A stretch of 64,000 nucleotides of DNA from an uncultured Helicobacter sp. (GCA_964568395.1 CAZMPN010000001.1:129133-193132), one strand, 5' to 3'. Numbered from the stretch's first letter, positions 1 through 64,000 are shown. The notes: generated by a model from the sequence alone, not told the origin. Program-made: numbers and translations.

Positions 1-340
1 ACCCGGCGTTCATAGAGAGCATTCCGCCTATAGTTCCGGGAAGGCCGCCCAAAAACTCAAAACCAGCCAAATCGTTTCTCTTTGCAAAACTAAAAACACG
101 GCCTCCGCTCATAGCGGCTCCGACGTATAGCTTTTCGTTTTCCAGCCATATATAGTCAAACTCTTCGCCAAGAATAGCTAAGTTTTTGTTTTTTCCGGTC
201 ACTATCAGATTGTATGCGCCGCCTATTATCATGCCGTCAAAGTTTGCGGTGTCGTTTTCGTTCTCGATTACGGATACTTCTAGCGTGGGACCCAGTTTTA
301 TGGAGGAGTATTTGGAGAAATCTATCGTTTTTTTGCGCAT
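1..340 (-). CDS. murB: UDP-N-acetylenolpyruvoylglucosamine reductase MurB, N-terminal part (3' end lies beyond window start)
   Basis: My own minus-strand translation from the ATG at 340-338 gives MRKKTIDFSKYSSIKLGPTLEVSVIENENDTANFDGMIIGGAYNLIVTG...FEFLGGLPGTIGGMLSMNAG. This is the FAD-binding N-terminus typical of MurB. The start forms an ATGA overlap with the fliQ stop. It is absent from the ORF track because it is open-ended. Confidence 0.75.
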   Translation of the reverse strand, partial: MRKKTIDFSKYSSIKLGPTLEVSVIENENDTANFDGMIIGGAYNLIVTGKNKNLAILGEEFDYIWLENEKLYVGAAMSGGRVFSFAKRNDLAGFEFLGGLPGTIGGMLSMNAG

Positions 341-606
341 CAAAAAGAGAAGGTGGGAATCATTTTAAATATTCTGGTCGTAAAGTCGATCATCTCATTC
401 ATAATCCAAGGCATCGTAAATACCATGACAAGCCCGGTTAGGATGATTTTCGGCAAAAACGATAGCGTCATCTCATTGATTTGCGTAGTGGCCTGAAATA
501 TACTGATGACAAGTCCGGCGAGAAGTCCGGCGAGAAGCATCGGCATGGATACGAATAGCGCTATTTTCATCGTTTCTACCGTAATCGCTATTAGTTTTGA
601 CTCCAC
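340..606 (-). CDS. fliQ: flagellar export-gate protein FliQ
   Basis: 88 aa with two hydrophobic helices. The stretch LLAGLLAGLVISIFQATTQINEMTLSFLPKI is the conserved FliQ/SctS signature. Confidence 0.9.
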   Translation of the reverse strand: MESKLIAITVETMKIALFVSMPMLLAGLLAGLVISIFQATTQINEMTLSFLPKIILTGLVMVFTMPWIMNEMIDFTTRIFKMIPTFSF

Positions 607-616
607 CCTCTCTCCT

Positions 617-1477
617 TTACGAAAATCTATAATCCAAATACTCTTTTGGGATGAGCATATCCGACGCTCTGATTTTTTTGTTGTAGATGCCGTGATTATA
701 TCCTATTTCAAACAGCTTATCAATAGCCGCCAGCGCCTCGTCGTCCATCGTCTGGGAGCGTTCGTTGGCGTACATCGAGAGGTATTTTTCAAGTTTTTTC
801 GCGTCCACCCTTATGAGATCACGCTCTAGTAGCATTCGGCTAAGAAGTCCTTTGTTTTTGACGGCTATCCGTACCGCGTCCAGCAGAATATCTTCTATTT
901 TTATGGCTCGCAGTAGCGGAATAGAGCGCCTAATGGCCATGCCGCCAAGAGGCAAAGGCATATCCCCGGCAAGAGAGCGCCAAATATCGAATATCTCCCG
1001 CTCCACTTCCAGCTCGTCCGAATAGGTCAAAATAGCCTCGTGTATAAGAACCCCGGCGTCTACCGCGCCTTCAAGCACGGCTTTTTCTATTTCCAGAAAG
1101 TTCATATATACGGGTCTGGCATCCGGATAGGCTATGCGAAAGAGCATGGCGTTCGTCGTGTATTTGCCGCTTAGCGCCACTTTGAAGTTTCTTTTGAGTT
1201 TTGCGCCTTTTCTTCTCACAAGCTTTGGACCGTATCCTTCACCAAAGCTCATCGCACATCTTAGTAGCGCATAGTCGTCTCTCATGATCGGATAAGCGCC
1301 GAAGCTTATAGCGGTCGCGTCGTATGTGCCGCGCATTGCCTCTTCATTGAGGGTTTCGATGTCGAGAGCTACATTTTCAAAAGCCAAATCGCCCGTATTG
1401 ACCCATCCGAATTTGATAGCGTAGTACATAAAAATATCGTCTGCGTCAGGCGAGTGGGCGATAGTGATTTTAGGCAT
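617..1477 (-). CDS. menaquinone (futalosine pathway) biosynthesis protein, MqnA/MqnD periplasmic-binding-fold family
   Basis: 286 aa. The N-terminus ITIAHSPDADDIFMYYA resembles the MqnD/MqnA signature (SPCPND.F.FYA). The futalosine pathway is the known menaquinone route in Campylobacterota. Confidence 0.65.
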   Translation of the reverse strand: MPKITIAHSPDADDIFMYYAIKFGWVNTGDLAFENVALDIETLNEEAMRGTYDATAISFGAYPIMRDDYALLRCAMSFGEGYGPKLVRRKGAKLKRNFKVALSGKYTTNAMLFRIAYPDARPVYMNFLEIEKAVLEGAVDAGVLIHEAILTYSDELEVEREIFDIWRSLAGDMPLPLGGMAIRRSIPLLRAIKIEDILLDAVRIAVKNKGLLSRMLLERDLIRVDAKKLEKYLSMYANERSQTMDDEALAAIDKLFEIGYNHGIYNKKIRASDMLIPKEYLDYRFS

Positions 1478-1575
1478 ATTTTTCCAGTAGTTTTTGGCAG
1501 ATTTTACCGCTTACTACTTTAAGGGACGAGTTGTTAACATAAGTTTATAATCCTCTAATAAGGCCGAACAATCCG

Positions 1576-3893
<2,318 letters not shown>

Positions 3894-3896
3894 GCC

Positions 3897-4172
3897 ATGA
3901 ATGAGATTTTAGAAGAGCTTGGAACGCCAAAACGCAAACCCCTGTTTGACTTTAGCAGGGGTGTTTGGAAGCTTCTGGCTCTCTTCTCGCTCGTAGCCGT
4001 ATTTGCGGTATATACAGGCAATCTTCTGTTTGGGCAAAACTCCATATCCACTCTTTTTACCTTAGAAGACCAAAGAGACCATCTTAAAACAGAGATAGAG
4101 CGTCTAAAAGAACAAAACGCAAAATATCAAAAAGAGTATTTTGAGCTAAAAAGATTAGAGGGCGGAAGTTGA
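3897..4172 (+). CDS. ftsB: septum formation initiator FtsB/DivIC-like protein
   Basis: 91 aa with one N-terminal TM helix followed by a coiled coil (LKTEIERLKEQNAKYQKEYFELKRLE). An FtsB-type gene directly downstream of eno is a common arrangement in proteobacteria. Confidence 0.5.
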   Translation: MNEILEELGTPKRKPLFDFSRGVWKLLALFSLVAVFAVYTGNLLFGQNSISTLFTLEDQRDHLKTEIERLKEQNAKYQKEYFELKRLEGGS

Positions 4173-4450
4173 GGAAAGTTTTTTTGATTTGCTGCATCGT
4201 TGCCGTTGCGGTTTTTGCCAGGGAAAATCCTTTTAAAAGTCCAAGTCAGGCCAATATCTCGGAGGCCTCGATGGAGAACATAAACAAGATAGAAAAACTG
4301 CAAAGCCTCACGATAACACCTCCGGTAGAGTCTGTAAAAATAAAAAAAATAACCATAGAGTACCAGTCGATAGACGGCGTGAAAATCAAAAAGACATACG
4401 ACATAGAAAAAGGAATAGATCCGCTTAAGACTATTAAGGTGTCACAGTGA
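4169..4450 (+). CDS. hypothetical exported protein
   Basis: 93 aa with a TTG start overlapping the upstream stop. It has an N-terminal hydrophobic signal-like segment (VFLICCIVAVAVFA). I recognise no catalytic motif. Confidence 0.45.
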   Translation: MRKVFLICCIVAVAVFARENPFKSPSQANISEASMENINKIEKLQSLTITPPVESVKIKKITIEYQSIDGVKIKKTYDIEKGIDPLKTIKVSQ

Positions 4451-4935
4451 ACAACATAGTTTTGATAGGTTTTATGGGAAGCGGAAAAAGCTCTGTCGGG
4501 CGCGCGCTCGCAAAAGAGAGAGGGCTTTATTTTGTAGATACCGACGCGCTTATCGAGAGTTTTGAAGGCCGTAAAATCAGGGATATATTTGAGCTTAGCG
4601 GAGAGGCGTATTTTAGAGAGTTAGAGAAAAAATGCTTCGAGTGGCTAAGTAGTAGCGTCTCAAACGCCGTAATATCGACAGGCGGCGGTATGCCGACAGT
4701 TATAGATGATTTTACTCCTCTTGGAAAGACAATATATCTAAAAGTCGGTTTTGAAACACTGCTGGAGAGGCTAAAGGCTGAAGAGTTCGATAAAAGGCCT
4801 TTGTTTGCCGACGTGGAGTTTGCCCGCAAAATATTTGAAGCTAGAGAGCCTATTTACGCCGCCAAAGCCGATGTTCTGGTAGATGCGAACAGGGATTTTG
4901 AAGAGGTATTAAGAGAGGTATCTAGGAAGGCCTAA
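4447..4935 (+). CDS. aroK: shikimate kinase
   Basis: 162 aa with a GTG start, P-loop GFMGSGKSSVGR, and DTD and STGGG motifs. Confidence 0.9.
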   Translation: MNNIVLIGFMGSGKSSVGRALAKERGLYFVDTDALIESFEGRKIRDIFELSGEAYFRELEKKCFEWLSSSVSNAVISTGGGMPTVIDDFTPLGKTIYLKVGFETLLERLKAEEFDKRPLFADVEFARKIFEAREPIYAAKADVLVDANRDFEEVLREVSRKA

Positions 4936-4956
4936 GGCCTCCGCTAGATTTTATTT

Positions 4957-6471
4957 TTAGTATCTATATCTGATATATGCTCTTGCGTCAGATGCAGATT
5001 TAACAGGATTTTGCATTTGTGCTACCGCCTCATCCATTGTCATAGGTGCGCCCTCTGCGCCGAAGAAGCTGTTGCTCCCGGTATAGTCATAGCTGATATG
5101 CGTATACCTGATTTGTGCGTCTAGGTTTTTTGCAAGCGGTTGTGTGTAGTAACCTTCCCACGCTTTACCTCTAGCCGCAAGTTTGGAGCCTATCATAGTG
5201 TCTTCACCGTATGTTACGCTTCTCCAGTATTTTGAGCCTTGATTGTACTCGATACCGATTTTGCCGTCTTTTGTGAATACCGCAGGCATCTGTACTCCAG
5301 CCCACCATGAGCTACCAAATCTGCCTTCTGTTTGACCAAGCATCCCATTGCCGTTAGGTTGTGTTTTTGAGAAAGCATAGCTTACAAAAGCTGTTGTATT
5401 ATCAAGGAAGTTTGACCATCCATTGCCTATGCCGTTTGCCATAGCCATGACTGTGCCACCGTAGAGGTTGCCAACATTATGAAATGGAATGCCACCCATG
5501 TATGTTAATAGGTCATTAACTGTCGCTGTTCCATTGTTTACTTTGCCATACGCAGTTTGCCAGTTCATCATATCTGTTCCAGTAAAGCCTATCATATTGT
5601 GTGCTTTAAGGAACATTGAGTGTACTGAGTATTGACCGTCATCATATGGAACAAAGATGAAGCCGGCTAGATCCACGTCTGCATTTTTGCTCTTGTCTTT
5701 TGAATAATCTGTTCCATCCATGCTAAATCTTTGCTTGGCATTTGTAAGGCCTTTACCCATGCAAAGCTTGAAGTACATACCAGGGATATTTGTCACTTTA
5801 TCAAGGTCAAATTTGAAGCTTGCACCGTCGTATTCAACATTGATTAGGTGTGATAGCGGAGAGTTTGCGTCTGCATTGCCCTCTCTAAGGTTTCCAGGAA
5901 GGCCGTCATAAGATGGTCTTCTACCGACGCTTGCAGTATATGGGATTGGGCCTGCATCACCGAAGTAGATGAAGTAGGCTTCTTTTACTTTTACAGTATT
6001 GTCGGTAGCGTTTTCGTTTGTTACCCAGTCAAAGTTTGCATAGCCAGGCGCTGTATTTGATTGGCTGTGGTTTGCGGTATCACCAAACGCTTTGTTGTAC
6101 GAGAGTTTACCGATGAAGCTAAGCTCTTTTGTTGGAGCCGCTTTCATGCCAAGAACTAGCCTGTTTGTAAGAAGCGCTGAGTTTGCAGCGGCGTTAGGTC
6201 CACCGTTTGCGCCGGCTAGTTGGTATCTTACATAATCATAGCTAGCTCTGTAGTCAGCATCCCACTTAAGGTTGTCGCCGCCGGTTCTTACTTTTAGCTC
6301 TTTTATCTGTTTGGCAACCGTCGCAAGATCGGCAGCCTCTTGATTTTTTTTGAGTTCGGCTATTTGAGCTTTTAGTTCGTTTAGCTCGTTTTTTAGCGCC
6401 GATACGTCGTCAGCCGCAAATGCGGAAGTAGCAAGGATAGCCGCCAGTGAAAATACACCGATTTTCTTCAT
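4957..6471 (-). CDS. outer-membrane beta-barrel protein with N-terminal coiled coil (DUF3373-like)
   Basis: I placed the start at the internal ATG (6471), which has GGAGAACAG upstream. It gives the signal peptide MKKIGVFSLAAILATSAFA. A coiled coil follows (LKNELNELKAQIAELKK), then Gly/Tyr/Asn-rich alternating strands. The C-terminus is an aromatic ...YIRYRY, typical of OMPs. Confidence 0.7.
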   Translation of the reverse strand: MKKIGVFSLAAILATSAFAADDVSALKNELNELKAQIAELKKNQEAADLATVAKQIKELKVRTGGDNLKWDADYRASYDYVRYQLAGANGGPNAAANSALLTNRLVLGMKAAPTKELSFIGKLSYNKAFGDTANHSQSNTAPGYANFDWVTNENATDNTVKVKEAYFIYFGDAGPIPYTASVGRRPSYDGLPGNLREGNADANSPLSHLINVEYDGASFKFDLDKVTNIPGMYFKLCMGKGLTNAKQRFSMDGTDYSKDKSKNADVDLAGFIFVPYDDGQYSVHSMFLKAHNMIGFTGTDMMNWQTAYGKVNNGTATVNDLLTYMGGIPFHNVGNLYGGTVMAMANGIGNGWSNFLDNTTAFVSYAFSKTQPNGNGMLGQTEGRFGSSWWAGVQMPAVFTKDGKIGIEYNQGSKYWRSVTYGEDTMIGSKLAARGKAWEGYYTQPLAKNLDAQIRYTHISYDYTGSNSFFGAEGAPMTMDEAVAQMQNPVKSASDARAYIRYRY

Positions 6472-6517
6472 CTGTTCTCCTATTTTTGATTTTGGTTTTA
6501 TGCGTGTACCAATAAAA

Positions 6518-6847
6518 TTAGCCGCAGGCCGGCACATTGCCGCTGTCGGAGCCGTATTCTTTCAAGAACTCATGTAGGTCTTGCATCTGTCCTTTAAATG
6601 ACGGACCGCCAAAATAAGACGACGCCTTAGGATCGCTCTTATGTTTTTCTATCAAAGAGGCGGCGTCGTTTGAAAACCACTTGTCCCATCCGGCTTGGGT
6701 TGCCATCGCGGCGCCTTTTACGCCGTTGCCGTGACAGCTCTTGCAAGCTTTTAGGTAAAGTTTTTGGCCTTCTTCAACGCCTCCAAAAGATGCAGTGGAC
6801 AAAGCTACGGTAAGCATTGCCGTTTGCAAAAGTTTTTGTATATTCAT
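6518..6847 (-). CDS. monoheme c-type cytochrome (periplasmic)
   Basis: I placed the start at the ATG at 6847, which is 6 nt after AGGAGGA. It has a signal peptide and a single CKSCH heme-binding motif. Confidence 0.8.
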   Translation of the reverse strand: MNIQKLLQTAMLTVALSTASFGGVEEGQKLYLKACKSCHGNGVKGAAMATQAGWDKWFSNDAASLIEKHKSDPKASSYFGGPSFKGQMQDLHEFLKEYGSDSGNVPACG

Positions 6848-7013
6848 AAACACTCCTCCTATACGTATTCGATTTTATGATAAGAAATATTAACTAAAGA
6901 TTAAATATTAATTTTTGTAATTTTTTTTATCAGCTTTTCGCCAAACGTAACATAAGAATTTGTAAAGTTATTGATATGAATCAAAAATGTAGTAGAGGGT
7001 AAATAATGAGGAA

Positions 7014-7034
7014 AGAGAGGGTTTCTCCCTCTCT
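7014..7034 (-). terminator. putative hairpin terminator downstream of small ORF
   Basis: An 8-bp stem, AGAGAGGG/CCCTCTCT, with a 5-nt loop. On the minus strand it lies 7 nt after the stop at 7041 and is followed by a T-rich stretch. Confidence 0.4.
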
Positions 7035-7040
7035 CTTTGA

Positions 7041-7205
7041 TTATAGAGAAACGCCGCTTTCTTCAGACGCTTCCGAGATTCTGACGATATCGTTTTCATC
7101 TTTTTCTAGCAGATGAAAGGCCTTGCCGTCTTCTTTTCTTATCCAGTACGAATTTTCCTCGTCGTACTCGAAACCTTGTAAAACTTCGGAATATGAAATC
7201 TTCAT
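7041..7205 (-). CDS. small acidic hypothetical protein (54 aa)
   Basis: It falls below the ORF-track cutoff. My own translation is MKISYSEVLQGFEYDEENSYWIRKEDGKAFHLLEKDENDIVRISEASEESGVSL. An AAGGA motif lies 8 nt upstream of the ATG, and a hairpin follows the stop. Confidence 0.4.
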   Translation of the reverse strand: MKISYSEVLQGFEYDEENSYWIRKEDGKAFHLLEKDENDIVRISEASEESGVSL

Positions 7206-7342
7206 CTTGAATTCCTTGTGTTAAGGTATTAAATATGTGCAAAAAACGCTCCAAATTTTTCGGATCTGTTTTGTGCGCTTTTGGTGCTAATTTTACAAAA
7301 ACTGGCGTAAAAAATAGATAAATTTGATATTAAATCGGCAAA

Positions 7343-7362
7343 AAGTGATACGAAGTGATACG
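7343..7362. repeat. perfect tandem duplication AAGTGATACG x2
   Basis: Read directly from the sequence: 7343-7352 equals 7353-7362. It lies 21 nt beyond the 3' end of the minus-strand tRNA-Arg. Confidence 0.9.
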
Positions 7363-7382
7363 GATAGCGGATTTTATTTTGG

Positions 7383-7459
7383 TGGTGCCCCGGAGTGGAT
7401 TCGAACCAATGGCCTCAGAATTAGGAATTCTGCGCTCTATCCATCTGAGCTACCGGGAC
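7383..7459 (-). tRNA. tRNA-Arg (anticodon CCT)
   Basis: The reverse complement folds as a 77-nt cloverleaf: GTCCCGG TA GCTC AGATGGATA GAGC G CAGAA TTCCTAA TTCTG AGGCC ATTGG TTCGAAT CCACT CCGGGGC A CCA. There is one U-C mismatch in the T stem, and the CCA is encoded. Confidence 0.85.
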
Positions 7460-7498
7460 ATAGGCGGTAATTATATCAAAATTCCCTTTTTGGGTCTA

Positions 7499-8611
7499 TT
7501 AGAGCTTTGTCAAAAAAACGGAGAATATTTTGGCTAGCTTTTGTATCTCATCGGCGGTTACGCATTCGTTCGGGGCGTGTATGGTTTCGTTTCTTGGTCC
7601 AAACTCCAATACCGTTATGCCCTCTCTGGCTATAAACCTTGCGTCGCTAGTGCCGCCCGCAGTAGAGGCCTTTGGCTTTTGCCCGGTAACGCCCTCTACG
7701 CACTCTCCTAGTTTTTCGAAGTAGAGTTTTGATTTTTCGTCTTTTTCTAGCACAAAAGAGTTTGAGCTTTGGCTCATCTCTATCTCGAACTTTTCTATTT
7801 TGGCTTTTCGCATCGCCTCTTTCAAAAATACGTCCACTTTTTTGGTATCCGTAGCCGTAGAGTTTCTGATATTGAAAAGTATCTCCAGCTCGCTCGGGAT
7901 TACGTTGTGTTTGCCGTAGCCGCTTTTTATATCGGTTATTACAAGACGGCTCGGCGCAAAAAATTCGTCCCCATCGTCAAGCTCCTTGTCTGCTATAAGC
8001 GTAAGTAGCCTTGAGGCCAAAACGACCGGATTTATCGCTTTTTCCGGATATGCCGCATGTCCGCCGCGTCCTATTATTTTTATTTTACCGTTTATGGAGC
8101 CTCTGCGCCCAACTTTTATCGTATCGCCAAAAAACGCTTCGCACGTGGGCTCCGCCACTATGCAAAAATCTGGAAGCATCTTCAGCTCTTTTAATCTTTC
8201 AAGCATCAAAGCCGTGCCGTATACGGCGTCGCCCTCTTCGTCGCTTGTGATAAGCGTGGATAGCGTCCCTTTGAAGTTTTCGGTATGTTTCAGCGCATAA
8301 AGGAAGGCCGCCACCCCGCCCTTCATATCGGCGGCTCCTCTACCGTATATGACGCCGTCCTGCTCCGTCGCCTCGAAAGGGTCAGTTCTCCACTCCCCGC
8401 CGGCCGGAACTACGTCTATATGTCCGGCAAAGCATATATGAGGCCCATCGCCGAACTTTTTGTACAAAAACAGGTTTTTGACGCCTTCTCTTTGTGTTTC
8501 TATCGCCTCGAATCCGTCGAGGTATGATTTGATAAACTCAAAGGAGCCCGCTTCGCTCGGAGTGATGGAGGGGAATGATATGAGGTGTTTTAAGAGCTCT
8601 ATGGGATTCAC
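7499..8611 (-). CDS. dapE: succinyl-diaminopimelate desuccinylase (M20 peptidase family)
   Basis: 370 aa with a GTG start. It has the GHIDVVPAG and SDEEGDA metal-ligand motifs, and its overall layout matches DapE. Confidence 0.88.
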   Translation of the reverse strand: MNPIELLKHLISFPSITPSEAGSFEFIKSYLDGFEAIETQREGVKNLFLYKKFGDGPHICFAGHIDVVPAGGEWRTDPFEATEQDGVIYGRGAADMKGGVAAFLYALKHTENFKGTLSTLITSDEEGDAVYGTALMLERLKELKMLPDFCIVAEPTCEAFFGDTIKVGRRGSINGKIKIIGRGGHAAYPEKAINPVVLASRLLTLIADKELDDGDEFFAPSRLVITDIKSGYGKHNVIPSELEILFNIRNSTATDTKKVDVFLKEAMRKAKIEKFEIEMSQSSNSFVLEKDEKSKLYFEKLGECVEGVTGQKPKASTAGGTSDARFIAREGITVLEFGPRNETIHAPNECVTADEIQKLAKIFSVFLTKL

Positions 8612-9561
8612 TAAACGCTTTCTTTGACCAGATTTTTCCCGCTTTGTTTTGCCAGTTTGAGCCCCTCTACGGCGCGAGCCAGCATCGTAGACATATCGTC
8701 GTCGTCCCTGTGGTGTGCAACGCCCATCGATACCGTTACTTTCAGTATCTGCTCCGAATAGATGAGTTTCGAAATTTCCACTTTTGAGCGAATTCTGTTC
8801 GCTATCTCAAGCGATTTTTCTGGTACGAGCCTGTTTAGCACCATCACGAACTCCTCTTCGCCGTACCTATATATTTTGTCACCCTCTCTGATGGAGTTCT
8901 TGAACGTGTTTGCTAGGAATATAAGGACTTTGTCTCCGGCTAAGTGTCCGAACTCCTCGTTGATCTGCGTGAAGTCGTCTACGTCGATAAGCAAGATGGT
9001 CATATCCAGCTTTCTGCCGCCGGCCGCAGATATCATCTGCTCCATGTCGCTTATGAATGCGCGCTTGTTCAGCAGTTTCGTCAGCGGATCCATTTTTGAT
9101 TCGCTGAGCGCCTGCTCAAGCTCTATCTCAAGCCTTCTTATCTCTTCGTCCGAGCGTCTAAGCTCTTCTAGCAGCTGGCCTTGGAACGAGAGCATCGACT
9201 GCATGATTCGTTGGTAGTCCACATGCGCCTTGTTTACCTCGTCGAGCCTGACGCTATCCAGATAGTCGCCTTGAGCCATGACGGTTTTGGAGATCGAGCG
9301 GTTGCTGCTGCTGAAAGCGTTTAGGCTGTCTTTTGAGAGCTTGATGTATTTTTCCAGCTCTTCGTCCGCGTTTTCGGCCGAATTGCCCTCCGAGTATCTT
9401 TGGAAGAGCTTTGTTATTTCCGGATTGTCGACGTCGGTTAGTATTTCGCGAAATATTTTCTCGTAATACTTAGGGTACGACGGAGTTTTGGTTGCGTCCA
9501 GCTTTTTTAAAACAGCTTCTCTGATCTTGAGAATAAACTCAAATACTTCTTCTTTTTCCAA
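8611..9561 (-). CDS. GGDEF-domain protein with degenerate active site (GEEEF) and coiled-coil N-terminal region
   Basis: 316 aa. The C-terminal domain reads ...DVDDFTQINEEFGHLAGDKVL...REGDKIYRYGEEEFVMVL..., which is the GGDEF fold with an RxxD I-site and a G to E change at the second Gly. Confidence 0.85.
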   Translation of the reverse strand: MEKEEVFEFILKIREAVLKKLDATKTPSYPKYYEKIFREILTDVDNPEITKLFQRYSEGNSAENADEELEKYIKLSKDSLNAFSSSNRSISKTVMAQGDYLDSVRLDEVNKAHVDYQRIMQSMLSFQGQLLEELRRSDEEIRRLEIELEQALSESKMDPLTKLLNKRAFISDMEQMISAAGGRKLDMTILLIDVDDFTQINEEFGHLAGDKVLIFLANTFKNSIREGDKIYRYGEEEFVMVLNRLVPEKSLEIANRIRSKVEISKLIYSEQILKVTVSMGVAHHRDDDDMSTMLARAVEGLKLAKQSGKNLVKESV

Positions 9562-9684
9562 CTCTCGCCGTCCTTTTTGGTGTCCACAAACAGTATGATT
9601 AAACTAAATCGATTTTATTCAAAAAATAATAAAAATTTAAACGCTAAATATTTAAGGAAATCTTATTTTTGGTAAAATTACGGG

Positions 9685-10134
9685 ATGAGAGTCAAGATAG
9701 CGTTCATTTTTTGCATTTTATTCGTATTTTACGGCTGTGCTACAAGCTCTGGCGAACTCGGTACGCCAAATGCAAAGGGTACAAAAAAAGAACCTGTTAA
9801 TTTTGAAGATAAAAATGAGGTTTTGTCCTATATAGCAAGGGCTGCGCTTGATTTTTACCTTCAAGAAGGCGGATATGGGGAGCTAAGAGAGTTTTCCATA
9901 AACAACAAGACAAAAAAACTATTTTTTAAAACAAAGCTAAAAGGCGAGGAGAGATTCTTGTCTGTTAGCGTAGATAGATACGATATCAAAAGAGAGGGCG
10001 GAAAATATTTTTTTATCGCGAAGGGCATAACTACCGACAGGGAGTGGCTCAATATCGCGGCCAAAAACTTTTTGGAAGAGAAAAAAATAGAGATTCCGGC
10101 TAAATATTCGATTTTTATTTTGGCGGCGATGTAA
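9685..10134 (+). CDS. hypothetical lipoprotein
   Basis: 149 aa with a signal peptide carrying a lipobox (LFVFYGC). The stop/start with the next gene forms a TAATG overlap. Confidence 0.6.
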   Translation: MRVKIAFIFCILFVFYGCATSSGELGTPNAKGTKKEPVNFEDKNEVLSYIARAALDFYLQEGGYGELREFSINNKTKKLFFKTKLKGEERFLSVSVDRYDIKREGGKYFFIAKGITTDREWLNIAAKNFLEEKKIEIPAKYSIFILAAM

Positions 10135-10700
10135 TGAACTTTAAAATACTTGTGGTTGACGATAGCCAGACTATCAGAAAGATCATACGGACGAATCTGG
10201 AGCGCATAGGTGTGAAGAACGTTCTGGAGGCCGGAGACGGCGAAAACGCGCTTAGGATGTTGTCGGCAAATCCGGATATAAACTTGATGTTTATCGATTA
10301 CAACATGCCGGTTATGAACGGGCTGGCCGCCGTCAAGAAGATAAGAGAGAACAAGGCGTACGACAATCTAAAAATTATCGCAATATCGAGCGCTTTCGAC
10401 CCGGCTCTGATGGGAAGCTTCGAGAAGCTAAACGTGGCCGGCTTCATAGTAAAGCCGTTCGATCTGCAAAAGTTTAACAGCACGGTAGCCCCGATATTGG
10501 AATCGCCGGTCGAAGCGGTAGGCGCCGGTGTCCAAAAGGGAGTGCCGAAAGAAGACGTCGTAAGGCTGTTTAGCTCCGAAAAGCCGGACGTGCACATGAA
10601 CGGGAAATTCGTAGAGTTCGATTTTAAAAACGAGAAGATAAAACTGGACGTAGACGTGATATCCAGATACGGTTCAGTCTATGTCGAGCTTGGCGACTAG
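10134..10700 (+). CDS. CheY-like response-regulator receiver protein with approx 65-aa uncharacterised C-terminal extension
   Basis: 188 aa with REC motifs ILVVDDS, FIDYNMPVMNG and FIVKPF. The C-terminal tail has no recognisable DNA-binding or enzymatic motif. Confidence 0.8.
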   Translation: MNFKILVVDDSQTIRKIIRTNLERIGVKNVLEAGDGENALRMLSANPDINLMFIDYNMPVMNGLAAVKKIRENKAYDNLKIIAISSAFDPALMGSFEKLNVAGFIVKPFDLQKFNSTVAPILESPVEAVGAGVQKGVPKEDVVRLFSSEKPDVHMNGKFVEFDFKNEKIKLDVDVISRYGSVYVELGD

Positions 10701-12329
10701 GTCTATATCCAGTTCGCACAACTCCCCTTTTTTCAGCCTCTCTTTTATGCTCATAATCTTTCGCATATAAAAAGATTTTTGCTCTGCCCCAACCGCTTTC
10801 GAGTTTTTCAGCTTTACCAACATCTTGTCGTAGAAAATGGCGCTCTTGGCGATAAGGAAAGAGACCAGCTCCTCTTCGCTCATAGGCGTTATTTTATCGT
10901 TGCCTTCCAGCTCCAAAAGAAGAGGCGAATCAAAGCTGCCCGAAGATACGAGCGAGAAGAGATCCCTATGGTACTCGAACATCTGAGCCTCGATTCTGTT
11001 TAGCACCATATCCAAAAGCGCATGGTTTTGGAGCATCGTCTTTATCGCCGCCGCTTCTGCGGGGTCGTATTTTTCCACTATTTTTTGCTCGGCGTTCTGC
11101 TTTTTCGAGAGTTTAAAAAAATCGGCCGGAACTTTGAGTATCGCCGCCGCCAGCCTTTTATACTCTTCGGCGAAGATTCGGCTTGGAAGCTCAAGAATCT
11201 CTTTCGCTTCGTTTGCAGCCTTCTCTTTTTCAATGGGGTTCGAGAGGTCATGTTTTTTGGCTATGTTTTCTAGCAAAAACTCTATAAAAGGCTTCGTCTT
11301 TCTAAAGATGGCCGCCAGCTCCATCGTTTTGCCGTCCTTTACCATGTCCGCCGGATCCAGTCCTTTGTCGAATATGGCCACCCCGCCGTCTACGGAGTGC
11401 TCAAGCAGCAGCTTTGCAGACTTATACGCCGCGTTCAGTCCTGCGCCGTCTGTATCAAATGCGAGTATCACCTTGGCTTCCGCTTTTTTGATGGTAGGCA
11501 GATGCTCTTTCGTAAGCGCAGTTCCAAGCACCGCTACCGCGTTTGAGAAGCCCGCCTGGTGCAGCATGATGACGTCCATATAGCCTTCGCATACTATCAT
11601 CGTTTTCTGTTTCGCGATCGCCTCTTTGGCTACGTTGATGCCGTAGAACACTTTTGATTTGTTAAATAGCTTCGTCTGAGGAGAGTTTAGGTATTTCGCC
11701 GGATGGTTTGTGATGGTGCGTCCGCCAAATCCTATCACTTTGCCGTTCTGGTTTTTTATCGGGAACGTTATCCGCTCTACGAATCTGGCGAATACTCTCC
11801 CGTTTTCGTCTCCAAGCGCGCCGCATTCGACAGCTTCCGCGACCGGCAGAAAACTTCTCTTGACGAATTCGCTTTGGGCTTGCGACGACGGGGCGTAGCC
11901 AAGCTCGAACTTCTCTATGCTGGACTCGTATACGCCCCTTGCGACGATATACTCTTTGGCGGCGCGGTTATTGTCGAGGCATTTTTTGAAGTATTCGTTG
12001 AATTTTTCCAGTACGTCGCTTTTTTTGGTTGCCGCCGTCGTGTATTCGAGCCTGAAGTTGTATATGGCGGCTATCTTTTCTATCGCTTCGGCGTAGCTGA
12101 TCTTCTCTATCTCTTGGACGAACTTTATCGCATCCCCTGATGCGTGGCATCCAAAACAGTGGTATATCTGTTTGTTCGGACTTACGACGAAACTCGGCGT
12201 CTTTTCGGCATGGAACGGGCAAGGGGACTTGAAGTTCGCGCCCATTTTTTTGATTTCGACGTAGTTTGAAACGACGTCTACGATGTCGATCATGCTTTTA
12301 AGCGCTTCGATAGATTCGGTTTTTATCAT
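10674..12329 (-). CDS. dnaG: DNA primase
   Basis: 551 aa with zinc finger CPFHAEKTPSF...CFGCHASGD, and a TOPRIM domain (VCEGYMDV, AFDTDGAG). Confidence 0.95.
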   Translation of the reverse strand: MIKTESIEALKSMIDIVDVVSNYVEIKKMGANFKSPCPFHAEKTPSFVVSPNKQIYHCFGCHASGDAIKFVQEIEKISYAEAIEKIAAIYNFRLEYTTAATKKSDVLEKFNEYFKKCLDNNRAAKEYIVARGVYESSIEKFELGYAPSSQAQSEFVKRSFLPVAEAVECGALGDENGRVFARFVERITFPIKNQNGKVIGFGGRTITNHPAKYLNSPQTKLFNKSKVFYGINVAKEAIAKQKTMIVCEGYMDVIMLHQAGFSNAVAVLGTALTKEHLPTIKKAEAKVILAFDTDGAGLNAAYKSAKLLLEHSVDGGVAIFDKGLDPADMVKDGKTMELAAIFRKTKPFIEFLLENIAKKHDLSNPIEKEKAANEAKEILELPSRIFAEEYKRLAAAILKVPADFFKLSKKQNAEQKIVEKYDPAEAAAIKTMLQNHALLDMVLNRIEAQMFEYHRDLFSLVSSGSFDSPLLLELEGNDKITPMSEEELVSFLIAKSAIFYDKMLVKLKNSKAVGAEQKSFYMRKIMSIKERLKKGELCELDIDLVAKLDID

Positions 12330-12364
12330 TTCTCGATTATACCGAATTTTGGTACAATCGCGGC

Positions 12365-13420
12365 ATGGGTAGCCTGTTTTTAGATTATCGGGATCCGTTG
12401 TTTGGGATAATGGCTTTTTTGCTTATCGTCTCGGTTGTAGCCGTTCTTTCCATGTTTTTTGGGAAGCTGAAAGGCGATACGCAGAGCAGGCGCATTAAGA
12501 GGTTTTTGCAAAAGTTTCCGTCCGGCTCGGACGAAGGCGGTTATGCGAAAATTCTGGAGGCGCATCCGGACAGCTTCGAGCTTTTGACGAAGGTCGCAAA
12601 GGCCCATTTTGACGGTGGCGACTTCGAAAAGGCGCTAAAGATATATCTGGCGCTCCTGGAGTGGTTGTCGGTATTTGAAAAGGCGAAGAGGGCGGAAATA
12701 CTCTCGTATATGGGTGATATATACACAAAAAGCGGCTTTTTGCAACGCTCCGTCGACGCTTACGAACAGAGCCTCGGACTTGTGGCTAGAAACCAAGGCG
12801 TATTGGAGAAGCTATCAAGACTCTATGAAAAAAGAGGGGAGCACCAAAAAGCGTTGGAGGCCGTCGACGCGCTCATAGAGATGGGGCTCGAGAAGCAAAA
12901 AGAGAAGCGCTTTTTGGAAGGTATCGTCTCTTTGAGGACGGCGAACACTTTTGAGGAGAAGCTGTCGATTCTGGACTCCCTCTATGGTTTTAGCCCCTAT
13001 TTCGCCAGGGAATATCTAAAAGAGCTGCTCTTGACGGACCAAAAGAGAGCGGCCGTTTTTTTGTCCGACAAGGGCGATGTGAACTTTTTGGATATATTGT
13101 GGAGTTTCGAGCTTGACAACGAGATATTCAAAAACAGTACCAATCCGCTCGTCAAAAGCGTTTTGGCCGCAAAGGCGAAGAGCTATGCGGAGTCGGCGGA
13201 GAGCGGAATATTCGAACTCGACGTGCTGGTGGCGGCAAAATCCGCTAAGCCGGATATGGCGGTTGGACTCGGCTTTGAGTTTGTATGTCAAAAATGCGGC
13301 AATCTCGATATAGACTACTTCTTTTCTTGTAAATGCTGCGGCGCCATAGACGAATGTAGGGTAGCGCCCGAAATAACTAAAGTAAGCCAAGATTCGGCTT
13401 TGTTTTTGGAGAGCTGGTGA
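12365..13420 (+). CDS. TPR protein with N-terminal TM helix and C-terminal double-CxxC zinc ribbon (LapB/YciM-like architecture)
   Basis: 351 aa. It has a TM helix (IMAFLLIVSVVAVLSMFF), TPR-like helical repeats and a C-terminal CQKCG...SCKCCG. Confidence 0.55.
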   Translation: MGSLFLDYRDPLFGIMAFLLIVSVVAVLSMFFGKLKGDTQSRRIKRFLQKFPSGSDEGGYAKILEAHPDSFELLTKVAKAHFDGGDFEKALKIYLALLEWLSVFEKAKRAEILSYMGDIYTKSGFLQRSVDAYEQSLGLVARNQGVLEKLSRLYEKRGEHQKALEAVDALIEMGLEKQKEKRFLEGIVSLRTANTFEEKLSILDSLYGFSPYFAREYLKELLLTDQKRAAVFLSDKGDVNFLDILWSFELDNEIFKNSTNPLVKSVLAAKAKSYAESAESGIFELDVLVAAKSAKPDMAVGLGFEFVCQKCGNLDIDYFFSCKCCGAIDECRVAPEITKVSQDSALFLESW

Positions 13421-13845
13421 AAAAAGTGTCTATCTATACGGACGGCTCGAGCCTCGGAAACCCAGGGCCCGGAGGATATTGCGCGATACTGGAGTATGAA
13501 GTGGGCGGAAAACTTCATAGAAAAACCGTAAGCGGCGGCGAAGCGCATACGACAAATAACCGTATGGAGCTAAAAGCCGCGATTGAAGGCTTGTCGGCGC
13601 TAAAAGAAGGGTGTATTGTTGATATAATAACGGACTCGAAATACGTCGCCGACGCCATTAACAGCTGGCTGCACGGATGGATAAAAAAAGATTTCAAGGA
13701 CGTCAAAAACCCTGATTTGTGGGCCGAGTATATCAAAGCCGCAAAGCCGCACAGGGTAAGCGCCCATTGGGTAAGAGGGCACAACGGCCACCCCCAAAAC
13801 GAAGAGTGTGATCTGGTGGCAAAAAGCGAAGCCCAAAAATTTTAG
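13417..13845 (+). CDS. rnhA: ribonuclease HI
   Basis: 142 aa with [23 protein letters not shown] and [16 protein letters not shown] motifs. Confidence 0.92.
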
Positions 13846-13853
13846 GAGAGTGT

Positions 13854-14531
13854 ATGGAGTTAGGTAGTCTAGAGAAAAGCCTCGGCCTCGTCTTTAGCGA
13901 TAAGCAGCTGCTAGCGCAGGCGCTTACGCACAAAAGCTGCAAAAAGCCGTACAATAACGAAAGGCTTGAATTTTTAGGCGATGCGGTACTGGACCTTGTG
14001 GTGGGCGAGTATCTGTATATGAAATTTCCTTCGGCAAACGAAGGGAACCTCTCCAAAATCAGGGCTTCGCTCGTTAACGAAAAAGGGTTTATGAAGCTGG
14101 CGCAGGTGCTGAAACTTGGCGAATACATAATGATCTCTTCGGCGGAGGAGAACAACGACGGCAGGAATAAGCCCTCCATCCTCTCAAACGCGTTTGAAGC
14201 TTTAATGGGCGCCGTGTATCTTGAGTTCGGTCTTCAAAAAGTGAAAGAGATTTCGATATCGCTTATCGAGCAGATCTATCCGAAGATAGACCTGATGACG
14301 CTTTTTAGCGACTATAAGACGAGTTTGCAGGAGCTTACGCAGGCAAAATTCGCTGTGACTCCCGAATATACGCTTGTAGGCTCTAGCGGCCCGGACCACA
14401 AAAAAGAGTTCACGGTAGAGGTGCTGATAAACAAAAAAGCGTACGCGAGCGCATCGGGGCCCAGCAAAAAAGAGGCGGAGCAAGAGGCCGCCAAAAAGAC
14501 TCTGGAGATACTAAAAAAGGATAACGGTTGA
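13854..14531 (+). CDS. rnc: ribonuclease III
   Basis: 225 aa with the RNase III signature [12 protein letters not shown] and a C-terminal dsRBD ([12 protein letters not shown]...[12 protein letters not shown]). Confidence 0.95.
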
Positions 14532-15601
14532 ATAGTTTTGGGGCTGCTTTGAAAGTAACGACGTTCGGCGAGTCTCACGGCGCCGGGATAGGATGCGTGA
14601 TAGACGGAATGCCGGCCGGAGTCAAGGTGGATATGGAGTTTTTGCTATCCGAAATGGACAAAAGACGCCCCGGTAAAAACAAATTATCAACCCAAAGAAA
14701 CGAGGAAGATGTTCCGGAAATCCTGAGCGGGGTATTCGAGGGAGTAACAACCGGGACGCCTATAGCCGTGCTAATCCGCAATAAGGACCAAAAATCCGGC
14801 GACTATAGCGCCGTCGCCAACAGTTTTAGGCCGGGACACGCCGATTTCGGGTATCTCTCAAAATACGGCATCAGGGATTATCGCGGCGGCGGCAGAAGCT
14901 CTGCAAGGGAGACGGCCGCCAGGGTGGCCGCGGGAGCGTTTGCGAAGATGCTTCTAAAAGAGTTCGGTATATCCGTAGAGTATGGCGTCTTTCAGATAGG
15001 CGAAGCGGCGGGCATCGAAGAGGATTTTGAATTTGCGGCGACAAGCGAGATATTTTCTCTTTGCAGGCGGCAAGAGGGCGCCATGAAAGCGCAAATAGAG
15101 GCGGCAAGGGATGCCCACGATTCCGTAGGCGGGGCCGTCAAGGTGCGTATCAAGGGCGCTCCAGTCGGGCTTGGAGAGCCGCTATACCATAAGTTCGACT
15201 CGGAGCTTGGCGGACTGATGATGGGCGTCAACGGCGTAAAAGCCGTCGAGATAGGCGCCGGTATCAAAGTCTCGTCCATGAGGGGCAGCCAAAACAACGA
15301 TCAGCGCACAAAAGAGGGTTTTTTATCCAATAACGCCGGCGGGATACTGGGCGGCATCAGCACCGGCCAGGATATAGAGCTAAGGGTCTATTTCAAGCCG
15401 ACGCCTTCGATATTCCTTACACAAAAAACCGTAAACGGGGAAGGCGACGATGTAGAGATGAATCTGACCGGCAGGCATGACCCTTGCATAGCCGCCCGCG
15501 GTGCGGTCGTCGCAGGAGCGATGGCGGCTCTGGTGACGGCGGATATGCTGCTTTTGAACGCCGCTTCGAAACTAGAGAACTTAAAAAAGATATACGGATA
15601 A
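14528..15601 (+). CDS. aroC: chorismate synthase
   Basis: 357 aa with TFGESHG, RPGHADF and GRHDPC motifs. Confidence 0.95.
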
Positions 15602-15679
15602 TTTTTCCTAAGGTGTGGTAGAATACACCTTCCAAACCGTTGCCTTATATGCTTGAGAGCCTAACTTAAAGGGGTTTTC

Positions 15680-15958
15680 ATGAAAACTACATATATAGCT
15701 TTATTTACGGCTTTGACGCTTGGTTTCTCTTTTGGCGGTTGTGCGTACAATTTCGCAAACTGGGATGCCTGGAAAGAAGATAAAGCCGGCGAGAGATATG
15801 CCGCCGAGGTTTTAACTAGTGAAGTCAAAGACGGCGCGATTTACGGTACGGCTAGAGTCTACTCTACCGGTAAGGTCGTGGATTATGTCCAAAAGCCTTA
15901 CATCAAGACTACGCTTCCATTCTCAAAAGGTACGACGATCTTCGTCGATAAAAAATAG
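15680..15958 (+). CDS. small hypothetical lipoprotein
   Basis: 92 aa with signal peptide and lipobox (LGFSFGGC). An AAAGGGG RBS lies upstream. Confidence 0.5.
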   Translation: MKTTYIALFTALTLGFSFGGCAYNFANWDAWKEDKAGERYAAEVLTSEVKDGAIYGTARVYSTGKVVDYVQKPYIKTTLPFSKGTTIFVDKK

Positions 15959-15997
15959 CTTTTGAGCCTAGGTAACGGTTTCTTCTTTTTGTTTTTT

Positions 15998-16074
15998 GTG
16001 CCCGTAGCTCAGCTGGATAGAGTTTCAGATTGCGATTCTGAAGGTCACAGGTTCGAATCCTGTCGGGCACGCCA
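15998..16074 (+). tRNA. tRNA-Arg (anticodon GCG as read)
   Basis: A 77-nt cloverleaf: GTGCCCG TA GCTC AGCTGGATA GAGT T TCAGA TTGCGAT TCTGA AGGTC ACAGG TTCGAAT CCTGT CGGGCAC G CCA. The D-arm is as in E. coli tRNA-Arg(ACG), but position 34 is G. Confidence 0.85.
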
Positions 16075-16148
16075 TCAATCTTCATAAAAACTAATCATTT
16101 ATTATTCGTATGATATTCTAGGCTTATAAAAATTCTAGAGGAGTATTC

Positions 16149-16418
16149 ATGAGATTTGTAGCGTTTCTTCTGTTGTTTGTCTCTTTCCTGTTCGCCAAAG
16201 TGGATTTGAACACCGCCAGCGAAGCGGAGCTTCAAAAGGTAAAAGGCGTAGGTCCCGCAAAAGCGAAAGCTATAGTCGAGTATAGGCAAAAAAACGGAAG
16301 TTTTGCAAGCGTAGACGATCTTAAAAACGTAAAAGGGTTCGGCGAAAAGAGCGTATCCTCGCTCAAAAACGACCTAGAGGTAAAATCTACCCCTACGAAC
16401 GCTCCGGCGAAAAAATAA
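16149..16418 (+). CDS. comEA: ComEA-type helix-hairpin-helix DNA-binding protein
   Basis: 89 aa with a signal peptide, then LNTASEAELQKVKGVGPAKAKAIVEYRQKNGSFASVDDLKNVKGFGEKS (tandem HhH). Confidence 0.8.
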   Translation: MRFVAFLLLFVSFLFAKVDLNTASEAELQKVKGVGPAKAKAIVEYRQKNGSFASVDDLKNVKGFGEKSVSSLKNDLEVKSTPTNAPAKK

Positions 16419-16424
16419 ATCCTC

Positions 16425-16445
16425 AAAAGGCCTTTCGGCCTTTTT
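16425..16445. terminator. bidirectional hairpin between convergent comEA and ilvA
   Basis: The sequence AAAAGGCC-TTTC-GGCCTTTTT is flanked by an A-run and a T-run. Confidence 0.5.
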
Positions 16446-17655
16446 ACATTACTTCCGAAAATTTAAATTTCCTAGCCTGCAAAGCCTCTTTTATCGTCTC
16501 TTGATGCTCTTTGCCCTTAGTCTCTAGCGTGATGATGATATTGGCGTCCCCATACGCAAGGTCGGAAGCGGTGCGATCGTAGTCTATCGCTACTATGTTC
16601 GCGGCCGTATCCTTGAATATCCCGGTCAGTTCCATTAGGCTCCCCGGCTTGTCTATAAGGGTGATGATGAGCTTCATCTTGCGATGGGATTTTGCGAGGC
16701 CTTTTTCGATAATGAGCGAGAGCGTATTTACGTCGATATTGCCGCCGCTTAGGACTACGCCTATCTTTTTATTCTTTTGAGGCGCTACCTTTTCGTGCAT
16801 CAAAGCCGCAACACCGACGGCTCCGGCGCCCTCCACGACTATCTTGTGCCTCTCCATCAAAAATAGTATCGCGTTCGCTATCTCTTCGTCGTCCACTTGC
16901 ACCAGTTCGTCTACGTATCCGCTCAGGATATCCAGCATCTTGGGAGATGTGTCGCGCACGGCTATGCCGTCGGCAATCGTGCGCACGCTAGTGGAGTCTA
17001 TCGGATTTTTAGCCGCGAACGACTCGAACATCGCCGGGGCGCCCTTGGCCGTTACGCCTATGATTTTTACATCAGGTTTTATCGCTTTCGCGGCTATGGC
17101 TATTCCGCTGATTAGCCCGCCGCCGCCCACCGGCACCAGTATCGTATCCAGTTCAGGTTCGCTCTCCAGCATCTCGAGCGCTATCGTGCCTTGTCCGGCT
17201 ATCACCTCGTCGTCTTCGAAAGGATGTACGAAAGTCATTTTATTATCGGCGGCTATCTGTCTGGCATGGGCGTAAGCCTCGTCGTAGTTGTTGCCTTTTA
17301 GCACCACCTCGGCGCCGAAGTTTTTGACGCCGTTGACTTTGAGAAGCGGCGTGGCTTCCGGCATGACGATTACCGCTTTGATACCGAAATGCTTCGCGCT
17401 AAACGCTACGCCCTGGGCATGGTTGCCGGCGCTTGCCGCTATGACCCCGGCGGCTCTCTCTTCGCTTGAAAGCGTGCTTATCTTGTTGAATGCGCCCCTG
17501 ATTTTAAAAGCCCCGGTATTTTGGAGGCTCTCTTTTTTGATAAAGATTTCCGTACCGAGCTGGCCTGTGAGATAGTCCGACTTTACGAAGGGGACGGCGG
17601 CTATGACCTCTTTTACCCTCTCTCTTGCAGCCTGTACGTCTTTTAAAGTTACCAT
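16444..17655 (-). CDS. ilvA: threonine ammonia-lyase (threonine dehydratase)
   Basis: 403 aa with the PLP-lysine motif ESLQNTGAFKIRGA, the glycine loop VPVGGGGLISG and a C-terminal ACT-like regulatory domain. Confidence 0.9.
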   Translation of the reverse strand: MVTLKDVQAARERVKEVIAAVPFVKSDYLTGQLGTEIFIKKESLQNTGAFKIRGAFNKISTLSSEERAAGVIAASAGNHAQGVAFSAKHFGIKAVIVMPEATPLLKVNGVKNFGAEVVLKGNNYDEAYAHARQIAADNKMTFVHPFEDDEVIAGQGTIALEMLESEPELDTILVPVGGGGLISGIAIAAKAIKPDVKIIGVTAKGAPAMFESFAAKNPIDSTSVRTIADGIAVRDTSPKMLDILSGYVDELVQVDDEEIANAILFLMERHKIVVEGAGAVGVAALMHEKVAPQKNKKIGVVLSGGNIDVNTLSLIIEKGLAKSHRKMKLIITLIDKPGSLMELTGIFKDTAANIVAIDYDRTASDLAYGDANIIITLETKGKEHQETIKEALQARKFKFSEVM

Positions 17656-17656
17656 T

Positions 17657-18094
17657 TTAATTTCCGATTAGTTTTCTGTGTTCTACCATTATGCATTTGT
17701 TCGTAACGGCAAAAAGCCCGCCCGCGGCCGCCTTCTTCTCGGCTTCGTCGTCGTGGCACCCTATCTGCCCCCATAGAAGCATCGGAGAGAGCTTTAGCGT
17801 TTCGTCGACTATCGCGTCAAGGGCGTCGCCTTTTCTAAATACGTTTACTATGTCCACTTTTTTGTCTATTTCGCCGAGGCTTCTATAGACTTTTTGCCCC
17901 AGTATCGTCTCCTCTTTCGGATACACCGGGATTACCTCGTATCCGGCGGCTATCAGGTATTTTGCCACCCTGTTGCTATCCTTGCTCTCGTCAGGGGAGA
18001 GGCCTATGACGGCTATGGTCTTGGCTTCCAAGAATATTTTTTTTACGTTCTCTTTTTCTTTCTCGCCAAAAGGCGTAGGCATGATGCACTCCAT
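17657..18094 (-). CDS. CoA-binding domain protein (YccU/YneT-like)
   Basis: I placed the start at the ATG at 18094 (MECIMPTP...), preceded by AGGAAAGGAAG and overlapping the trmA stop (TAATG). It carries the AVIGLSPDESKDSNRVAKYL...VIPVYP motif. Confidence 0.75.
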   Translation of the reverse strand: MECIMPTPFGEKEKENVKKIFLEAKTIAVIGLSPDESKDSNRVAKYLIAAGYEVIPVYPKEETILGQKVYRSLGEIDKKVDIVNVFRKGDALDAIVDETLKLSPMLLWGQIGCHDDEAEKKAAAGGLFAVTNKCIMVEHRKLIGN

Positions 18095-19209
18095 TAGCTT
18101 CCTTTCCTGGTTAGTCTGACGCCGCACTCCAGATGGTTCGTGTAGGCGAATTGGTCGAATACCGCAAAAGCTTTTATATCGTGTGTTTTTGAGAGGATCT
18201 CAAGGTCCGTCTTTAGCGTCTCTGGGCTGCACGAAATATAGATGATTTCGTCGTAGTTCGCCGCAAATTCGCGCCCCTTCTCGCCTAGTCCGGCGCGCGG
18301 CGGATCCACGAAAATAGTGTGAAAATCGAACTCTTTTAGCTCTATCCCCTGAAGCCTAGTAAACTCCCTGGCTCCGCCAAGCGCCTGGGACGCCTCTTCC
18401 GCCGAGATACGCCCCAGATATAGATTGGTTAGGTTGTTGAGCTCCCTATTTTTTTTCGCGGCCTCTATCGCCTCTTTGACGACTTCGGTGGCGAATACGC
18501 GTCTATATTTTTTGGCAAACGCTATCGTGAAGTTGCCGCTACCGCAATAAAGCTCGATAAGGTCGCCTTTGCCGCTGGCGTTTTTGACGGCCCAGCCCAG
18601 CATCTTTTCGTTAACCGCGCCGTTTGGCTGGCTAAAGCAGTTTTGTTTGACTATGTATGTCAGCTTTTCGCCGGCCACGTCGAAGCTTCTGGTGACGTAG
18701 TCTTGCCCGATGGTTTGTATTGCCCCCTTGGAACGCCCCGTGACGTATACGCCGTGTTTTTGGGATAGTTCCTTGGCCGCTTTTTGCCACTGCTCGTCCA
18801 GCTTTCTATGGTAGACGAGGTTTAGTACGCACTCGTCCTTGCCGTTTCCTAGAAGCTCGGCCGAAAAAAGTTTCTCTCTCAGCCTTTTATCGCTATTTAG
18901 CGCGGCGGGCAGGGTTTTTACGAGTTCGTTTAGCGAATATGAGAGGATTTCGCACTCACGCACCTCAAAAAACCTCTTCTCGCGGTTCGTCAGCGCAAAA
19001 TAAAGCCCGTCGTCACCCTCTTTGTAGACGCGAAACTCCACTCTGTCGCGGAAATTCGATTCCGGGCTTTCGAATACCTCTATGTCCGAGCGCCAAAGCT
19101 CTTTGAAGTCCTCTCTGATTACCGCTAGTTTTCTCTCTAATTGGGCTTTGTATCCACCCTCATAGTTTACACAGGCGTTGCAAACGCCAAAATGTACGCA
19201 CTTCATCAT
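18094..19209 (-). CDS. trmA: tRNA (uracil-5-)-methyltransferase, TrmA/RumA family
   Basis: 371 aa with SAM motif LIELYCGSGNFT, FVDPPRAGL and the catalytic-Cys region YISCSPETL. Confidence 0.8.
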   Translation of the reverse strand: MMKCVHFGVCNACVNYEGGYKAQLERKLAVIREDFKELWRSDIEVFESPESNFRDRVEFRVYKEGDDGLYFALTNREKRFFEVRECEILSYSLNELVKTLPAALNSDKRLREKLFSAELLGNGKDECVLNLVYHRKLDEQWQKAAKELSQKHGVYVTGRSKGAIQTIGQDYVTRSFDVAGEKLTYIVKQNCFSQPNGAVNEKMLGWAVKNASGKGDLIELYCGSGNFTIAFAKKYRRVFATEVVKEAIEAAKKNRELNNLTNLYLGRISAEEASQALGGAREFTRLQGIELKEFDFHTIFVDPPRAGLGEKGREFAANYDEIIYISCSPETLKTDLEILSKTHDIKAFAVFDQFAYTNHLECGVRLTRKGS

Positions 19210-19976
19210 CTAAAGCTCGCCACCAGGCTCTCGACGAGCAGGTTCCAGCCGTCCACCATTACGAATAATAACAGCTTTAAGGGCAGGGAGATCATGACGG
19301 GCGGGAGCATCATCATACCCATACTCATCAGTACGGAGGAGACGACCATGTCGATAACGAGAAACGGCAAGAAGAGTAGAAAGCCTATCTCGAACGCAGT
19401 CTTCATCTCGCTTATCATAAATGCCGGAACGACTACCGTCAGCGGCACCTCTTCGATGGTTTTCGGGTTTTCCATCTTTCTTATCCGAAGGAATAGCGCC
19501 AGGTCTTTCTCTCTCGTGTTGCGCACCATAAAGTCTTTAAATGGCGCCATGGACTTCGTGAACGCCTCTTCGTATCCGATGCGCTCCTCCATGTACGGCT
19601 TTATTCCCTGATCATACGACTTTTTGCCGATAGGCTCCATGATAAAAAACGTCAACACCATGGCAAGGGAAACGAGTATCTGTGTCGGCGGCATCTGCTG
19701 CGTACCGATGGCTTGGCGCAAAAAGGCGAATACGATAATAAGCCTAGTAAAGCTCGTCATTACAAGCACAAGGGAAGGCGCAAGCACAAGCAGGGTTAGA
19801 ATGATTACGATATTTAGGCTTTTGACCAGCTGTTCCGGCTTTTGCGGAGAATTGATCGTCAAATCCACTACCGGGATCTGCGGAGTCGCGGCAGGAGCGG
19901 CGTAAGCTAGCGCGCTAAGCAGTAAAAAAAAGAGCAGCAGGCCAAAAATTTTCTTCATGGAGCTAATTTTACTCAA
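19206..19976 (-). CDS. fliP: flagellar export-gate protein FliP
   Basis: 256 aa with a signal peptide. It carries the conserved FliP blocks TSFTRLIIVFAFLRQAIGTQQMPP and AFEIGFLLFLPFLVIDMVV. Confidence 0.95.
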   Translation of the reverse strand: MSKISSMKKIFGLLLFFLLLSALAYAAPAATPQIPVVDLTINSPQKPEQLVKSLNIVIILTLLVLAPSLVLVMTSFTRLIIVFAFLRQAIGTQQMPPTQILVSLAMVLTFFIMEPIGKKSYDQGIKPYMEERIGYEEAFTKSMAPFKDFMVRNTREKDLALFLRIRKMENPKTIEEVPLTVVVPAFMISEMKTAFEIGFLLFLPFLVIDMVVSSVLMSMGMMMLPPVMISLPLKLLLFVMVDGWNLLVESLVASFR

Positions 19977-20076
19977 ACGCCCATTAGCATTACCCTTTTA
20001 ATCCAAAATTGTCTAAAATCATTAAAAAATAAGCTATTTTTTACGACAAAAATTAGTAAAAACCAAAGAGGTATCA

Positions 20077-21372
20077 ATGTCTGTTTCAGTGGTTGTAATG
20101 GCGGCCGGCCAAGGTACGAGAATGAAATCCAAAACGCCGAAGGTGTTGCATAAGATTTGCGGCAAGCCGATGCTTTATTATGTGCTAAGAGAGGCCAAAA
20201 AACTCTCTAGCGACGTGCAAGTGGTGCTTTACCATGAGGCAGAGATGATAAAAGAGGCTATGCAAAAAGAGTTTGACGATATCGGCTTTTTCCTTCAAGA
20301 CCATCTAAACTATCCGGGAACGGCGGGAGCGGTCATGGCCGCGCTTCCGAAATACGAGAAAGTGATAGTGCTAAACGGCGATATGCCGCTGGTTTCGGCC
20401 GATGCGATAAGACCGCTTTTGGAGCATGACGCGGACGCCGTGATGTGCGCCATAAGTCTTGACAATCCTAGCGGATACGGCAGAGTCGTGACGGACGGCG
20501 AAGAGGTGCTGAGGATCGTGGAAGAAAAAGACGCGAATGCGGTGGAGAAAAAGATCGGCTTGGTAAACGCCGGCGTATATGCGTTTAAGGGCGGTTTTCT
20601 GGCTGAGGCTCTCAAAAACATAGACGCCGACAACGCCCAAAAAGAGTACTACCTGACCGATACGATAGAGTATGGTGTCAAAAACGGCAAAAGCGTAAAA
20701 TGGGTCGAAGTATCGGAGGAGGAGTTCAAAGGCGTAAACTCCAAGCTCGATTTGGCGCACGCCGAGGAGATAATGCTGGACAAAATCCGCTCAAGATGGA
20801 TGAGGGAAGGCGTGACCATGAGGCTGCCTAGTACTATATACATAGACGACGGCGTAGAGTTCGTCGGCGAGTGCGAAGTGGAGAGCCACTGCGTCATCAA
20901 AGGGAAAAGCCGTATTGAAAACAGCGTCGTAAAAGCCGGAAGCGTGATAGAGGATGCCGTGATGGTCGATTCCGATTGTGGGCCGATGGCTAGACTAAGG
21001 CCGAAAACGCACCTGGCGGGCACGCACATAGGCAACTTCGTAGAGTGCAAAAACGCAAGGCTAGATGGCGTCAAAGCGGGACATCTATCGTATCTAGGCG
21101 ACTGCACGGCGGGTAGCGGCACCAACATTGGAGCGGGGACAATCACCTGCAACTACGACGGGGTCAAAAAATACGAGACCGTAATAGGCAAAAACGTATT
21201 CATAGGCTCCGACACGCAGCTGGTCGCTCCGGTAAAGCTGGAAGACAACACTATGATAGCGGCGGGCACTACGGTAACAAAAGACGTGGAGAGCGGCTCC
21301 CTGGCGCTTTCAAGAACGCCACAGAAGAACATCGCAGGTTTTTTCGATAGGTTTTTTGGGAAGAAACAGTGA
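20077..21372 (+). CDS. glmU: bifunctional GlcNAc-1-P uridyltransferase / GlcN-1-P acetyltransferase
   Basis: 431 aa with N-terminal MAAGQGTRMKS and C-terminal left-handed beta-helix hexapeptide repeats. Confidence 0.95.
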   Translation: MSVSVVVMAAGQGTRMKSKTPKVLHKICGKPMLYYVLREAKKLSSDVQVVLYHEAEMIKEAMQKEFDDIGFFLQDHLNYPGTAGAVMAALPKYEKVIVLNGDMPLVSADAIRPLLEHDADAVMCAISLDNPSGYGRVVTDGEEVLRIVEEKDANAVEKKIGLVNAGVYAFKGGFLAEALKNIDADNAQKEYYLTDTIEYGVKNGKSVKWVEVSEEEFKGVNSKLDLAHAEEIMLDKIRSRWMREGVTMRLPSTIYIDDGVEFVGECEVESHCVIKGKSRIENSVVKAGSVIEDAVMVDSDCGPMARLRPKTHLAGTHIGNFVECKNARLDGVKAGHLSYLGDCTAGSGTNIGAGTITCNYDGVKKYETVIGKNVFIGSDTQLVAPVKLEDNTMIAAGTTVTKDVESGSLALSRTPQKNIAGFFDRFFGKKQ

Positions 21373-22643
21373 ACTACGAAAACCTCCTAAAAAACAGACG
21401 GATAGGGCTGGCAGTCACGGCGTCGGTGTCGATATATAAGGCTTTGGAGCTAGCGCGCCTATACGTCAAGGCCGGCGCTGACGTGCGGGTCGTGATGAGC
21501 GAGGAGGCTAAGAAGTTTATCTCCCCTATAATGTTTGAAAGCTTGAGCTCTCATATCGTGCTTCACGAAGGTACCGAGAGCTGGGCCGGCGAGGTGGAAG
21601 GCGGCGTGAACAACCATATAGGGCTGGCCAAATGGGCTGAGGTGTTCGTCGTGGCTCCGGCTAGCGCAAATACGATAGCCAAGCTGGCAAACGCCATAGC
21701 GGACAACCTGATGCTGCAGACGCTTCTAGCGAGCACGGCTCCAAAGGTGCTGGCTCCCGCGGCGAATACTAATATGATAGAACACCCGATTACGAAGGCG
21801 AACATCAAGATGCTGACCCTTTGCGGCTACGAGCTGGTCGAGAGCGTAAGCAAACTGCTAGCGTGCGGCGACGAGGGCAAAGGCGGGCTTGCCGAGGTGG
21901 AGGATATATTCCTTGCAACCGCCAGAGCGCTCTTAAAAGATGAGTTTTGGGAGCATAGGAATGCTCTCGTTACCGGCGGTGGTACGCTGGAGCGTATAGA
22001 CGACGTGAGATATATCGGCAACTTCTCAAGCGGAAAGATGGCGGACGCTCTAGCCGTGGCGCTTTATGTGCGGGGCGCCGACGTGAGGCTGCTCTCATCG
22101 AAAAGCTCCCTAAACTCAAACCTCATAAAAACCATACCTTTTGAGAGCGGAGAGCAGCTGCACGCCAAAATATCGGCGTTGATGGACGGGGCAAAGTCAC
22201 CTAAAAGTACGAAGCCGAGCCTGCTAACAAACGAGCCGGTACAGCCTATAAGCAAAGAGCCGTATCTGTTTATGGCTGCGGCGGTAGGCGATTTTGCCCC
22301 GAAAGAGAAGATTTCCGGCAAACTCAAAAAAGACGGGCTGGAAAATCTGGCTCTAGATCTCATAAAAACGACCGATATAATAGGTACGTTGCCAAAAGAG
22401 GGCATAAAAACGGTGGCCTTCAAGGCGGAGAGGGACGCCGATAATGCGGTAAACTCCGCAAAAGCAGCCTTGGAAACAAAGGGCGTGGATGCGGTATGCC
22501 TAAACGTGCTTGGCGGGGGCGTGGATTTTGGCAGCGACGAGAACGAGGTGACCGTCTTTGACAGAAACGGCGAAAGCAAGATAGAGAAGGCTGGCAAGCT
22601 GATTGTCGCCTTGCAGATATTGGAGTGCGCAAAAAGGTTATGA
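21369..22643 (+). CDS. coaBC: bifunctional phosphopantothenoylcysteine decarboxylase / synthetase
   Basis: 424 aa with an N-terminal flavoprotein domain (VAPASANTIAKLANAIADN) and a C-terminal synthetase domain (RYIGNFSSGKMA). Confidence 0.92.
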   Translation: MNYENLLKNRRIGLAVTASVSIYKALELARLYVKAGADVRVVMSEEAKKFISPIMFESLSSHIVLHEGTESWAGEVEGGVNNHIGLAKWAEVFVVAPASANTIAKLANAIADNLMLQTLLASTAPKVLAPAANTNMIEHPITKANIKMLTLCGYELVESVSKLLACGDEGKGGLAEVEDIFLATARALLKDEFWEHRNALVTGGGTLERIDDVRYIGNFSSGKMADALAVALYVRGADVRLLSSKSSLNSNLIKTIPFESGEQLHAKISALMDGAKSPKSTKPSLLTNEPVQPISKEPYLFMAAAVGDFAPKEKISGKLKKDGLENLALDLIKTTDIIGTLPKEGIKTVAFKAERDADNAVNSAKAALETKGVDAVCLNVLGGGVDFGSDENEVTVFDRNGESKIEKAGKLIVALQILECAKRL

Positions 22644-24346
22644 TAGAAGGACTAAAAGGGGCGGTCGTACTTAAAGAGCTGGCCGCCCTTGCCCAAAACC
22701 TTGAAAAAAAGCTATCCCTCCCCGTTACGATAGAGGTGGTGCAAAAACTGCTCGATACTAAAGACGGATATAAATATCTGGCGAACGTAGACGGCAAACT
22801 TGTGGAGGCCATGTCGAAAAAGGAGCTGGAAGCCGGTATCAAATACTGGGCCGACGCCGTCAAAAACCAGACTACGAATACGCTGGCGCTAGAAAATCTG
22901 GCCAAAAAACCGCAAATACTGCAAAACGAAGTTTTCAAATCCGAAACCCTCTCAAAAGCCCTCGGCTTTGAAAAACTCGTAGAAGTGGTAAAGAGCGAGG
23001 TCGTGTCCATAGTCAGGCAGGATGCGAAGACCGCGGATACCCAAAAACCGCTTGAGCAAAAAGCGGCGACGCCTGAGCAAAAACCGACCCCGCCGCAAAC
23101 ACAGAGCGTTCCGGCCAGACTCGCCGCAGCCGATACGGAGCTTGCGAAAACGAGGCCGGAAGATATAAAAGCGCCCCAAAAAGAGGCCGCTATGCAACCC
23201 TCCGCGCCAAAAGAGGCGAAAGGCGAGATTAGGCAAACGCCGCAAACCGCACCCATTACCGCGCAGAGCGCACAAAAACAGGAGGCGGCTCCGCAGATAA
23301 TCGCCAGCCTAAAAGAGAACGTGCTAAAAGAGCTAAAAGCGGTCATACAGGAGGCCGTCAAGGCGCAAGCCCAAGCCTGGCAGCCGGAAAAAAGCGAAAA
23401 GCCGACGCAACCGCAGCAGCCGCAAAAAACGGAAATCCCAAAAAGTGAAGCGCCGCAAACACCTAGAGCGCAGACCAAAGAGGATATAAAAGAGAGGCTA
23501 AAGGATTTTAAAAGCCTGGTAGACAGCCCATCGGCTCCGACAAAACAGGAGATGGAAAAGGCCAAAATATCCAAAGAGGAGATGCGCGCGGCCAAGATGG
23601 AGCTTGCCTCGGAGAGTATAAAAAACGACGTTGCGGCAAAAATAGAGCAGGCGCTTTTGCAAAACTTCGAAACGCTGCCGAAAAACGCGATAGAAGAAGC
23701 GGCCCAAAAGCTGGCGGACGTGATATTCGGGAAGGCGCCCGGCAGCGATGCCGATGAGAGGATGCTGAAGATATTGGAGCACCTCGAAAAACAGCTGGAG
23801 CAAAAAGCCGCGAAAGAGGGCGGCAAAAAAAACATAGCGGGCGCGGAACTAAGAGCCGAAGAGAACGATACAAAAACAAAAGAGGCGCAAGCCGAGGGTA
23901 GTGGCGCGGAAAAAACAGAGTCAAAAACGGAAAATCCGGCCTCCAAGCTAAAGGCGCAGCTTCTGGAGGAGCTCGCAAAGGTAAGCACGAAAAGCGATTT
24001 TTCCATCCTCTCCAACGTCGCGATGGCGCTAAATAAAGAGGTTTTTACGTTTGTTTTAAAGGACAAAGGTGTTTTGCAGTTTAAAAAGAAACGGCAAAAA
24101 GAGTTAAACGCCAAAACGGTAGAATTCTATAGCGCATTCGAGACTTTGGGGCCCGTCAGCGGAGAGATTAGCCACATTGGCGGCGAAACCGCCCTTAGTC
24201 TAAACGTAGAGTTTGAAAGTACATACCGCTTTTTAAAAGAAAACCTGAAAGAACTCTCCTTTTTTGATAAAAAAAACGTATCCATAATGCACGGCATAAA
24301 AGAGCTAGCCGAGATAAAAAGCTCGTTTTTGGATACTACGGGATAA
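22640..24346 (+). CDS. Lys/Glu/Ala/Pro/Gln-rich low-complexity protein, possibly FliK-like (hook-length control) at the C-terminus
   Basis: I placed the start at the ATG at 22640, giving an ATGA overlap with the coaBC stop. The long central PQ/KE/A-rich region lacks TM segments. The last approx 110 aa (LGPVSGEISHIGGETALSLNVEFESTYRFLKENLKEL) loosely fit the FliK C-terminal pattern. The functional call is tentative. Confidence 0.4.
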   Translation: MIEGLKGAVVLKELAALAQNLEKKLSLPVTIEVVQKLLDTKDGYKYLANVDGKLVEAMSKKELEAGIKYWADAVKNQTTNTLALENLAKKPQILQNEVFKSETLSKALGFEKLVEVVKSEVVSIVRQDAKTADTQKPLEQKAATPEQKPTPPQTQSVPARLAAADTELAKTRPEDIKAPQKEAAMQPSAPKEAKGEIRQTPQTAPITAQSAQKQEAAPQIIASLKENVLKELKAVIQEAVKAQAQAWQPEKSEKPTQPQQPQKTEIPKSEAPQTPRAQTKEDIKERLKDFKSLVDSPSAPTKQEMEKAKISKEEMRAAKMELASESIKNDVAAKIEQALLQNFETLPKNAIEEAAQKLADVIFGKAPGSDADERMLKILEHLEKQLEQKAAKEGGKKNIAGAELRAEENDTKTKEAQAEGSGAEKTESKTENPASKLKAQLLEELAKVSTKSDFSILSNVAMALNKEVFTFVLKDKGVLQFKKKRQKELNAKTVEFYSAFETLGPVSGEISHIGGETALSLNVEFESTYRFLKENLKELSFFDKKNVSIMHGIKELAEIKSSFLDTTG

Positions 24347-24352
24347 TTTAAT

Positions 24353-25738
24353 TTGAATATCGATTTGAGTGTTAGGCAAAAGGCGTTTTTGGTAGGCGCC
24401 GTTTTTGCCCTCTTTTGCGCTTTATACAACGCAATGCTTCCCATATATACGGACGAGGCGTACTACTATCTGTGGAGCAAACACCTGGCTCTCGGATACC
24501 TCGACCATCCGCCGCTTATCGCCTATATGATCAAGCTTTTTACGCTTTTTGGCGATAGTGTCTGGCAGATAAGGCTCGTAGACGTATTCTGTTTTTCGCT
24601 GGCTTCCTACTATGTTTTCAGGAGCGCCGAATATCTGTTTGACGAGAATACGGCTTTTTATTCGTTTCTGATTTTTCTGTTTTCGCCCGCGGTCACTATG
24701 GGGTTTACGATAACGACGCCGGATTCGCCGCTTATACTGTTTTGGTCGGCTTCGTTCTATTACGCTTCAAAAGCGTTTTTTGAGGAGAGGACGGCCGATT
24801 TTATCTTAGCCGGGCTGCTTGGCGGATTGGCGCTTTTGTCTAAATATACCGGGGTGTTGCTATTTTTTAGCTACTTTTTGTTCGTCGCGGCCAAAAAACC
24901 GAAACTATTCTTGTCGTATAAGCTTTATCTGGCGCTTATGTTCGCGCTTCTGGCATTCTCGCCCGTGATAGCGTGGAACGCCTCGAACTCCTTTGAGAGT
25001 TTCGCTTTTCAGTATAATCACGGAAGCAAAACCGAGAGCGAGCCTCTAAACATACTTCTTAACGTAGAGTTTATAGGCGGTATGTTCGCGGTGTTCGGCC
25101 CCGTGTTTTTCGTGGTTCTGGCGTGGGCTTTCACCAAAAAAGAGAGTTATAGAAACGATAGGCTGTTTTTTGCGGTGTTGCCGGCTTTGTTTACGATACT
25201 TTTTTTCCTATATAAAGGGCTTTACAAAAAGATGGAGCTAAACTGGGTCGCCCCGGCTTTCGTCTCCGCCTCTCTAGTCGTCGGATATATGATTCGCTCT
25301 AAGGGGCTGAAAAAGACTTTTTACGCAGGGCTTGCGCTATCCATCCTGATAGTTTTTGCGGCTAGGTTTCCGCTATTTCTTGGGCTCGCAAACGCAAAGA
25401 ATCCGCACGAGAGGCTTTTTGGTTACGAGGAGCTTGCAAAGGAGCTTAAAAGGCTTGGGGACGGCGACGTATTCGCAGACCATCTGACTAGCGCGTCGGT
25501 GTTGACGTACCATCTAAAAAAGGATGTATTCATACCTACAAGCACCAGAAAAAGCGAATTCGACAGATGGCAAAAAGATGTCAATTTCAGCAGCCGCTCC
25601 GGGTTTTACGTCTCAAAAGACGAGAGGCTTTCTGAGCTTAAAACGATATGGAAAAACGCGGCTCTCTTGGAGGAGTTCAAAGCCAAGAAAGAGGGCTTTA
25701 GGGAAAAAACTTTTTATATTTATAGGGTTTCAAATTGA
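24353..25738 (+). CDS. GT-C glycosyltransferase, family 39 (ArnT/PMT-like), paralogue 1
   Basis: 461 aa with a TTG start. It is polytopic and carries the first-loop motif YTDEAYYYLWSKHLALGYLDHPPL, plus LSKYTG and a soluble C-terminal approx 100 aa. Confidence 0.8.
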   Translation: MNIDLSVRQKAFLVGAVFALFCALYNAMLPIYTDEAYYYLWSKHLALGYLDHPPLIAYMIKLFTLFGDSVWQIRLVDVFCFSLASYYVFRSAEYLFDENTAFYSFLIFLFSPAVTMGFTITTPDSPLILFWSASFYYASKAFFEERTADFILAGLLGGLALLSKYTGVLLFFSYFLFVAAKKPKLFLSYKLYLALMFALLAFSPVIAWNASNSFESFAFQYNHGSKTESEPLNILLNVEFIGGMFAVFGPVFFVVLAWAFTKKESYRNDRLFFAVLPALFTILFFLYKGLYKKMELNWVAPAFVSASLVVGYMIRSKGLKKTFYAGLALSILIVFAARFPLFLGLANAKNPHERLFGYEELAKELKRLGDGDVFADHLTSASVLTYHLKKDVFIPTSTRKSEFDRWQKDVNFSSRSGFYVSKDERLSELKTIWKNAALLEEFKAKKEGFREKTFYIYRVSN

Positions 25739-26667
25739 AGAGGATTTTAAAAAACGAGCTGTTAAAGACCGGGGTGAAGATAGCTTTTGCTCTCTTCGCA
25801 TTTTGGTTTTTATCCAAAAAGCTGGATTATTCGCAGCTACCGGAACTGTTTTATTCGATGAACTATTATCTGCTGCTTTTGGCGCTCATTTTGCAGTTTG
25901 CGTCTATAGCCATCGCGGCGCTTAGATGGCAGCTGGTTATGCGCTCTCTAGGGTTTGGCGGCAACTTCGGGTTTTACCAAAATCTATACTTCAAAGGCTT
26001 CTTCTTCTCGCAGGCGTTGCCCGGAAGCGTTGGCGGGGACGCGATAAGGCTGCTTGCCCTAAAGGACGAAGGGTATAAGGTCGGAGATTCTCTTTACGGC
26101 ATATTCATAGACAGGGTCGTAGGGCTTACCGGGCTTCTTCTTATCAGCCTTTTCGCCCTTTTGTTCGCTCCCGCTTACCTTACCGACGCCATCAAATATA
26201 CGGTCTTTATGATAAGTTTTGGCGGAATCGTCGGCTTTGTGGGACTACTTTTTGTCCACAAACTATTCGATTTTGGCAAAATGCCGAAGCTTAGAATAGT
26301 GGGCGAGCTGTCAAGGCGGTTTTTTAGGGTGTACGAGAACGCCAAGAAAGCAAATTTGCAGCTGGCGCTCTCGGTAGTCATACACTTTTTGTCCATTCTT
26401 TGCGTCTACTCCATATCGGCGGCGGCGGGGCTTGGCGTAGAGTTTGGCGCGTTCTTGTGCTTGATGCCTCTGGTCATACTCTTGACGATACTTCCTATCT
26501 CGTTTGCCGGATGGGGCGTCAGAGAGGGCGCGATGGTGGGGCTTTTTGCTATGAGCGGAGCCGGCAAAGAGGCTATAATGGCGGTTTCGATAGCGTACGG
26601 CGTGATATTGATAGCTTCGTCTATCCCTGGGTTTTTCGCCTGGATAAAATCAAAAAATATAGCGTAA
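25735..26667 (+). CDS. flippase-like membrane protein (UPF0104 / lysyl-PG synthase TM-domain family)
   Basis: 310 aa with approx 8 TM helices. It has AALRWQLVM...LPGSVGGDAIRLL, typical of this family. There is a 4-nt overlap with the upstream GT39. Confidence 0.72.
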   Translation: MKRILKNELLKTGVKIAFALFAFWFLSKKLDYSQLPELFYSMNYYLLLLALILQFASIAIAALRWQLVMRSLGFGGNFGFYQNLYFKGFFFSQALPGSVGGDAIRLLALKDEGYKVGDSLYGIFIDRVVGLTGLLLISLFALLFAPAYLTDAIKYTVFMISFGGIVGFVGLLFVHKLFDFGKMPKLRIVGELSRRFFRVYENAKKANLQLALSVVIHFLSILCVYSISAAAGLGVEFGAFLCLMPLVILLTILPISFAGWGVREGAMVGLFAMSGAGKEAIMAVSIAYGVILIASSIPGFFAWIKSKNIA

Positions 26668-26677
26668 GGGTAAATTT

Positions 26678-27871
26678 ATGAACGTAGATATGATGCGAAA
26701 AATAGACTACTGGGCCGGCGTGCCGCTCTGCTTTTTATCGACATATCTGCTAAAGCCCCTGCATGCGCTATGCACGCCTAAAAAACCGAAAAACGTCCTG
26801 CTCATAGAGCTTAGCGAGATGGGCAGCACGATACTTTGCGATCCTATGATGCAGCGTCTCAAAAGTAACGGCTGCGAGCTATTTTTCGTAATTTTCAAAA
26901 AAAACGAGCCGAGCCTCAGGCTGCTTAACACCGTATCAAAAGAGAATACTTTTACGATTAGAGAGGATTCGCTTTTTACGCTTGCCGCCGACGTGCTTAG
27001 ATTTTTGGTCTGGTGCAGACAAAAAAAGATAGATTCGGTCATCGACCTAGAGCTATTTTCCCGTGTAACGGCGCTTCTTACCGGATTTAGCGGTGCCGTA
27101 AACCGTGTCGGATATCACGCGTTTCATAACGAAGGGCTCTACCGCGGCGATATGCTCACGCACAAAGTCGCCTACAACCCGCATATGCACATAGCCAAAA
27201 ACTTTATATCTCTTTCAAATGCGCTTTTAAGTGACGCGAAGGAGACGCCGTACTCCAAAAAAGCCGTAACGGACGAGGAGATAAGACTCAAAAAAGCCGA
27301 GATTTCTGACGAAGCAAAACAGGGCGTGATAGCCAAAATAAAAGCCGCGATGCCTATTTTTGACGGTTCTCAGGATATAGTCATATTCAACGCGAACGCC
27401 TCGGACCTCATGCCGCTAAGACGATGGCCCAGGGAGTACTATATAGAGCTTGGGCGCAAATTGCTTGAGAGCTATCCGAACATCATCATACTCCTTACCG
27501 GTGCGCCTAGCGAGCGAGAAGGGCTCGACGTGATACGCCAAAATCTAGGGGATAGATGCGTCAACTTCGCCGGAAGTACGACATTTGCGGAGCTAGCTCC
27601 CCTATACGCCGTTAGCCGCCTGATGCTTACAAACGATAGCGGCCCGGCGCACTTCGCGGCCGTCACCGAGCTGCCTACGTTCGTATTTTTCGGGCCTGAG
27701 ACGCCGGCGCTTTATGGAAGTCTCGGCAACTTCACGCCAATATATGCGCATCTTGCATGTTCGCCTTGCGTCTCAGCGGCAAACCACCGCAAAAGCGCCT
27801 GCGACGACAATCAATGCGTGAAGGTGATTTCGCCCCAGTTCGTTTTCGACGTTCTTAAAAAAGCGTTGTAA
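26678..27871 (+). CDS. glycosyltransferase family 9 (heptosyltransferase-like)
   Basis: 397 aa with LRRWP, TGAPSEREG and the GT9 signature NDSGPAHFAA. Confidence 0.8.
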   Translation: MNVDMMRKIDYWAGVPLCFLSTYLLKPLHALCTPKKPKNVLLIELSEMGSTILCDPMMQRLKSNGCELFFVIFKKNEPSLRLLNTVSKENTFTIREDSLFTLAADVLRFLVWCRQKKIDSVIDLELFSRVTALLTGFSGAVNRVGYHAFHNEGLYRGDMLTHKVAYNPHMHIAKNFISLSNALLSDAKETPYSKKAVTDEEIRLKKAEISDEAKQGVIAKIKAAMPIFDGSQDIVIFNANASDLMPLRRWPREYYIELGRKLLESYPNIIILLTGAPSEREGLDVIRQNLGDRCVNFAGSTTFAELAPLYAVSRLMLTNDSGPAHFAAVTELPTFVFFGPETPALYGSLGNFTPIYAHLACSPCVSAANHRKSACDDNQCVKVISPQFVFDVLKKAL

Positions 27872-27891
27872 TTTTAAATTAGGAAAAAAAT

Positions 27892-28209
27892 ATGAAAAAA
27901 ACCATTTTAGTTTTAACGGCGTTCGCGCTGTCCCTCTTTGCCGATAACTTCACTACGCCCGCCGCACAAAAGGCGCCTGCCGAGCCGGTAGTAAACGCTC
28001 AACCGGCTCCAAAAGAGAGCATGGTGGCCGCCGATGCGAAAGCCCAGACCGTAAAAGAGCCTAAGGTCATAGCAAAAACGCACAAAAAATCAAAAAAAAC
28101 AGCCAAGACGGCAGGCAAAAAAACCAAAAAACACGTCGTGAAAGCAAAGCACGGCAAAAAAATAGCCGCCAAAAAACACGCGAAAAAAGCAAAACACAAA
28201 AAAGCGTAA
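27892..28209 (+). CDS. secreted protein with polycationic Lys/His/Ala-rich C-terminal tail
   Basis: 105 aa with an AGGAAA RBS and signal peptide MKKTILVLTAFALSLFA. The tail is KTHKKSKKTAKTAGKKTKKHVVKAKHGKKIAAKKHAKKAKHKKA. Confidence 0.6.
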   Translation: MKKTILVLTAFALSLFADNFTTPAAQKAPAEPVVNAQPAPKESMVAADAKAQTVKEPKVIAKTHKKSKKTAKTAGKKTKKHVVKAKHGKKIAAKKHAKKAKHKKA

Positions 28210-28219
28210 TAGGGTCTAG

Positions 28220-29617
28220 ATGTTTAAAAAGCCGATATTCGCCCTTATCGTTTCGCTAACGATTCTTAGGCTTATAACGGCGCCATTTTTCGGATACGGG
28301 GTGGACGAGGCCCACTATGTGCTATACGCCAGACATCTCGCCCTTAGCTATTTCGACCATCCGCCTCTTGTTGGCTGGGTGCACTATCTATTTTCTTTTT
28401 TGGGTGCCGGCGAGTTTTGGGCTAGAGTGCCGGCGATACTGCTCGGTGCGGCCGACAGCTATCTTGTCTACCTGCTGCTAAAAGAGAGGGGTGAGAAGGC
28501 TGCCCTTTGGGCGGTAGCCGCATTTAACGCCTCGTTGGTTATCGGCGTCCTATTGCTGACGCTAATGCCGGACTCCCTATTGATAACGCTAATGCTGTTG
28601 CTGATATTTGCCGTAAAAAGGCTGGAAGATTCGAAAACACTTACAAATTATCTGCTTTTAGGCTTGGTGTTCGGCCTTTTGGGGCTTAGCAAATATACGG
28701 CTATTTTGTTCGTCGCCGGATTTGCCGTCTATGTCATTTGGGCGAGACGGCTTGATATAGCGTTTAACGCCGGAGTAATCCCGGCTTTTTTGGTGTCGCT
28801 CCTTTTTGTCTCCCCGGTAATACTATGGAATCTAGACAACAACTTCGCAAGTTTCGCATACCAGGCTTCGCACGTAGGGGGAGGAGACGGAGGAAGCCTC
28901 AAAAACTTTTTTACTTCTCTAGGCAGGCAGTTTGGCGCGTACAATCCGGCGCTTTTTATCATGGCTTTTTACGGGCTTTACGAGGCTTTCAAAAAAGGCG
29001 AGCATAAACTTGAAATATCCATCACGCTTCCGGTGCTTTTGTTTATGCTGGCCTCGCAGTATAGGCAAGTCGCCCTGCCGCACTGGATAAGTCCGTTTTT
29101 CGCCATTTTTGTTCCGATAGGCGCTTCGTATCTATACCTGGCAAGAGAGAAGCTTGCAAGGTGGATTGTCGGCGCAAGTCTGGCTATTGCCCTAATCGTT
29201 CATGCGGAGCTTATTTTCAAAGTAGGAAAATTTGCGGATTATAAGTCGCCTTTTAGGGATATAGCCGGGTGGAGCGAGGCTTGCGACGAGGCCTCAAAGA
29301 GGCTGGAAGGGATAGATGGCGCGAATAAAGCCTTAGCCGTCACGAATTGGACGGTCGCCAGCAGGGCCATAGTCTATTCCAAAGCTCCGGTCTATCTGAT
29401 AGATGATAGAAAAGACCAGTTCGATATCTGGGAGGGCGACTCGCCGATCGGCAAAGACCTCTTGTTTATAAACCCTAAGACGTTTCATAAGGATATCAAT
29501 GCGAGCTTTGTTTGCGGCGAATACGAGAACGTCGGTTCGTATGAGGCGAGAATAGGGGGCGCCATTGTGGATACCTTCGATTTTGAGCTGTGCAGAGATT
29601 TTGGGGGTATTAGATGA
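28220..29617 (+). CDS. GT-C glycosyltransferase, family 39 (ArnT/PMT-like), paralogue 2
   Basis: 465 aa and polytopic. It carries GVDEAHYVLYARHLALSYFDHPPL, LSKYTA and WNLDNNFASFAYQ, which parallel paralogue 1 (WNASNSFESFAFQ). Confidence 0.8.
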   Translation: MFKKPIFALIVSLTILRLITAPFFGYGVDEAHYVLYARHLALSYFDHPPLVGWVHYLFSFLGAGEFWARVPAILLGAADSYLVYLLLKERGEKAALWAVAAFNASLVIGVLLLTLMPDSLLITLMLLLIFAVKRLEDSKTLTNYLLLGLVFGLLGLSKYTAILFVAGFAVYVIWARRLDIAFNAGVIPAFLVSLLFVSPVILWNLDNNFASFAYQASHVGGGDGGSLKNFFTSLGRQFGAYNPALFIMAFYGLYEAFKKGEHKLEISITLPVLLFMLASQYRQVALPHWISPFFAIFVPIGASYLYLAREKLARWIVGASLAIALIVHAELIFKVGKFADYKSPFRDIAGWSEACDEASKRLEGIDGANKALAVTNWTVASRAIVYSKAPVYLIDDRKDQFDIWEGDSPIGKDLLFINPKTFHKDINASFVCGEYENVGSYEARIGGAIVDTFDFELCRDFGGIR

Positions 29618-30216
29618 AGCTTTTTTGGTCCGTTTTTTCGTTTATAGCCGTCGCCTTTTTTTGCGTCTTTAGCTACCACTCTTTGGATATGGCCGTCGCG
29701 GAGTATTTTTATACAAACAGGCCCTTGGAGCAGTTTTTCGAGACGGTGACGAGATTTGGCGAATCAAAATGGTATCTTCTGGGATTTGGCGGTTTGGCTA
29801 TCGTTTTTAGGTATATTTTTCGCCTAAAAAGCGTCTCAAATCGTTTTTTGTATCTATTTTTGGCCGTCGCCGGAAGCGGGCTAATCGTAGATATACTAAA
29901 ATTTGTTTTTGGAAGAGCCAGGCCTAAGCTATATTTTGAACAGCAGATATACGGTATAAAATTTTTCGGCGGCGAATATCTATACTATTCGTTTCCGTCC
30001 GGGCACTGCGCCACAGTTTCATCGCTCGGCGTCGGGGCTTTGCTGTTTTTTGGCAAAAAATCGTTGCCTATTTTGGTTTTCTGCGCGCTCGTGGTGCTCA
30101 GTCGTATAGCGATAACGGCGCACTATCTATCGGATATAGTGGCGGGGGTGTATGTCGGGGTATTGTTTTCGGTTTGGCTGGCGCATAAGATGAGAGAAAA
30201 AGGTATAAATTTTTGA
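29614..30216 (+). CDS. PAP2-family membrane phosphatase (LpxE/LpxF/PgpB-like)
   Basis: 200 aa with all three PAP2 motifs: KFVFGRARP, PSGH and SRIAITAHYLSD. There are 4-nt overlaps on both sides. Confidence 0.85.
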   Translation: MKLFWSVFSFIAVAFFCVFSYHSLDMAVAEYFYTNRPLEQFFETVTRFGESKWYLLGFGGLAIVFRYIFRLKSVSNRFLYLFLAVAGSGLIVDILKFVFGRARPKLYFEQQIYGIKFFGGEYLYYSFPSGHCATVSSLGVGALLFFGKKSLPILVFCALVVLSRIAITAHYLSDIVAGVYVGVLFSVWLAHKMREKGINF

Positions 30217-30890
30217 AAACGCCAAGGCATATAGCGATTATTATGGACGGTAACGGCAGATGGGCCAAGGAGCGGGGCAAGGCGAGAAGCAAAGGCCACG
30301 AAGAGGGCGCCAAAAACGTAAGAGCGATAACCGAATCGGCCATAAAAGCCGGAGTGAAATACCTTACGTTATATGCTTTCAGCACCGAGAACTGGGCTAG
30401 ACCGAAGACGGAAGTGGAATTTTTGATGAAGCTGCTGGAGCGCTATCTTGACAAGGAAGCTGAGAGCTACAGAAAAAACGGTATAAGATTCGAGGTAATA
30501 GGCGACATCTCTAGGTTTTCGGATTCACTCGTAAAAAAGATAGAGTCCATCAGGGTCGAGACCGCGAAAAACAAGAAGCTGACGCAGGTGCTTGCTATAA
30601 ACTACGGCGCCAAAGACGAGATAGTGCGAGCGGTAAAAAAAATGCAAAGCTCATCTTTGGAGATAGACGAACAAAATCTGAGCGCGTCTTTGGATACGGC
30701 GTTTATGCCCGACGTAGATATGCTTGTCCGTACCGGCGGAGATATGAGGCTCTCAAACTTCATGTTGTGGCAGTCGGCGTATGCGGAGCTGTTTTTTACA
30801 AAAACGCTCTGGCCTGATTTCGGCGAGGAAGAGCTGTTTTCGATGATCGAAGAGTTTAAAACAAGAGAGAGGAGGTTTGGAAAAGTATGA
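30213..30890 (+). CDS. uppS: undecaprenyl-diphosphate synthase (di-trans,poly-cis)
   Basis: 225 aa with a TTG start, plus HIAIIMDGNGRWA, LYAFSTENW and VRTGGDMRLSNFMLWQ. Confidence 0.95.
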   Translation: MKTPRHIAIIMDGNGRWAKERGKARSKGHEEGAKNVRAITESAIKAGVKYLTLYAFSTENWARPKTEVEFLMKLLERYLDKEAESYRKNGIRFEVIGDISRFSDSLVKKIESIRVETAKNKKLTQVLAINYGAKDEIVRAVKKMQSSSLEIDEQNLSASLDTAFMPDVDMLVRTGGDMRLSNFMLWQSAYAELFFTKTLWPDFGEEELFSMIEEFKTRERRFGKV

Positions 30891-31639
30891 TAGTCTTTGC
30901 GCTTTTTCTAGGCCTCGTATTCGGCTCTTTTTTGAACGTCCTCATAGTTAGAATACCGAAAGAACAGAGTATCGCAAGGCCTGCTTCGCACTGCCCGGTT
31001 TGTAAAAACCATATCAAGTGGTACCACAACATACCGCTGTTCTCATATCTATTTTTAAAGGGCAGATGCGCCTATTGCGGCTCAAGGATACCCGCGGTAT
31101 ATCTGATTGTAGAGCTTCTAAGCGGGTTAATATTCGCCCTTATATTTATGAAATCGCCGAACATCTTCTATGCGGTTTGCGTCTCTGTGTCGTTTACGCT
31201 TTTGCTGGCGCTCTCCATAATAGATATAAGATACAAAGAGGTTCCGGACTCAATAAACCTATCGGCGTTTTTTGCCGGACTCTCGGCCGCGCTTTTTTAC
31301 GCCCCGATGCCGACGTTTATCAACTTCATAAACCTTCTGGAGTACGGCAAATCGGCTTTTTTGCTTGCCGGGTTCTTCGTGATGCTTAGATTTGTCCTCT
31401 CATATGCGCTCAAAAAAGAGAGCCTGGGCGAAGCCGATATCATAGTCGCCGCGACGCTAGGCGCGTTGCTTGGCAGCCTTAACGGCTTTTTGGCGATATT
31501 CGTAGGGGCGCTTTTGTCTTTGGTTCCGGCTTTGATATATAGAAAAAAAGGGGTAAACGAAGTCGCGTTCGTGCCTTTTTTGTCTATCGGCGGCTTCTTG
31601 GTTTTCGTATTCAAAGAACATCTCTGGTTTATGGGATAA
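30887..31639 (+). CDS. prepilin-type signal peptidase (A24 family)
   Basis: 250 aa with an N-terminal Cys pair region CPVCKNHI...CAYCG. It is polytopic, with Asp-containing loops (DIRYKEVPD, GEADII). Confidence 0.78.
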   Translation: MIVFALFLGLVFGSFLNVLIVRIPKEQSIARPASHCPVCKNHIKWYHNIPLFSYLFLKGRCAYCGSRIPAVYLIVELLSGLIFALIFMKSPNIFYAVCVSVSFTLLLALSIIDIRYKEVPDSINLSAFFAGLSAALFYAPMPTFINFINLLEYGKSAFLLAGFFVMLRFVLSYALKKESLGEADIIVAATLGALLGSLNGFLAIFVGALLSLVPALIYRKKGVNEVAFVPFLSIGGFLVFVFKEHLWFMG

Positions 31640-31642
31640 GAT

Positions 31643-32698
31643 GTGAAAAGGGTCGAATCGTACATAGTTGACAACTTCTTGTCGTTTTTTTGGTCGTTTT
31701 TCCTGACGCTTTTTTCGCTCTCGTCGCTTGTCCTTATCATAAGATTGGCCGATCTTACCGGCGTTGCCAATATAGATTTGGCGGATTTTGCCACCCTGTA
31801 TCTATTCGGAGTGCCGCAACTGCTTTTCTACACGCTTCCTATAGCGTTTTTCCTGTCGATGGGACTCTCCCTTTCAAAGCTATCGTTCGATAGGGAGCTT
31901 GTGGCGCTCTTCGCTTTGGGCTTGGACGCAAAACGGCTTCTTGCCCCGATAGTGAAAATAGCAGTTATGTTCAGCGCAGCGCTTCTTGTCGTGGGATACT
32001 TCCTAAACCCGTATAGCACAGCCGTCGCAAAAAATTTCATCGAAAATAAAAAAGGGGCTTCGACTCTTAACGTAAAAGCTAGCGAAGCCGGCCAGAAGTT
32101 CGGCGATTGGCTTGTTTTCGTCTCTGGCGAGGAAGGGGGCGGCTTTAGCGATACGGTGCTATTTTCGACATCCTCCAAAACATCGCTAATAGAAGAGGCA
32201 AAGTCCGACAGAAACTCCACTACGATGATTTTGGCGAAAAACGCGAAGATATTTAACGAAAACGGCATTCCTTCTTTGTTGCTACAAAACGGCAAAGGGT
32301 ACAAGATAGAGGATCTAAACTCCTCAAAACTCCTTTATTTTAAAGAGATGAAGATAATGGCCGAGCCGAAAAACGGAGAGTTCGAGGCTGCGGATTTTGT
32401 CGCCTACTGGATGCAGGCGGCGAACGATAAGAAACGGGCGAAGGATTTCAGCGACGTGTTTTTGACCTCCATGTTTCCGATCTTGTCTTTGTTTTTTATC
32501 CCGGCGATAGGCATAGTAAACCCTAGATACCAAAAAAATAGGGCGCCGATCTATTTTATAGGGGCGATAGCCCTTTTTTACACGCTGATGCTCTCTATAA
32601 ATCCATCTCTTACCTACTATGGGATAATAGTCATTGCTCCGGCTTGGTTCTTTGCCGGGCTTATGCTCTACAAAAAGAGCGGTGCGGCCAGGTTTTAG
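31643..32698 (+). CDS. LptF/LptG-family (YjgP/YjgQ) LPS export permease
   Basis: 351 aa with a GTG start. It has three N-terminal TM helices, a central soluble beta-rich domain and three C-terminal TM helices, which is the typical LptF/G topology. Confidence 0.7.
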   Translation: MKRVESYIVDNFLSFFWSFFLTLFSLSSLVLIIRLADLTGVANIDLADFATLYLFGVPQLLFYTLPIAFFLSMGLSLSKLSFDRELVALFALGLDAKRLLAPIVKIAVMFSAALLVVGYFLNPYSTAVAKNFIENKKGASTLNVKASEAGQKFGDWLVFVSGEEGGGFSDTVLFSTSSKTSLIEEAKSDRNSTTMILAKNAKIFNENGIPSLLLQNGKGYKIEDLNSSKLLYFKEMKIMAEPKNGEFEAADFVAYWMQAANDKKRAKDFSDVFLTSMFPILSLFFIPAIGIVNPRYQKNRAPIYFIGAIALFYTLMLSINPSLTYYGIIVIAPAWFFAGLMLYKKSGAARF

Positions 32699-32701
32699 CG
32701 C

Positions 32702-33463
32702 TTGAGAGTGCTAGCTATAGTCTCCTATGACGGCAGCCGGTTTTACGGCTCCCAGATACAAAATAGCGGGCGCTCTACGATTATGGGCGAGTTTGCAAAA
32801 GCCCTTTCGTCGGTCGGCATCTTTGCCGCGCCGATAGCTTCCGGGCGCACAGATACCGGGGTGCACGCCTTGCGTCAACCTATAGCGTTCGACCTTCCGC
32901 CTTTTTGGGAAGAGCAGGTCGGAAACGGCGCCTCATCCTTCTTGCTCTCGCACCTAAACCGTAAACTCTCCCCATATATACGAATAAACAAGCTATATAA
33001 AGTATGCGACGATTTCAATCCGAGATTTGACGCGCTTAGGCGTTCGTATAGGTATATCGTCGCTACGAAGCCGTCCGTGTTTTGTTCGGACTATGCCGCT
33101 TTTGTTCCTCATATCGACGAGGAAGCCGTGCAAGAAGCGATAGGTGCGTTCGAGGGCGTGCACGATTTTAGGTTTTTCAAAAAAAACGGAAGCGAAACGG
33201 AAAACGACATAAGGGAGATATATAAAGCCCGCTTCTACAAAAAAAACGGCCTATATGTGTTTAATTTCGAGGCCAACGGATTTTTAAGAAGCCAGATACG
33301 TCTTAGCGTCGGTTTTTTGCTTGCGCTATCCGAGGGTAGACATACCAAAGAGGAGCTTTTGGAGCAGTTGGACGCCAAAAAAAGACACTTCAGCAAGCCA
33401 GCACCGCCAAATGGGCTATATCTGAGTCGCGTCGCGTACGGTAAGCCTTTTTTGCCTCTATAG
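32702..33463 (+). CDS. truA: tRNA pseudouridine(38-40) synthase
   Basis: 253 aa with a TTG start, plus SYDGSRFYGSQ and the catalytic GRTDTGVHA. Confidence 0.92.
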   Translation: MRVLAIVSYDGSRFYGSQIQNSGRSTIMGEFAKALSSVGIFAAPIASGRTDTGVHALRQPIAFDLPPFWEEQVGNGASSFLLSHLNRKLSPYIRINKLYKVCDDFNPRFDALRRSYRYIVATKPSVFCSDYAAFVPHIDEEAVQEAIGAFEGVHDFRFFKKNGSETENDIREIYKARFYKKNGLYVFNFEANGFLRSQIRLSVGFLLALSEGRHTKEELLEQLDAKKRHFSKPAPPNGLYLSRVAYGKPFLPL

Positions 33464-33820
33464 TACAAATTCCCCCATCAATACCGCACTCCATATCAAA
33501 AACGCAAACACTACCGACACCAAAACCACGGCCGCCGCGGCATCCTTGGCCTTTTTCGCCCTTTCGTCGAATTCCAAGGTTACGAGGTCTACGGTGCGTT
33601 CTATCGCGCTGTTGATCATCTCGGCTATAATGATTGGAAACATGGAGAAAAACAGCAGCGCCTTCGAGACGGTGGATATGTCGAGAAGCGCTATAAGGGC
33701 TGTGGCGCCTATGAACAAAGCGATCTCTATCTGCAGCGCCGTTTCGTTTTTTAGCACCTCCAAAAATCCGTCTATTCCGTGGCTCGTATTTTTGATGATA
33801 TTAAATCTTTTTCGCCTCAT
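33458..33820 (-). CDS. dgkA: diacylglycerol kinase (small integral membrane DgkA family)
   Basis: 120 aa with three TM helices and the conserved EMINSAIE motif. Confidence 0.85.
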   Translation of the reverse strand: MRRKRFNIIKNTSHGIDGFLEVLKNETALQIEIALFIGATALIALLDISTVSKALLFFSMFPIIIAEMINSAIERTVDLVTLEFDERAKKAKDAAAAVVLVSVVFAFLIWSAVLMGEFVL

Positions 33821-33870
33821 AAGCCCCTCCGTCTGCCGACTATTTTATCTCTTTATACTATAATTTGACG

Positions 33871-34761
33871 ATGTTTGAGGGTGTTTTTTTAATTTTTTGT
33901 TTTTTGCTTATCGGTTTTGCCATGAAGGCGGCAAAGAGGGATTATTCCGACGTTTTAATACAGTTTTGTGTCACGGTAGCCTTTCCGGCTCTCATTATAG
34001 AGAAGCTCTACTATCTCAAAATAGAACCGGAAAGCTTCATGGTTGCGTTTATCGCCGTCTGCTCGATATTTATAGGTTTTTTGTTTGGGTTTTTGCTCTC
34101 CCTTGCGCTTAGATTCGATAGGCCGACAAGCGCCGTAGCGATAATGGCGTGCGGTCTTGGCAATACCTCTTTCGTTGGTTTCCCTTTTATCGAGGCGCTA
34201 TATGGAAGCGACGCGATATCGTACGGCCTTTTCTTCGACCAGTTCGGCAGCTTCCTGCTTCTGACGATTTTTGGCTCTATGATTGCCGCATGGGGACAGG
34301 GCAGGGACAGCAGTCTTAAAAAGCTTGTCAAAAGCGTTTTCACGTTCCCGCCGTTCTTGGCTATTTTGGCCGCATTCGCGATGAAGCCGTTCGTGTTGCC
34401 TGGCGTATTTCTGGCTGGATGCGAGAAGCTGGCGGTAGTGCTGTTGCCGCTTGTTACTATCGCCGTCGGGATGAAGATAGATCTTAGGCATATAGGAAGC
34501 AGCATCCAAAATACGGGCGCTATTTTGCTGCTTAAGATGGTCGCTTTGCCGCTTGTAGTCCTCTCGGCTTTGAGGCTTGGCGCCGTAGAGATTAATACGG
34601 CCATGAAGGTTGCCGTAATCGAGTCGGCGATGCCTCCTATGGTGATGGTGGCCGTATTCGCGATGAGATATTCGCTCAACGAAAAGCTGGCCGTTTCCGC
34701 GGTAGCGCTAGGCGTGTTCGCGTCGTTCGCGGTAATTCCTGTATTTTATTATTTGGCATAA
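33871..34761 (+). CDS. AEC (auxin efflux carrier) family transporter
   Basis: About 296 aa from the ATG at 33871. It has approx 10 TM helices and a two-fold repeat topology typical of the AEC family. Confidence 0.75.
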   Translation: MFEGVFLIFCFLLIGFAMKAAKRDYSDVLIQFCVTVAFPALIIEKLYYLKIEPESFMVAFIAVCSIFIGFLFGFLLSLALRFDRPTSAVAIMACGLGNTSFVGFPFIEALYGSDAISYGLFFDQFGSFLLLTIFGSMIAAWGQGRDSSLKKLVKSVFTFPPFLAILAAFAMKPFVLPGVFLAGCEKLAVVLLPLVTIAVGMKIDLRHIGSSIQNTGAILLLKMVALPLVVLSALRLGAVEINTAMKVAVIESAMPPMVMVAVFAMRYSLNEKLAVSAVALGVFASFAVIPVFYYLA

Positions 34762-34770
34762 GGGGTCTTG

Positions 34771-35535
34771 ATGGGTATATTTGAAGCGATAATGCTAGGA
34801 ATCGTAGAGGGGCTCACGGAGTTTCTCCCGATATCGTCGACGGGGCACCTGATACTGGCGTCCAAGCTGCTAGGCATAGAGCAGACCGACATACATAAAA
34901 GCTTTGAGGTCGTGATACAGATGGGGTCTATTCTGGCTGTCATAGTCATATATTTCGAGAAGCTGATAAAAAATCTCAACCTGGCAAAAAAACTGGCCGT
35001 CGCCTTCCTGCCGACCGGGATACTGGGATTTTTGCTATATAAGCATATAAAGGCGCTTTTTGCTCCGGAAACGGTGGCGTTTATGCTGATAGCCGGGGGT
35101 ATATTTTTCATAGCGTTGGAATTTTTCTACAAGGAAAAAGAGCACCATGTGCACAAAGTGGAGGAGATAAGCTACAAACAGGCGCTTCTCATAGGGTTTG
35201 CCCAGTCTTTCGCGATGGTGCCCGGTACGAGCCGTTCGGGGGCCACGATAATAGGCGGGCTTCTGGCCGGTCTAAACAGAAGATGCGCCGTCGAGTTCTC
35301 GTTTTTGCTCGCCGTCCCTACGATGATCATAGCCTCCGCCTACGATATGCTAAAAAACTTTTCGCACTTTGACGGAAGCGATAGCGCCAATTTGGCCGCA
35401 GGTTTTGTCGCCGCTTTTATCGTCGGGATGATAGCCATAAAGTGGTTTTTGAGGTTCGTCTCAAAATTTAGTTTCGTGCCGTTTGGTATATACAGGATTG
35501 TGCTCGGCGTACTGTTTTTATATATTCTTTTTTGA
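34771..35535 (+). CDS. uppP: undecaprenyl-diphosphate phosphatase
   Basis: I placed the start at the ATG at 34771, after an AAGGGG RBS. It has GLTEFLPISSTGH and PGTSRSGATI motifs. Confidence 0.93.
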   Translation: MGIFEAIMLGIVEGLTEFLPISSTGHLILASKLLGIEQTDIHKSFEVVIQMGSILAVIVIYFEKLIKNLNLAKKLAVAFLPTGILGFLLYKHIKALFAPETVAFMLIAGGIFFIALEFFYKEKEHHVHKVEEISYKQALLIGFAQSFAMVPGTSRSGATIIGGLLAGLNRRCAVEFSFLLAVPTMIIASAYDMLKNFSHFDGSDSANLAAGFVAAFIVGMIAIKWFLRFVSKFSFVPFGIYRIVLGVLFLYILF

Positions 35536-35582
35536 TTTTTTTGATTACAATATAGGCATAGCTAAAAAAGGTTTCTAGGGTA

Positions 35583-36014
35583 ATGGCTGAAAACGAAAAC
35601 CAAAAAGAGATAGGCCTCGAAGAAGAGCAAAATATCGTCAGGAGCATCGTGCGCTCCTGTATATATATCTGCATGCACTACAAAGAGGCAAAAAAGATAT
35701 TCGACCTAGTAAATATGGGCTCTTTGTGTTCGGGTAGAGTTTGTATAGGCGATATATCAGAATCCCCAATAGGATTCGTGATTGAAGCTGTAGGCACGAA
35801 AAGCTATATCTATTACAACTCAAAACTCTTAAAAGTAAAGTATGTTGCCGAAAATCATGAGATACTAAGATCTATCGCCGAAGATGTAGACTCGATGCAG
35901 TTTAGGCTGGACGAGAGGCTAAGAGAGGTTATGAAAGATATGACCGAAGAGATAAAAGAGCTGATTATGAAGAAAATTGATGCAGATATTGCGATGATGA
36001 ATAGGAGTTTATAA
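35583..36014 (+). CDS. hypothetical protein
   Basis: 143 aa with lower GC than the flanks. It has an acidic N-terminus and a C-terminal helical region. I recognise no motif. Confidence 0.45.
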   Translation: MAENENQKEIGLEEEQNIVRSIVRSCIYICMHYKEAKKIFDLVNMGSLCSGRVCIGDISESPIGFVIEAVGTKSYIYYNSKLLKVKYVAENHEILRSIAEDVDSMQFRLDERLREVMKDMTEEIKELIMKKIDADIAMMNRSL

Positions 36015-36077
36015 TAAAGATATAAGAATTACTTTATAAGAATATATATTTATTATATTTTAAACAAGCGATATATT

Positions 36078-38306
36078 ATGTCTTGCCCCTGCGTAAAGTT
36101 TTTTAAAACCAGATTTGCTTCATATCTTCTGCTCACAATAGGTGTTATGATTAGTATATCCGCCTATATACATCTAAATAAAAATTTTGAAGAGAGAGAG
36201 CGTCTTAGATTTTTGACGGTCACGAAACAGGCTTCGATGCTTGTCAAAAATAGAATGGACGCATATCGCCAAACCTTGTATGCCGGTGCTGGACTGTTTA
36301 ATGCATCAGATAATGTGTCAAGAGCGGAGTGGCGGAGCTTTGTAAAATCTCTCAAAATAGAACAAAACTTTCCAGGGGTGCAAGGGCTTGGCTATAGCGA
36401 AGTGGTGCATCCTCCTGAAAAAGAGAGACATATAGCAAGGATAAGAGCGGAGGGTTTCCCGGATTTTAATATTAAGCCAGTCGGCATAAGGGATATATAC
36501 ACATCTATTATCTATCTAGAGCCTTTTAATGAAAGAAACAAGAGGGCGTTCGGATATGACATGTATTCGGAAGAAGTGCGCAGAGAGGCTTTAAACAGGG
36601 CTGTATTCGGCGGCGGTACGTCTGCGCTAACGGGCAAGGTTCATCTACTTCAAGAGAACAATGTGGACGTGCAGGCCGGTTTTTTGATGTACGTGCCGGT
36701 GTATCGCAAAAATATGCCACTTGATACAAGAGAGCAAAAAATGGCCGCCATACAAGGATTTGTGTACGCTCCGTTTCGTGCCAAGGATTTGATGAGCGGG
36801 GTCATGGGCAATAGATATAAAGATATAGACCTTGAGATTTACGACGGGACTGCTATAGACAAAGCAAATTTGATGTTTGACGCCCATCTCGGCCATGAAG
36901 ACGGCATTGATAGTTCGTTGTCGGATATAGTGTTGTTAAATATAGACGGTAGAACGTGGACGCTTTATTTTAGGCCGCTGAAAGGTTTTTTTGACGAGGG
37001 AAAAAGCAACGAATCGCTATATGTGCTAATAGGCGGCATACTGCTCTCTTTTGCCGTATTTGTGATTATGCTCTCCTTGGTGCGGACAAAAGAGAGGGCA
37101 CAAGAGCTTGCCGAGAGAATAACAAAAGAGCTATCCATATCCGAAGAGAGGCTTAGGTTTGCGCTTGAAGGCTCCGGAGATGGGATATGGGATTGGAATA
37201 TCAAGACAAACGAAGTCTTTTTCTCTAAAAGATGGAAAGAGATGCTTGGCTTTGCGGAGGATGAGATAAGTAATGATATTGAGGAGTGGAAGTCAAGGGT
37301 ATGTACCGACGACGTAGAGAAGGTAAACTCCGATATACAAGCCTATTTTGAAGGCAGGACGCCAATCTATATAAACGAGCATAGAGTCCAAACGAAAGAC
37401 GGCTCATACAAATGGATACTAGACCGCGGAATAGTCGTCGCACGGGATGAGGACGGAAATCCGCTTAGAATGGTAGGTTCCCATACGGATATAACGGCTC
37501 AAAAGGAGGCCGAAGAGAAACTAAAAAGTATAAACGAGCATCTATCAAAAATAGTAGAAGAGGAAACCGCGAAAAGGATAGAAAAAGACAAGTTGCTAAT
37601 TCAACAATCCAAGCTTGCCACGATGGGCGAGATGATAGGAGCCATAGGTCACCAGTGGAGACAACCTCTAAACTCTCTAGGGATTTTGGTGCAGGATACT
37701 ATCTTTGCGTATAAATACGGCGAGCTGGACGAGAAATATCTGGAGCAGTTCAAAGACAATGCGATGCAGATGATCCGTAATATGTCCGGTACGATAGACG
37801 ATTTCAAAAACTTCTTCTCCCCGAATAAAAGAGAGGAGCAGTTTTTTATCGAGGATGCGGTCGCCCAAACTCTCAAAATACTTGAAGCACAGTTCAAAAA
37901 TAACGATATCGAGATAGTTTTTGATTCCGAGAGCATCAGAAAACACTCGTATATATGTTATAAAAACGAGTTAAATCAGGTCATCTTAAATATATTGGCG
38001 AATGCGAAAGACGTACTGCTGGAGAGAAAACCGACGGTGCGCTTTATCAAAATAGACGTTGAAAATAGCGATAACGGCGTAGAAATATCGATTGAGGATT
38101 CGGCAGGCGGAATAGCCGAAGATATTATCGGAAAAGTATTTGATTCGTATTTTACGACAAAAGGCGACGAGAAAGGAACAGGTATAGGTCTTTATATGTC
38201 CAAAAATATTATCGAAGAGCATCTGGGTGGCAAGATATGGGTCGAAAATACGCCAAACGGAGCCAGATTCAAAATATGGCTCCCAAATAAGGAGGTGCAA
38301 GATTAG
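36078..38306 (+). CDS. sensor histidine kinase with periplasmic CHASE-like domain, PAS domain and HisKA/HATPase core
   Basis: 742 aa. It has TM1 near the N-terminus, an approx 280-aa extracytoplasmic domain with CHASE-like blocks (FPGVQGLGYS, YLEPFNERNKRAFGYDM, GFLMYVPVY) and TM2. A PAS domain follows (GIWDWNIKTNEVFFSKRWKEMLGF...DGSYKWILDRG), then the H-box GHQWRQPLNSL and the G-box GTGIGLYMSK. Confidence 0.85.
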   Translation: MSCPCVKFFKTRFASYLLLTIGVMISISAYIHLNKNFEERERLRFLTVTKQASMLVKNRMDAYRQTLYAGAGLFNASDNVSRAEWRSFVKSLKIEQNFPGVQGLGYSEVVHPPEKERHIARIRAEGFPDFNIKPVGIRDIYTSIIYLEPFNERNKRAFGYDMYSEEVRREALNRAVFGGGTSALTGKVHLLQENNVDVQAGFLMYVPVYRKNMPLDTREQKMAAIQGFVYAPFRAKDLMSGVMGNRYKDIDLEIYDGTAIDKANLMFDAHLGHEDGIDSSLSDIVLLNIDGRTWTLYFRPLKGFFDEGKSNESLYVLIGGILLSFAVFVIMLSLVRTKERAQELAERITKELSISEERLRFALEGSGDGIWDWNIKTNEVFFSKRWKEMLGFAEDEISNDIEEWKSRVCTDDVEKVNSDIQAYFEGRTPIYINEHRVQTKDGSYKWILDRGIVVARDEDGNPLRMVGSHTDITAQKEAEEKLKSINEHLSKIVEEETAKRIEKDKLLIQQSKLATMGEMIGAIGHQWRQPLNSLGILVQDTIFAYKYGELDEKYLEQFKDNAMQMIRNMSGTIDDFKNFFSPNKREEQFFIEDAVAQTLKILEAQFKNNDIEIVFDSESIRKHSYICYKNELNQVILNILANAKDVLLERKPTVRFIKIDVENSDNGVEISIEDSAGGIAEDIIGKVFDSYFTTKGDEKGTGIGLYMSKNIIEEHLGGKIWVENTPNGARFKIWLPNKEVQD

Positions 38307-38794
38307 AGCCGACTTAAAAAAGCGGCCTTGACCCTCTCGTAGACTTCGTCGAAATCTATGGAGTAGACCCTGGCGTCACCTATTGCGGTGATAAAGTTCG
38401 TATCCTTGTGCCATCTAGGGAGCAGATGCAGATGTATATGCTCGGCTATTCCGGCGCCGGCGGCGTCTCCTAGGTTCATACCTATGTTGACGCTGTTTGT
38501 GTGAAACTCCTCTTTTAGAGCCGCTACGCCTTTTTGCGCAAGTAGCGCCATATGCTGCCAATGCTCGGCAGGCAAGCTTTCAAGCGAGTCGGTATGCTGA
38601 TGCGGTATTATCATAAAATGCCCCGGCGTATATGGGTATTTATTCATAACCGCAAAACAGACCTCGTCTCTATATAGCACTCTCTGCTCTCTATCCAAAG
38701 ATGGGTTTTGCGAAATTTCGCAAAAAACGCAGCTGCCCTTCTCTTTCTCTTTCACGTACGGCGTCCTCCATGGCGCATATAGGTGTTCCATCAA
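38303..38794 (-). CDS. HIT-family nucleotide hydrolase/transferase
   Basis: 163 aa with the histidine triad HIHLHLLPRW and an N-terminal YAPWR motif, as in Ap4A phosphorylase-like HIT proteins. Confidence 0.85.
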   Translation of the reverse strand: MMEHLYAPWRTPYVKEKEKGSCVFCEISQNPSLDREQRVLYRDEVCFAVMNKYPYTPGHFMIIPHQHTDSLESLPAEHWQHMALLAQKGVAALKEEFHTNSVNIGMNLGDAAGAGIAEHIHLHLLPRWHKDTNFITAIGDARVYSIDFDEVYERVKAAFLSRL

Positions 38795-40233
38795 ATATAT
38801 CCCGGCGCGTCGTTTGCGAAGTAGACTATGGAGTTATGGGCCGTTTTGTCTTTTAGGAGGTTTTGCAGCTCGTCCTTGTTGGACAAAAATATCTTTTCGC
38901 ACTTTTGCAGGTTTTTGTCGAACAGCTTTTTGTTGAGCTCCCCCGTAATTATCGCTATATCGAACGTATCGTCTATAAGCTTGGCAAGTTCTTCGTTTAG
39001 CTCGTCCCTGCTCTCGACAAGCCCGCACGTCACTATTACTTTTTGGTTTGGATGGGTGCGGCACAGCTCTATACCCTCTTTTATGCCGTCGAGATTGCCG
39101 TTGAAGCTGTCGTCCAGGATTATCTTTTCGCCTACGACTATTTTTTGCAGGCGGTGCGGTACGCTAGGCAGGCTTTGTGCCGCCCGCTGTATGCTCTCTA
39201 TGTCCATACCGAGCTCATGCGCCAAAAGTACGGCCGCGGCTATGTTTATCGCATTGAATGCGCCAAGAATATTCGGCGCTTCAAACCTATGGTCGGCTCC
39301 GCCAAATTCTAGGTCAAAAGAGACACCATCCAGCGTTGAGACGGCATTTTTTATTTTGGCGCCTTCTTTAAAACCGAAAACGGTTATGTTTTCCCCGTTG
39401 GCGCCGCTATTTTCGTATGCAAACGCTTTTTTTAGCTTCGCCGATTTTAGGATTTCGGACTTCGTGGCTTTGATGTTTTCGAGCGTCTTGAAATACTCTA
39501 TGTGCGCTTCGCCGATTTTGCCTATGATGGAGTAGTGCGGCTGTACGAGGCTCGCTATCTCCTCTATATCCCCGGCCTGTCTCGCCCCGGCTTCCACTAT
39601 GTATATCTGGGTATCTTGCGGCAAATTGTCGTTTATGTCTTTGATGATGCCGATCTTTGTGTTTACGCTGGCGGGAGTGGCGTATACCTTGAATTTTTTG
39701 GAGAGGATGTGCGCCGCGAAGTTTTTGATGCTTGTTTTACCAAAGCTTGCGGTTATGGCCACTACCGTCGGGTCTATCTGCGATAGCTTGGCCGTCGCCG
39801 CCTTCTCGAAGCTCGCCGCAATCTGCGCCTCAAGCCTGGTCGATAGATAAAACGAAGCCGCGATTGAAAAAATCAGTACGGCGATCTGCGCCTCTTGATG
39901 CAAAAGAAACGCCGGAGGCAGCAAGAGCCCTGCGAAAATAGCGCAAAACCTTTTTATTCTGGCGGTAAATACGAGCTTTTTATCTAGCTTTTTGACCCAT
40001 GAGGCGAAGAAGACGGTGTATATAGCGAGGTATAGCCCAGCCCATATAGGTTTTTCGGCGATACTGGTAATAGCCACTACCGCTACGGGAAGAGCGAAAT
40101 AGTATATGTGCCATATAGGTTTGGAGAAGTTGGATACGACTCTTTTTATTTTGTACGAATACCACTGAAGCGCCGTTGCGAAGTAGTAGAAAATGAGAGT
40201 TGCCTGGATAATGAACAAGATTTTTTGCGCCAT
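38791..40233 (-). CDS. murF: UDP-MurNAc-tripeptide--D-Ala-D-Ala ligase with hydrophobic N-terminal extension
   Basis: 480 aa. It has a Mur-ligase P-loop ITASFGKTSIKNF at about residue 163, a central domain (IVEAGARQAGDI) and a C-terminal PHRLQ...DDSFNGN. The first approx 130 aa form about 4 TM helices. Confidence 0.85.
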   Translation of the reverse strand: MAQKILFIIQATLIFYYFATALQWYSYKIKRVVSNFSKPIWHIYYFALPVAVVAITSIAEKPIWAGLYLAIYTVFFASWVKKLDKKLVFTARIKRFCAIFAGLLLPPAFLLHQEAQIAVLIFSIAASFYLSTRLEAQIAASFEKAATAKLSQIDPTVVAITASFGKTSIKNFAAHILSKKFKVYATPASVNTKIGIIKDINDNLPQDTQIYIVEAGARQAGDIEEIASLVQPHYSIIGKIGEAHIEYFKTLENIKATKSEILKSAKLKKAFAYENSGANGENITVFGFKEGAKIKNAVSTLDGVSFDLEFGGADHRFEAPNILGAFNAINIAAAVLLAHELGMDIESIQRAAQSLPSVPHRLQKIVVGEKIILDDSFNGNLDGIKEGIELCRTHPNQKVIVTCGLVESRDELNEELAKLIDDTFDIAIITGELNKKLFDKNLQKCEKIFLSNKDELQNLLKDKTAHNSIVYFANDAPGYI

Positions 40234-40331
40234 ATTTCGCTCTCTTTATACTGTTATTTAAAATAGTGTAGAATTTATAAAATATCGTTATTTTAGCCTT
40301 TTAGCTTTTAATGTACAAAGGGTTTTGCCAT

Positions 40332-41159
40332 ATGAATGATTCGCTATTATCGAAGATAAAGACGCTGCCTCCCCTGCCTGAGACCGTTACGCAGATCCAG
40401 AGGATTTGCGCCGATCCGGAGAGCTCCGTCGGAGATCTCATAAAAGTCGTCGAGAAAGACCCTATGATTACGGCAAATCTGCTTAAAGCCGCAAATTCGC
40501 CGTTTTACGGTTTTAGCAGGGAGATAAAGACCGTATCGCAAGCGGTATCGCTGTTTGGCATGTCTACAGTGAAGGGCCTCGCTCTCTCCGGAGCCGTCAA
40601 AAAACTTCTAAGCGTAGACCTCGAGCCGTACGGCATTACGCCGCAAGCTTTTGCCGATATATCGAGCCTCCAAAACGCATTGATGCAGACTTGGTATACA
40701 AAAATAGACAGGAGCAAGATGGATATTCTCTCCGTAGCCAGCTTTTTGCAGGAGACCGGAAAGATAATCATAGCCCAAGAGATAGCAAAAGAGGGCAAGG
40801 CGGCGGACTTTAAGGCCGCTATTGCGGAAGGCAGAAATATTACGGACGTGGAAAAGGAGTTTCTTGGAGAGACCACCGCCACCGTGACGGCCGCTATATT
40901 CGAGCATTGGAGATTTGAAGAGGGTCTGATAGAGGCTATAAAATACTCCGATTCTCCGCTGGAGGCTCCAGAGGCTACCGCTCCTTACTCTATTGCGCTA
41001 TGTATCGTCAAAACTGCGTTGCAGCCTCTGAATACATTCGGCGAGGAGCATTTCGAGCAAGCAATCATAAAGGCCAAGCTGTTCGGACTTGACGAATCCG
41101 TTTTATCCGAAGCGCTGAATACCTTTAAAGAGAGAAGGGCGGCGGCTTCACACTCTTAA
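40332..41159 (+). CDS. HDOD-domain signalling protein
   Basis: Taken from the ATG at 40332: [61 protein letters not shown]... This is the typical HDOD N-terminus. Confidence 0.8.
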
Positions 41160-43124
41160 TTTAGAGATTTCGTCCCTCAGTCTTGCCGCCTCTTCGAACT
41201 CCAGTTCTTTGGCGGCTTTATGCATTCTCATGGTCAGCTCTTTGATGATGACATCCCTCTCTGCTTTGGGAAGCTTCGCATTCCTTTTTTTCATCTCCAG
41301 GGACGATACGCTCTCATCCTCCATCTTTAGGCTCTCATCCAGTTTCCGCACCGTGCTCTTAGGCGTTATCCCGTGTTCTTTGTTGTAGGCGTCCTGTTTT
41401 TCGCGTCTTGCGTTTGTCGTATCTATCGCCCTTCTCATCGATTCGGTCATCTTGTCCGCAAAGAGCAATACTCGTCCGTTGAGGTTTCTGGCGGCCCGCC
41501 CTATAGTCTGTATGAGGCTGGTCTCGGAGCGCAAAAAGCCCTCTTTGTCGGCGTCGAATATGCCTATCAGCGAGACCTCCGGAATATCTAGCCCCTCCCT
41601 AAGCAGATTGATGCCTACAAGCAGATCAAACTCCCCTCGCCTTAGTCCTCTGATAATCTCGGTTCGCTCTACCGTATCGATGTCCGAGTGCATATATTTG
41701 ACCTTCATTCCAAGGTCGTTTAGATATTTCGTCAACTCTTCCGCCATCTTTTTGGTTAGCACCGTGGCTAGCACCTTTTCACCTCTGGCTATCGTCTTTT
41801 TGGCCTCATCGTGGAATATCTCCACCTGCCTTGACGCCGGATGTATCTCCACTACCGGGTCTAGAAGCCCCGTAGGCCTTACTATCTGCGTAGCGACATT
41901 GTCTTTTGACAGCTCCAGCTCAAGCTCGGCCGGAGTCGCGGATACGAAGAGATAGTGAGGGGCTTTGTTTATAAACTCGTCAAACTTTAGCGGCCTGTTG
42001 TCAAGGGCGCTAGGAAGCCTAAAGCCATACTCCACCAGGGTCTCCTTTCGGCTCCTATCTCCGGCGTACATCCCGCGAAACTGCGGAAGGCTGACGTGAC
42101 TTTCGTCCACGATAACGAGATAGTCCTTGCCCATCGCCTCGAAATAATCCATCATCGAATACGGAGTCTCGCCGGGGCCTTTGCCGGTTAGATACCTTGA
42201 GTAGTTCTCTATCCCCTTGCACATTCCCGTAGACTCCATCATCTCGAGGTCAAACTCGACTCTTTGTTTTAGTCTTTGGTATTCGACAAGCTTGTTCTCT
42301 TTGAGAAAATAGTCAAGCCTCTCCCCAAGCTCCTCTTCTATCTGCTTTATCGCGTTTGCGAGACGGTGGTGGCCTACGATGTAGTTGCTTGCGGCGTATA
42401 GCGTAAATGCGCTCAAATCTTTTGTTTTTTTATTTGTAAGCGGGTCAAACTCATATATCTTTTCGCATTCGTCCCCGAAAAACTCTATTCTGACCGCCAC
42501 GTCCTCGTAGTAGGCCGGAAATATATCTACCGCTTCGCCTTTGACCCTGAAGTCGCCGCGGTCGAAGAAGTTGTCGTTTCGCTTGTATCCCATCTCTACC
42601 AGCTTTAGTAGAAACTCCCTTTGCGAATACTCCATACCAAGTTCCACCGTCTGCACCTGCGTGCGATACTCCGCCGGGTCGCCGAGTCCGTAGTTGGCCG
42701 ATACCGAGGCTACGACGATACAGTCGTCGAATTGCAGTAGGCTTGCCGTCGCGGATAGTCTTAGCCGCTCCAGCTCGTCGTTGATTGAGCTGTCTTTCTC
42801 GATGAACAGGTCTTGTCTTGGGATATAAGCTTCAGGCTGATAGTAGTCGTAGTAGCTGATGAAATACTCTACGTGGTTTTTCGGGAAAAAGGCCTTGAAT
42901 TCGCTGTACAGCTGCGCGGCAAGCGTTTTGTTGTGCGTCATTATAAGGGTCGGTATCTGGAGCGTCTCTATGATGTTCGCCATCGTGAAAGTCTTGCCGC
43001 TTCCGGTGACTCCGAGCAGGGTCTGGTATCTGTTCCCCTCTTTTATGCTTGATGAGAGTTTTTTTATCGCTCCGGGCTGGTCGCCCGAAGGTTTCATGTC
43101 TGCAACTATCTCAAATCTTGCCAT
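41148..43124 (-). CDS. uvrB: excinuclease ABC subunit B
   Basis: 658 aa with Walker [13 protein letters not shown], helicase motifs and a C-terminal UVR domain ([12 protein letters not shown]). Confidence 0.98.
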
Positions 43125-43213
43125 TTTTGCGCCACTTTTTGCCGTTTTTTTCGTATTTACATTATAACGAAGCTTTGATATAATGAGTTTCAGACACTAC
43201 CAAAGCGCTAAAA

Positions 43214-43420
43214 ATGGAAGCAATAGAGAAGCTAAAATTACAGATAGAAAGTCTTTTGCAAAAGCTGGAACTCTTAAGAGAGGAGAACTCCGACCTTAGA
43301 ACAAAGGCTATAAAAACGGAGTCCGAGAATAGGGCTAAGGACGAGTATATAAAGGCTTTGGAGCACAAAATCGCATCAATTGAGAACAATGAGATAAAAA
43401 GCTTGGACGCGAAAGGCTAA
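43214..43420 (+). CDS. small coiled-coil protein (ZapB-like)
   Basis: 68 aa and entirely heptad-repeat (LKLQIESLLQKLELLREENSDLR). The functional assignment is tentative. Confidence 0.4.
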   Translation: MEAIEKLKLQIESLLQKLELLREENSDLRTKAIKTESENRAKDEYIKALEHKIASIENNEIKSLDAKG

Positions 43421-43426
43421 AAGGTT

Positions 43427-43660
43427 ATGCAAAAACTGACTCTAATCGTTAACGGCTCGGCGTTCGAGATAACTTTGGCGGACAGCTATGCCGAAGCGTT
43501 CAAGGATGAGATATCAAAAGATCTGAATCTGCAAGAGGACAACTCTGTTAAAACGCTTTTGTATGCGTTTATGAAAAAAAACTACGAGATATTGGAGCTC
43601 AAAAGAGAGCTTGAAAAGATCTCCGGGGAGCTTGACGATAAGCTGGGCAGGCTTTTTTAG
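43427..43660 (+). CDS. small hypothetical protein (ZapA-like N-terminus plus coiled coil)
   Basis: 77 aa. LTLIVNGSAFEITLADSYAEAFKDEI resembles the ZapA N-terminal beta-strand pattern, and the C-terminus is a coiled coil. Confidence 0.35.
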   Translation: MQKLTLIVNGSAFEITLADSYAEAFKDEISKDLNLQEDNSVKTLLYAFMKKNYEILELKRELEKISGELDDKLGRLF

Positions 43661-43671
43661 CCCGCCGTTTC

Positions 43672-43998
43672 TTAAGAGGCTTTCTGCTCGTTCGCGAGCC
43701 TGCTCAGATATCTCTGCTTTCGAAGCTTTTTATCGCTTTTCGACAGTTTACAGAGATTTGTTCCCGCCTCGTACATCATAAGACCGCTCTCCAGCGAATA
43801 GACCCTTTTTTTTGAATCCCCGAACGTTACCTCTATAGTTTGATGGTCGAGTATTACTTTTTTGATTCCGTTAAACTCGTTTAGCGGTATCCGTAGGATT
43901 TTCGTTTCGTTTTTGTAGATTTGAAGGAAGCTGTTCGTAGTTTTGTAGCTGATTTCACTTTCGCTCACATGCCGCTCCTGCCCGTGTTTAGAAAACAC
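43672..43998 (-). CDS. hypothetical protein
   Basis: 108 aa with a GTG start and a basic C-terminal tail. I recognise no motif. Confidence 0.4.
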   Translation of the reverse strand: MFSKHGQERHVSESEISYKTTNSFLQIYKNETKILRIPLNEFNGIKKVILDHQTIEVTFGDSKKRVYSLESGLMMYEAGTNLCKLSKSDKKLRKQRYLSRLANEQKAS

Positions 43999-44106
43999 CT
44001 TATAGTACTCTATCGTTTATAAAATAGCAATCTTCGTTCCGCAAAACTCTGTTTAAAAACCGTCACAAAACTCATCTAAAATCGACACAAAAAACAGAGG
44101 GTTTTT

Positions 44107-44838
44107 GTGAACTTCAAATCGGTATTTATATCCGACATTCACCTTGGGACAAACGATTGCCAAGCCGAAAAACTGCTTGATTTCATAAAGGAGATCGAGT
44201 GCGAAAATCTTTTTTTGGTCGGCGACATCATAGACGGATGGGAGCTTCGCCGCTCTTTTAGATGGAAACAGAGCCACTCCGACGTGCTCCAAAAGCTGCT
44301 CAGAAAAGCCCGTAAAGGGACGAATGTCTACTATATCCTAGGCAACCACGACGACTTTTTGGGCGGATTTTTGCCGATTACGATGGGCGAGCATCTGAGC
44401 GTACATAGGGAGTTTATGTATAAAAGCGCAAGCGGCAAGGAGTATCTGGTAACGCACGGCGATATGTTCGACGCCGTGACGATGACGAAAAAATGGCTGG
44501 CGCTCGTAGGGGACAAAAGCTACCTGTTTTTGCTGAAGATAAACCGTCCGCTTAACTTTGTGCGGCGCAAAATGGGACTTGGGCACTGGTCGCTCTCCAA
44601 ATATATGAAAAAGAACGTCAAAAAAGCCGTCAGCTATATATGCGACTACGAGCAGGTGCTCTCCGGGTACGCGGACTCCAAGGGCGTCGACGGCGTAATA
44701 TGCGGACATATACACGAGGCCGAGATAAAGATGATAGGCCGCGTAGAATACCTAAACTGCGGCGACTGGGTGGAGTCTTGTACGGCGATAGTGGAGCATC
44801 TGGACGGTAGATTCGAGGTTTACGATGCGACTCGTTAA
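44107..44838 (+). CDS. lpxH: LpxH-type calcineurin-like metallophosphoesterase (UDP-2,3-diacylglucosamine diphosphatase family)
   Basis: 243 aa with a GTG start after AGAGGG. It has metallophosphoesterase motifs SDIHLG, GDIIDGW, GNHDDF, THGD and GHIH, plus the CGDW tail seen in the LpxH group. Confidence 0.7.
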   Translation: MNFKSVFISDIHLGTNDCQAEKLLDFIKEIECENLFLVGDIIDGWELRRSFRWKQSHSDVLQKLLRKARKGTNVYYILGNHDDFLGGFLPITMGEHLSVHREFMYKSASGKEYLVTHGDMFDAVTMTKKWLALVGDKSYLFLLKINRPLNFVRRKMGLGHWSLSKYMKKNVKKAVSYICDYEQVLSGYADSKGVDGVICGHIHEAEIKMIGRVEYLNCGDWVESCTAIVEHLDGRFEVYDATR

Positions 44839-45364
44839 GCTCTCGATGGTGTTTTACAAGGGCGAAGGCAGCGTGGCGGACAAGATGATACGGTTTTGGA
44901 CTAAAAGCCCGCTCTCCCACTCTGAGATCGAGACTCTGGACGGATATTACTGCTCCAACGACCCAAAAACGAGAGTGCTTAGGCTTGAAAAGCTCAGTAT
45001 CGAAAACGGGGATTGGGAGATATGTCTTGTGGTTTTGCCAATCGAGATAGCGAGAAGTCTGCGTTCGTACCAGCTTGGAAAGTGCGGCACGAAGTATGAT
45101 TGGGAGGGGATACTCTTTTCCCAGTTTTTTAAATTAGGGATTAGCGCAAAAAAGAGATGGTTTTGTTCAAAAAGCAATCTTGACGATATGCAGACGGCTA
45201 TAAAAATGATGAGGGCCCAAAATAGGGACGGCAGGTATGATAGGTTTTTGGCGGCGTATGAGCCTTTTATGCGACACGCTCCGCAAAACGTGTCGCCGGC
45301 AAAACTGCATCTGCTGGCGCGCGAATGCGAAAAACGACTAAGAGGCTATAATCTCCTCGATTAG
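44825..45364 (+). CDS. hypothetical protein, possible permuted papain-fold (YiiX/C92-like NlpC/P60 superfamily) amidase
   Basis: 179 aa with a 14-nt overlap with the lpxH-type gene. The motif order SHSEI ... KYDWEGI ... WFCSKS mimics the His...Cys permuted arrangement of YiiX-type proteins. This is tentative. Confidence 0.4.
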   Translation: MRLVKLSMVFYKGEGSVADKMIRFWTKSPLSHSEIETLDGYYCSNDPKTRVLRLEKLSIENGDWEICLVVLPIEIARSLRSYQLGKCGTKYDWEGILFSQFFKLGISAKKRWFCSKSNLDDMQTAIKMMRAQNRDGRYDRFLAAYEPFMRHAPQNVSPAKLHLLARECEKRLRGYNLLD

Positions 45365-46912
45365 AAGCTCCAAAGAGCCGCCCAGATAGTCGTTTTTATA
45401 GACGGAGAATCTGAAGTTTATATCCTCTCCCTCTTTTGGAAAAGAGTTTGCCCGAAAACATACGGCTCTTAGTTTTTTGCTGCCGCCTTCTATCGTAAGC
45501 TTAAACCCTTTGTCTTGTCCTATGGTTTTCATCTGCACTACTTTTTTGGCGGTTCCCATAAAAATCGGCTTTTCATTCGCTTCGCCGTACGGTTCGAACT
45601 CGTCCAATATCCTGGTCAGCTCTTCGTCTATTTCGCAAAAATCTATCTCGCCTAGACAGTATTTCGGACATCCCGATTTATCGGATGCGCTCTCCAGACA
45701 GCATTCGTTTATCGCCTTTTTGAACATCTCCAGATTGTCCGCGCTTAACGATACGCCGGCGGCCATTTTGTGCCCCCCGAAATTTAGCAGCAAATGGGAG
45801 TTTTTTGAGATTAGCTCGAATATGTTTATATCCATGGCGCTTCTGGCGCTTCCTTTGGCGTGCCCGTTTTCGATACTAAAGACTATAGCCGGTTTTTTTA
45901 GCGCTTGCGCCAGCCTTGAAGCTACGATACCGACTACTCCTTCATGCCAACCCTCTTTGGCTACGACTATGACTTTTGCGTCCCTATCCGCCATCCCCAT
46001 CGCCTCGTTCGTTACCGATAGCTCTATCTTTTTTCGCTCCTCGTTTAGCGCATCGAGCTTATCGAAAAGAGCAGCGGCCTCTTCTACCGTTTTTGCCCGT
46101 AAAAAAGAGAACGCCTCTTTAGCTAGCACGAGCCTTCCCGCGCTGTTTAGTCTAGGGCTTATCTTATAGGCTATGTCGGTAGAGCTAAACTCCTCTTTTG
46201 CCAGCCTCGTTTTGATGGCCCTGATGGCCGGACGCTTGGAATTTCTTATCGCTTCTATCCCGGCTTTGACAAGCGTCCTGTTGATATCTTTTAACGGCAT
46301 CACGTCGGCTATCGTGGCTATAGCCACCAAATCCAGATACTCTTTTAGGTTTTCGTCGCACCCTAGTTCCAGCTTCAAGGCCGCCATAAAATACCAGACT
46401 ACGGCCGCCGCGCATATATCCCCAAAAACAAAGCCTTCGCCTAGCTTTGGATGCACTATGGCCAACGCCTCAGGTAGGGTCTCGCCTATGGTGTGATGGT
46501 CTATTATGATTAGCTCTATCCCTCTTTTTTTGCACTCTTTAGCGGCCTCAAATGCGGCTATTCCGTTGTCTACCGTAATTACCAGGTTTGAGTTTACGCG
46601 CTCCAGTATCTGCGGCCCAAGACCGTATCCGTCGCTAAACCTGCAAGGGATTATCGTCTCGACGTCGGCGCCGTTTTTTTGCAAAAACTCTTCGAGTATT
46701 GCGGCGCTCGTTACGCCGTCTACGTCGTAGTCTCCGACTATCGTTATCTTTTCATTGTTCTCTATGGCCGACTTAACCCTCTTTGCCGCTTCTTGAGAGT
46801 TTGGCATCGTGTGGGGGTGGGGTAGTTTTGAGAGGCTGGTGACTACGTCGTCTTTGAATCTGGACTCTAAAATCTCTATTAGATCTTTTTTTGTAAGGGC
46901 TTTATTTTGCAT
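45338..46912 (-). CDS. recJ: single-stranded-DNA-specific exonuclease RecJ
   Basis: 524 aa with DHH motifs (VGDYDVDGVTS, DHH), DHHA1 (GGHKMAAG) and a C-terminal OB-like region. Confidence 0.95.
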   Translation of the reverse strand: MQNKALTKKDLIEILESRFKDDVVTSLSKLPHPHTMPNSQEAAKRVKSAIENNEKITIVGDYDVDGVTSAAILEEFLQKNGADVETIIPCRFSDGYGLGPQILERVNSNLVITVDNGIAAFEAAKECKKRGIELIIIDHHTIGETLPEALAIVHPKLGEGFVFGDICAAAVVWYFMAALKLELGCDENLKEYLDLVAIATIADVMPLKDINRTLVKAGIEAIRNSKRPAIRAIKTRLAKEEFSSTDIAYKISPRLNSAGRLVLAKEAFSFLRAKTVEEAAALFDKLDALNEERKKIELSVTNEAMGMADRDAKVIVVAKEGWHEGVVGIVASRLAQALKKPAIVFSIENGHAKGSARSAMDINIFELISKNSHLLLNFGGHKMAAGVSLSADNLEMFKKAINECCLESASDKSGCPKYCLGEIDFCEIDEELTRILDEFEPYGEANEKPIFMGTAKKVVQMKTIGQDKGFKLTIEGGSKKLRAVCFRANSFPKEGEDINFRFSVYKNDYLGGSLELLIEEIIAS

Positions 46913-47588
46913 CTTTTACACATCTAACAAAGCTTTTGTTATCCTTTGCGCTACTTGCCACACTGGCCCTAAGAAAGCCCACCACGATGGCGGTATTGGA
47001 GAAGTCGTCGTTGGCGTCGACGCTCCAGTAGTATTTTGGCTGAGTAAAACCAAATTTGGCGTTATATTCCGCTTCGTTCAAAACTTTCATCATGGCGATA
47101 GAAAAAAGCTCTCTAGCCGTCGGCAGCCTCATCCCTTTGTTTTCGCAAAAACTCTTCGCCTCTTTGAAATCCATTCTGGACTGTTCGCTTTTGCCCCATT
47201 CGAGCCCACTCTTTTGTGCGCCGTTTTTTTGTTTGAAGCAGGCGAGATAGAGGTTTTCGTTTTCGCCAAGCAGGTTTACGTCCCTGTTTTCAAAAGAGTG
47301 GTAGTAGATTTCACCGTCGCTTTTAGGGTGTCTCGTGGAGCTGGCATAAAGGGATTTCTCGCTTTTTTCCCTGAGTTCGGCCGGGGCGTCGAATAGCTCC
47401 TCTATATTAGGCACCCTCCACCCCTCGCCTAACTGCGAACACTCTTTTTCTCTTTGTTTTGCTGAGGCTATCGTTTTTTGCGGCATCGGCACAAAATATA
47501 CGCCCCTATCGTTCTCGGCGCTTACGCCGTCCCCTGCCAGCAAAGACCCCGCTAGAAGCAGCAGAAAAAGGTTAGTTTTTAGCCGCAT
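46902..47588 (-). CDS. secreted DUF1566 (Lcl C-terminal domain)-like protein
   Basis: I placed the start at the ATG at 47588, which gives signal peptide [19 protein letters not shown]. It has two repeats of the W/MR-(V/L)P-x-x-x-EL motif ([22 protein letters not shown]) and YWS...FVRCV. Confidence 0.65.
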
Positions 47589-49209
47589 CGCTCTGCTTTT
47601 TTGCTTCTTTGGCAAAAGCGAGGATGATTTTGTTTGGATTTTGAAGGCGGCTTGTAAATTCTGGATGGAACTGTACCGCGACAAACCAAGGGTGGTCGCG
47701 TAGCTCAACCGCCTCTATTAGCCCCTTGGATTCGCCGCATACTATTAGCCCCGCTTCTTCTAGGGCTTTTCTGTATTTTCCGTTTGCTTCGTATCTGTGT
47801 CTATGTCTTTCGACTATTCTCTTTTCGCCGTCATACGCTTTTTGCAGTTTTGAGCCGTCAAGCGTATCGCACTCGTATTCGCCGAGCCTCATCGTGCCGC
47901 CCATAGGAGTTTGATGGGTTCTTATCTGCTTGTTGCCGCCCTGGTCCAAAAATGAGTCTATCAGATATATCAGCGGCTCTTTCGTTTCGGTGTCGAACTC
48001 TACCGAGTTAGCCTCTTTGATTCCGAGCACGTTTCTGGCAAATTCGATAACGCTGAGCTGCATGCCAAGACATATGCCAAGGAAAGGTATTTTGTTCTCT
48101 CTGGCGTATTTGATTGCCGCGATTTTGCCCTCTACGCCTCTCGAGCCGAATCCGCCAGGGATCAATATGCCGTCGCACCCTTTTAGTTCGCTTGTATCGC
48201 CGCTCTCTAGAGCCTCTGCGTCTACCCATTTGAGTTTTATCTTCGTATCCAGCCATGCGCCGCAGTGTACGAACGTCTCCGTCAATGATTTGTACGACTC
48301 TTTCAGGTCGAGATATTTGCCTACGAAAGCTACGCTTATTTCGTGTTTTGGCTCGACTATTCTTTTGGTCAGCTTCTTCCACTCTTTCATATCCGGCTCT
48401 AGCTCGCCAAGGTCAAGGTGTTTCGAAATAGCTTTTAGCACGCCCTCTTTTAGGAAGTTTAGAGGCACTTGGTAGATAGACTGGGAGTCCATCACCTCGA
48501 TTACGGAGTCTTGTTCTACGTCGCAGAACATCGCTATCTTCTTCTTGAGCTCTTTTGGAAGCGGTTGCTCAGTCCTGCACATGAGCATTTGAGGGTTGAT
48601 GCCTATTCTTCTTAGTTCTTGTACCGAGTGCTGAGTAGGTTTTGTTTTGAGCTCTCCGGCCGCCTTTACGTATATGATAGGGGTCACGTGTATGTTCATC
48701 ACGTCGTTTTTAAGCTCGTGTTTTAGCTGTCTGACGGCCTCCATGAACGGCTGCCCTTCGATATCGCCTATCGTGCCGCCGACTTCAACTATTAAAACGT
48801 CTTTGTTTTTTGCTACTGCTTTTATTCTTTTTTTGATCTCGTCGACGATGTGCGGTACTACTTGGATCGTTTTGCCTAGATATTCGCCTTTTCTTTCGCG
48901 TTCAATTACCGTTTTGTAGATTTGACCGGCAGTAAAGTTGTTTTTCTTGGAGATGCTCTCGTCCAAAAATCTCTCATAGTGGCCGATATCAAGGTCGGTC
49001 TCGCCGCCGTCATACGTTACGAATACCTCGCCGTGTTCAAGCGGACTCATCGTGCCAGGATCCACGTTTAGATACGGATCCATTTTGAGGATTGTTACGT
49101 TCAGCCCGCATTGCTTTAGGAGCGTACCCACGCTTGCGGAAGTGATTCCCTTGCCCAGAGAGGACAAAACGCCGCCGGTTACGAATATAAATTTGGTATT
49201 CTTAGTCAT
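47572..49209 (-). CDS. pyrG: CTP synthase
   Basis: 545 aa with [14 protein letters not shown], the glutaminase GICLGMQ and HRHRYE. Confidence 0.98.
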
Positions 49210-49330
49210 TAGTCAAAAGTCCAGTAGTTTTAGCTGGAATTTTACAAAATATTGCTAAAATACTCGCTTTGTTGTCAGCAAGTTTATCCCGAAGCTTGCA
49301 AATATGGCCAGAGAGGATGGTGATTTTTTT

Positions 49331-49543
49331 ATGCCGGGAACAGTACTAAGAGAAAATGAAGGCTTCGACGAAGCGTACAGAAAATTCAAAAAACAGTGCG
49401 ATAGAAACCTAATCGTTACTGAATCAAAAGCTAGAAGATTTTTTGAAACTAATGTTGAGAAAAAGAAAAAAGAGAAAATAGCTGCGAGAAAAAAGATTCT
49501 AAAAAAACTCTATATGATGAGAAGATACGAATCAAGACTGTAA
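49331..49543 (+). CDS. rpsU: 30S ribosomal protein S21
   Basis: Taken from the ATG at 49331: [39 protein letters not shown]...[11 protein letters not shown]. This is the classic S21 sequence. Confidence 0.93.
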
Positions 49544-49546
49544 TAA

Positions 49547-49568
49547 AGAGCCCCCTTGCGGGGCTTTC
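49547..49568. terminator. hairpin between convergent rpsU and cytochrome b561 genes
   Basis: AGCCCC-CTTGC-GGGGCT, flanked by A-rich and T-rich sequence. Confidence 0.5.
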
Positions 49569-49570
49569 TC

Positions 49571-50182
49571 CTACTTTCCTCCGTTAAACATCTCGGATAC
49601 GATTCCCTTATCGCTTGAGAGCTCCGCTTTTATAACCCCGGCTATATGCGCCACTATGAAAAATAGGAAAAACCAAAACGCCAGTTCGTGAAGCTCCTTT
49701 ATCGGTTCGAGTATATCTTTCGAAAGTCCCAGTTTCTCCCTGAAATACATAACAAGACCGCTTACCGCCATATATATGGACGCGACGTAAAAGAGCGCGT
49801 GCGCGTATTTTGCCATTACAAACTCTTTTGCGCCTTTATCGCTGTTTCCTTTTAGCTCCTTTGCTTTGCAGGTCGGAAGCTTGTCGGTTTTTGTCATAAA
49901 GCCGTATATTCTGTACGCCAAAAGCGCCGCAAACAAAAATCCTAGATAGTAGTGCCACTGCCACATATTGTCTCTGAATATTTTGGCTATCTCTTTTGCT
50001 TTATCGTCGGCCACCATAAGACCGATTTCCGATAGCTTGGACTGGATAATCGCCGCATTATCCTTGTAATTCAAAACCGTTTTTCTAAGTAGGTAAGTAA
50101 GCATAAGCCCAAATACCGTAATCGCGCTAAGCCAGTGCCAAACCCTCAGGTTTGCGCTTCGTTTGTCCGAAAAGTAACCCAT
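49571..50182 (-). CDS. cytochrome b561 / Ni-Fe-hydrogenase-type b cytochrome family membrane protein
   Basis: 203 aa with four TM helices carrying conserved His residues (RVWHWLSA, QWHYYLG, HALFYV, VAHIAGV). Confidence 0.72.
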   Translation of the reverse strand: MGYFSDKRSANLRVWHWLSAITVFGLMLTYLLRKTVLNYKDNAAIIQSKLSEIGLMVADDKAKEIAKIFRDNMWQWHYYLGFLFAALLAYRIYGFMTKTDKLPTCKAKELKGNSDKGAKEFVMAKYAHALFYVASIYMAVSGLVMYFREKLGLSKDILEPIKELHELAFWFFLFFIVAHIAGVIKAELSSDKGIVSEMFNGGK

Positions 50183-50262
50183 TGCCGCTCCTTTTTTGCG
50201 TATCTAAGGTAAAATTACATTTTAAGAAATATAGATTAATTTAATGTTAATGGACTAATAAA

Positions 50263-52131
50263 ATGACCCATAAATATGATTTGATAGTTGTAGGGGCCGG
50301 ACATGCCGGTATAGAAGCGGCACTGGCAAGCGCCAAGATGGGGCTAAATACGCTTTTGCTTACTATATTGGTAGATAGGATCGGGGCTACAAGCTGTAAT
50401 CCCGCCATAGGCGGTCTGGCAAAAGGACATCTGGTAAAAGAGGTAGACGCGCTAGGCGGCTTTATGGGCGAAGCGACCGATAGATGCGGAATACAATATA
50501 GAATACTAAACGACGCCAAAGGCCCGGCTGTGCGCGGCTCCAGGGCGCAAATAGATATGGACGAGTACAACAACTTCGCCAAAACGGTCTGTCTAAATAC
50601 CGAAAATCTGGAAGTAAAACAGGATTTGGTCGTCGACCTTATTGTAGAAAACGAAGAGGTTAAAGGCGTAATAACGGAGCTTGGCAATAGATACGGCGCA
50701 AAAGCCGTAGTACTTACTACCGGGACTTTTCTAAACGGCCTTATACATATAGGCGAGTTTCAAAAAGAGGCCGGAAGGTTTGGAGAGTTTGCCGCAAAAG
50801 GTTTGTCCGATAGGCTAAGAGAGTTGGGGCTAGAGGTAGGGCGTCTAAAGACCGGGACATGTCCTAGAATAGACGCGAAGAGTATAGATTTCTCGCGCCT
50901 AGAAATCCAAGGCGGCGACGAAAAGCCGATTCCATTCAGTTTCAAAACCGACAAAAAAAGCTTTGCGCCAAACCAGCTTCCTTGCTATATAGCGCATACG
51001 AACGCTAATACGCACGAGATAATCAGAAGTAACTTCGATAGGGCTCCCCTTTTTTCCGGACAAATTCAAGGAGTCGGTCCCAGATATTGCCCAAGCGTAG
51101 AGGATAAGATATATAGGTTTGCAGATAAAGACAGGCATCATCTCTTTATCGAGCCGCAGACCAAAGAGGCGGACGAATACTATATCAACGGTATGTCCAC
51201 AAGCCTTCCTATCGACGTGCAGGTGGATATGATAAGAAGCGTAGAGGGGCTTGAGAACGCCGTTATTACGAGGTATGGATATGCGATAGAGTACGACTTC
51301 GTGCAGCCGACCGAGCTTCACCATACGCTTGAAACCAAAAAGATAAAAGGACTCTATCTGGCGGGGCAGATCAACGGCACGACCGGATATGAGGAGGCTG
51401 CCGCGCAAGGCCTGATGGCCGGCATAAACGCAGTGCTTAAAATAAAAGGCAAAGAGCCTTTTGTCGTTGGAAGAGAAGAGGGGTATATAGGCGTTCTTAT
51501 CGATGACCTGGTAACCAAGGGAACGAATGAACCGTACCGTATGTTTACCTCCCGTGCGGAGTATAGACTGCTTCTGAGGGAAGATAACGCCGATATGAGA
51601 CTTAGCGGATATGGGCACGGATTTGGGCTTGTGTCTGACGATATGTATGCGAAGATGTTGCGCAAAAAAGAGAGCGTTGCCGCCCTGCTTGCCGAGCTTG
51701 AGGAGAAATATTTCACTTCAAGCAAAGAAAATCTGGCGCTGCTAGAGGAGATGGGCGAACAACAAGTCAGTGATAAGGTATTATATATTAATCTTATAGG
51801 AAGAAATAGTTTTGATAAGGAGAAGCTGACAAAACTTCTGCCGGAAACTAGCGGGCTGGATGATGATATAAAAGATTTGATACTTACTGAGTGCAAATAC
51901 TACCACTACATCAAAAAGCAGCAAAAACAGATCGAAAAGATGAAAAATTACATAAATGTAAAGATTCCTGACGATTTTGTATACGACGGGTTGCCGGGGC
52001 TAAGCTTCGAAATAGTCGAAAAACTCAAAAAAGCAAGACCCGCTACGCTCTTTGGCGCAAGCCAGGTCAGCGGTGTCACGCCCGCCGCTATAGACGTAAT
52101 CTTGATGTATGTCAAGCTGCTTAAAAAATAG
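50263..52131 (+). CDS. mnmG: tRNA uridine-5-carboxymethylaminomethyl synthesis enzyme MnmG (GidA)
   Basis: 622 aa with FAD motif [12 protein letters not shown], plus [11 protein letters not shown] and [17 protein letters not shown]. Confidence 0.97.
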
Positions 52132-52247
52132 AATAAATTTAGATTGAATTTTTTTATAAATTTATAATTTTGAGATATAATTTAACGCTTTACAATTTGA
52201 CATATATAGTCAAATAGGCTATTTTTCTTTATTTCAAGGAGCAACTT

Positions 52248-52760
52248 ATGGCTGTTGATGAGTCAAAGAGGGATTTTATCCTCACCGCTCTAGGTAGCTT
52301 TGCCGGTATAGGCGGCGCTGCAGCGGTATACAGCATGGTAAAAACATGGGATCCGCTTCCTAGCGTTGTCGCCGCTGGTGTGACGAAGGTCGATGTATCT
52401 TCTATGCAGGCAGGCGAGATCAGAACGGTAGAGTTTAGAGGCAAACCGGTTTATATACTTAAAAAAACGCCTGATATGGCAGCTTGTAAAAACAATTCCA
52501 GCGTAAAAGTAGGTAGCGACCAGTATACGGTTGTAATCGCCATCTGTACGCATCTTGGATGTATACCGGCGTACGAAGCCGAAAAAAAACAGTTCAAATG
52601 CGCTTGTCACGGCGGCGAGTTTGACGTTAACGGCGTAAACACTTTCGGGCCTCCTCCAAAACCTTTGGCCGTTCCTCCTTATAAAGTAGTTGGCAACACT
52701 ATTATGCTTGGCGAAGAGGGCGACGAATACAAAAAACTAGCTCCTGAGCTAAAAGCTTAA
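52248..52760 (+). CDS. petA: ubiquinol/menaquinol-cytochrome c reductase Rieske iron-sulfur subunit
   Basis: 170 aa with an AAGGAG RBS, a Tat-like N-terminus and Rieske boxes CTHLGC and CACHGG. Confidence 0.93.
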   Translation: MAVDESKRDFILTALGSFAGIGGAAAVYSMVKTWDPLPSVVAAGVTKVDVSSMQAGEIRTVEFRGKPVYILKKTPDMAACKNNSSVKVGSDQYTVVIAICTHLGCIPAYEAEKKQFKCACHGGEFDVNGVNTFGPPPKPLAVPPYKVVGNTIMLGEEGDEYKKLAPELKA

Positions 52761-52776
52761 AAGAGAGGGAGATTAG

Positions 52777-53991
52777 ATGGCTATTGATAAAAATAAAAGC
52801 TGGATAGACGCTAGACTTAACACCAGCGCTCTAACCAAAGTCATGATGACTGAATATTGGATTCCAAAAAACATCAACTTCCTATGGAGCTTCGGTGTCG
52901 TACTTGCGACGCTATTCACGCTTCTGGTTGTTTCCGGTATGTTCCTTCTGATGTACTACAAGCCGGATACGGCGCTGGCTTTTGATAGCGTTAACAGGAC
53001 TATTATGCAAGAGGTCGCCTACGGATGGCTCTTTAGACATATCCATGCGGTTGCGGCTTCCGTCGTATTCCTTGTTATATACATACATATGTTTGTAGCT
53101 ATATACTACGGTTCTTACAAAAACGGCAGAGAGATGATATGGATAAGCGGTATGCTTCTATTCGTCACGTTCTCGGCTGAAGGCTTCTCTGGCTATATGC
53201 TTCCTTGGGGTCAAATGAGCTACTGGGCTGCGCAAGTTATTACGAACCTATTCGGCGGTATCCCGTTTATAGGTAAAGAGCTTGTTATCTGGATTAGAGG
53301 TAACTACGTAGTCGCAGACGCTACCTTGACTCGCTTCTTCGCGCTTCACGTGCTTATACTTCCTCTGATTATCATGGGGATTATCGGCCTTCATATGTAC
53401 TCTCTTAGAATTCCTCACGTTAACAACCAAGAGGGCGAAGAGATAGACTTTGAAAAAGAGGCTGCAAAATTCCAGGCAGGCGACAAAAAAGGTTCGAAAG
53501 TTATGCCTTTCTGGCCTACATTCCTTGCCGAAGACTTCTTCGTGTTGTCCGGCTTTATGGTGTTCTTCTTCTATCTGGTGTTCTTCCATTTCAATTTTGC
53601 GATGGATCCGATCAACTTTATGCCGGCCGATAGTATGAAAACCCCGCCGCATATTTATCCGGAGTGGTACTTCCTATGGTCTTACGAAGTTCTTAGAGGC
53701 TTCTTCTTTAGCGCAAACCTTGGTCTTATAGCTTTCGGTATCGCAAACGGTATATTCTTTGCGCTTCCATGGCTCGATAGAGATCCAAGCGTAAAACCTG
53801 CGCACAAAAGACCTCTGTTTAAAGTTTGGTTCTGGGCGCTTATCGTTGTTATGATAGGACTTACCGTCTATGGAAAACTTCCTCCTACCGGTATCAACGC
53901 ATGGATAGGTTTCGTATTCTCTGTCTCCTTCCTGGCGCTTCTTTTGGTGGTTCTGCCGCTAATATCTAAAATAGAAAGAAAGAGAGGCTAG
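52777..53991 (+). CDS. petB: cytochrome b subunit of the bc1 complex
   Basis: 404 aa with heme-ligand His regions (FRHIHAVAASV, RFFALHVLILP) and the PEWYFLW motif. Confidence 0.95.
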   Translation: MAIDKNKSWIDARLNTSALTKVMMTEYWIPKNINFLWSFGVVLATLFTLLVVSGMFLLMYYKPDTALAFDSVNRTIMQEVAYGWLFRHIHAVAASVVFLVIYIHMFVAIYYGSYKNGREMIWISGMLLFVTFSAEGFSGYMLPWGQMSYWAAQVITNLFGGIPFIGKELVIWIRGNYVVADATLTRFFALHVLILPLIIMGIIGLHMYSLRIPHVNNQEGEEIDFEKEAAKFQAGDKKGSKVMPFWPTFLAEDFFVLSGFMVFFFYLVFFHFNFAMDPINFMPADSMKTPPHIYPEWYFLWSYEVLRGFFFSANLGLIAFGIANGIFFALPWLDRDPSVKPAHKRPLFKVWFWALIVVMIGLTVYGKLPPTGINAWIGFVFSVSFLALLLVVLPLISKIERKRG

Positions 53992-53994
53992 GAA

Positions 53995-54831
53995 ATGAGA
54001 GAGTTAAAAATACTAGCTGTACTAATATTTTTTGTAGGGCTTACATATTGGGGCGTGGAGCCTTATGCGCACCATGTAATGCACCCCGAGGTTTCTCCTG
54101 CAGACTTTACGTTTAAAGATTTGCCAAAACAAAACACGAGCGGAGACGCCGCAAAAGGTAAAGAGATTGTGGCTGCGCAGTGTATCTCTTGCCACTCAGT
54201 AAACAAAGAGGGCATCAAGCTTGCGATGAGCGACGCCGACGCTGCGAACACTTACGGTGTTGTCCCGCCGGATCTTTCAAATGTTGCGGCCATTTATGAC
54301 CACAACTTCCTGGCTAACTTCATCCAAAATCCGGAAGGCGCGGTAAAAGCTAAGCCGGGCAAATACGCTATGCCAAATCTAGGCATAAGCGCCGAAGACG
54401 CGGGACATATAGTTGCGTATCTATCCTCTATCGCAAACAAAAACCTGACTGCTAAACAGGTTACCGAAGAGGCTTGCGTTAGATGCCATAACATAAAATA
54501 CGAAGGTATAAGCAGGGTAGCTACCGACGCTAGAATCAAAGAGTATATGGGTTCAGTTCCGCCTGATTTGTCGCAAGTCATCAAATCAAAAGGCGAGCAT
54601 TATCTAGACGGCTTTATCAACGATCCGCAAAAACTTCTTCACGGTACAGGTATGCCGAGAGTCGGTCTGACAAAAGACGCTCAAGCTAAAGTTATCGAGC
54701 ACCTTGAAAAAGTCGGCGATCCTAAAAAAGGCGAGAGAAACTCACTTGCTTTCTGGATTTTGGGATATTTTGCCATCCTAACCGTACTAACGTACCTATG
54801 GAAAGTTTCCAAATTTAAAGAAGTCCACTAA
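53995..54831 (+). CDS. petC: diheme cytochrome c1-type subunit of the bc1 complex
   Basis: 278 aa with two CxxCH motifs (CISCH, CVRCH) and a C-terminal TM anchor. A diheme PetC is the known epsilonproteobacterial arrangement. Confidence 0.88.
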   Translation: MRELKILAVLIFFVGLTYWGVEPYAHHVMHPEVSPADFTFKDLPKQNTSGDAAKGKEIVAAQCISCHSVNKEGIKLAMSDADAANTYGVVPPDLSNVAAIYDHNFLANFIQNPEGAVKAKPGKYAMPNLGISAEDAGHIVAYLSSIANKNLTAKQVTEEACVRCHNIKYEGISRVATDARIKEYMGSVPPDLSQVIKSKGEHYLDGFINDPQKLLHGTGMPRVGLTKDAQAKVIEHLEKVGDPKKGERNSLAFWILGYFAILTVLTYLWKVSKFKEVH

Positions 54832-54843
54832 GAAGGCATATAA

Positions 54844-55254
54844 ATGATGAAAAAAGCGATATTGATAGCGGCGGCGGCAGTTATGCTGCCGGCCGCACTT
54901 CTTGCCGAAGACAAAGCGGCAATAATGAAAGATATGAAAGCCCAAGAAGAAGCCATGGCCTCAATCCAAAAAGGGTTGCTATATGGCTCTAAAGAGGGTG
55001 TGGCAGACGGTATAAAAGCGCTTAAAGCCGCAAACAAGATAGCTACGCTAAAAGACAATCTTGTAAACTATCTTCCAAAAGAGAAAAAAGCGTTGCACAA
55101 AACGGCGCTTAAAGAGGGTGAGCTTGTAAATAAGTATGCAGACGAAATGCAAAAAAAGCTTGAAAAAGGAAGCTATAGCGAAGCGTTTACAGCTTACGGC
55201 AAGGTTCTAAACTCTTGCAATACGTGCCATCTTATTATCAGAAACTGGAAGTAA
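54844..55254 (+). CDS. class II (four-helix-bundle, cytochrome c-prime/c556-like) c-type cytochrome
   Basis: 136 aa with a signal peptide and helical sequence. A single CNTCH heme motif lies near the C-terminus, the hallmark of class II cytochromes c. Confidence 0.62.
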   Translation: MMKKAILIAAAAVMLPAALLAEDKAAIMKDMKAQEEAMASIQKGLLYGSKEGVADGIKALKAANKIATLKDNLVNYLPKEKKALHKTALKEGELVNKYADEMQKKLEKGSYSEAFTAYGKVLNSCNTCHLIIRNWK

Positions 55255-55270
55255 TTAACCGAAGGTTTTG

Positions 55271-55300
55271 CCGCACTCCATCTTCGGGGTGCGGATATTT
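55271..55300 (+). terminator. rho-independent terminator after the petABC-cytochrome operon
   Basis: CCGCAC...GTGCGG stem (55271-55276 with 55289-55294), followed by ATATTTTTTATTTTT. Confidence 0.55.
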
Positions 55301-55301
55301 T

Positions 55302-56243
55302 TTATTTTTCTTCTTTAAATCTACCCAAGCTCATTAGTTTAGAGTATCTTTGTTCAAATCTCTTATTGTTGTCTAGCTGTCGTAGTTTTGATACGGCGCC
55401 AAGGAAGTATTCCTTAATCGCTTCCGCCGCACCCTCTTTATCTCTGTGTGCGCCTATGATAGGCTCGTCTATAATGTCGTCTATCAGGTTTAGAGATTTT
55501 AGGTCGTCCGGAGTTATTTTAAGCGCGCTTGTCGCAGTTTCTACCTTCGAGCCGTCGCTCCAAAGGATAGCCGCACACCCCTCCGGCGAAATAACGCTGA
55601 ATACGCTATATCTCATCATGGCAAGGCGATCCGCAACTCCAACCGCTAGCGCGCCGCCGCTTCCGCCTTCGCCGATGACGACCGATACGGTCACGGTTTC
55701 CAGTTGGCTAAGCTCTAGAAGGTTTCTCGCGATAGCCTCCGATTGGCCCCTCTCTTCGGCGCCAAGACCAGGATATGCCCCTGGAGTGTCTATTAGCATA
55801 AGTACCGGCAGATTGAACTTTTCGGCAAGCTTTGCGGCGCGGAGCGCTTTTCGATACCCTTCCGGATGCGGCATGCCGAAGTTTCTATGTATTTTGTTCT
55901 TTGTGCCTCTGCCCTTCTCTTCGCCGATTACTACGCATTTTACGTCGCCTATCTTGCCTATAAAACAAACAATCGAAGGGTCGTCCCTGAAGTGTCTATC
56001 GCCGTGTATTTCGTAGGCGTCCGTCATTATGAGCGAGATGTAGTCGAGGGCGTAAGGCCTGTCTTGGTGACGGGCCAGTTGTAGTTTTTGGTAGTCGCTA
56101 AGATTTTTATATGTCTTTACGACCTCTTTGTCGAGCTCTTTTTTGAGTATTTCGGCAGCGTGGAGATCTTTTTTTACGGTGCTTATTTCTATCTCTTCTT
56201 GGAGCTGCTGTATCTTTTTTTCAAAATCTAAATAAAAAGCCAA
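55302..56243 (-). CDS. accA: acetyl-CoA carboxylase carboxyltransferase alpha subunit
   Basis: 313 aa with [22 protein letters not shown] and [11 protein letters not shown] motifs. Confidence 0.95.
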
Positions 56244-56247
56244 ACTA

Positions 56248-57486
56248 TTAGACCTTTTTGAATATTACGACGCCGTTCGTTCCGCCAAAGCCAAACGAGT
56301 TGCTCATCGCTATCTCTATTTTACCTTCTCTTGCGTTATTTGGTACATAGTCTAGGTCGCAATCCGCATCCGGAGTCGTGTAGTTGATAGTTGCCGGCAT
56401 AACGCTATCCCTCATTGCAAGTAGCGTAATAGCGGCTTCTATGCTTCCCGCGGCGCCCAGACAGTGGCCGGTAGCCCCCTTTGTCGAGCTGACAGGAGGA
56501 CAGTTGTCTTTGCCGCCAAACAGCTTTTTAAGAGCCATCGTCTCATACCAGTCGTTATATTTGGTGCTTGTACCGTGGGCGTTTACGTAGTCGATTTTGA
56601 AATCGCCGATTCTGGACTTTGCGAATTCTACCGCCGCTTTCATCGCCCTATAGGCGCCTTCGCCTTCCGGAGCGGGTGTTGTGATATGGTTCGCGTCGCC
56701 GCTTTCGCCAAAACCTATAATCTCTCCGTATATTTTAGCGCCTCTGGCTTTTGCGGCCTCATACTCTTCAAGTATAAGCGTAGCCGCACCCTCGCCCATT
56801 ACAAAGCCGTCCCTCTCGGTATCAAACGGTCTTGATGCGTGCTGAGGATCATCGTTTCTAGTAGATAGCGCCTTCATAGCCGCAAATCCGGCTATGCCGA
56901 TAGGGCATATGGCCGCTTCGGCGCCAACTACCAGCATTGCGTCCGCTTGCCCAAGAAGTATTGATTTGACGCCTTCGTTGATTGCGTGCGTTCCGGCTGC
57001 GCAAGCCGTAACGGCGCAAAGATTCGGACCTTTAAGTCCTAGTTCGATACTGACGATACCGCCTAGAAGGTTCGCAAGGGCGGACGGAATAAAGAAAGGA
57101 GAAACCCTTCTGTGCCCCTGCTCCGCCAAAATAACGGAGTTTTTTTCGATAGTAGGCAATCCGCCTATGCCGCTTGCGGCAGATACGCCGAATCTATCAG
57201 CATTTATACTGTTCTTGTCAAGACCAGAATCTCTAAAGGCGTCTACGGCGCTTTTTAGCCCTAGCTGTATGAATCTATCTGATTTTTTTACCTCTTTTGC
57301 GTCCATTACCACCGTCGGGTCGAAGCCTTTGACCTCGCCTGCTATTTGAACCGGAAAGTTTTCCGGGTCGAATAATGAAATCCTTTCGATGCCACACTTG
57401 CCGTTTAGTATAGCCTCAAAAGAACTTTTTGCGTCTAGGCCCAAAGAAGATACGATACTTATGCCTGTTACTACTACTCTTTTCAC
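56248..57486 (-). CDS. fabF: 3-oxoacyl-ACP synthase II
   Basis: 412 aa with active-site Cys (AVTACAAG), plus NAHGTST and GHCLGAAG motifs. Confidence 0.95.
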
Positions 57487-57524
57487 TGGTCTTGCTCCGA
57501 AGAATTTGAAGTGAGGATTGAAAA

Positions 57525-57541
57525 CTCCGAGAGATTCGGAG
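57525..57541 (-). terminator. hairpin (partial terminator/attenuator) between acpP and fabF
   Basis: On the minus strand: CTCCGA-ATCTC-TCGGAG followed by TTTTC. An acpP-proximal hairpin is a common feature of fab operons. Confidence 0.4.
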
Positions 57542-57552
57542 CTTTCTTCAAT

Positions 57553-57786
57553 TTATTTTTTAATGCTTTCGATAAAGTCAACTGCGTTTTGTACAGTTTG
57601 GATTTTTTCAGCTTGATCATCTGGAATTTCGATATCGAATTTTTCTTCCAAAGCCATAACAAGTTCAACTACGTCAAGGCTGTCTGCGCCTAGGTCGTCT
57701 GCGAATTTTGACTCCGGTTTTATCTCATCAGCACTTACGTTAAGTTGCTCAACAACTACCGCTTTTACATCATCAAAAATAGCCAT
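57553..57786 (-). CDS. acpP: acyl carrier protein
   Basis: I placed the start at the ATG at 57786, after GGGAGA. It is 77 aa and carries [18 protein letters not shown] with the phosphopantetheine Ser. Confidence 0.95.
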
Positions 57787-57857
57787 AAATTTCTCCCAAA
57801 GGAATTTTAAAACCACACATTATATCAAAGCAACTGTTAAAGTGGCTAAAATTGGCG

Positions 57858-58601
57858 CTACATTAGCATCCCGCCGTTTACTTTTAGGGTCTCCCCCGTT
57901 ATATACGACGCTTCATCGGATAGCAAAAACGCTACGGCGCTCGCTATCTCTGCAGGCTTGCCGAATCTTTTTAGAGGGATTTTGTCTATGTAGTAGTTTT
58001 TAACCTCGTCTTTTAGCTCGTTTGTCATATCCGTCTCTATAAAGCCGGGAGTTACGCTATTGTATCTTATCGCTCTCGCCGCGCCCTCTGCCGCAAAGCT
58101 TTTGGTCATTGCTATCATGCCGCCCTTGCTTGCGGAGTAGTTCGTCTGACCCGCATTCCCGGTTTCGCCGACTATCGAGGCTATATTCACTACGCTTCCG
58201 AATTTGTTTTTGCTCATGACTTTTAGCGCTTCTCTGCAGCCTACGAAAGTGGATGTCAGGTTTGCTTTTATGACCGATTCGAAATCTTCGACCTTCATTC
58301 TCATGGCAAGTTTGTCGTTCGTGATGCCGGCGTTATTTACAAGATAGTCCATGCTGCCGTCAGAGTCGACTATCGTCTTTACCGCATTTACAAACGCCTC
58401 TTCGTCGCTTGCGTCGAATCCTATGACGGCCGCTTTGCCGCCGCTTGTCTCTATCTCCGTTTTTAGCGCGTCGGCTTCCGCTGCGCTGCTTCTATAGTTG
58501 ATCCATACTTTTAGGCCTTGTTTCGCAAGGTATCTTGCGATCTCGGAGCCTATTCCCCTGCTTGCTCCCGTGATAAGTACGTTTTTGCCTGTAAATGTCA
58601 T
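57858..58601 (-). CDS. fabG: 3-oxoacyl-ACP reductase
   Basis: 247 aa SDR with TGASRGIG, NNAG and YSASKGG motifs. Confidence 0.93.
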   Translation of the reverse strand: MTFTGKNVLITGASRGIGSEIARYLAKQGLKVWINYRSSAAEADALKTEIETSGGKAAVIGFDASDEEAFVNAVKTIVDSDGSMDYLVNNAGITNDKLAMRMKVEDFESVIKANLTSTFVGCREALKVMSKNKFGSVVNIASIVGETGNAGQTNYSASKGGMIAMTKSFAAEGAARAIRYNSVTPGFIETDMTNELKDEVKNYYIDKIPLKRFGKPAEIASAVAFLLSDEASYITGETLKVNGGMLM

Positions 58602-58603
58602 CT

Positions 58604-60091
58604 TTATCCTTTTATTTCTATTAACGCTCTATCCATTTCGTCCGGTATCTCAAGACCCATAAGGGCGAGTACGGTCGGAGCTATGTTGTTTAGTCCGCCC
58701 TCGCTAACGGTAGATACTCCTTCGTCTTTGACGAAACAGTATACGGAGCCTACGGTGTGGTTTGTGAGCGTATGCCCATCGTCGTCTTTCATCTCCTCGC
58801 AGTTGCCGTGGTCGGAGGTAAGTATGATCGAGTAGCCACTCTCGTCCGCTTTTGCGAATATTTTACCGAGGCAGGCGTCTACGGCCTCTACGGCCTTGAC
58901 GGCCGCCTCAAAAACACCGGTGTGGCCTACCATGTCGCCGTTCGCGAAGTTGACTACCACGAACTCATACTCTTCGTCCATCGCTTTTAGCACGGCGTCG
59001 CATACTTCGTAGGCGCTCATCTGCGGTTTTTCATCGTACGTTTTCACCTTCGGGCTCGGTATCAGCGCCCTGGATTCGTTCAGATAGGGGGTTTCTACGC
59101 CGCCGTTGAAAAAGAACGTGACATGGGCGTATTTTTCGGTTTCCGCCGTATGAAACTGTCTTAGCCCGGCTCTCGATATTATTTCGGCAAGGGTGTTTTT
59201 AGGCTCGTCTTTTTCAAATAGCACGGGATACGCGAACTCCTTGGAGTATTCCGTCATCGTTGCTATGTTTATTTTTTTGTAGACCCTCTCAAAGCCGCTA
59301 AACTCCTCGCTACCCAGCGCCGTTACTATCTCTCTGGCTCTATCCGACCTGAAGTTCGCAAATATAAAACCGTCCCCCTCTTTTATGCCGTCAAAGCCGT
59401 CAAATGCTACGGCTTCCAAAAATTCGTCGGTTACCTCTTTGGCGTACTGCGAATCTATATACTCCAAAGGGGCTGCGGATATTTTAGGCGTCGCGTCGGA
59501 GATTGCTTTGTATGCCTTTTCGACCCTGTCCCATCTGTTGTCTCTATCCATCGCATAAAATCTGCCGGCTATCGTGGCTAGTTTTATATTGTTGTTGCAT
59601 ATTGATAGAAGCTGGGATATAAAGCCTTTTGACGACGTAGGGCTAACGTCCCTCCCGTCGGTTATCGCGTGCAGCCATACTTTCTTGCCGGCTTTTTCGG
59701 CTATTTGCGCCAGCCCTATTATGTGGCTTAGATGCGAGTGTACGCCGCCGTCCGATACGAGACCCGCTATATGTATATCTTTTGAGCTATCGAAAAGCGT
59801 TTTTAGCTTCGGATGCGAAGCTAGCGAACCGTCCTCAAGCGCAAGCGATATTTTCACGAGGTCTTGGTAGAGGATGCGCCCGCTGCCTATCGTCATGTGT
59901 CCCACTTCGGAGTTGCCCATCTGGCCTTCAGGCAGGCCTACGCTTAGTCCGTGCGTCTTTACGAGCGAATAAGGCACGTTTTTGAACAGATGGTCGTATG
60001 TCGGTTTTTTTGCCGCCAAAAAGGCGTTAAAATCTTTTTTTTCAGAGTGGCCGATGCCGTCCGTTATTATTAAAACTGTTTTTTTTCTCAT
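58604..60091 (-). CDS. gpmI: 2,3-bisphosphoglycerate-independent phosphoglycerate mutase
   Basis: I placed the start at the ATG at 60091, after AGGTGG. It has [27 protein letters not shown] and TSDHGN motifs. Confidence 0.95.
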
Positions 60092-60217
60092 TGGCGTTTC
60101 CACCTGTTATTTATGGGCTTTTGAGGTAAAGTTTACTAAAATTTGGCTTTGGAACTCTTTGTTTAGTCTTTTTTGCGGGCCTAACCAAAGAGTTCTTTTA
60201 CAATACGAGGATCGTCA

Positions 60218-61282
60218 ATGTTCTACTGGCTTTACAGCTTTTACGGCGTAAACATTTTCCACTATATTACGGTGCGTGCGCTTATCGGATTTTTCATAGG
60301 GTTTGCGCTTACTCTGGCTATGATGCCGAGCTTTATTAGATGGGCAAAAGCGAAAAAGATGAAGCAGCCTATATATGCATTAGCTCCGGAGTCGCATCAA
60401 GGCAAGAAGAATACGCCGACGATGGGTGGACTCGTATTTATGAGCGCGACGTTGGCGGCCATTTTTCTATCCGCCAAAATGGACGATCCGTATGTCGTCT
60501 CCTCTATATTCTTGATGCTCGGATTTATGGGTATAGGCCTTACAGACGATATGGGCAAGATCACCAGCAAGAAGAACGATCTCGGACTCTCGGCCAGAGG
60601 CAAGCTGTACGGGCAGTTTTTTATAGCCTTTATCGTTTCCGCTTTTTTGTTTTTTTATATGAACTTCCCGACCTCTTTTTATGTCCCGTTTTTTAAAAAT
60701 CAGCTGTTTGACATGGGATATTTCGCGATACCTTTCTGGGCGCTCGTGATGGTCGCGGCGAGCAACGCGGTAAACATTACAGACGGTCTGGACGGCCTGG
60801 CTACGGTGCCTAGCGTATTTGCGTTTTTCTCTCTCGGCGTATTGATATATATTACAGGTAACGCTATTTTGAGCTCATACCTATTTATGCCGAAAGTAAT
60901 CGGGGTAGGCGAGCTTGCTGTGGTGGCCTTTTGTATGATAGGCGCACTTCTTGGTTTTCTTTGGTACAACTCCAATCCGGCCGAGGTGTTTATGGGCGAC
61001 AGCGGCAGCCTTCCGATAGGCGCGCTTCTAGGGCTTTTGGCTATCGCTTCCAAAAGCGAAATACTGCTTATTATTATAGGTTTCGTATTTGTGATGGAGA
61101 CTATGTCGGTCATTATCCAGATAGCAAGCTACAAATCCAGGGGCAAAAGGGTCTTTTTGATGGCTCCACTGCACCATCACTTCGAGATGAAAAAGTGGGC
61201 CGAGAATAAGATAATAGTGCGGTTTTGGATTATTGCGCTGCTTTCCAATATTATCGCGCTTCTAACCATTAAGATACGCTGA
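60218..61282 (+). CDS. mraY: phospho-N-acetylmuramoyl-pentapeptide transferase
   Basis: 354 aa with NAVNITDGLDGLA, VFMGDSGSL and APLHHHFE motifs. Confidence 0.97.
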   Translation: MFYWLYSFYGVNIFHYITVRALIGFFIGFALTLAMMPSFIRWAKAKKMKQPIYALAPESHQGKKNTPTMGGLVFMSATLAAIFLSAKMDDPYVVSSIFLMLGFMGIGLTDDMGKITSKKNDLGLSARGKLYGQFFIAFIVSAFLFFYMNFPTSFYVPFFKNQLFDMGYFAIPFWALVMVAASNAVNITDGLDGLATVPSVFAFFSLGVLIYITGNAILSSYLFMPKVIGVGELAVVAFCMIGALLGFLWYNSNPAEVFMGDSGSLPIGALLGLLAIASKSEILLIIIGFVFVMETMSVIIQIASYKSRGKRVFLMAPLHHHFEMKKWAENKIIVRFWIIALLSNIIALLTIKIR

Positions 61283-62475
61283 TGACGCTATTTGGATACG
61301 GCAAAACTACGCAAGCGATTGCAAATAGATACGGTAATTGCAGGATTTTTGACGACAATATAAAAGAGATAAAGACGGACGAAAAAGGCAATACGCTTTT
61401 CCCTTCCCATCTTTTCGACCCGGACGCAAGTCGTCTGGAGGTGACGAGTCCGGGTATCCCGCCGTACCATCCGCTGACCAAGGCGGCAAAAAATCTTATT
61501 AGCGAATACGATCTGTTTGCCGACACGATGCCTTATAGTATATGGATTAGCGGCACGAACGGCAAGACTACGACCACGCAGATGCTTCACCATCTGCTAA
61601 AAAGGCGCGGCGCCGACGTCGGCGGCAATATAGGTTCGCCGCTTGCGGATATGGACGAAAACGCAAATATATGGGTGCTTGAGACGAGCTCCTTTACGAT
61701 GCACTACACCAAAAAGGCAAAGCCGAATATCTATCTACTGCTTCCTATCACGCCGGACCACGTGAGCTGGCACGGCGGCATGGAGGAGTACGAGGCGGCG
61801 AAGCTAATGCCGTTTGCAGTCATGCAAGAGGGCGAGATGATAGTGGCTCCTTCAAAGTACAAAGACGTTCCTACGAACGGATTTTTTGTTGGGTACGAGA
61901 GCGCCGAGGATTTGGCGGCATATTTTGATATCGACGTCTCAAGGCTGAAATTCAAGGGCGTATTCTTGTTTGACGCATTGATGGCGTTGTCCGTTACCAA
62001 GGCGCTTTTTAACGAAGTGGATTACGAGCTTATCAACTCCTTTAACATAGACGGACACAGGCAGGAGGAGTTTACGGACAAAAAAGGCCGCCTCTGGGTC
62101 GACGATAGCAAGGCCACAAACCTCGACGCCACGATAGAGGCCGTAAAAAACTATATGGATAAAAAAATAGTTCTTTTGCTGGGCGGCGACGATAAGGGGC
62201 AAGACCTTACGTCTATGTTCGAGTTTTTAAAAGGCAAAGATATCGAGGTTTTTACGATAGGTTCGAACGAAGAGAGGCTGGCCGGTTTTTGCGAAAGATA
62301 CGGCATATGCTATACAAAATGCGGCGTCTTGCAAAACGCTGTTATTAAAATGAGCGAAAGCATGGACGAAAATAGCGTCGGAATGCTCTCTCCGGCAGCC
62401 GCAAGCCTAGATCAATTCAGCGGCTACAAAGAGCGCGGAGAGAAATTTAAAGAGTTTGTTCTCGCTTTAAGCTAA
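61282..62475 (+). CDS. murD: UDP-N-acetylmuramoylalanine--D-glutamate ligase
   Basis: 397 aa with Mur-ligase P-loop SGTNGKTTT, plus DDSKATN and a C-terminal LSPAAASLDQF. Its ATG overlaps the mraY TGA. Confidence 0.92.
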   Translation: MTLFGYGKTTQAIANRYGNCRIFDDNIKEIKTDEKGNTLFPSHLFDPDASRLEVTSPGIPPYHPLTKAAKNLISEYDLFADTMPYSIWISGTNGKTTTTQMLHHLLKRRGADVGGNIGSPLADMDENANIWVLETSSFTMHYTKKAKPNIYLLLPITPDHVSWHGGMEEYEAAKLMPFAVMQEGEMIVAPSKYKDVPTNGFFVGYESAEDLAAYFDIDVSRLKFKGVFLFDALMALSVTKALFNEVDYELINSFNIDGHRQEEFTDKKGRLWVDDSKATNLDATIEAVKNYMDKKIVLLLGGDDKGQDLTSMFEFLKGKDIEVFTIGSNEERLAGFCERYGICYTKCGVLQNAVIKMSESMDENSVGMLSPAAASLDQFSGYKERGEKFKEFVLALS

Positions 62476-62515
62476 ACTTTAAGAGTAAGTGAATATAATT
62501 TCGCTTCCTTTTTGT

Positions 62516-62591
62516 GGCTCGATAGCTCAGTTGGTAGAGCAGCAGATTGAAAATCTGCGTGTCGGCAGTTCGATTCTGCCTCGAGCCACCA
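62516..62591 (+). tRNA. tRNA-Phe (anticodon GAA)
   Basis: A 76-nt cloverleaf: GGCTCGA TA GCTC AGTTGGTA GAGC A GCAGA TTGAAAA TCTGC GTGTC GGCAG TTCGATT CTGCC TCGAGCC A CCA. Confidence 0.95.
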
Positions 62592-62622
62592 CCCTTCTAA
62601 CAATAAAACAATCCCGATAGAT

Positions 62623-62865
62623 TTAAGTCGCCAAACAAATCGCTATAAGCGGTGCTACGTTTAAAACCAAAACCAATATCTTGTATATGGCCATGCCGCA
62701 GTAGTGGATAGCGTCAAACGTCTCCATCTTTATGTTGAACCATCTGGAATGCAGCGCATACATCCGCTCATGCGCAAAATAAAACGCCAAAAACCAGACC
62801 GTGATAATCGAATAGTTGGCTATAAGAGAGTAGAGCAGGATCTCTTTTAGGTCGGAAATATCCAT
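62623..62865 (-). CDS. small hypothetical membrane protein
   Basis: 80 aa with two predicted TM helices (LLYSLIANYSIITVWFLAFYF and YKILVLVLNVAPLIAICLA). Confidence 0.5.
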   Translation of the reverse strand: MDISDLKEILLYSLIANYSIITVWFLAFYFAHERMYALHSRWFNIKMETFDAIHYCGMAIYKILVLVLNVAPLIAICLAT

Positions 62866-62930
62866 CTTCCAATCCTTGCGATGAAAATTTACTTTTTGAT
62901 TATATCCGTAATGTTTATTGAGAGCTTGAA

Positions 62931-62958
62931 GATTTTAAAAAGAGCGGGCGAGCCGCTC
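62931..62958 (-). terminator. rho-independent terminator for the 63027-63293 gene
   Basis: GAGCGG-GCGAG-CCGCTC hairpin (62942-62958). On the minus strand it is followed by TTTTTAAAATC. Confidence 0.45.
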
Positions 62959-63026
62959 CTTATGCGTGAGTACGAAATCAAAAAGGCAAATAGCGTTCCA
63001 TTTCTGGTTTTTGACGCAAAATTCTA

Positions 63027-63293
63027 TTAAGCGCTCATTCTCCTGCTTCGCTTGGCCTCTTTGGCTATAAGCTTTGAAGTATAATATTTATACTTTTGGT
63101 TCATATCCTCCACCATTTCCATATATTCAAGCAAAAGCACGTATCTATAAGGCACCCCGGAGTGTTTCCACTTTTTTGCCGTAATAGCGGCTATGCCTAT
63201 TGTCTGGCAGAAGTTTTCAAGATTCGAATTTATCGAATAAAGCCTATCCTTGAAGGCCGTATAATCAAGTGAAAGTTGTTTTGCGGCTTGCAT
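63027..63293 (-). CDS. small hypothetical protein with possible Cro/YdaS-like helix-turn-helix
   Basis: 88 aa and low GC (approx 32 % in one 60-nt line counted). FCQTIGIAAITAKKWKHSGVPYRYVLLLE resembles the HTH-plus-wing of small phage-type regulators. The C-terminus is basic. Confidence 0.4.
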   Translation of the reverse strand: MQAAKQLSLDYTAFKDRLYSINSNLENFCQTIGIAAITAKKWKHSGVPYRYVLLLEYMEMVEDMNQKYKYYTSKLIAKEAKRSRRMSA

Positions 63294-63413
63294 CGCTTCT
63301 CCTTTGAGTGAGTTTTAAAATAGTATATTTTTTATACTTAAAGTTTGTTCGGTTTTTGGATTAATCTATTTTCTGTAAAAATCTTAGACTAATTTGTAAA
63401 TACTGGATAAGCT

Positions 63414-64000
63414 ATGAAACTACGGGGGCTATATGCCATAACGGATAGTTCTTTGACGCCGTACGAGTATATAGATAGGTACGTCTCGCTTGCGCTAAAG
63501 GGCGGAGCCAAGATCGTACAGCTAAGGGATAAGACGCTTAGCGACGAGGAGCTCTACGAAGTCGCAAAAAAAATAAAAAAGATATGCAAAAAACATAAAG
63601 CGCTTTTTCTCCTTGACGACAGGGTGGTGTTGGCAAAAGCGATAGACGCCGACGGCGTACATATAGGCGGCGATGATACGCCAATAGGGGTTGCGAGAAA
63701 GATACTCGGGGATAAGAAAATAATCGGCGTCTCTTGCTACGGCGATATAGAGGCGGCAAAGAAGGCGGCAAAAGAGGGCGCCGATTATGTGGCGTTCGGT
63801 TCGTTCTTTTCGTCAAAGACGAAGCCTAACGCAAAAAAGGCAGATATCGGCGTGTTAAAAGAGGCGAAAAAGCTGGGTGTTCCGGTCTGCGCGATAGGCG
63901 GCATAGAGGCGGCAAACGCCGATATCTTGATAAATGCCGGCGCCGACATGCTGGCCGTCATAAGCGCGCTTTGGAGCGGGGATGTCGAAAGAAATGCGCT
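63414..64000 (+). CDS. thiE: thiamine-phosphate synthase, N-terminal approx 195 aa (3' end beyond window)
   Basis: My own translation from the ATG at 63414 gives MKLRGLYAITDSSL...IVQLRDKTLSDEEL...DGVHIGGDD...IIGVSCY...GADYVAFGSFFSSKTKP...VCAIGGI... This is the TMP-TENI fold signature. It is open-ended, so it is absent from the ORF track. Confidence 0.85.
   Translation, partial: MKLRGLYAITDSSLTPYEYIDRYVSLALKGGAKIVQLRDKTLSDEELYEVAKKIKKICKKHKALFLLDDRVVLAKAIDADGVHIGGDDTPIGVARKILGDKKIIGVSCYGDIEAAKKAAKEGADYVAFGSFFSSKTKPNAKKADIGVLKEAKKLGVPVCAIGGIEAANADILINAGADMLAVISALWSGDVERNA

Follow-up and report, generated by a model that had tools for sequence, protein, structure and literature searches.

The window, a 64,000-nucleotide stretch of DNA from an uncultured Helicobacter sp., contains six tightly packed genes on the plus strand that end at uppS (Table 1). 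ORF calling recovered all six with the coordinates proposed in an earlier sequence-only reading, including overlaps of 4 nt at 25735-25738, 29614-29617 and 30213-30216, and the intergenic gaps at the remaining junctions are 10-20 nt in size. The operon-like packing suggested by that reading is upheld, and the co-directional run is wider still, extending from glmU (20077) to truA (33463). The GC content is 0.476 for the module as compared to 0.470 for the window, in agreement with the claim that it is not deviant. The uppS gene matched Prenyltransf in Pfam (8.3e-84) and PRK14833 in NCBIfam (344.7 bits, cutoff 325); its 4-nt overlap with the PAP2 gene is found only in this lineage, and elsewhere uppS does not adjoin the module.

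Table 1. Genes of the module and the adjoining uppS gene in the window.
Feature	Position	Strand	Length	Description
GT-C 1	24353..25738	+	461 aa	PMT_2/ArnT-like membrane glycosyltransferase; optional extra member in Campylobacterota
PplT/UPF0104 flippase-like protein	25735..26667	+	310 aa	core member
Atypical GT9 glycosyltransferase	26678..27871	+	397 aa	soluble, GT-B fold; most conserved among the core members
Lys/His-rich small secreted protein	27892..28209	+	105 aa	variable slot, outside conserved module
GT-C 2	28220..29617	+	465 aa	ArnT-like membrane glycosyltransferase of conserved core
PAP2 lipid phosphatase	29614..30216	+	200 aa	core member
uppS (undecaprenyl-diphosphate synthase)	30213..30890	+		context gene

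All of the previously quoted motifs were found in the translations, namely DEAYYYLW...LDHPPL (GT-C 1), LPGSVGGDAIRLL (PplT), NDSGPAHFAA (GT9), DEAHYVLY...FDHPPL (GT-C 2) and KX6RP/PSGH/SRX5HX3D (PAP2), and profile-HMM searches against Pfam backed the corresponding family assignments. PplT matched LPG_synthase_TM (4.1e-42, 145.1 bits, cutoff 33.4) as well as TIGR00374 in NCBIfam (73.4 bits, cutoff 43.2), and is a polytopic membrane protein with about 8 hydrophobic segments. A bifunctional MprF was considered and rejected, since the protein consists of the flippase domain alone and reached 27 bits for bifunc_MprF, whose cutoff is 600. PAP2 (1.6e-24, 86.6 bits, cutoff 27.2) contains all three catalytic motifs (KFVFGRARP, PSGH and SRIAITAHYLSD) and scored far below the cutoff of every specific NCBIfam phosphatase (SepP 28.9/250, LpxE 21.5/177, PgpB 20.4/261, YbjG 16.4/229; score/cutoff).

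The two GT-C enzymes are 22% identical and both matched PMT_2 (cutoff 26.1), with 116.9 bits for GT-C 1 (1.3e-33) and 77.5 bits for GT-C 2 (1.7e-21); GT-C 1 also matched PMT (6.8e-09). By the PMT_2 profile, PF13231, both belong with the GT39/GT83 superfamily of CAZy. In GT-C 1 the DE and DHPP motifs are accompanied by about 9 hydrophobic segments, and residues D29, E30, D46, H47, P48 and P49 of GT-C 2 are invariant. In the AF2 model of GT-C 2 (pLDDT 91.6), about 16 helices precede an alpha/beta domain at residues 351-459, and the predicted architecture is that of a GT-C fold, which has a multi-helix membrane domain, a C-terminal periplasmic domain and acidic residues, here the invariant D29-E30, in its first periplasmic loop. 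Its best Foldseek match was ArnT with undecaprenyl phosphate (5F15, E 4e-7, TMq 0.66), and the ranking ran from ArnT (5F15/5EZM) to PglB, STT3, ALG9, EmbC and Pmt4. No similarity to the solved ArnT was found with HMMER, using either single sequences or profiles, and an assignment as ArnT proper was rejected since neither protein has an NCBIfam ArnT match and the module contains no arn genes.

The Lys/His-rich protein has a signal-peptide-like N-terminus and 28 K/R residues, matched no Pfam family, and the ATG of its gene is preceded by an AGGA motif at a distance of 7 nt. Its 90% cluster contains 2 members, and the gene was absent from all related loci (82/82); the slot is either empty or occupied by toxin-antitoxin pairs in the closest relatives (L001, L003 and L005). 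This gene is a strain-specific filler of a variable slot, and GT-C 1 is an optional addition seen in Campylobacterota, with orthologues upstream of PplT in many, although not all, Sulfurimonas loci and in S. gotlandica GD1. The six genes therefore do not form one functional unit, as had been proposed: the conserved unit is a four-gene cassette, PplT-GT9-GT-C-PAP2, which is present in several bacterial phyla.

The cassette recurs in Sulfurimonas, Sulfuricurvum, Gamma- and Betaproteobacteria and Nitrospirota, in the last of which PAP2 was not detected with it. The GT9 subfamily is present in at least 559 species-level genomes, with the best matches (80-91%) in MAGs of Campylobacterales and Sulfuricurvum. 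By these matches the host is a Sulfuricurvum-like bacterium of the order Campylobacterales and not a Campylobacter. Loci were counted as full when GT9 was flanked by 4 kb or more in each direction, which left 52. Of these, 32 had PplT, GT-C and PAP2 all located no more than 4 kb from GT9 and a further 8 only PplT and GT-C, with PAP2 located within this distance in 34 altogether. In 50 of 74 loci, PplT is the gene that directly precedes GT9 in the same orientation, and in 38 of 75 GT-C is the one that directly follows it. Given the partner counts in the full loci and the number of genomes that contain the GT9 subfamily, the conservation of the neighbourhood goes beyond chance.

The surroundings of the cassette are variable. 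In one related locus the module is located downstream of a contiguous coaBC-uppS-A24-lptF segment, in Sulfurimonas it lies between motAB/fliP and glmU, and in other Sulfuricurvum it is placed after metH. These shifts in position agree with the earlier suggestion of an accessory insertion, but the implied rarity does not hold, since the cassette is widespread in several phylum- or class-level lineages. Among 135 flanking proteins from 19 loci, which were heterogeneous, neither a GT2 enzyme nor any other recurrent partner was found; a GT2 gene was located beside the cassette only in L001 and is not DPMS/ArnC-like by NCBIfam. The window contains no GT2-like ORF, and by Pfam the sole candidate flippase is the MprF-type PplT rather than a GtrA/Wzx/ArnEF-type protein, both as the sequence-only reading had it. 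With heterogeneous flanks, no recurrent GT2 and no GT2-like ORF in the window, the cassette appears to be self-contained.

GT9 is the unusual part of the cassette, combining a canonical ADP-heptose site with a non-canonical acceptor site. The protein matched Glyco_transf_9 (3.4e-22, 79.4 bits, cutoff 22) but scored below every NCBIfam heptosyltransferase equivalog cutoff (HepII 74.3/134.6, HepIII 36.3/170.2, HepI 29.8/185.3; score/cutoff). The protein has no transmembrane segment, and the enzyme is cytoplasmic and soluble. The top Foldseek matches of its AF2 model (pLDDT 78.6) were 3TOV (1e-16), WaaF (1.4e-16) and WaaC (5e-12). The ADP-heptose site is kept (R248, E279, D320, S321, G322 and H325), with K195, D269, S270, G271 and H274 of HepII aligning to R248, D320, S321, G322 and H325, all of which are invariant in 78 sequences.

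Residue roles are described for the heptosyltransferases, including the catalytic base Asp13 that is conserved in HepI-III (10.1101/2022.06.13.495986). This base in the N-terminal S-x-x-G-D loop is absent from GT9, whose loop reads S46-E-M-G-S50, and Ser50 is invariant in the 78 sequences. The register was obtained from the 3TOV alignment (GDVILTTP / GSTILxDP) and the beta1/alpha1 placement in the AF2 model; the equation of Ser50 with Asp13 is hence one of secondary structure and spacing (G-x7-P) combined with a weak local HMM match, and not of residue-level superposition. Surrounding Ser50 are the invariant acidic residues E44, E47 and D55, which are new here, and either E47 or D55 could be an alternative base. 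The protein also contains four invariant cysteines (Cys4 motif), a conserved helix about 37 residues long at the N-terminus and a conserved His/Tyr/Arg-rich loop at 143-172, and its identity between phyla is about 60%, with flat values over all group pairs. An invariant serine in place of Asp13 fits an acceptor without need for deprotonation, such as a phosphate.

The genomic context of PplT provides further indications of function. PAP2 and PplT are fused into a single ORF in three Thiohalomonadaceae genomes (L016, L034 and L065; confirmed in L016 and L065), and the NCBIfam scores for the fused form are 43.1 for SepP, 38.5 for YbjG and 31.6 for PgpB. Gallionellaceae encode a second PplT paralogue at the end of a cassette that comprises GT-C, DprE1, DprE2, HAD and decaprenyl-P phosphoribosyltransferase genes and forms a polyprenyl-P-pentose donor pathway, indicating that this flippase family has been recruited to polyprenyl-P-sugar/GT-C systems. 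Extra GT-Cs beside the core bring their own donor genes, as seen for the UbiA/DprE cassette at three loci, and by analogy it would be left to GT9 to supply the donor for the core GT-C. MprF-type flippases have been shown to move phospholipids, and UPF0104 proteins are known to be encoded next to glycosyltransferases both in an archaeal neighbourhood with PMT/STT3-like and AglD proteins (PMC5898192) and in GpgSDF, where the flippase is proposed to export the lipid product of the glycosyltransferase (PMC12713373). We infer the cargo of PplT, and its translocation, from this context, that is from GpgF, the DPA-like cassette with the second PplT and the PAP2 fusion.

A literature search found no description of this gene combination, consistent with the earlier claim that it does not match characterised schemes, and the module most likely represents an uncharacterised route for decoration of an envelope lipid from the periplasmic side. 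Our preferred reading, to which we assign a probability of roughly 0.4, is that GT9 loads heptose on a lipid carrier for an ArnT-like transfer to lipid A or core. On the cytoplasmic face, GT9 would move heptose from ADP-heptose to the phosphate or pyrophosphate of a carrier lipid, rather than to a sugar hydroxyl, with undecaprenyl phosphate, or else undecaprenyl diphosphate as made by UppS, as the carrier. The MprF-type PplT would then carry the lipid-linked sugar to the outer leaflet, where one or both ArnT-like GT-Cs would pass it to an acceptor, most likely lipid A or the LPS inner core. PAP2 may remove the lipid A phosphate that is replaced by the sugar, in the manner of LpxE/LpxF, or recycle the released carrier diphosphate.

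The carrier-lipid reading is supported by the closest structure to GT-C 2 being ArnT with undecaprenyl phosphate, and the pairing of a GT-B transferase with a UPF0104 flippase in GpgSDF provides a precedent for PplT-GT9. The placement of GT9 in the slot of the donor synthase, although we infer it, is now better motivated. To our knowledge, no GT9 or any other GT-B enzyme glycosylates polyprenyl phosphate, and the lipid-directed GT9 enzymes characterised so far that we know of all act on LPS Kdo or heptose on the cytoplasmic side. Characterised polyprenyl-P donor synthases are GT2 enzymes, and such a synthase could be encoded elsewhere in the genomes that contain the cassette. ArnT/PMT-type GT-Cs take monophosphate and not diphosphate donors, which weakens the diphosphate variant. 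In three genomes of Smithella/Syntrophaceae, GT9 is located alone beside lptF/lptG, with none of PplT, GT-C and PAP2 within 10 kb, which fits a direct role in LPS synthesis and argues against a carrier lipid.

As the main rival reading, and only somewhat less probable, the module may instead perform conventional two-sided LPS remodelling, as in Rhizobium LpxE/LpxF/RgtA-D or the Arn pathway. GT9 would then be a divergent cytoplasmic inner-core heptosyltransferase that makes or completes the acceptor, while a distantly encoded GT2 makes the undecaprenyl-P-sugar, PplT flips it, PAP2 acts like LpxE/LpxF and one or both GT-Cs glycosylate lipid A or core. The family precedent for GT9 and its intact ADP-heptose site are as expected under this scenario, as are the solitary GT9 genes beside lptF/lptG, the location of lptF/G about 1.4 kb downstream in the window and the closeness of the GT-C to ArnT. 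Dephosphorylation and glycosylation of lipid A are known to pair PAP2 with GT-C, and in Rhizobium the donor synthase is unlinked to the transferases. However, the scenario is at odds with the invariant serine in place of the catalytic aspartate, with GT9 scores under all HepI/II/III equivalog cutoffs and with a cross-phylum identity far above that usual for LPS core transferases. It would also give no reason for the tight pairing of PplT and GT9 if the two act on unrelated substrates, and none of the lineages has a recurrent GT2 close to the cassette.

An unlikely alternative is a pathway for a free glycolipid or lipoglycan, in which GT9 glycosylates the head group of a phospholipid or other glycerolipid in the inner leaflet, like GpgS/HexS, PplT flips the product, and PAP2 and the GT-C(s) trim and extend it outside in a PIM/LM-like manner. 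Operons of a GT-B enzyme and a UPF0104 flippase yield GlcN-PG in P. aeruginosa, and the phospholipid transport by MprF-type flippases points in the same direction; a phosphorylated lipid cargo would fit the PAP2-PplT fusion, and PGP and PA phosphatases belong to the PAP2 family. However, a polyprenyl-linked donor and a flippase of its own would still be required for the GT-C, and neither is encoded nearby; deacetylases and other head-group enzymes are missing from the cassette, and we know of no heptosylated phospholipid. Periplasmic protein O-glycosylation, by which the PMT-like GT-Cs would act on secreted proteins such as the Pro/Ala/Thr-containing Lys/His-rich protein, is very improbable: similar DE and DHPP motifs occur in PMT enzymes, GT-C 1 matches PMT, Pmt4 is among the fold matches and a secreted-protein gene lies inside the module, but that gene is missing from all related loci, ArnT is a far better fold match than Pmt (E 4e-7 vs 5e-4), the GT-Cs have only PMT/PMT_2 and no MIR domain in Pfam, and PAP2 would be left without a role.

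Compared with known systems, GT9 has the Pfam family, GT-B fold and ADP-heptose-binding residues in common with WaaC, WaaF and WaaQ, but differs from these by the serine at the Asp13 position, the N-terminal helix, the 143-172 loop, the Cys4 motif, the sub-cutoff scores, the cross-phylum identity of about 60% and its linkage to flippase, GT-C and PAP2 genes rather than to waa genes. The Arn (PmrHFIJKLM) and Rhizobium LpxE/LpxF and RgtA-E systems likewise have an ArnT-fold periplasmic GT-C with a lipid-linked sugar and a dedicated flippase, and PAP2 phosphatases partner GT-C enzymes there in envelope-lipid remodelling. The module differs in having GT9 as a core member and no GT2 donor synthase (ArnC/RgtE) or ArnA/B/D, and in having an MprF-type PplT in place of ArnE/F. 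More generally, three-component systems (Arn, Gtr, Rgt and CsbB/YfhO) contain a GT2 synthase and a GtrA/ArnEF/Wzx-type flippase, neither of which is present in the module.

In GpgSDF, for GlcN-phosphatidylglycerol in P. aeruginosa, and HexSDF in C. difficile, the gene for a cytoplasmic GT-B enzyme is also located beside a UPF0104/PplT flippase, but these systems consist of a GT4 enzyme and a deacetylase, as opposed to GT9, PAP2 and GT-C(s), and yield a glycolipid as end product where the product here is presumably a donor. The archaeal neighbourhood of UPF0104, PMT/STT3-like and AglD-like GT2 genes, proposed for S-layer protein glycosylation (Makarova et al. 2015, PMC5898192), also encodes a predicted UPF0104 flippase with a GT-C-like enzyme, but its cytoplasmic transferase is a GT2 and PAP2 is lacking. 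The decaprenyl-phosphoryl-arabinose (DPA) pathway, with a UbiA phosphoribosyltransferase, the PAP2 protein Rv3807c, DprE1/DprE2 and GT-C arabinosyltransferases, is built along the same lines, with a sugar attached to a lipid on the inside, a lipid phosphatase and a GT-C that acts on the outside, and in Gallionellaceae and some Sulfurimonas the PplT-GT9 pair directly adjoins a complete DPA-like cassette that includes a PplT of its own. The window itself has no UbiA, DprE1 or DprE2, and in the module the nucleotide-sugar-dependent GT9 would replace the PRPP-dependent UbiA enzyme.

The six genes that the sequence-only reading had placed upstream of uppS proved exact in position upon ORF calling and translation, all on the plus strand, and Pfam backed the assignment of five of them as two PMT_2/ArnT-like membrane glycosyltransferases (GT-C 1 and GT-C 2), a UPF0104 protein (PplT), an atypical GT9 protein and a PAP2 lipid phosphatase. 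Their tight packing also held, with three 4-nt overlaps and remaining gaps of 10-20 nt, and the packed, co-directional stretch extends beyond the six genes. Promoter and terminator counts were not above those of shuffled sequence, so that a single transcript is neither supported nor refuted. The gene order in the window is trmA and fliP (both on the minus strand), glmU, coaBC, a gene for a 573-aa protein, the six genes, uppS, prepilin peptidase, lptF/G and truA, followed by dgkA, a Mem_trans protein and bacA. As had been noted earlier, the GC content is not deviant (0.476 for the module versus 0.470 for the window); a recent foreign insertion or mobile element was rejected on the basis of normal GC and GC3 values and of the surroundings, in which no noteworthy direct or inverted repeats flank the module and no tRNA or Rfam element is close to it, the nearest tRNA being located at 15998.

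Coordinates of genes and regions in the window and in related GT9-bearing loci (L)
Feature	Sequence	Position	Strand	Length	Match or content
573-aa protein	window	22625-24346		573 aa	no Pfam or NCBIfam match
Imperfect repeats in the 573-aa protein gene	window	23043-23901
GT-C 1	window	24353-25738	+	461 aa	Pfam PMT_2 1.3e-33
PplT / UPF0104	window	25735-26667	+	310 aa	Pfam LPG_synthase_TM 4.1e-42
GT9	window	26678-27871	+	397 aa	Pfam Glyco_transf_9 3.4e-22
Slot between GT9 and GT-C 2	window	27872-28219			Lys/His-rich gene
Lys/His-rich protein	window	27892-28209	+	105 aa	no Pfam family
GT-C 2	window	28220-29617	+	465 aa	Pfam PMT_2 1.7e-21
PAP2	window	29614-30216	+	200 aa	Pfam PAP2 1.6e-24
Stretch with carrier-lipid genes	window	30213-35535			uppS, dgkA, bacA/uppP
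uppS	window	30213-30890	+	225 aa
dgkA	window	33458-33820	-
bacA/uppP	window	34768-35535
Slot between GT9 and GT-C 2	L001	11239-12454			186-aa protein, Phd/ParE pair
Slot between GT9 and GT-C 2	L003	2804-4297			285-aa protein, toxin-antitoxin-like pair
Enlarged front end	L001	3722-8994
PAP2-PplT fusion ORF	L016	4961-6730
PAP2-PplT fusion ORF	L034	8231-9985
PAP2-PplT fusion ORF	L065	8173-9987
Region with distant PplT paralogue	L029	10001-18039
Region with distant PplT paralogue	L036	10001-16547
Region with distant PplT paralogue	L078	9944-18060
Metallophosphoesterase	L083	12086-13393		430 aa	purple-acid-phosphatase-like
Metallophosphoesterase	L080	13302-14612
DprE1-type cassette	L014	8188-14257			with second PplT
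DprE1-type cassette	L046	12260-18337			with second PplT
DprE1-type cassette	L071	1813-8584			upstream of the pair, without second PplT

Carrier-lipid genes lie downstream of the module, and since bacA/uppP is one of them, the genome encodes a BacA-type undecaprenyl-diphosphate phosphatase besides the PAP2 of the module. No GT2, further GT9, further PAP2 or further PplT was found elsewhere in the 64-kb window. The gene for the 573-aa protein has a very A-rich coding strand (AT skew 0.56) and its product has about equal numbers of opposite charges (92 K/R, 87 D/E); it is kept in close relatives, and shorter homologues are located between coaBC and uppS in some Sulfurimonas.

To define the conserved unit, we scanned an alignment of the GT9 protein against genomes, one per species, which yielded at least 559 loci. 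The best 80 of these carry this GT9 at 58-91% identity and belong to Sulfuricurvum, Sulfurimonas, Gallionellaceae/Nitrosomonadales, Nitrospirota, Smithella/Syntrophaceae and Chromatiales/Thiohalomonadaceae/Ectothiorhodospiraceae/Acidiferrobacterales, the closest matches being Campylobacterales and Sulfuricurvum MAGs (80-91% identity). These matches place the window in a Sulfuricurvum-like member of the Sulfurimonadaceae, and not in Campylobacter. ORFs called in every locus were compared with the window proteins and with HMMs that we made for each family from the hits, and partners within 4 kb were counted for the 52 loci with 4 kb or more of sequence on each side of GT9. PplT, GT-C and PAP2 were all present in 32 of the 52 loci, PplT and GT-C in 8, PplT only in 3, GT-C and PAP2 in 2 and GT-C only in 1, while 6 had no partner. 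Three of the partnerless loci are from Smithella/Syntrophaceae, where GT9 adjoins lptF/lptG, and two are from Gammaproteobacteria with the partners 5-8 kb off. Thus, the genes of the proposed six-gene module are real, but the conserved unit is PplT-GT9-GT-C-PAP2.

The order of this cassette is [GT-C 1]-PplT-GT9-GT-C 2-PAP2 in Campylobacterota, GT-C-PAP2-PplT-GT9 in Gammaproteobacteria and GT9-GT-C-PplT in Nitrospirota. In 50 of 74 loci PplT immediately precedes GT9, and in 38 of 75 a GT-C immediately follows it. Sulfurimonas gotlandica GD1, a cultured strain, contains PMT_2-PplT-GT9-PMT-PAP2 between motAB/fliP and glmU. Even in close relatives the site differs: the interval from the 573-aa gene to uppS in the window, L001, L003 and L005, downstream of lptF in L004 and downstream of metH in L002, L009 and L012. 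A Pfam census of 135 flanking proteins from 19 loci outside Campylobacterota revealed heterogeneous neighbours and no GT2, ADP-heptose genes or other recurrent partner, and the cassette therefore looks self-contained.

Individual lineages carry additional genes. A close relative of the window (L001; GT9 86% identical) has, where the window has a single GT-C, a front end composed of a PMT, a 46-aa ORF, a GT2 that NCBIfam does not place with ArnC/DPMS, a 459-aa protein that matches no family and has a single membrane segment at its N-terminus, and, on the reverse strand, a 550-aa PMT_2. In Sulfurimonas (L083 and 12 loci, L080 for example), a metallophosphoesterase with an N-terminal hydrophobic segment, missing from the window, is located right after PAP2 and before glmU. 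Three Nitrospirota loci (L029, L036 and L078) contain after GT9 a distant PplT paralogue, which shares about 20% identity with the other PplT proteins; in L029 and L078 a GT-C lies in between. DegT-family and class I/II aminotransferases come next, preceded by a radical-SAM protein in L029 and L036; this gene content hints at an amino-sugar in this lineage.

The Lys/His-rich gene had been counted as part of the module, and this did not hold up. It has a plausible ribosome-binding site and its product a signal peptide, but it was absent from all 82 related loci, and the slot that it occupies is empty in L005 and filled with other genes in L001 and L003. These observations, along with a 90% cluster of two members, rule out a conserved component or substrate of the module; the gene is strain-specific cargo outside the system.

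No membrane segment was detected in the GT9 protein. Its AlphaFold model (pLDDT 78.6) has a GT-B fold, for which the closest structures in Foldseek were the Veillonella GT9 3TOV, WaaF and WaaC, and its score was under every NCBIfam cutoff for heptosyltransferases. Just behind the bacterial heptosyltransferases ranked chains (9GRX_1, 7F9O_6, 7WFF_a) of the NDH-PSI supercomplex from plant chloroplasts. A TibC/BAHT-like protein heptosyltransferase, an idea raised by the Cys4 motif, gave no HMMER hit, and TibC was ruled out as the closest relative by its rank of 29th in Foldseek (5e-7 versus 1e-16 for 3TOV and WaaF). The residues K195, D269, S270, G271 and H274, which bind ADP-heptose in the LPS heptosyltransferase HepII (10.1101/2022.06.13.495986), align to R248, D320, S321, G322 and H325, all of which are invariant in 78 sequences. 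Asp13 is the catalytic base conserved across HepI, HepII and HepIII (10.1101/2022.06.13.495986); the GT9 loop at this position is S46-E-M-G-S50, in which Ser50 is invariant in the 78 sequences and is flanked by the invariant acidic residues E44, E47 and D55. Ser50 is the likely occupant of the Asp13 position; this placement draws on a local but weak match to 3TOV, on conservation of the G-x7-P spacing and on the location after beta-strand 1 in the model. The hhalign alignment of the GT9 profile to E. coli WaaF (with a sequence that agrees with the PDB alignments) spans only residues 113-397 and does not reach the region on which the N-terminal register depends. Other conserved features of the subfamily are a helix at the N-terminus (residues 3-30) and a His/Tyr/Arg-rich loop (143-172) that is modelled with low confidence; in addition, four cysteines are invariant.

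The GT9 identity between any two lineages was flat at 56-61%, including Sulfurimonas versus Sulfuricurvum, and reached 66% between Gamma- and Betaproteobacteria; 98 of the 397 positions were invariant. Divergence was normal for the partners, with identities of about 40-48% for PplT (orthologous groups), 30-45% for GT-C and 27-38% for PAP2. We read the flat, high GT9 identity as a sign of strong constraint rather than recent transfer.

The confident model of GT-C 2 (pLDDT 91.6) was most similar to Cupriavidus metallidurans ArnT with bound undecaprenyl phosphate (Foldseek, E 4e-7, TMq 0.66), followed by PglB, STT3, ALG9, EmbC and Pmt4, while no sequence-level similarity to any solved GT-C was detected. 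Residues D29-E30 and D46-H-P-P49 are invariant. A true ArnT orthologue was ruled out, as neither the NCBIfam ArnT profile nor HMMER gave a match. PAP2 contains all three catalytic motifs and is not assignable to LpxE, LpxF, PgpB, YbjG or SepP with NCBIfam profiles, and PplT is a stand-alone MprF-type flippase domain according to Pfam and NCBIfam; sequence searches matched neither protein to a solved structure. Three Thiohalomonadaceae genomes encode the two as one fused ORF of 584-604 aa, with PAP2 at the N-terminus and PplT at the C-terminus; Pfam confirmed both domains in the two fusions that were tested (L016 and L065). The fusion ties the phosphatase to whatever the flippase handles.

From the observed families, folds, neighbourhood, fusion and active-site pattern, we propose that GT9 loads a carrier lipid, PplT flips, GT-C transfers and PAP2 dephosphorylates, and we put the probability of the whole scheme at roughly 0.4. 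With substrates that we infer throughout, GT9 would use ADP-heptose to place the sugar on carrier-lipid phosphate or pyrophosphate, PplT would flip the product, the ArnT-like GT-C or GT-Cs would pass the sugar on to lipid A or core, and PAP2 would dephosphorylate either the acceptor, in an LpxE/F-like manner, or the released carrier. Loading of the carrier lipid by GT9 would account for the absence of a GT2 and of the catalytic base as well as for the close linkage with the flippase. In published cases, a UPF0104 flippase is joined to a cytoplasmic GT-B transferase (GpgSDF of P. aeruginosa; PMC12713373) and, in archaea, UPF0104 to PMT/STT3-like enzymes (PMC5898192). To our knowledge, all characterised routes of periplasmic decoration use a GT2 donor synthase. 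It is a tentative and rather doubtful suggestion that the members of this GT9 subfamily act as polyprenyl-(pyro)phosphate heptosyltransferases, with PplT as their dedicated flippase and the ArnT-like GT-C attaching heptose outside the cytoplasm, either on lipid A or core or on a different envelope acceptor. In a diphosphate sub-variant, the cassette would take the UppS product directly and PAP2 would recycle it.

Precedent in the GT9 family and the lone GT9 adjoining lptFG in Smithella favour a divergent core heptosyltransferase of the ordinary type, with the donor synthase encoded elsewhere, although we consider this unlikely; the missing base and the flippase link are what carrier-lipid loading would explain. 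A GpgS-like glycolipid pathway seems improbable, and PMT-like protein O-glycosylation very improbable.

A second cassette adjoins the PplT-GT9 pair in Gallionellaceae and, in part, in Sulfurimonas (L071 and L038). It consists of a GT-C, DprE1 (435 bits), a DprE2-like reductase, a HAD-IB phosphatase and a decaprenyl-phosphate phosphoribosyltransferase (292 bits, above the cutoff), and is closed by a second PplT in the Gallionellaceae loci. Its gene content identifies it as a predicted donor pathway for polyprenyl-phosphate-pentose, with PplT as the sole candidate flippase. This indicates recruitment of this flippase family to polyprenyl-sugar/GT-C systems. It looks like a pathway of the polyprenyl-phosphate-arabinofuranose type in Gram-negative iron and sulfur oxidisers. 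The extra GT-Cs come with their own donor-making genes.

Surface charge, resistance to cationic peptides and polymyxins, and recognition by phages and immune systems all depend on how lipid A and other lipids of the envelope are decorated in the periplasm. Several hundred species or more among the bacteria that cycle sulfur, iron and nitrogen contain the four-gene cassette without GT2. It is common among chemolithotrophs of the environment, occurs in the cultured S. gotlandica GD1 and is small enough for heterologous expression. We found no published description of the gene combination in the full-text literature, in which subscription journals are poorly covered. Should GT9 make the donor, it would represent a new enzyme class in lipid-linked sugar biosynthesis and define a cargo for the widespread, functionally obscure UPF0104/PplT family. 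As a polyprenyl heptosyltransferase, it would be the first known GT-B/GT9 enzyme to make a lipid-linked sugar donor, and PplT would be the first MprF-type flippase from bacteria with a polyprenyl-linked sugar as its demonstrated cargo; the diphosphate sub-variant would reveal a route from cytoplasmically made polyprenyl diphosphate to a periplasmic PAP2 phosphatase. If GT9 is not the donor enzyme, the cassette would still point to a lipid A/core structure that has not been described before, in Sulfurimonadaceae and their relatives. The logic is the same as in known systems of lipid-linked sugar, flippase and periplasmic GT-C, in which PAP2 phosphatases are frequent partners, but compared with known periplasmic glycosylation systems the cast is new: an unusually constrained GT9, probably devoid of the catalytic Asp, paired with an MprF-type flippase.
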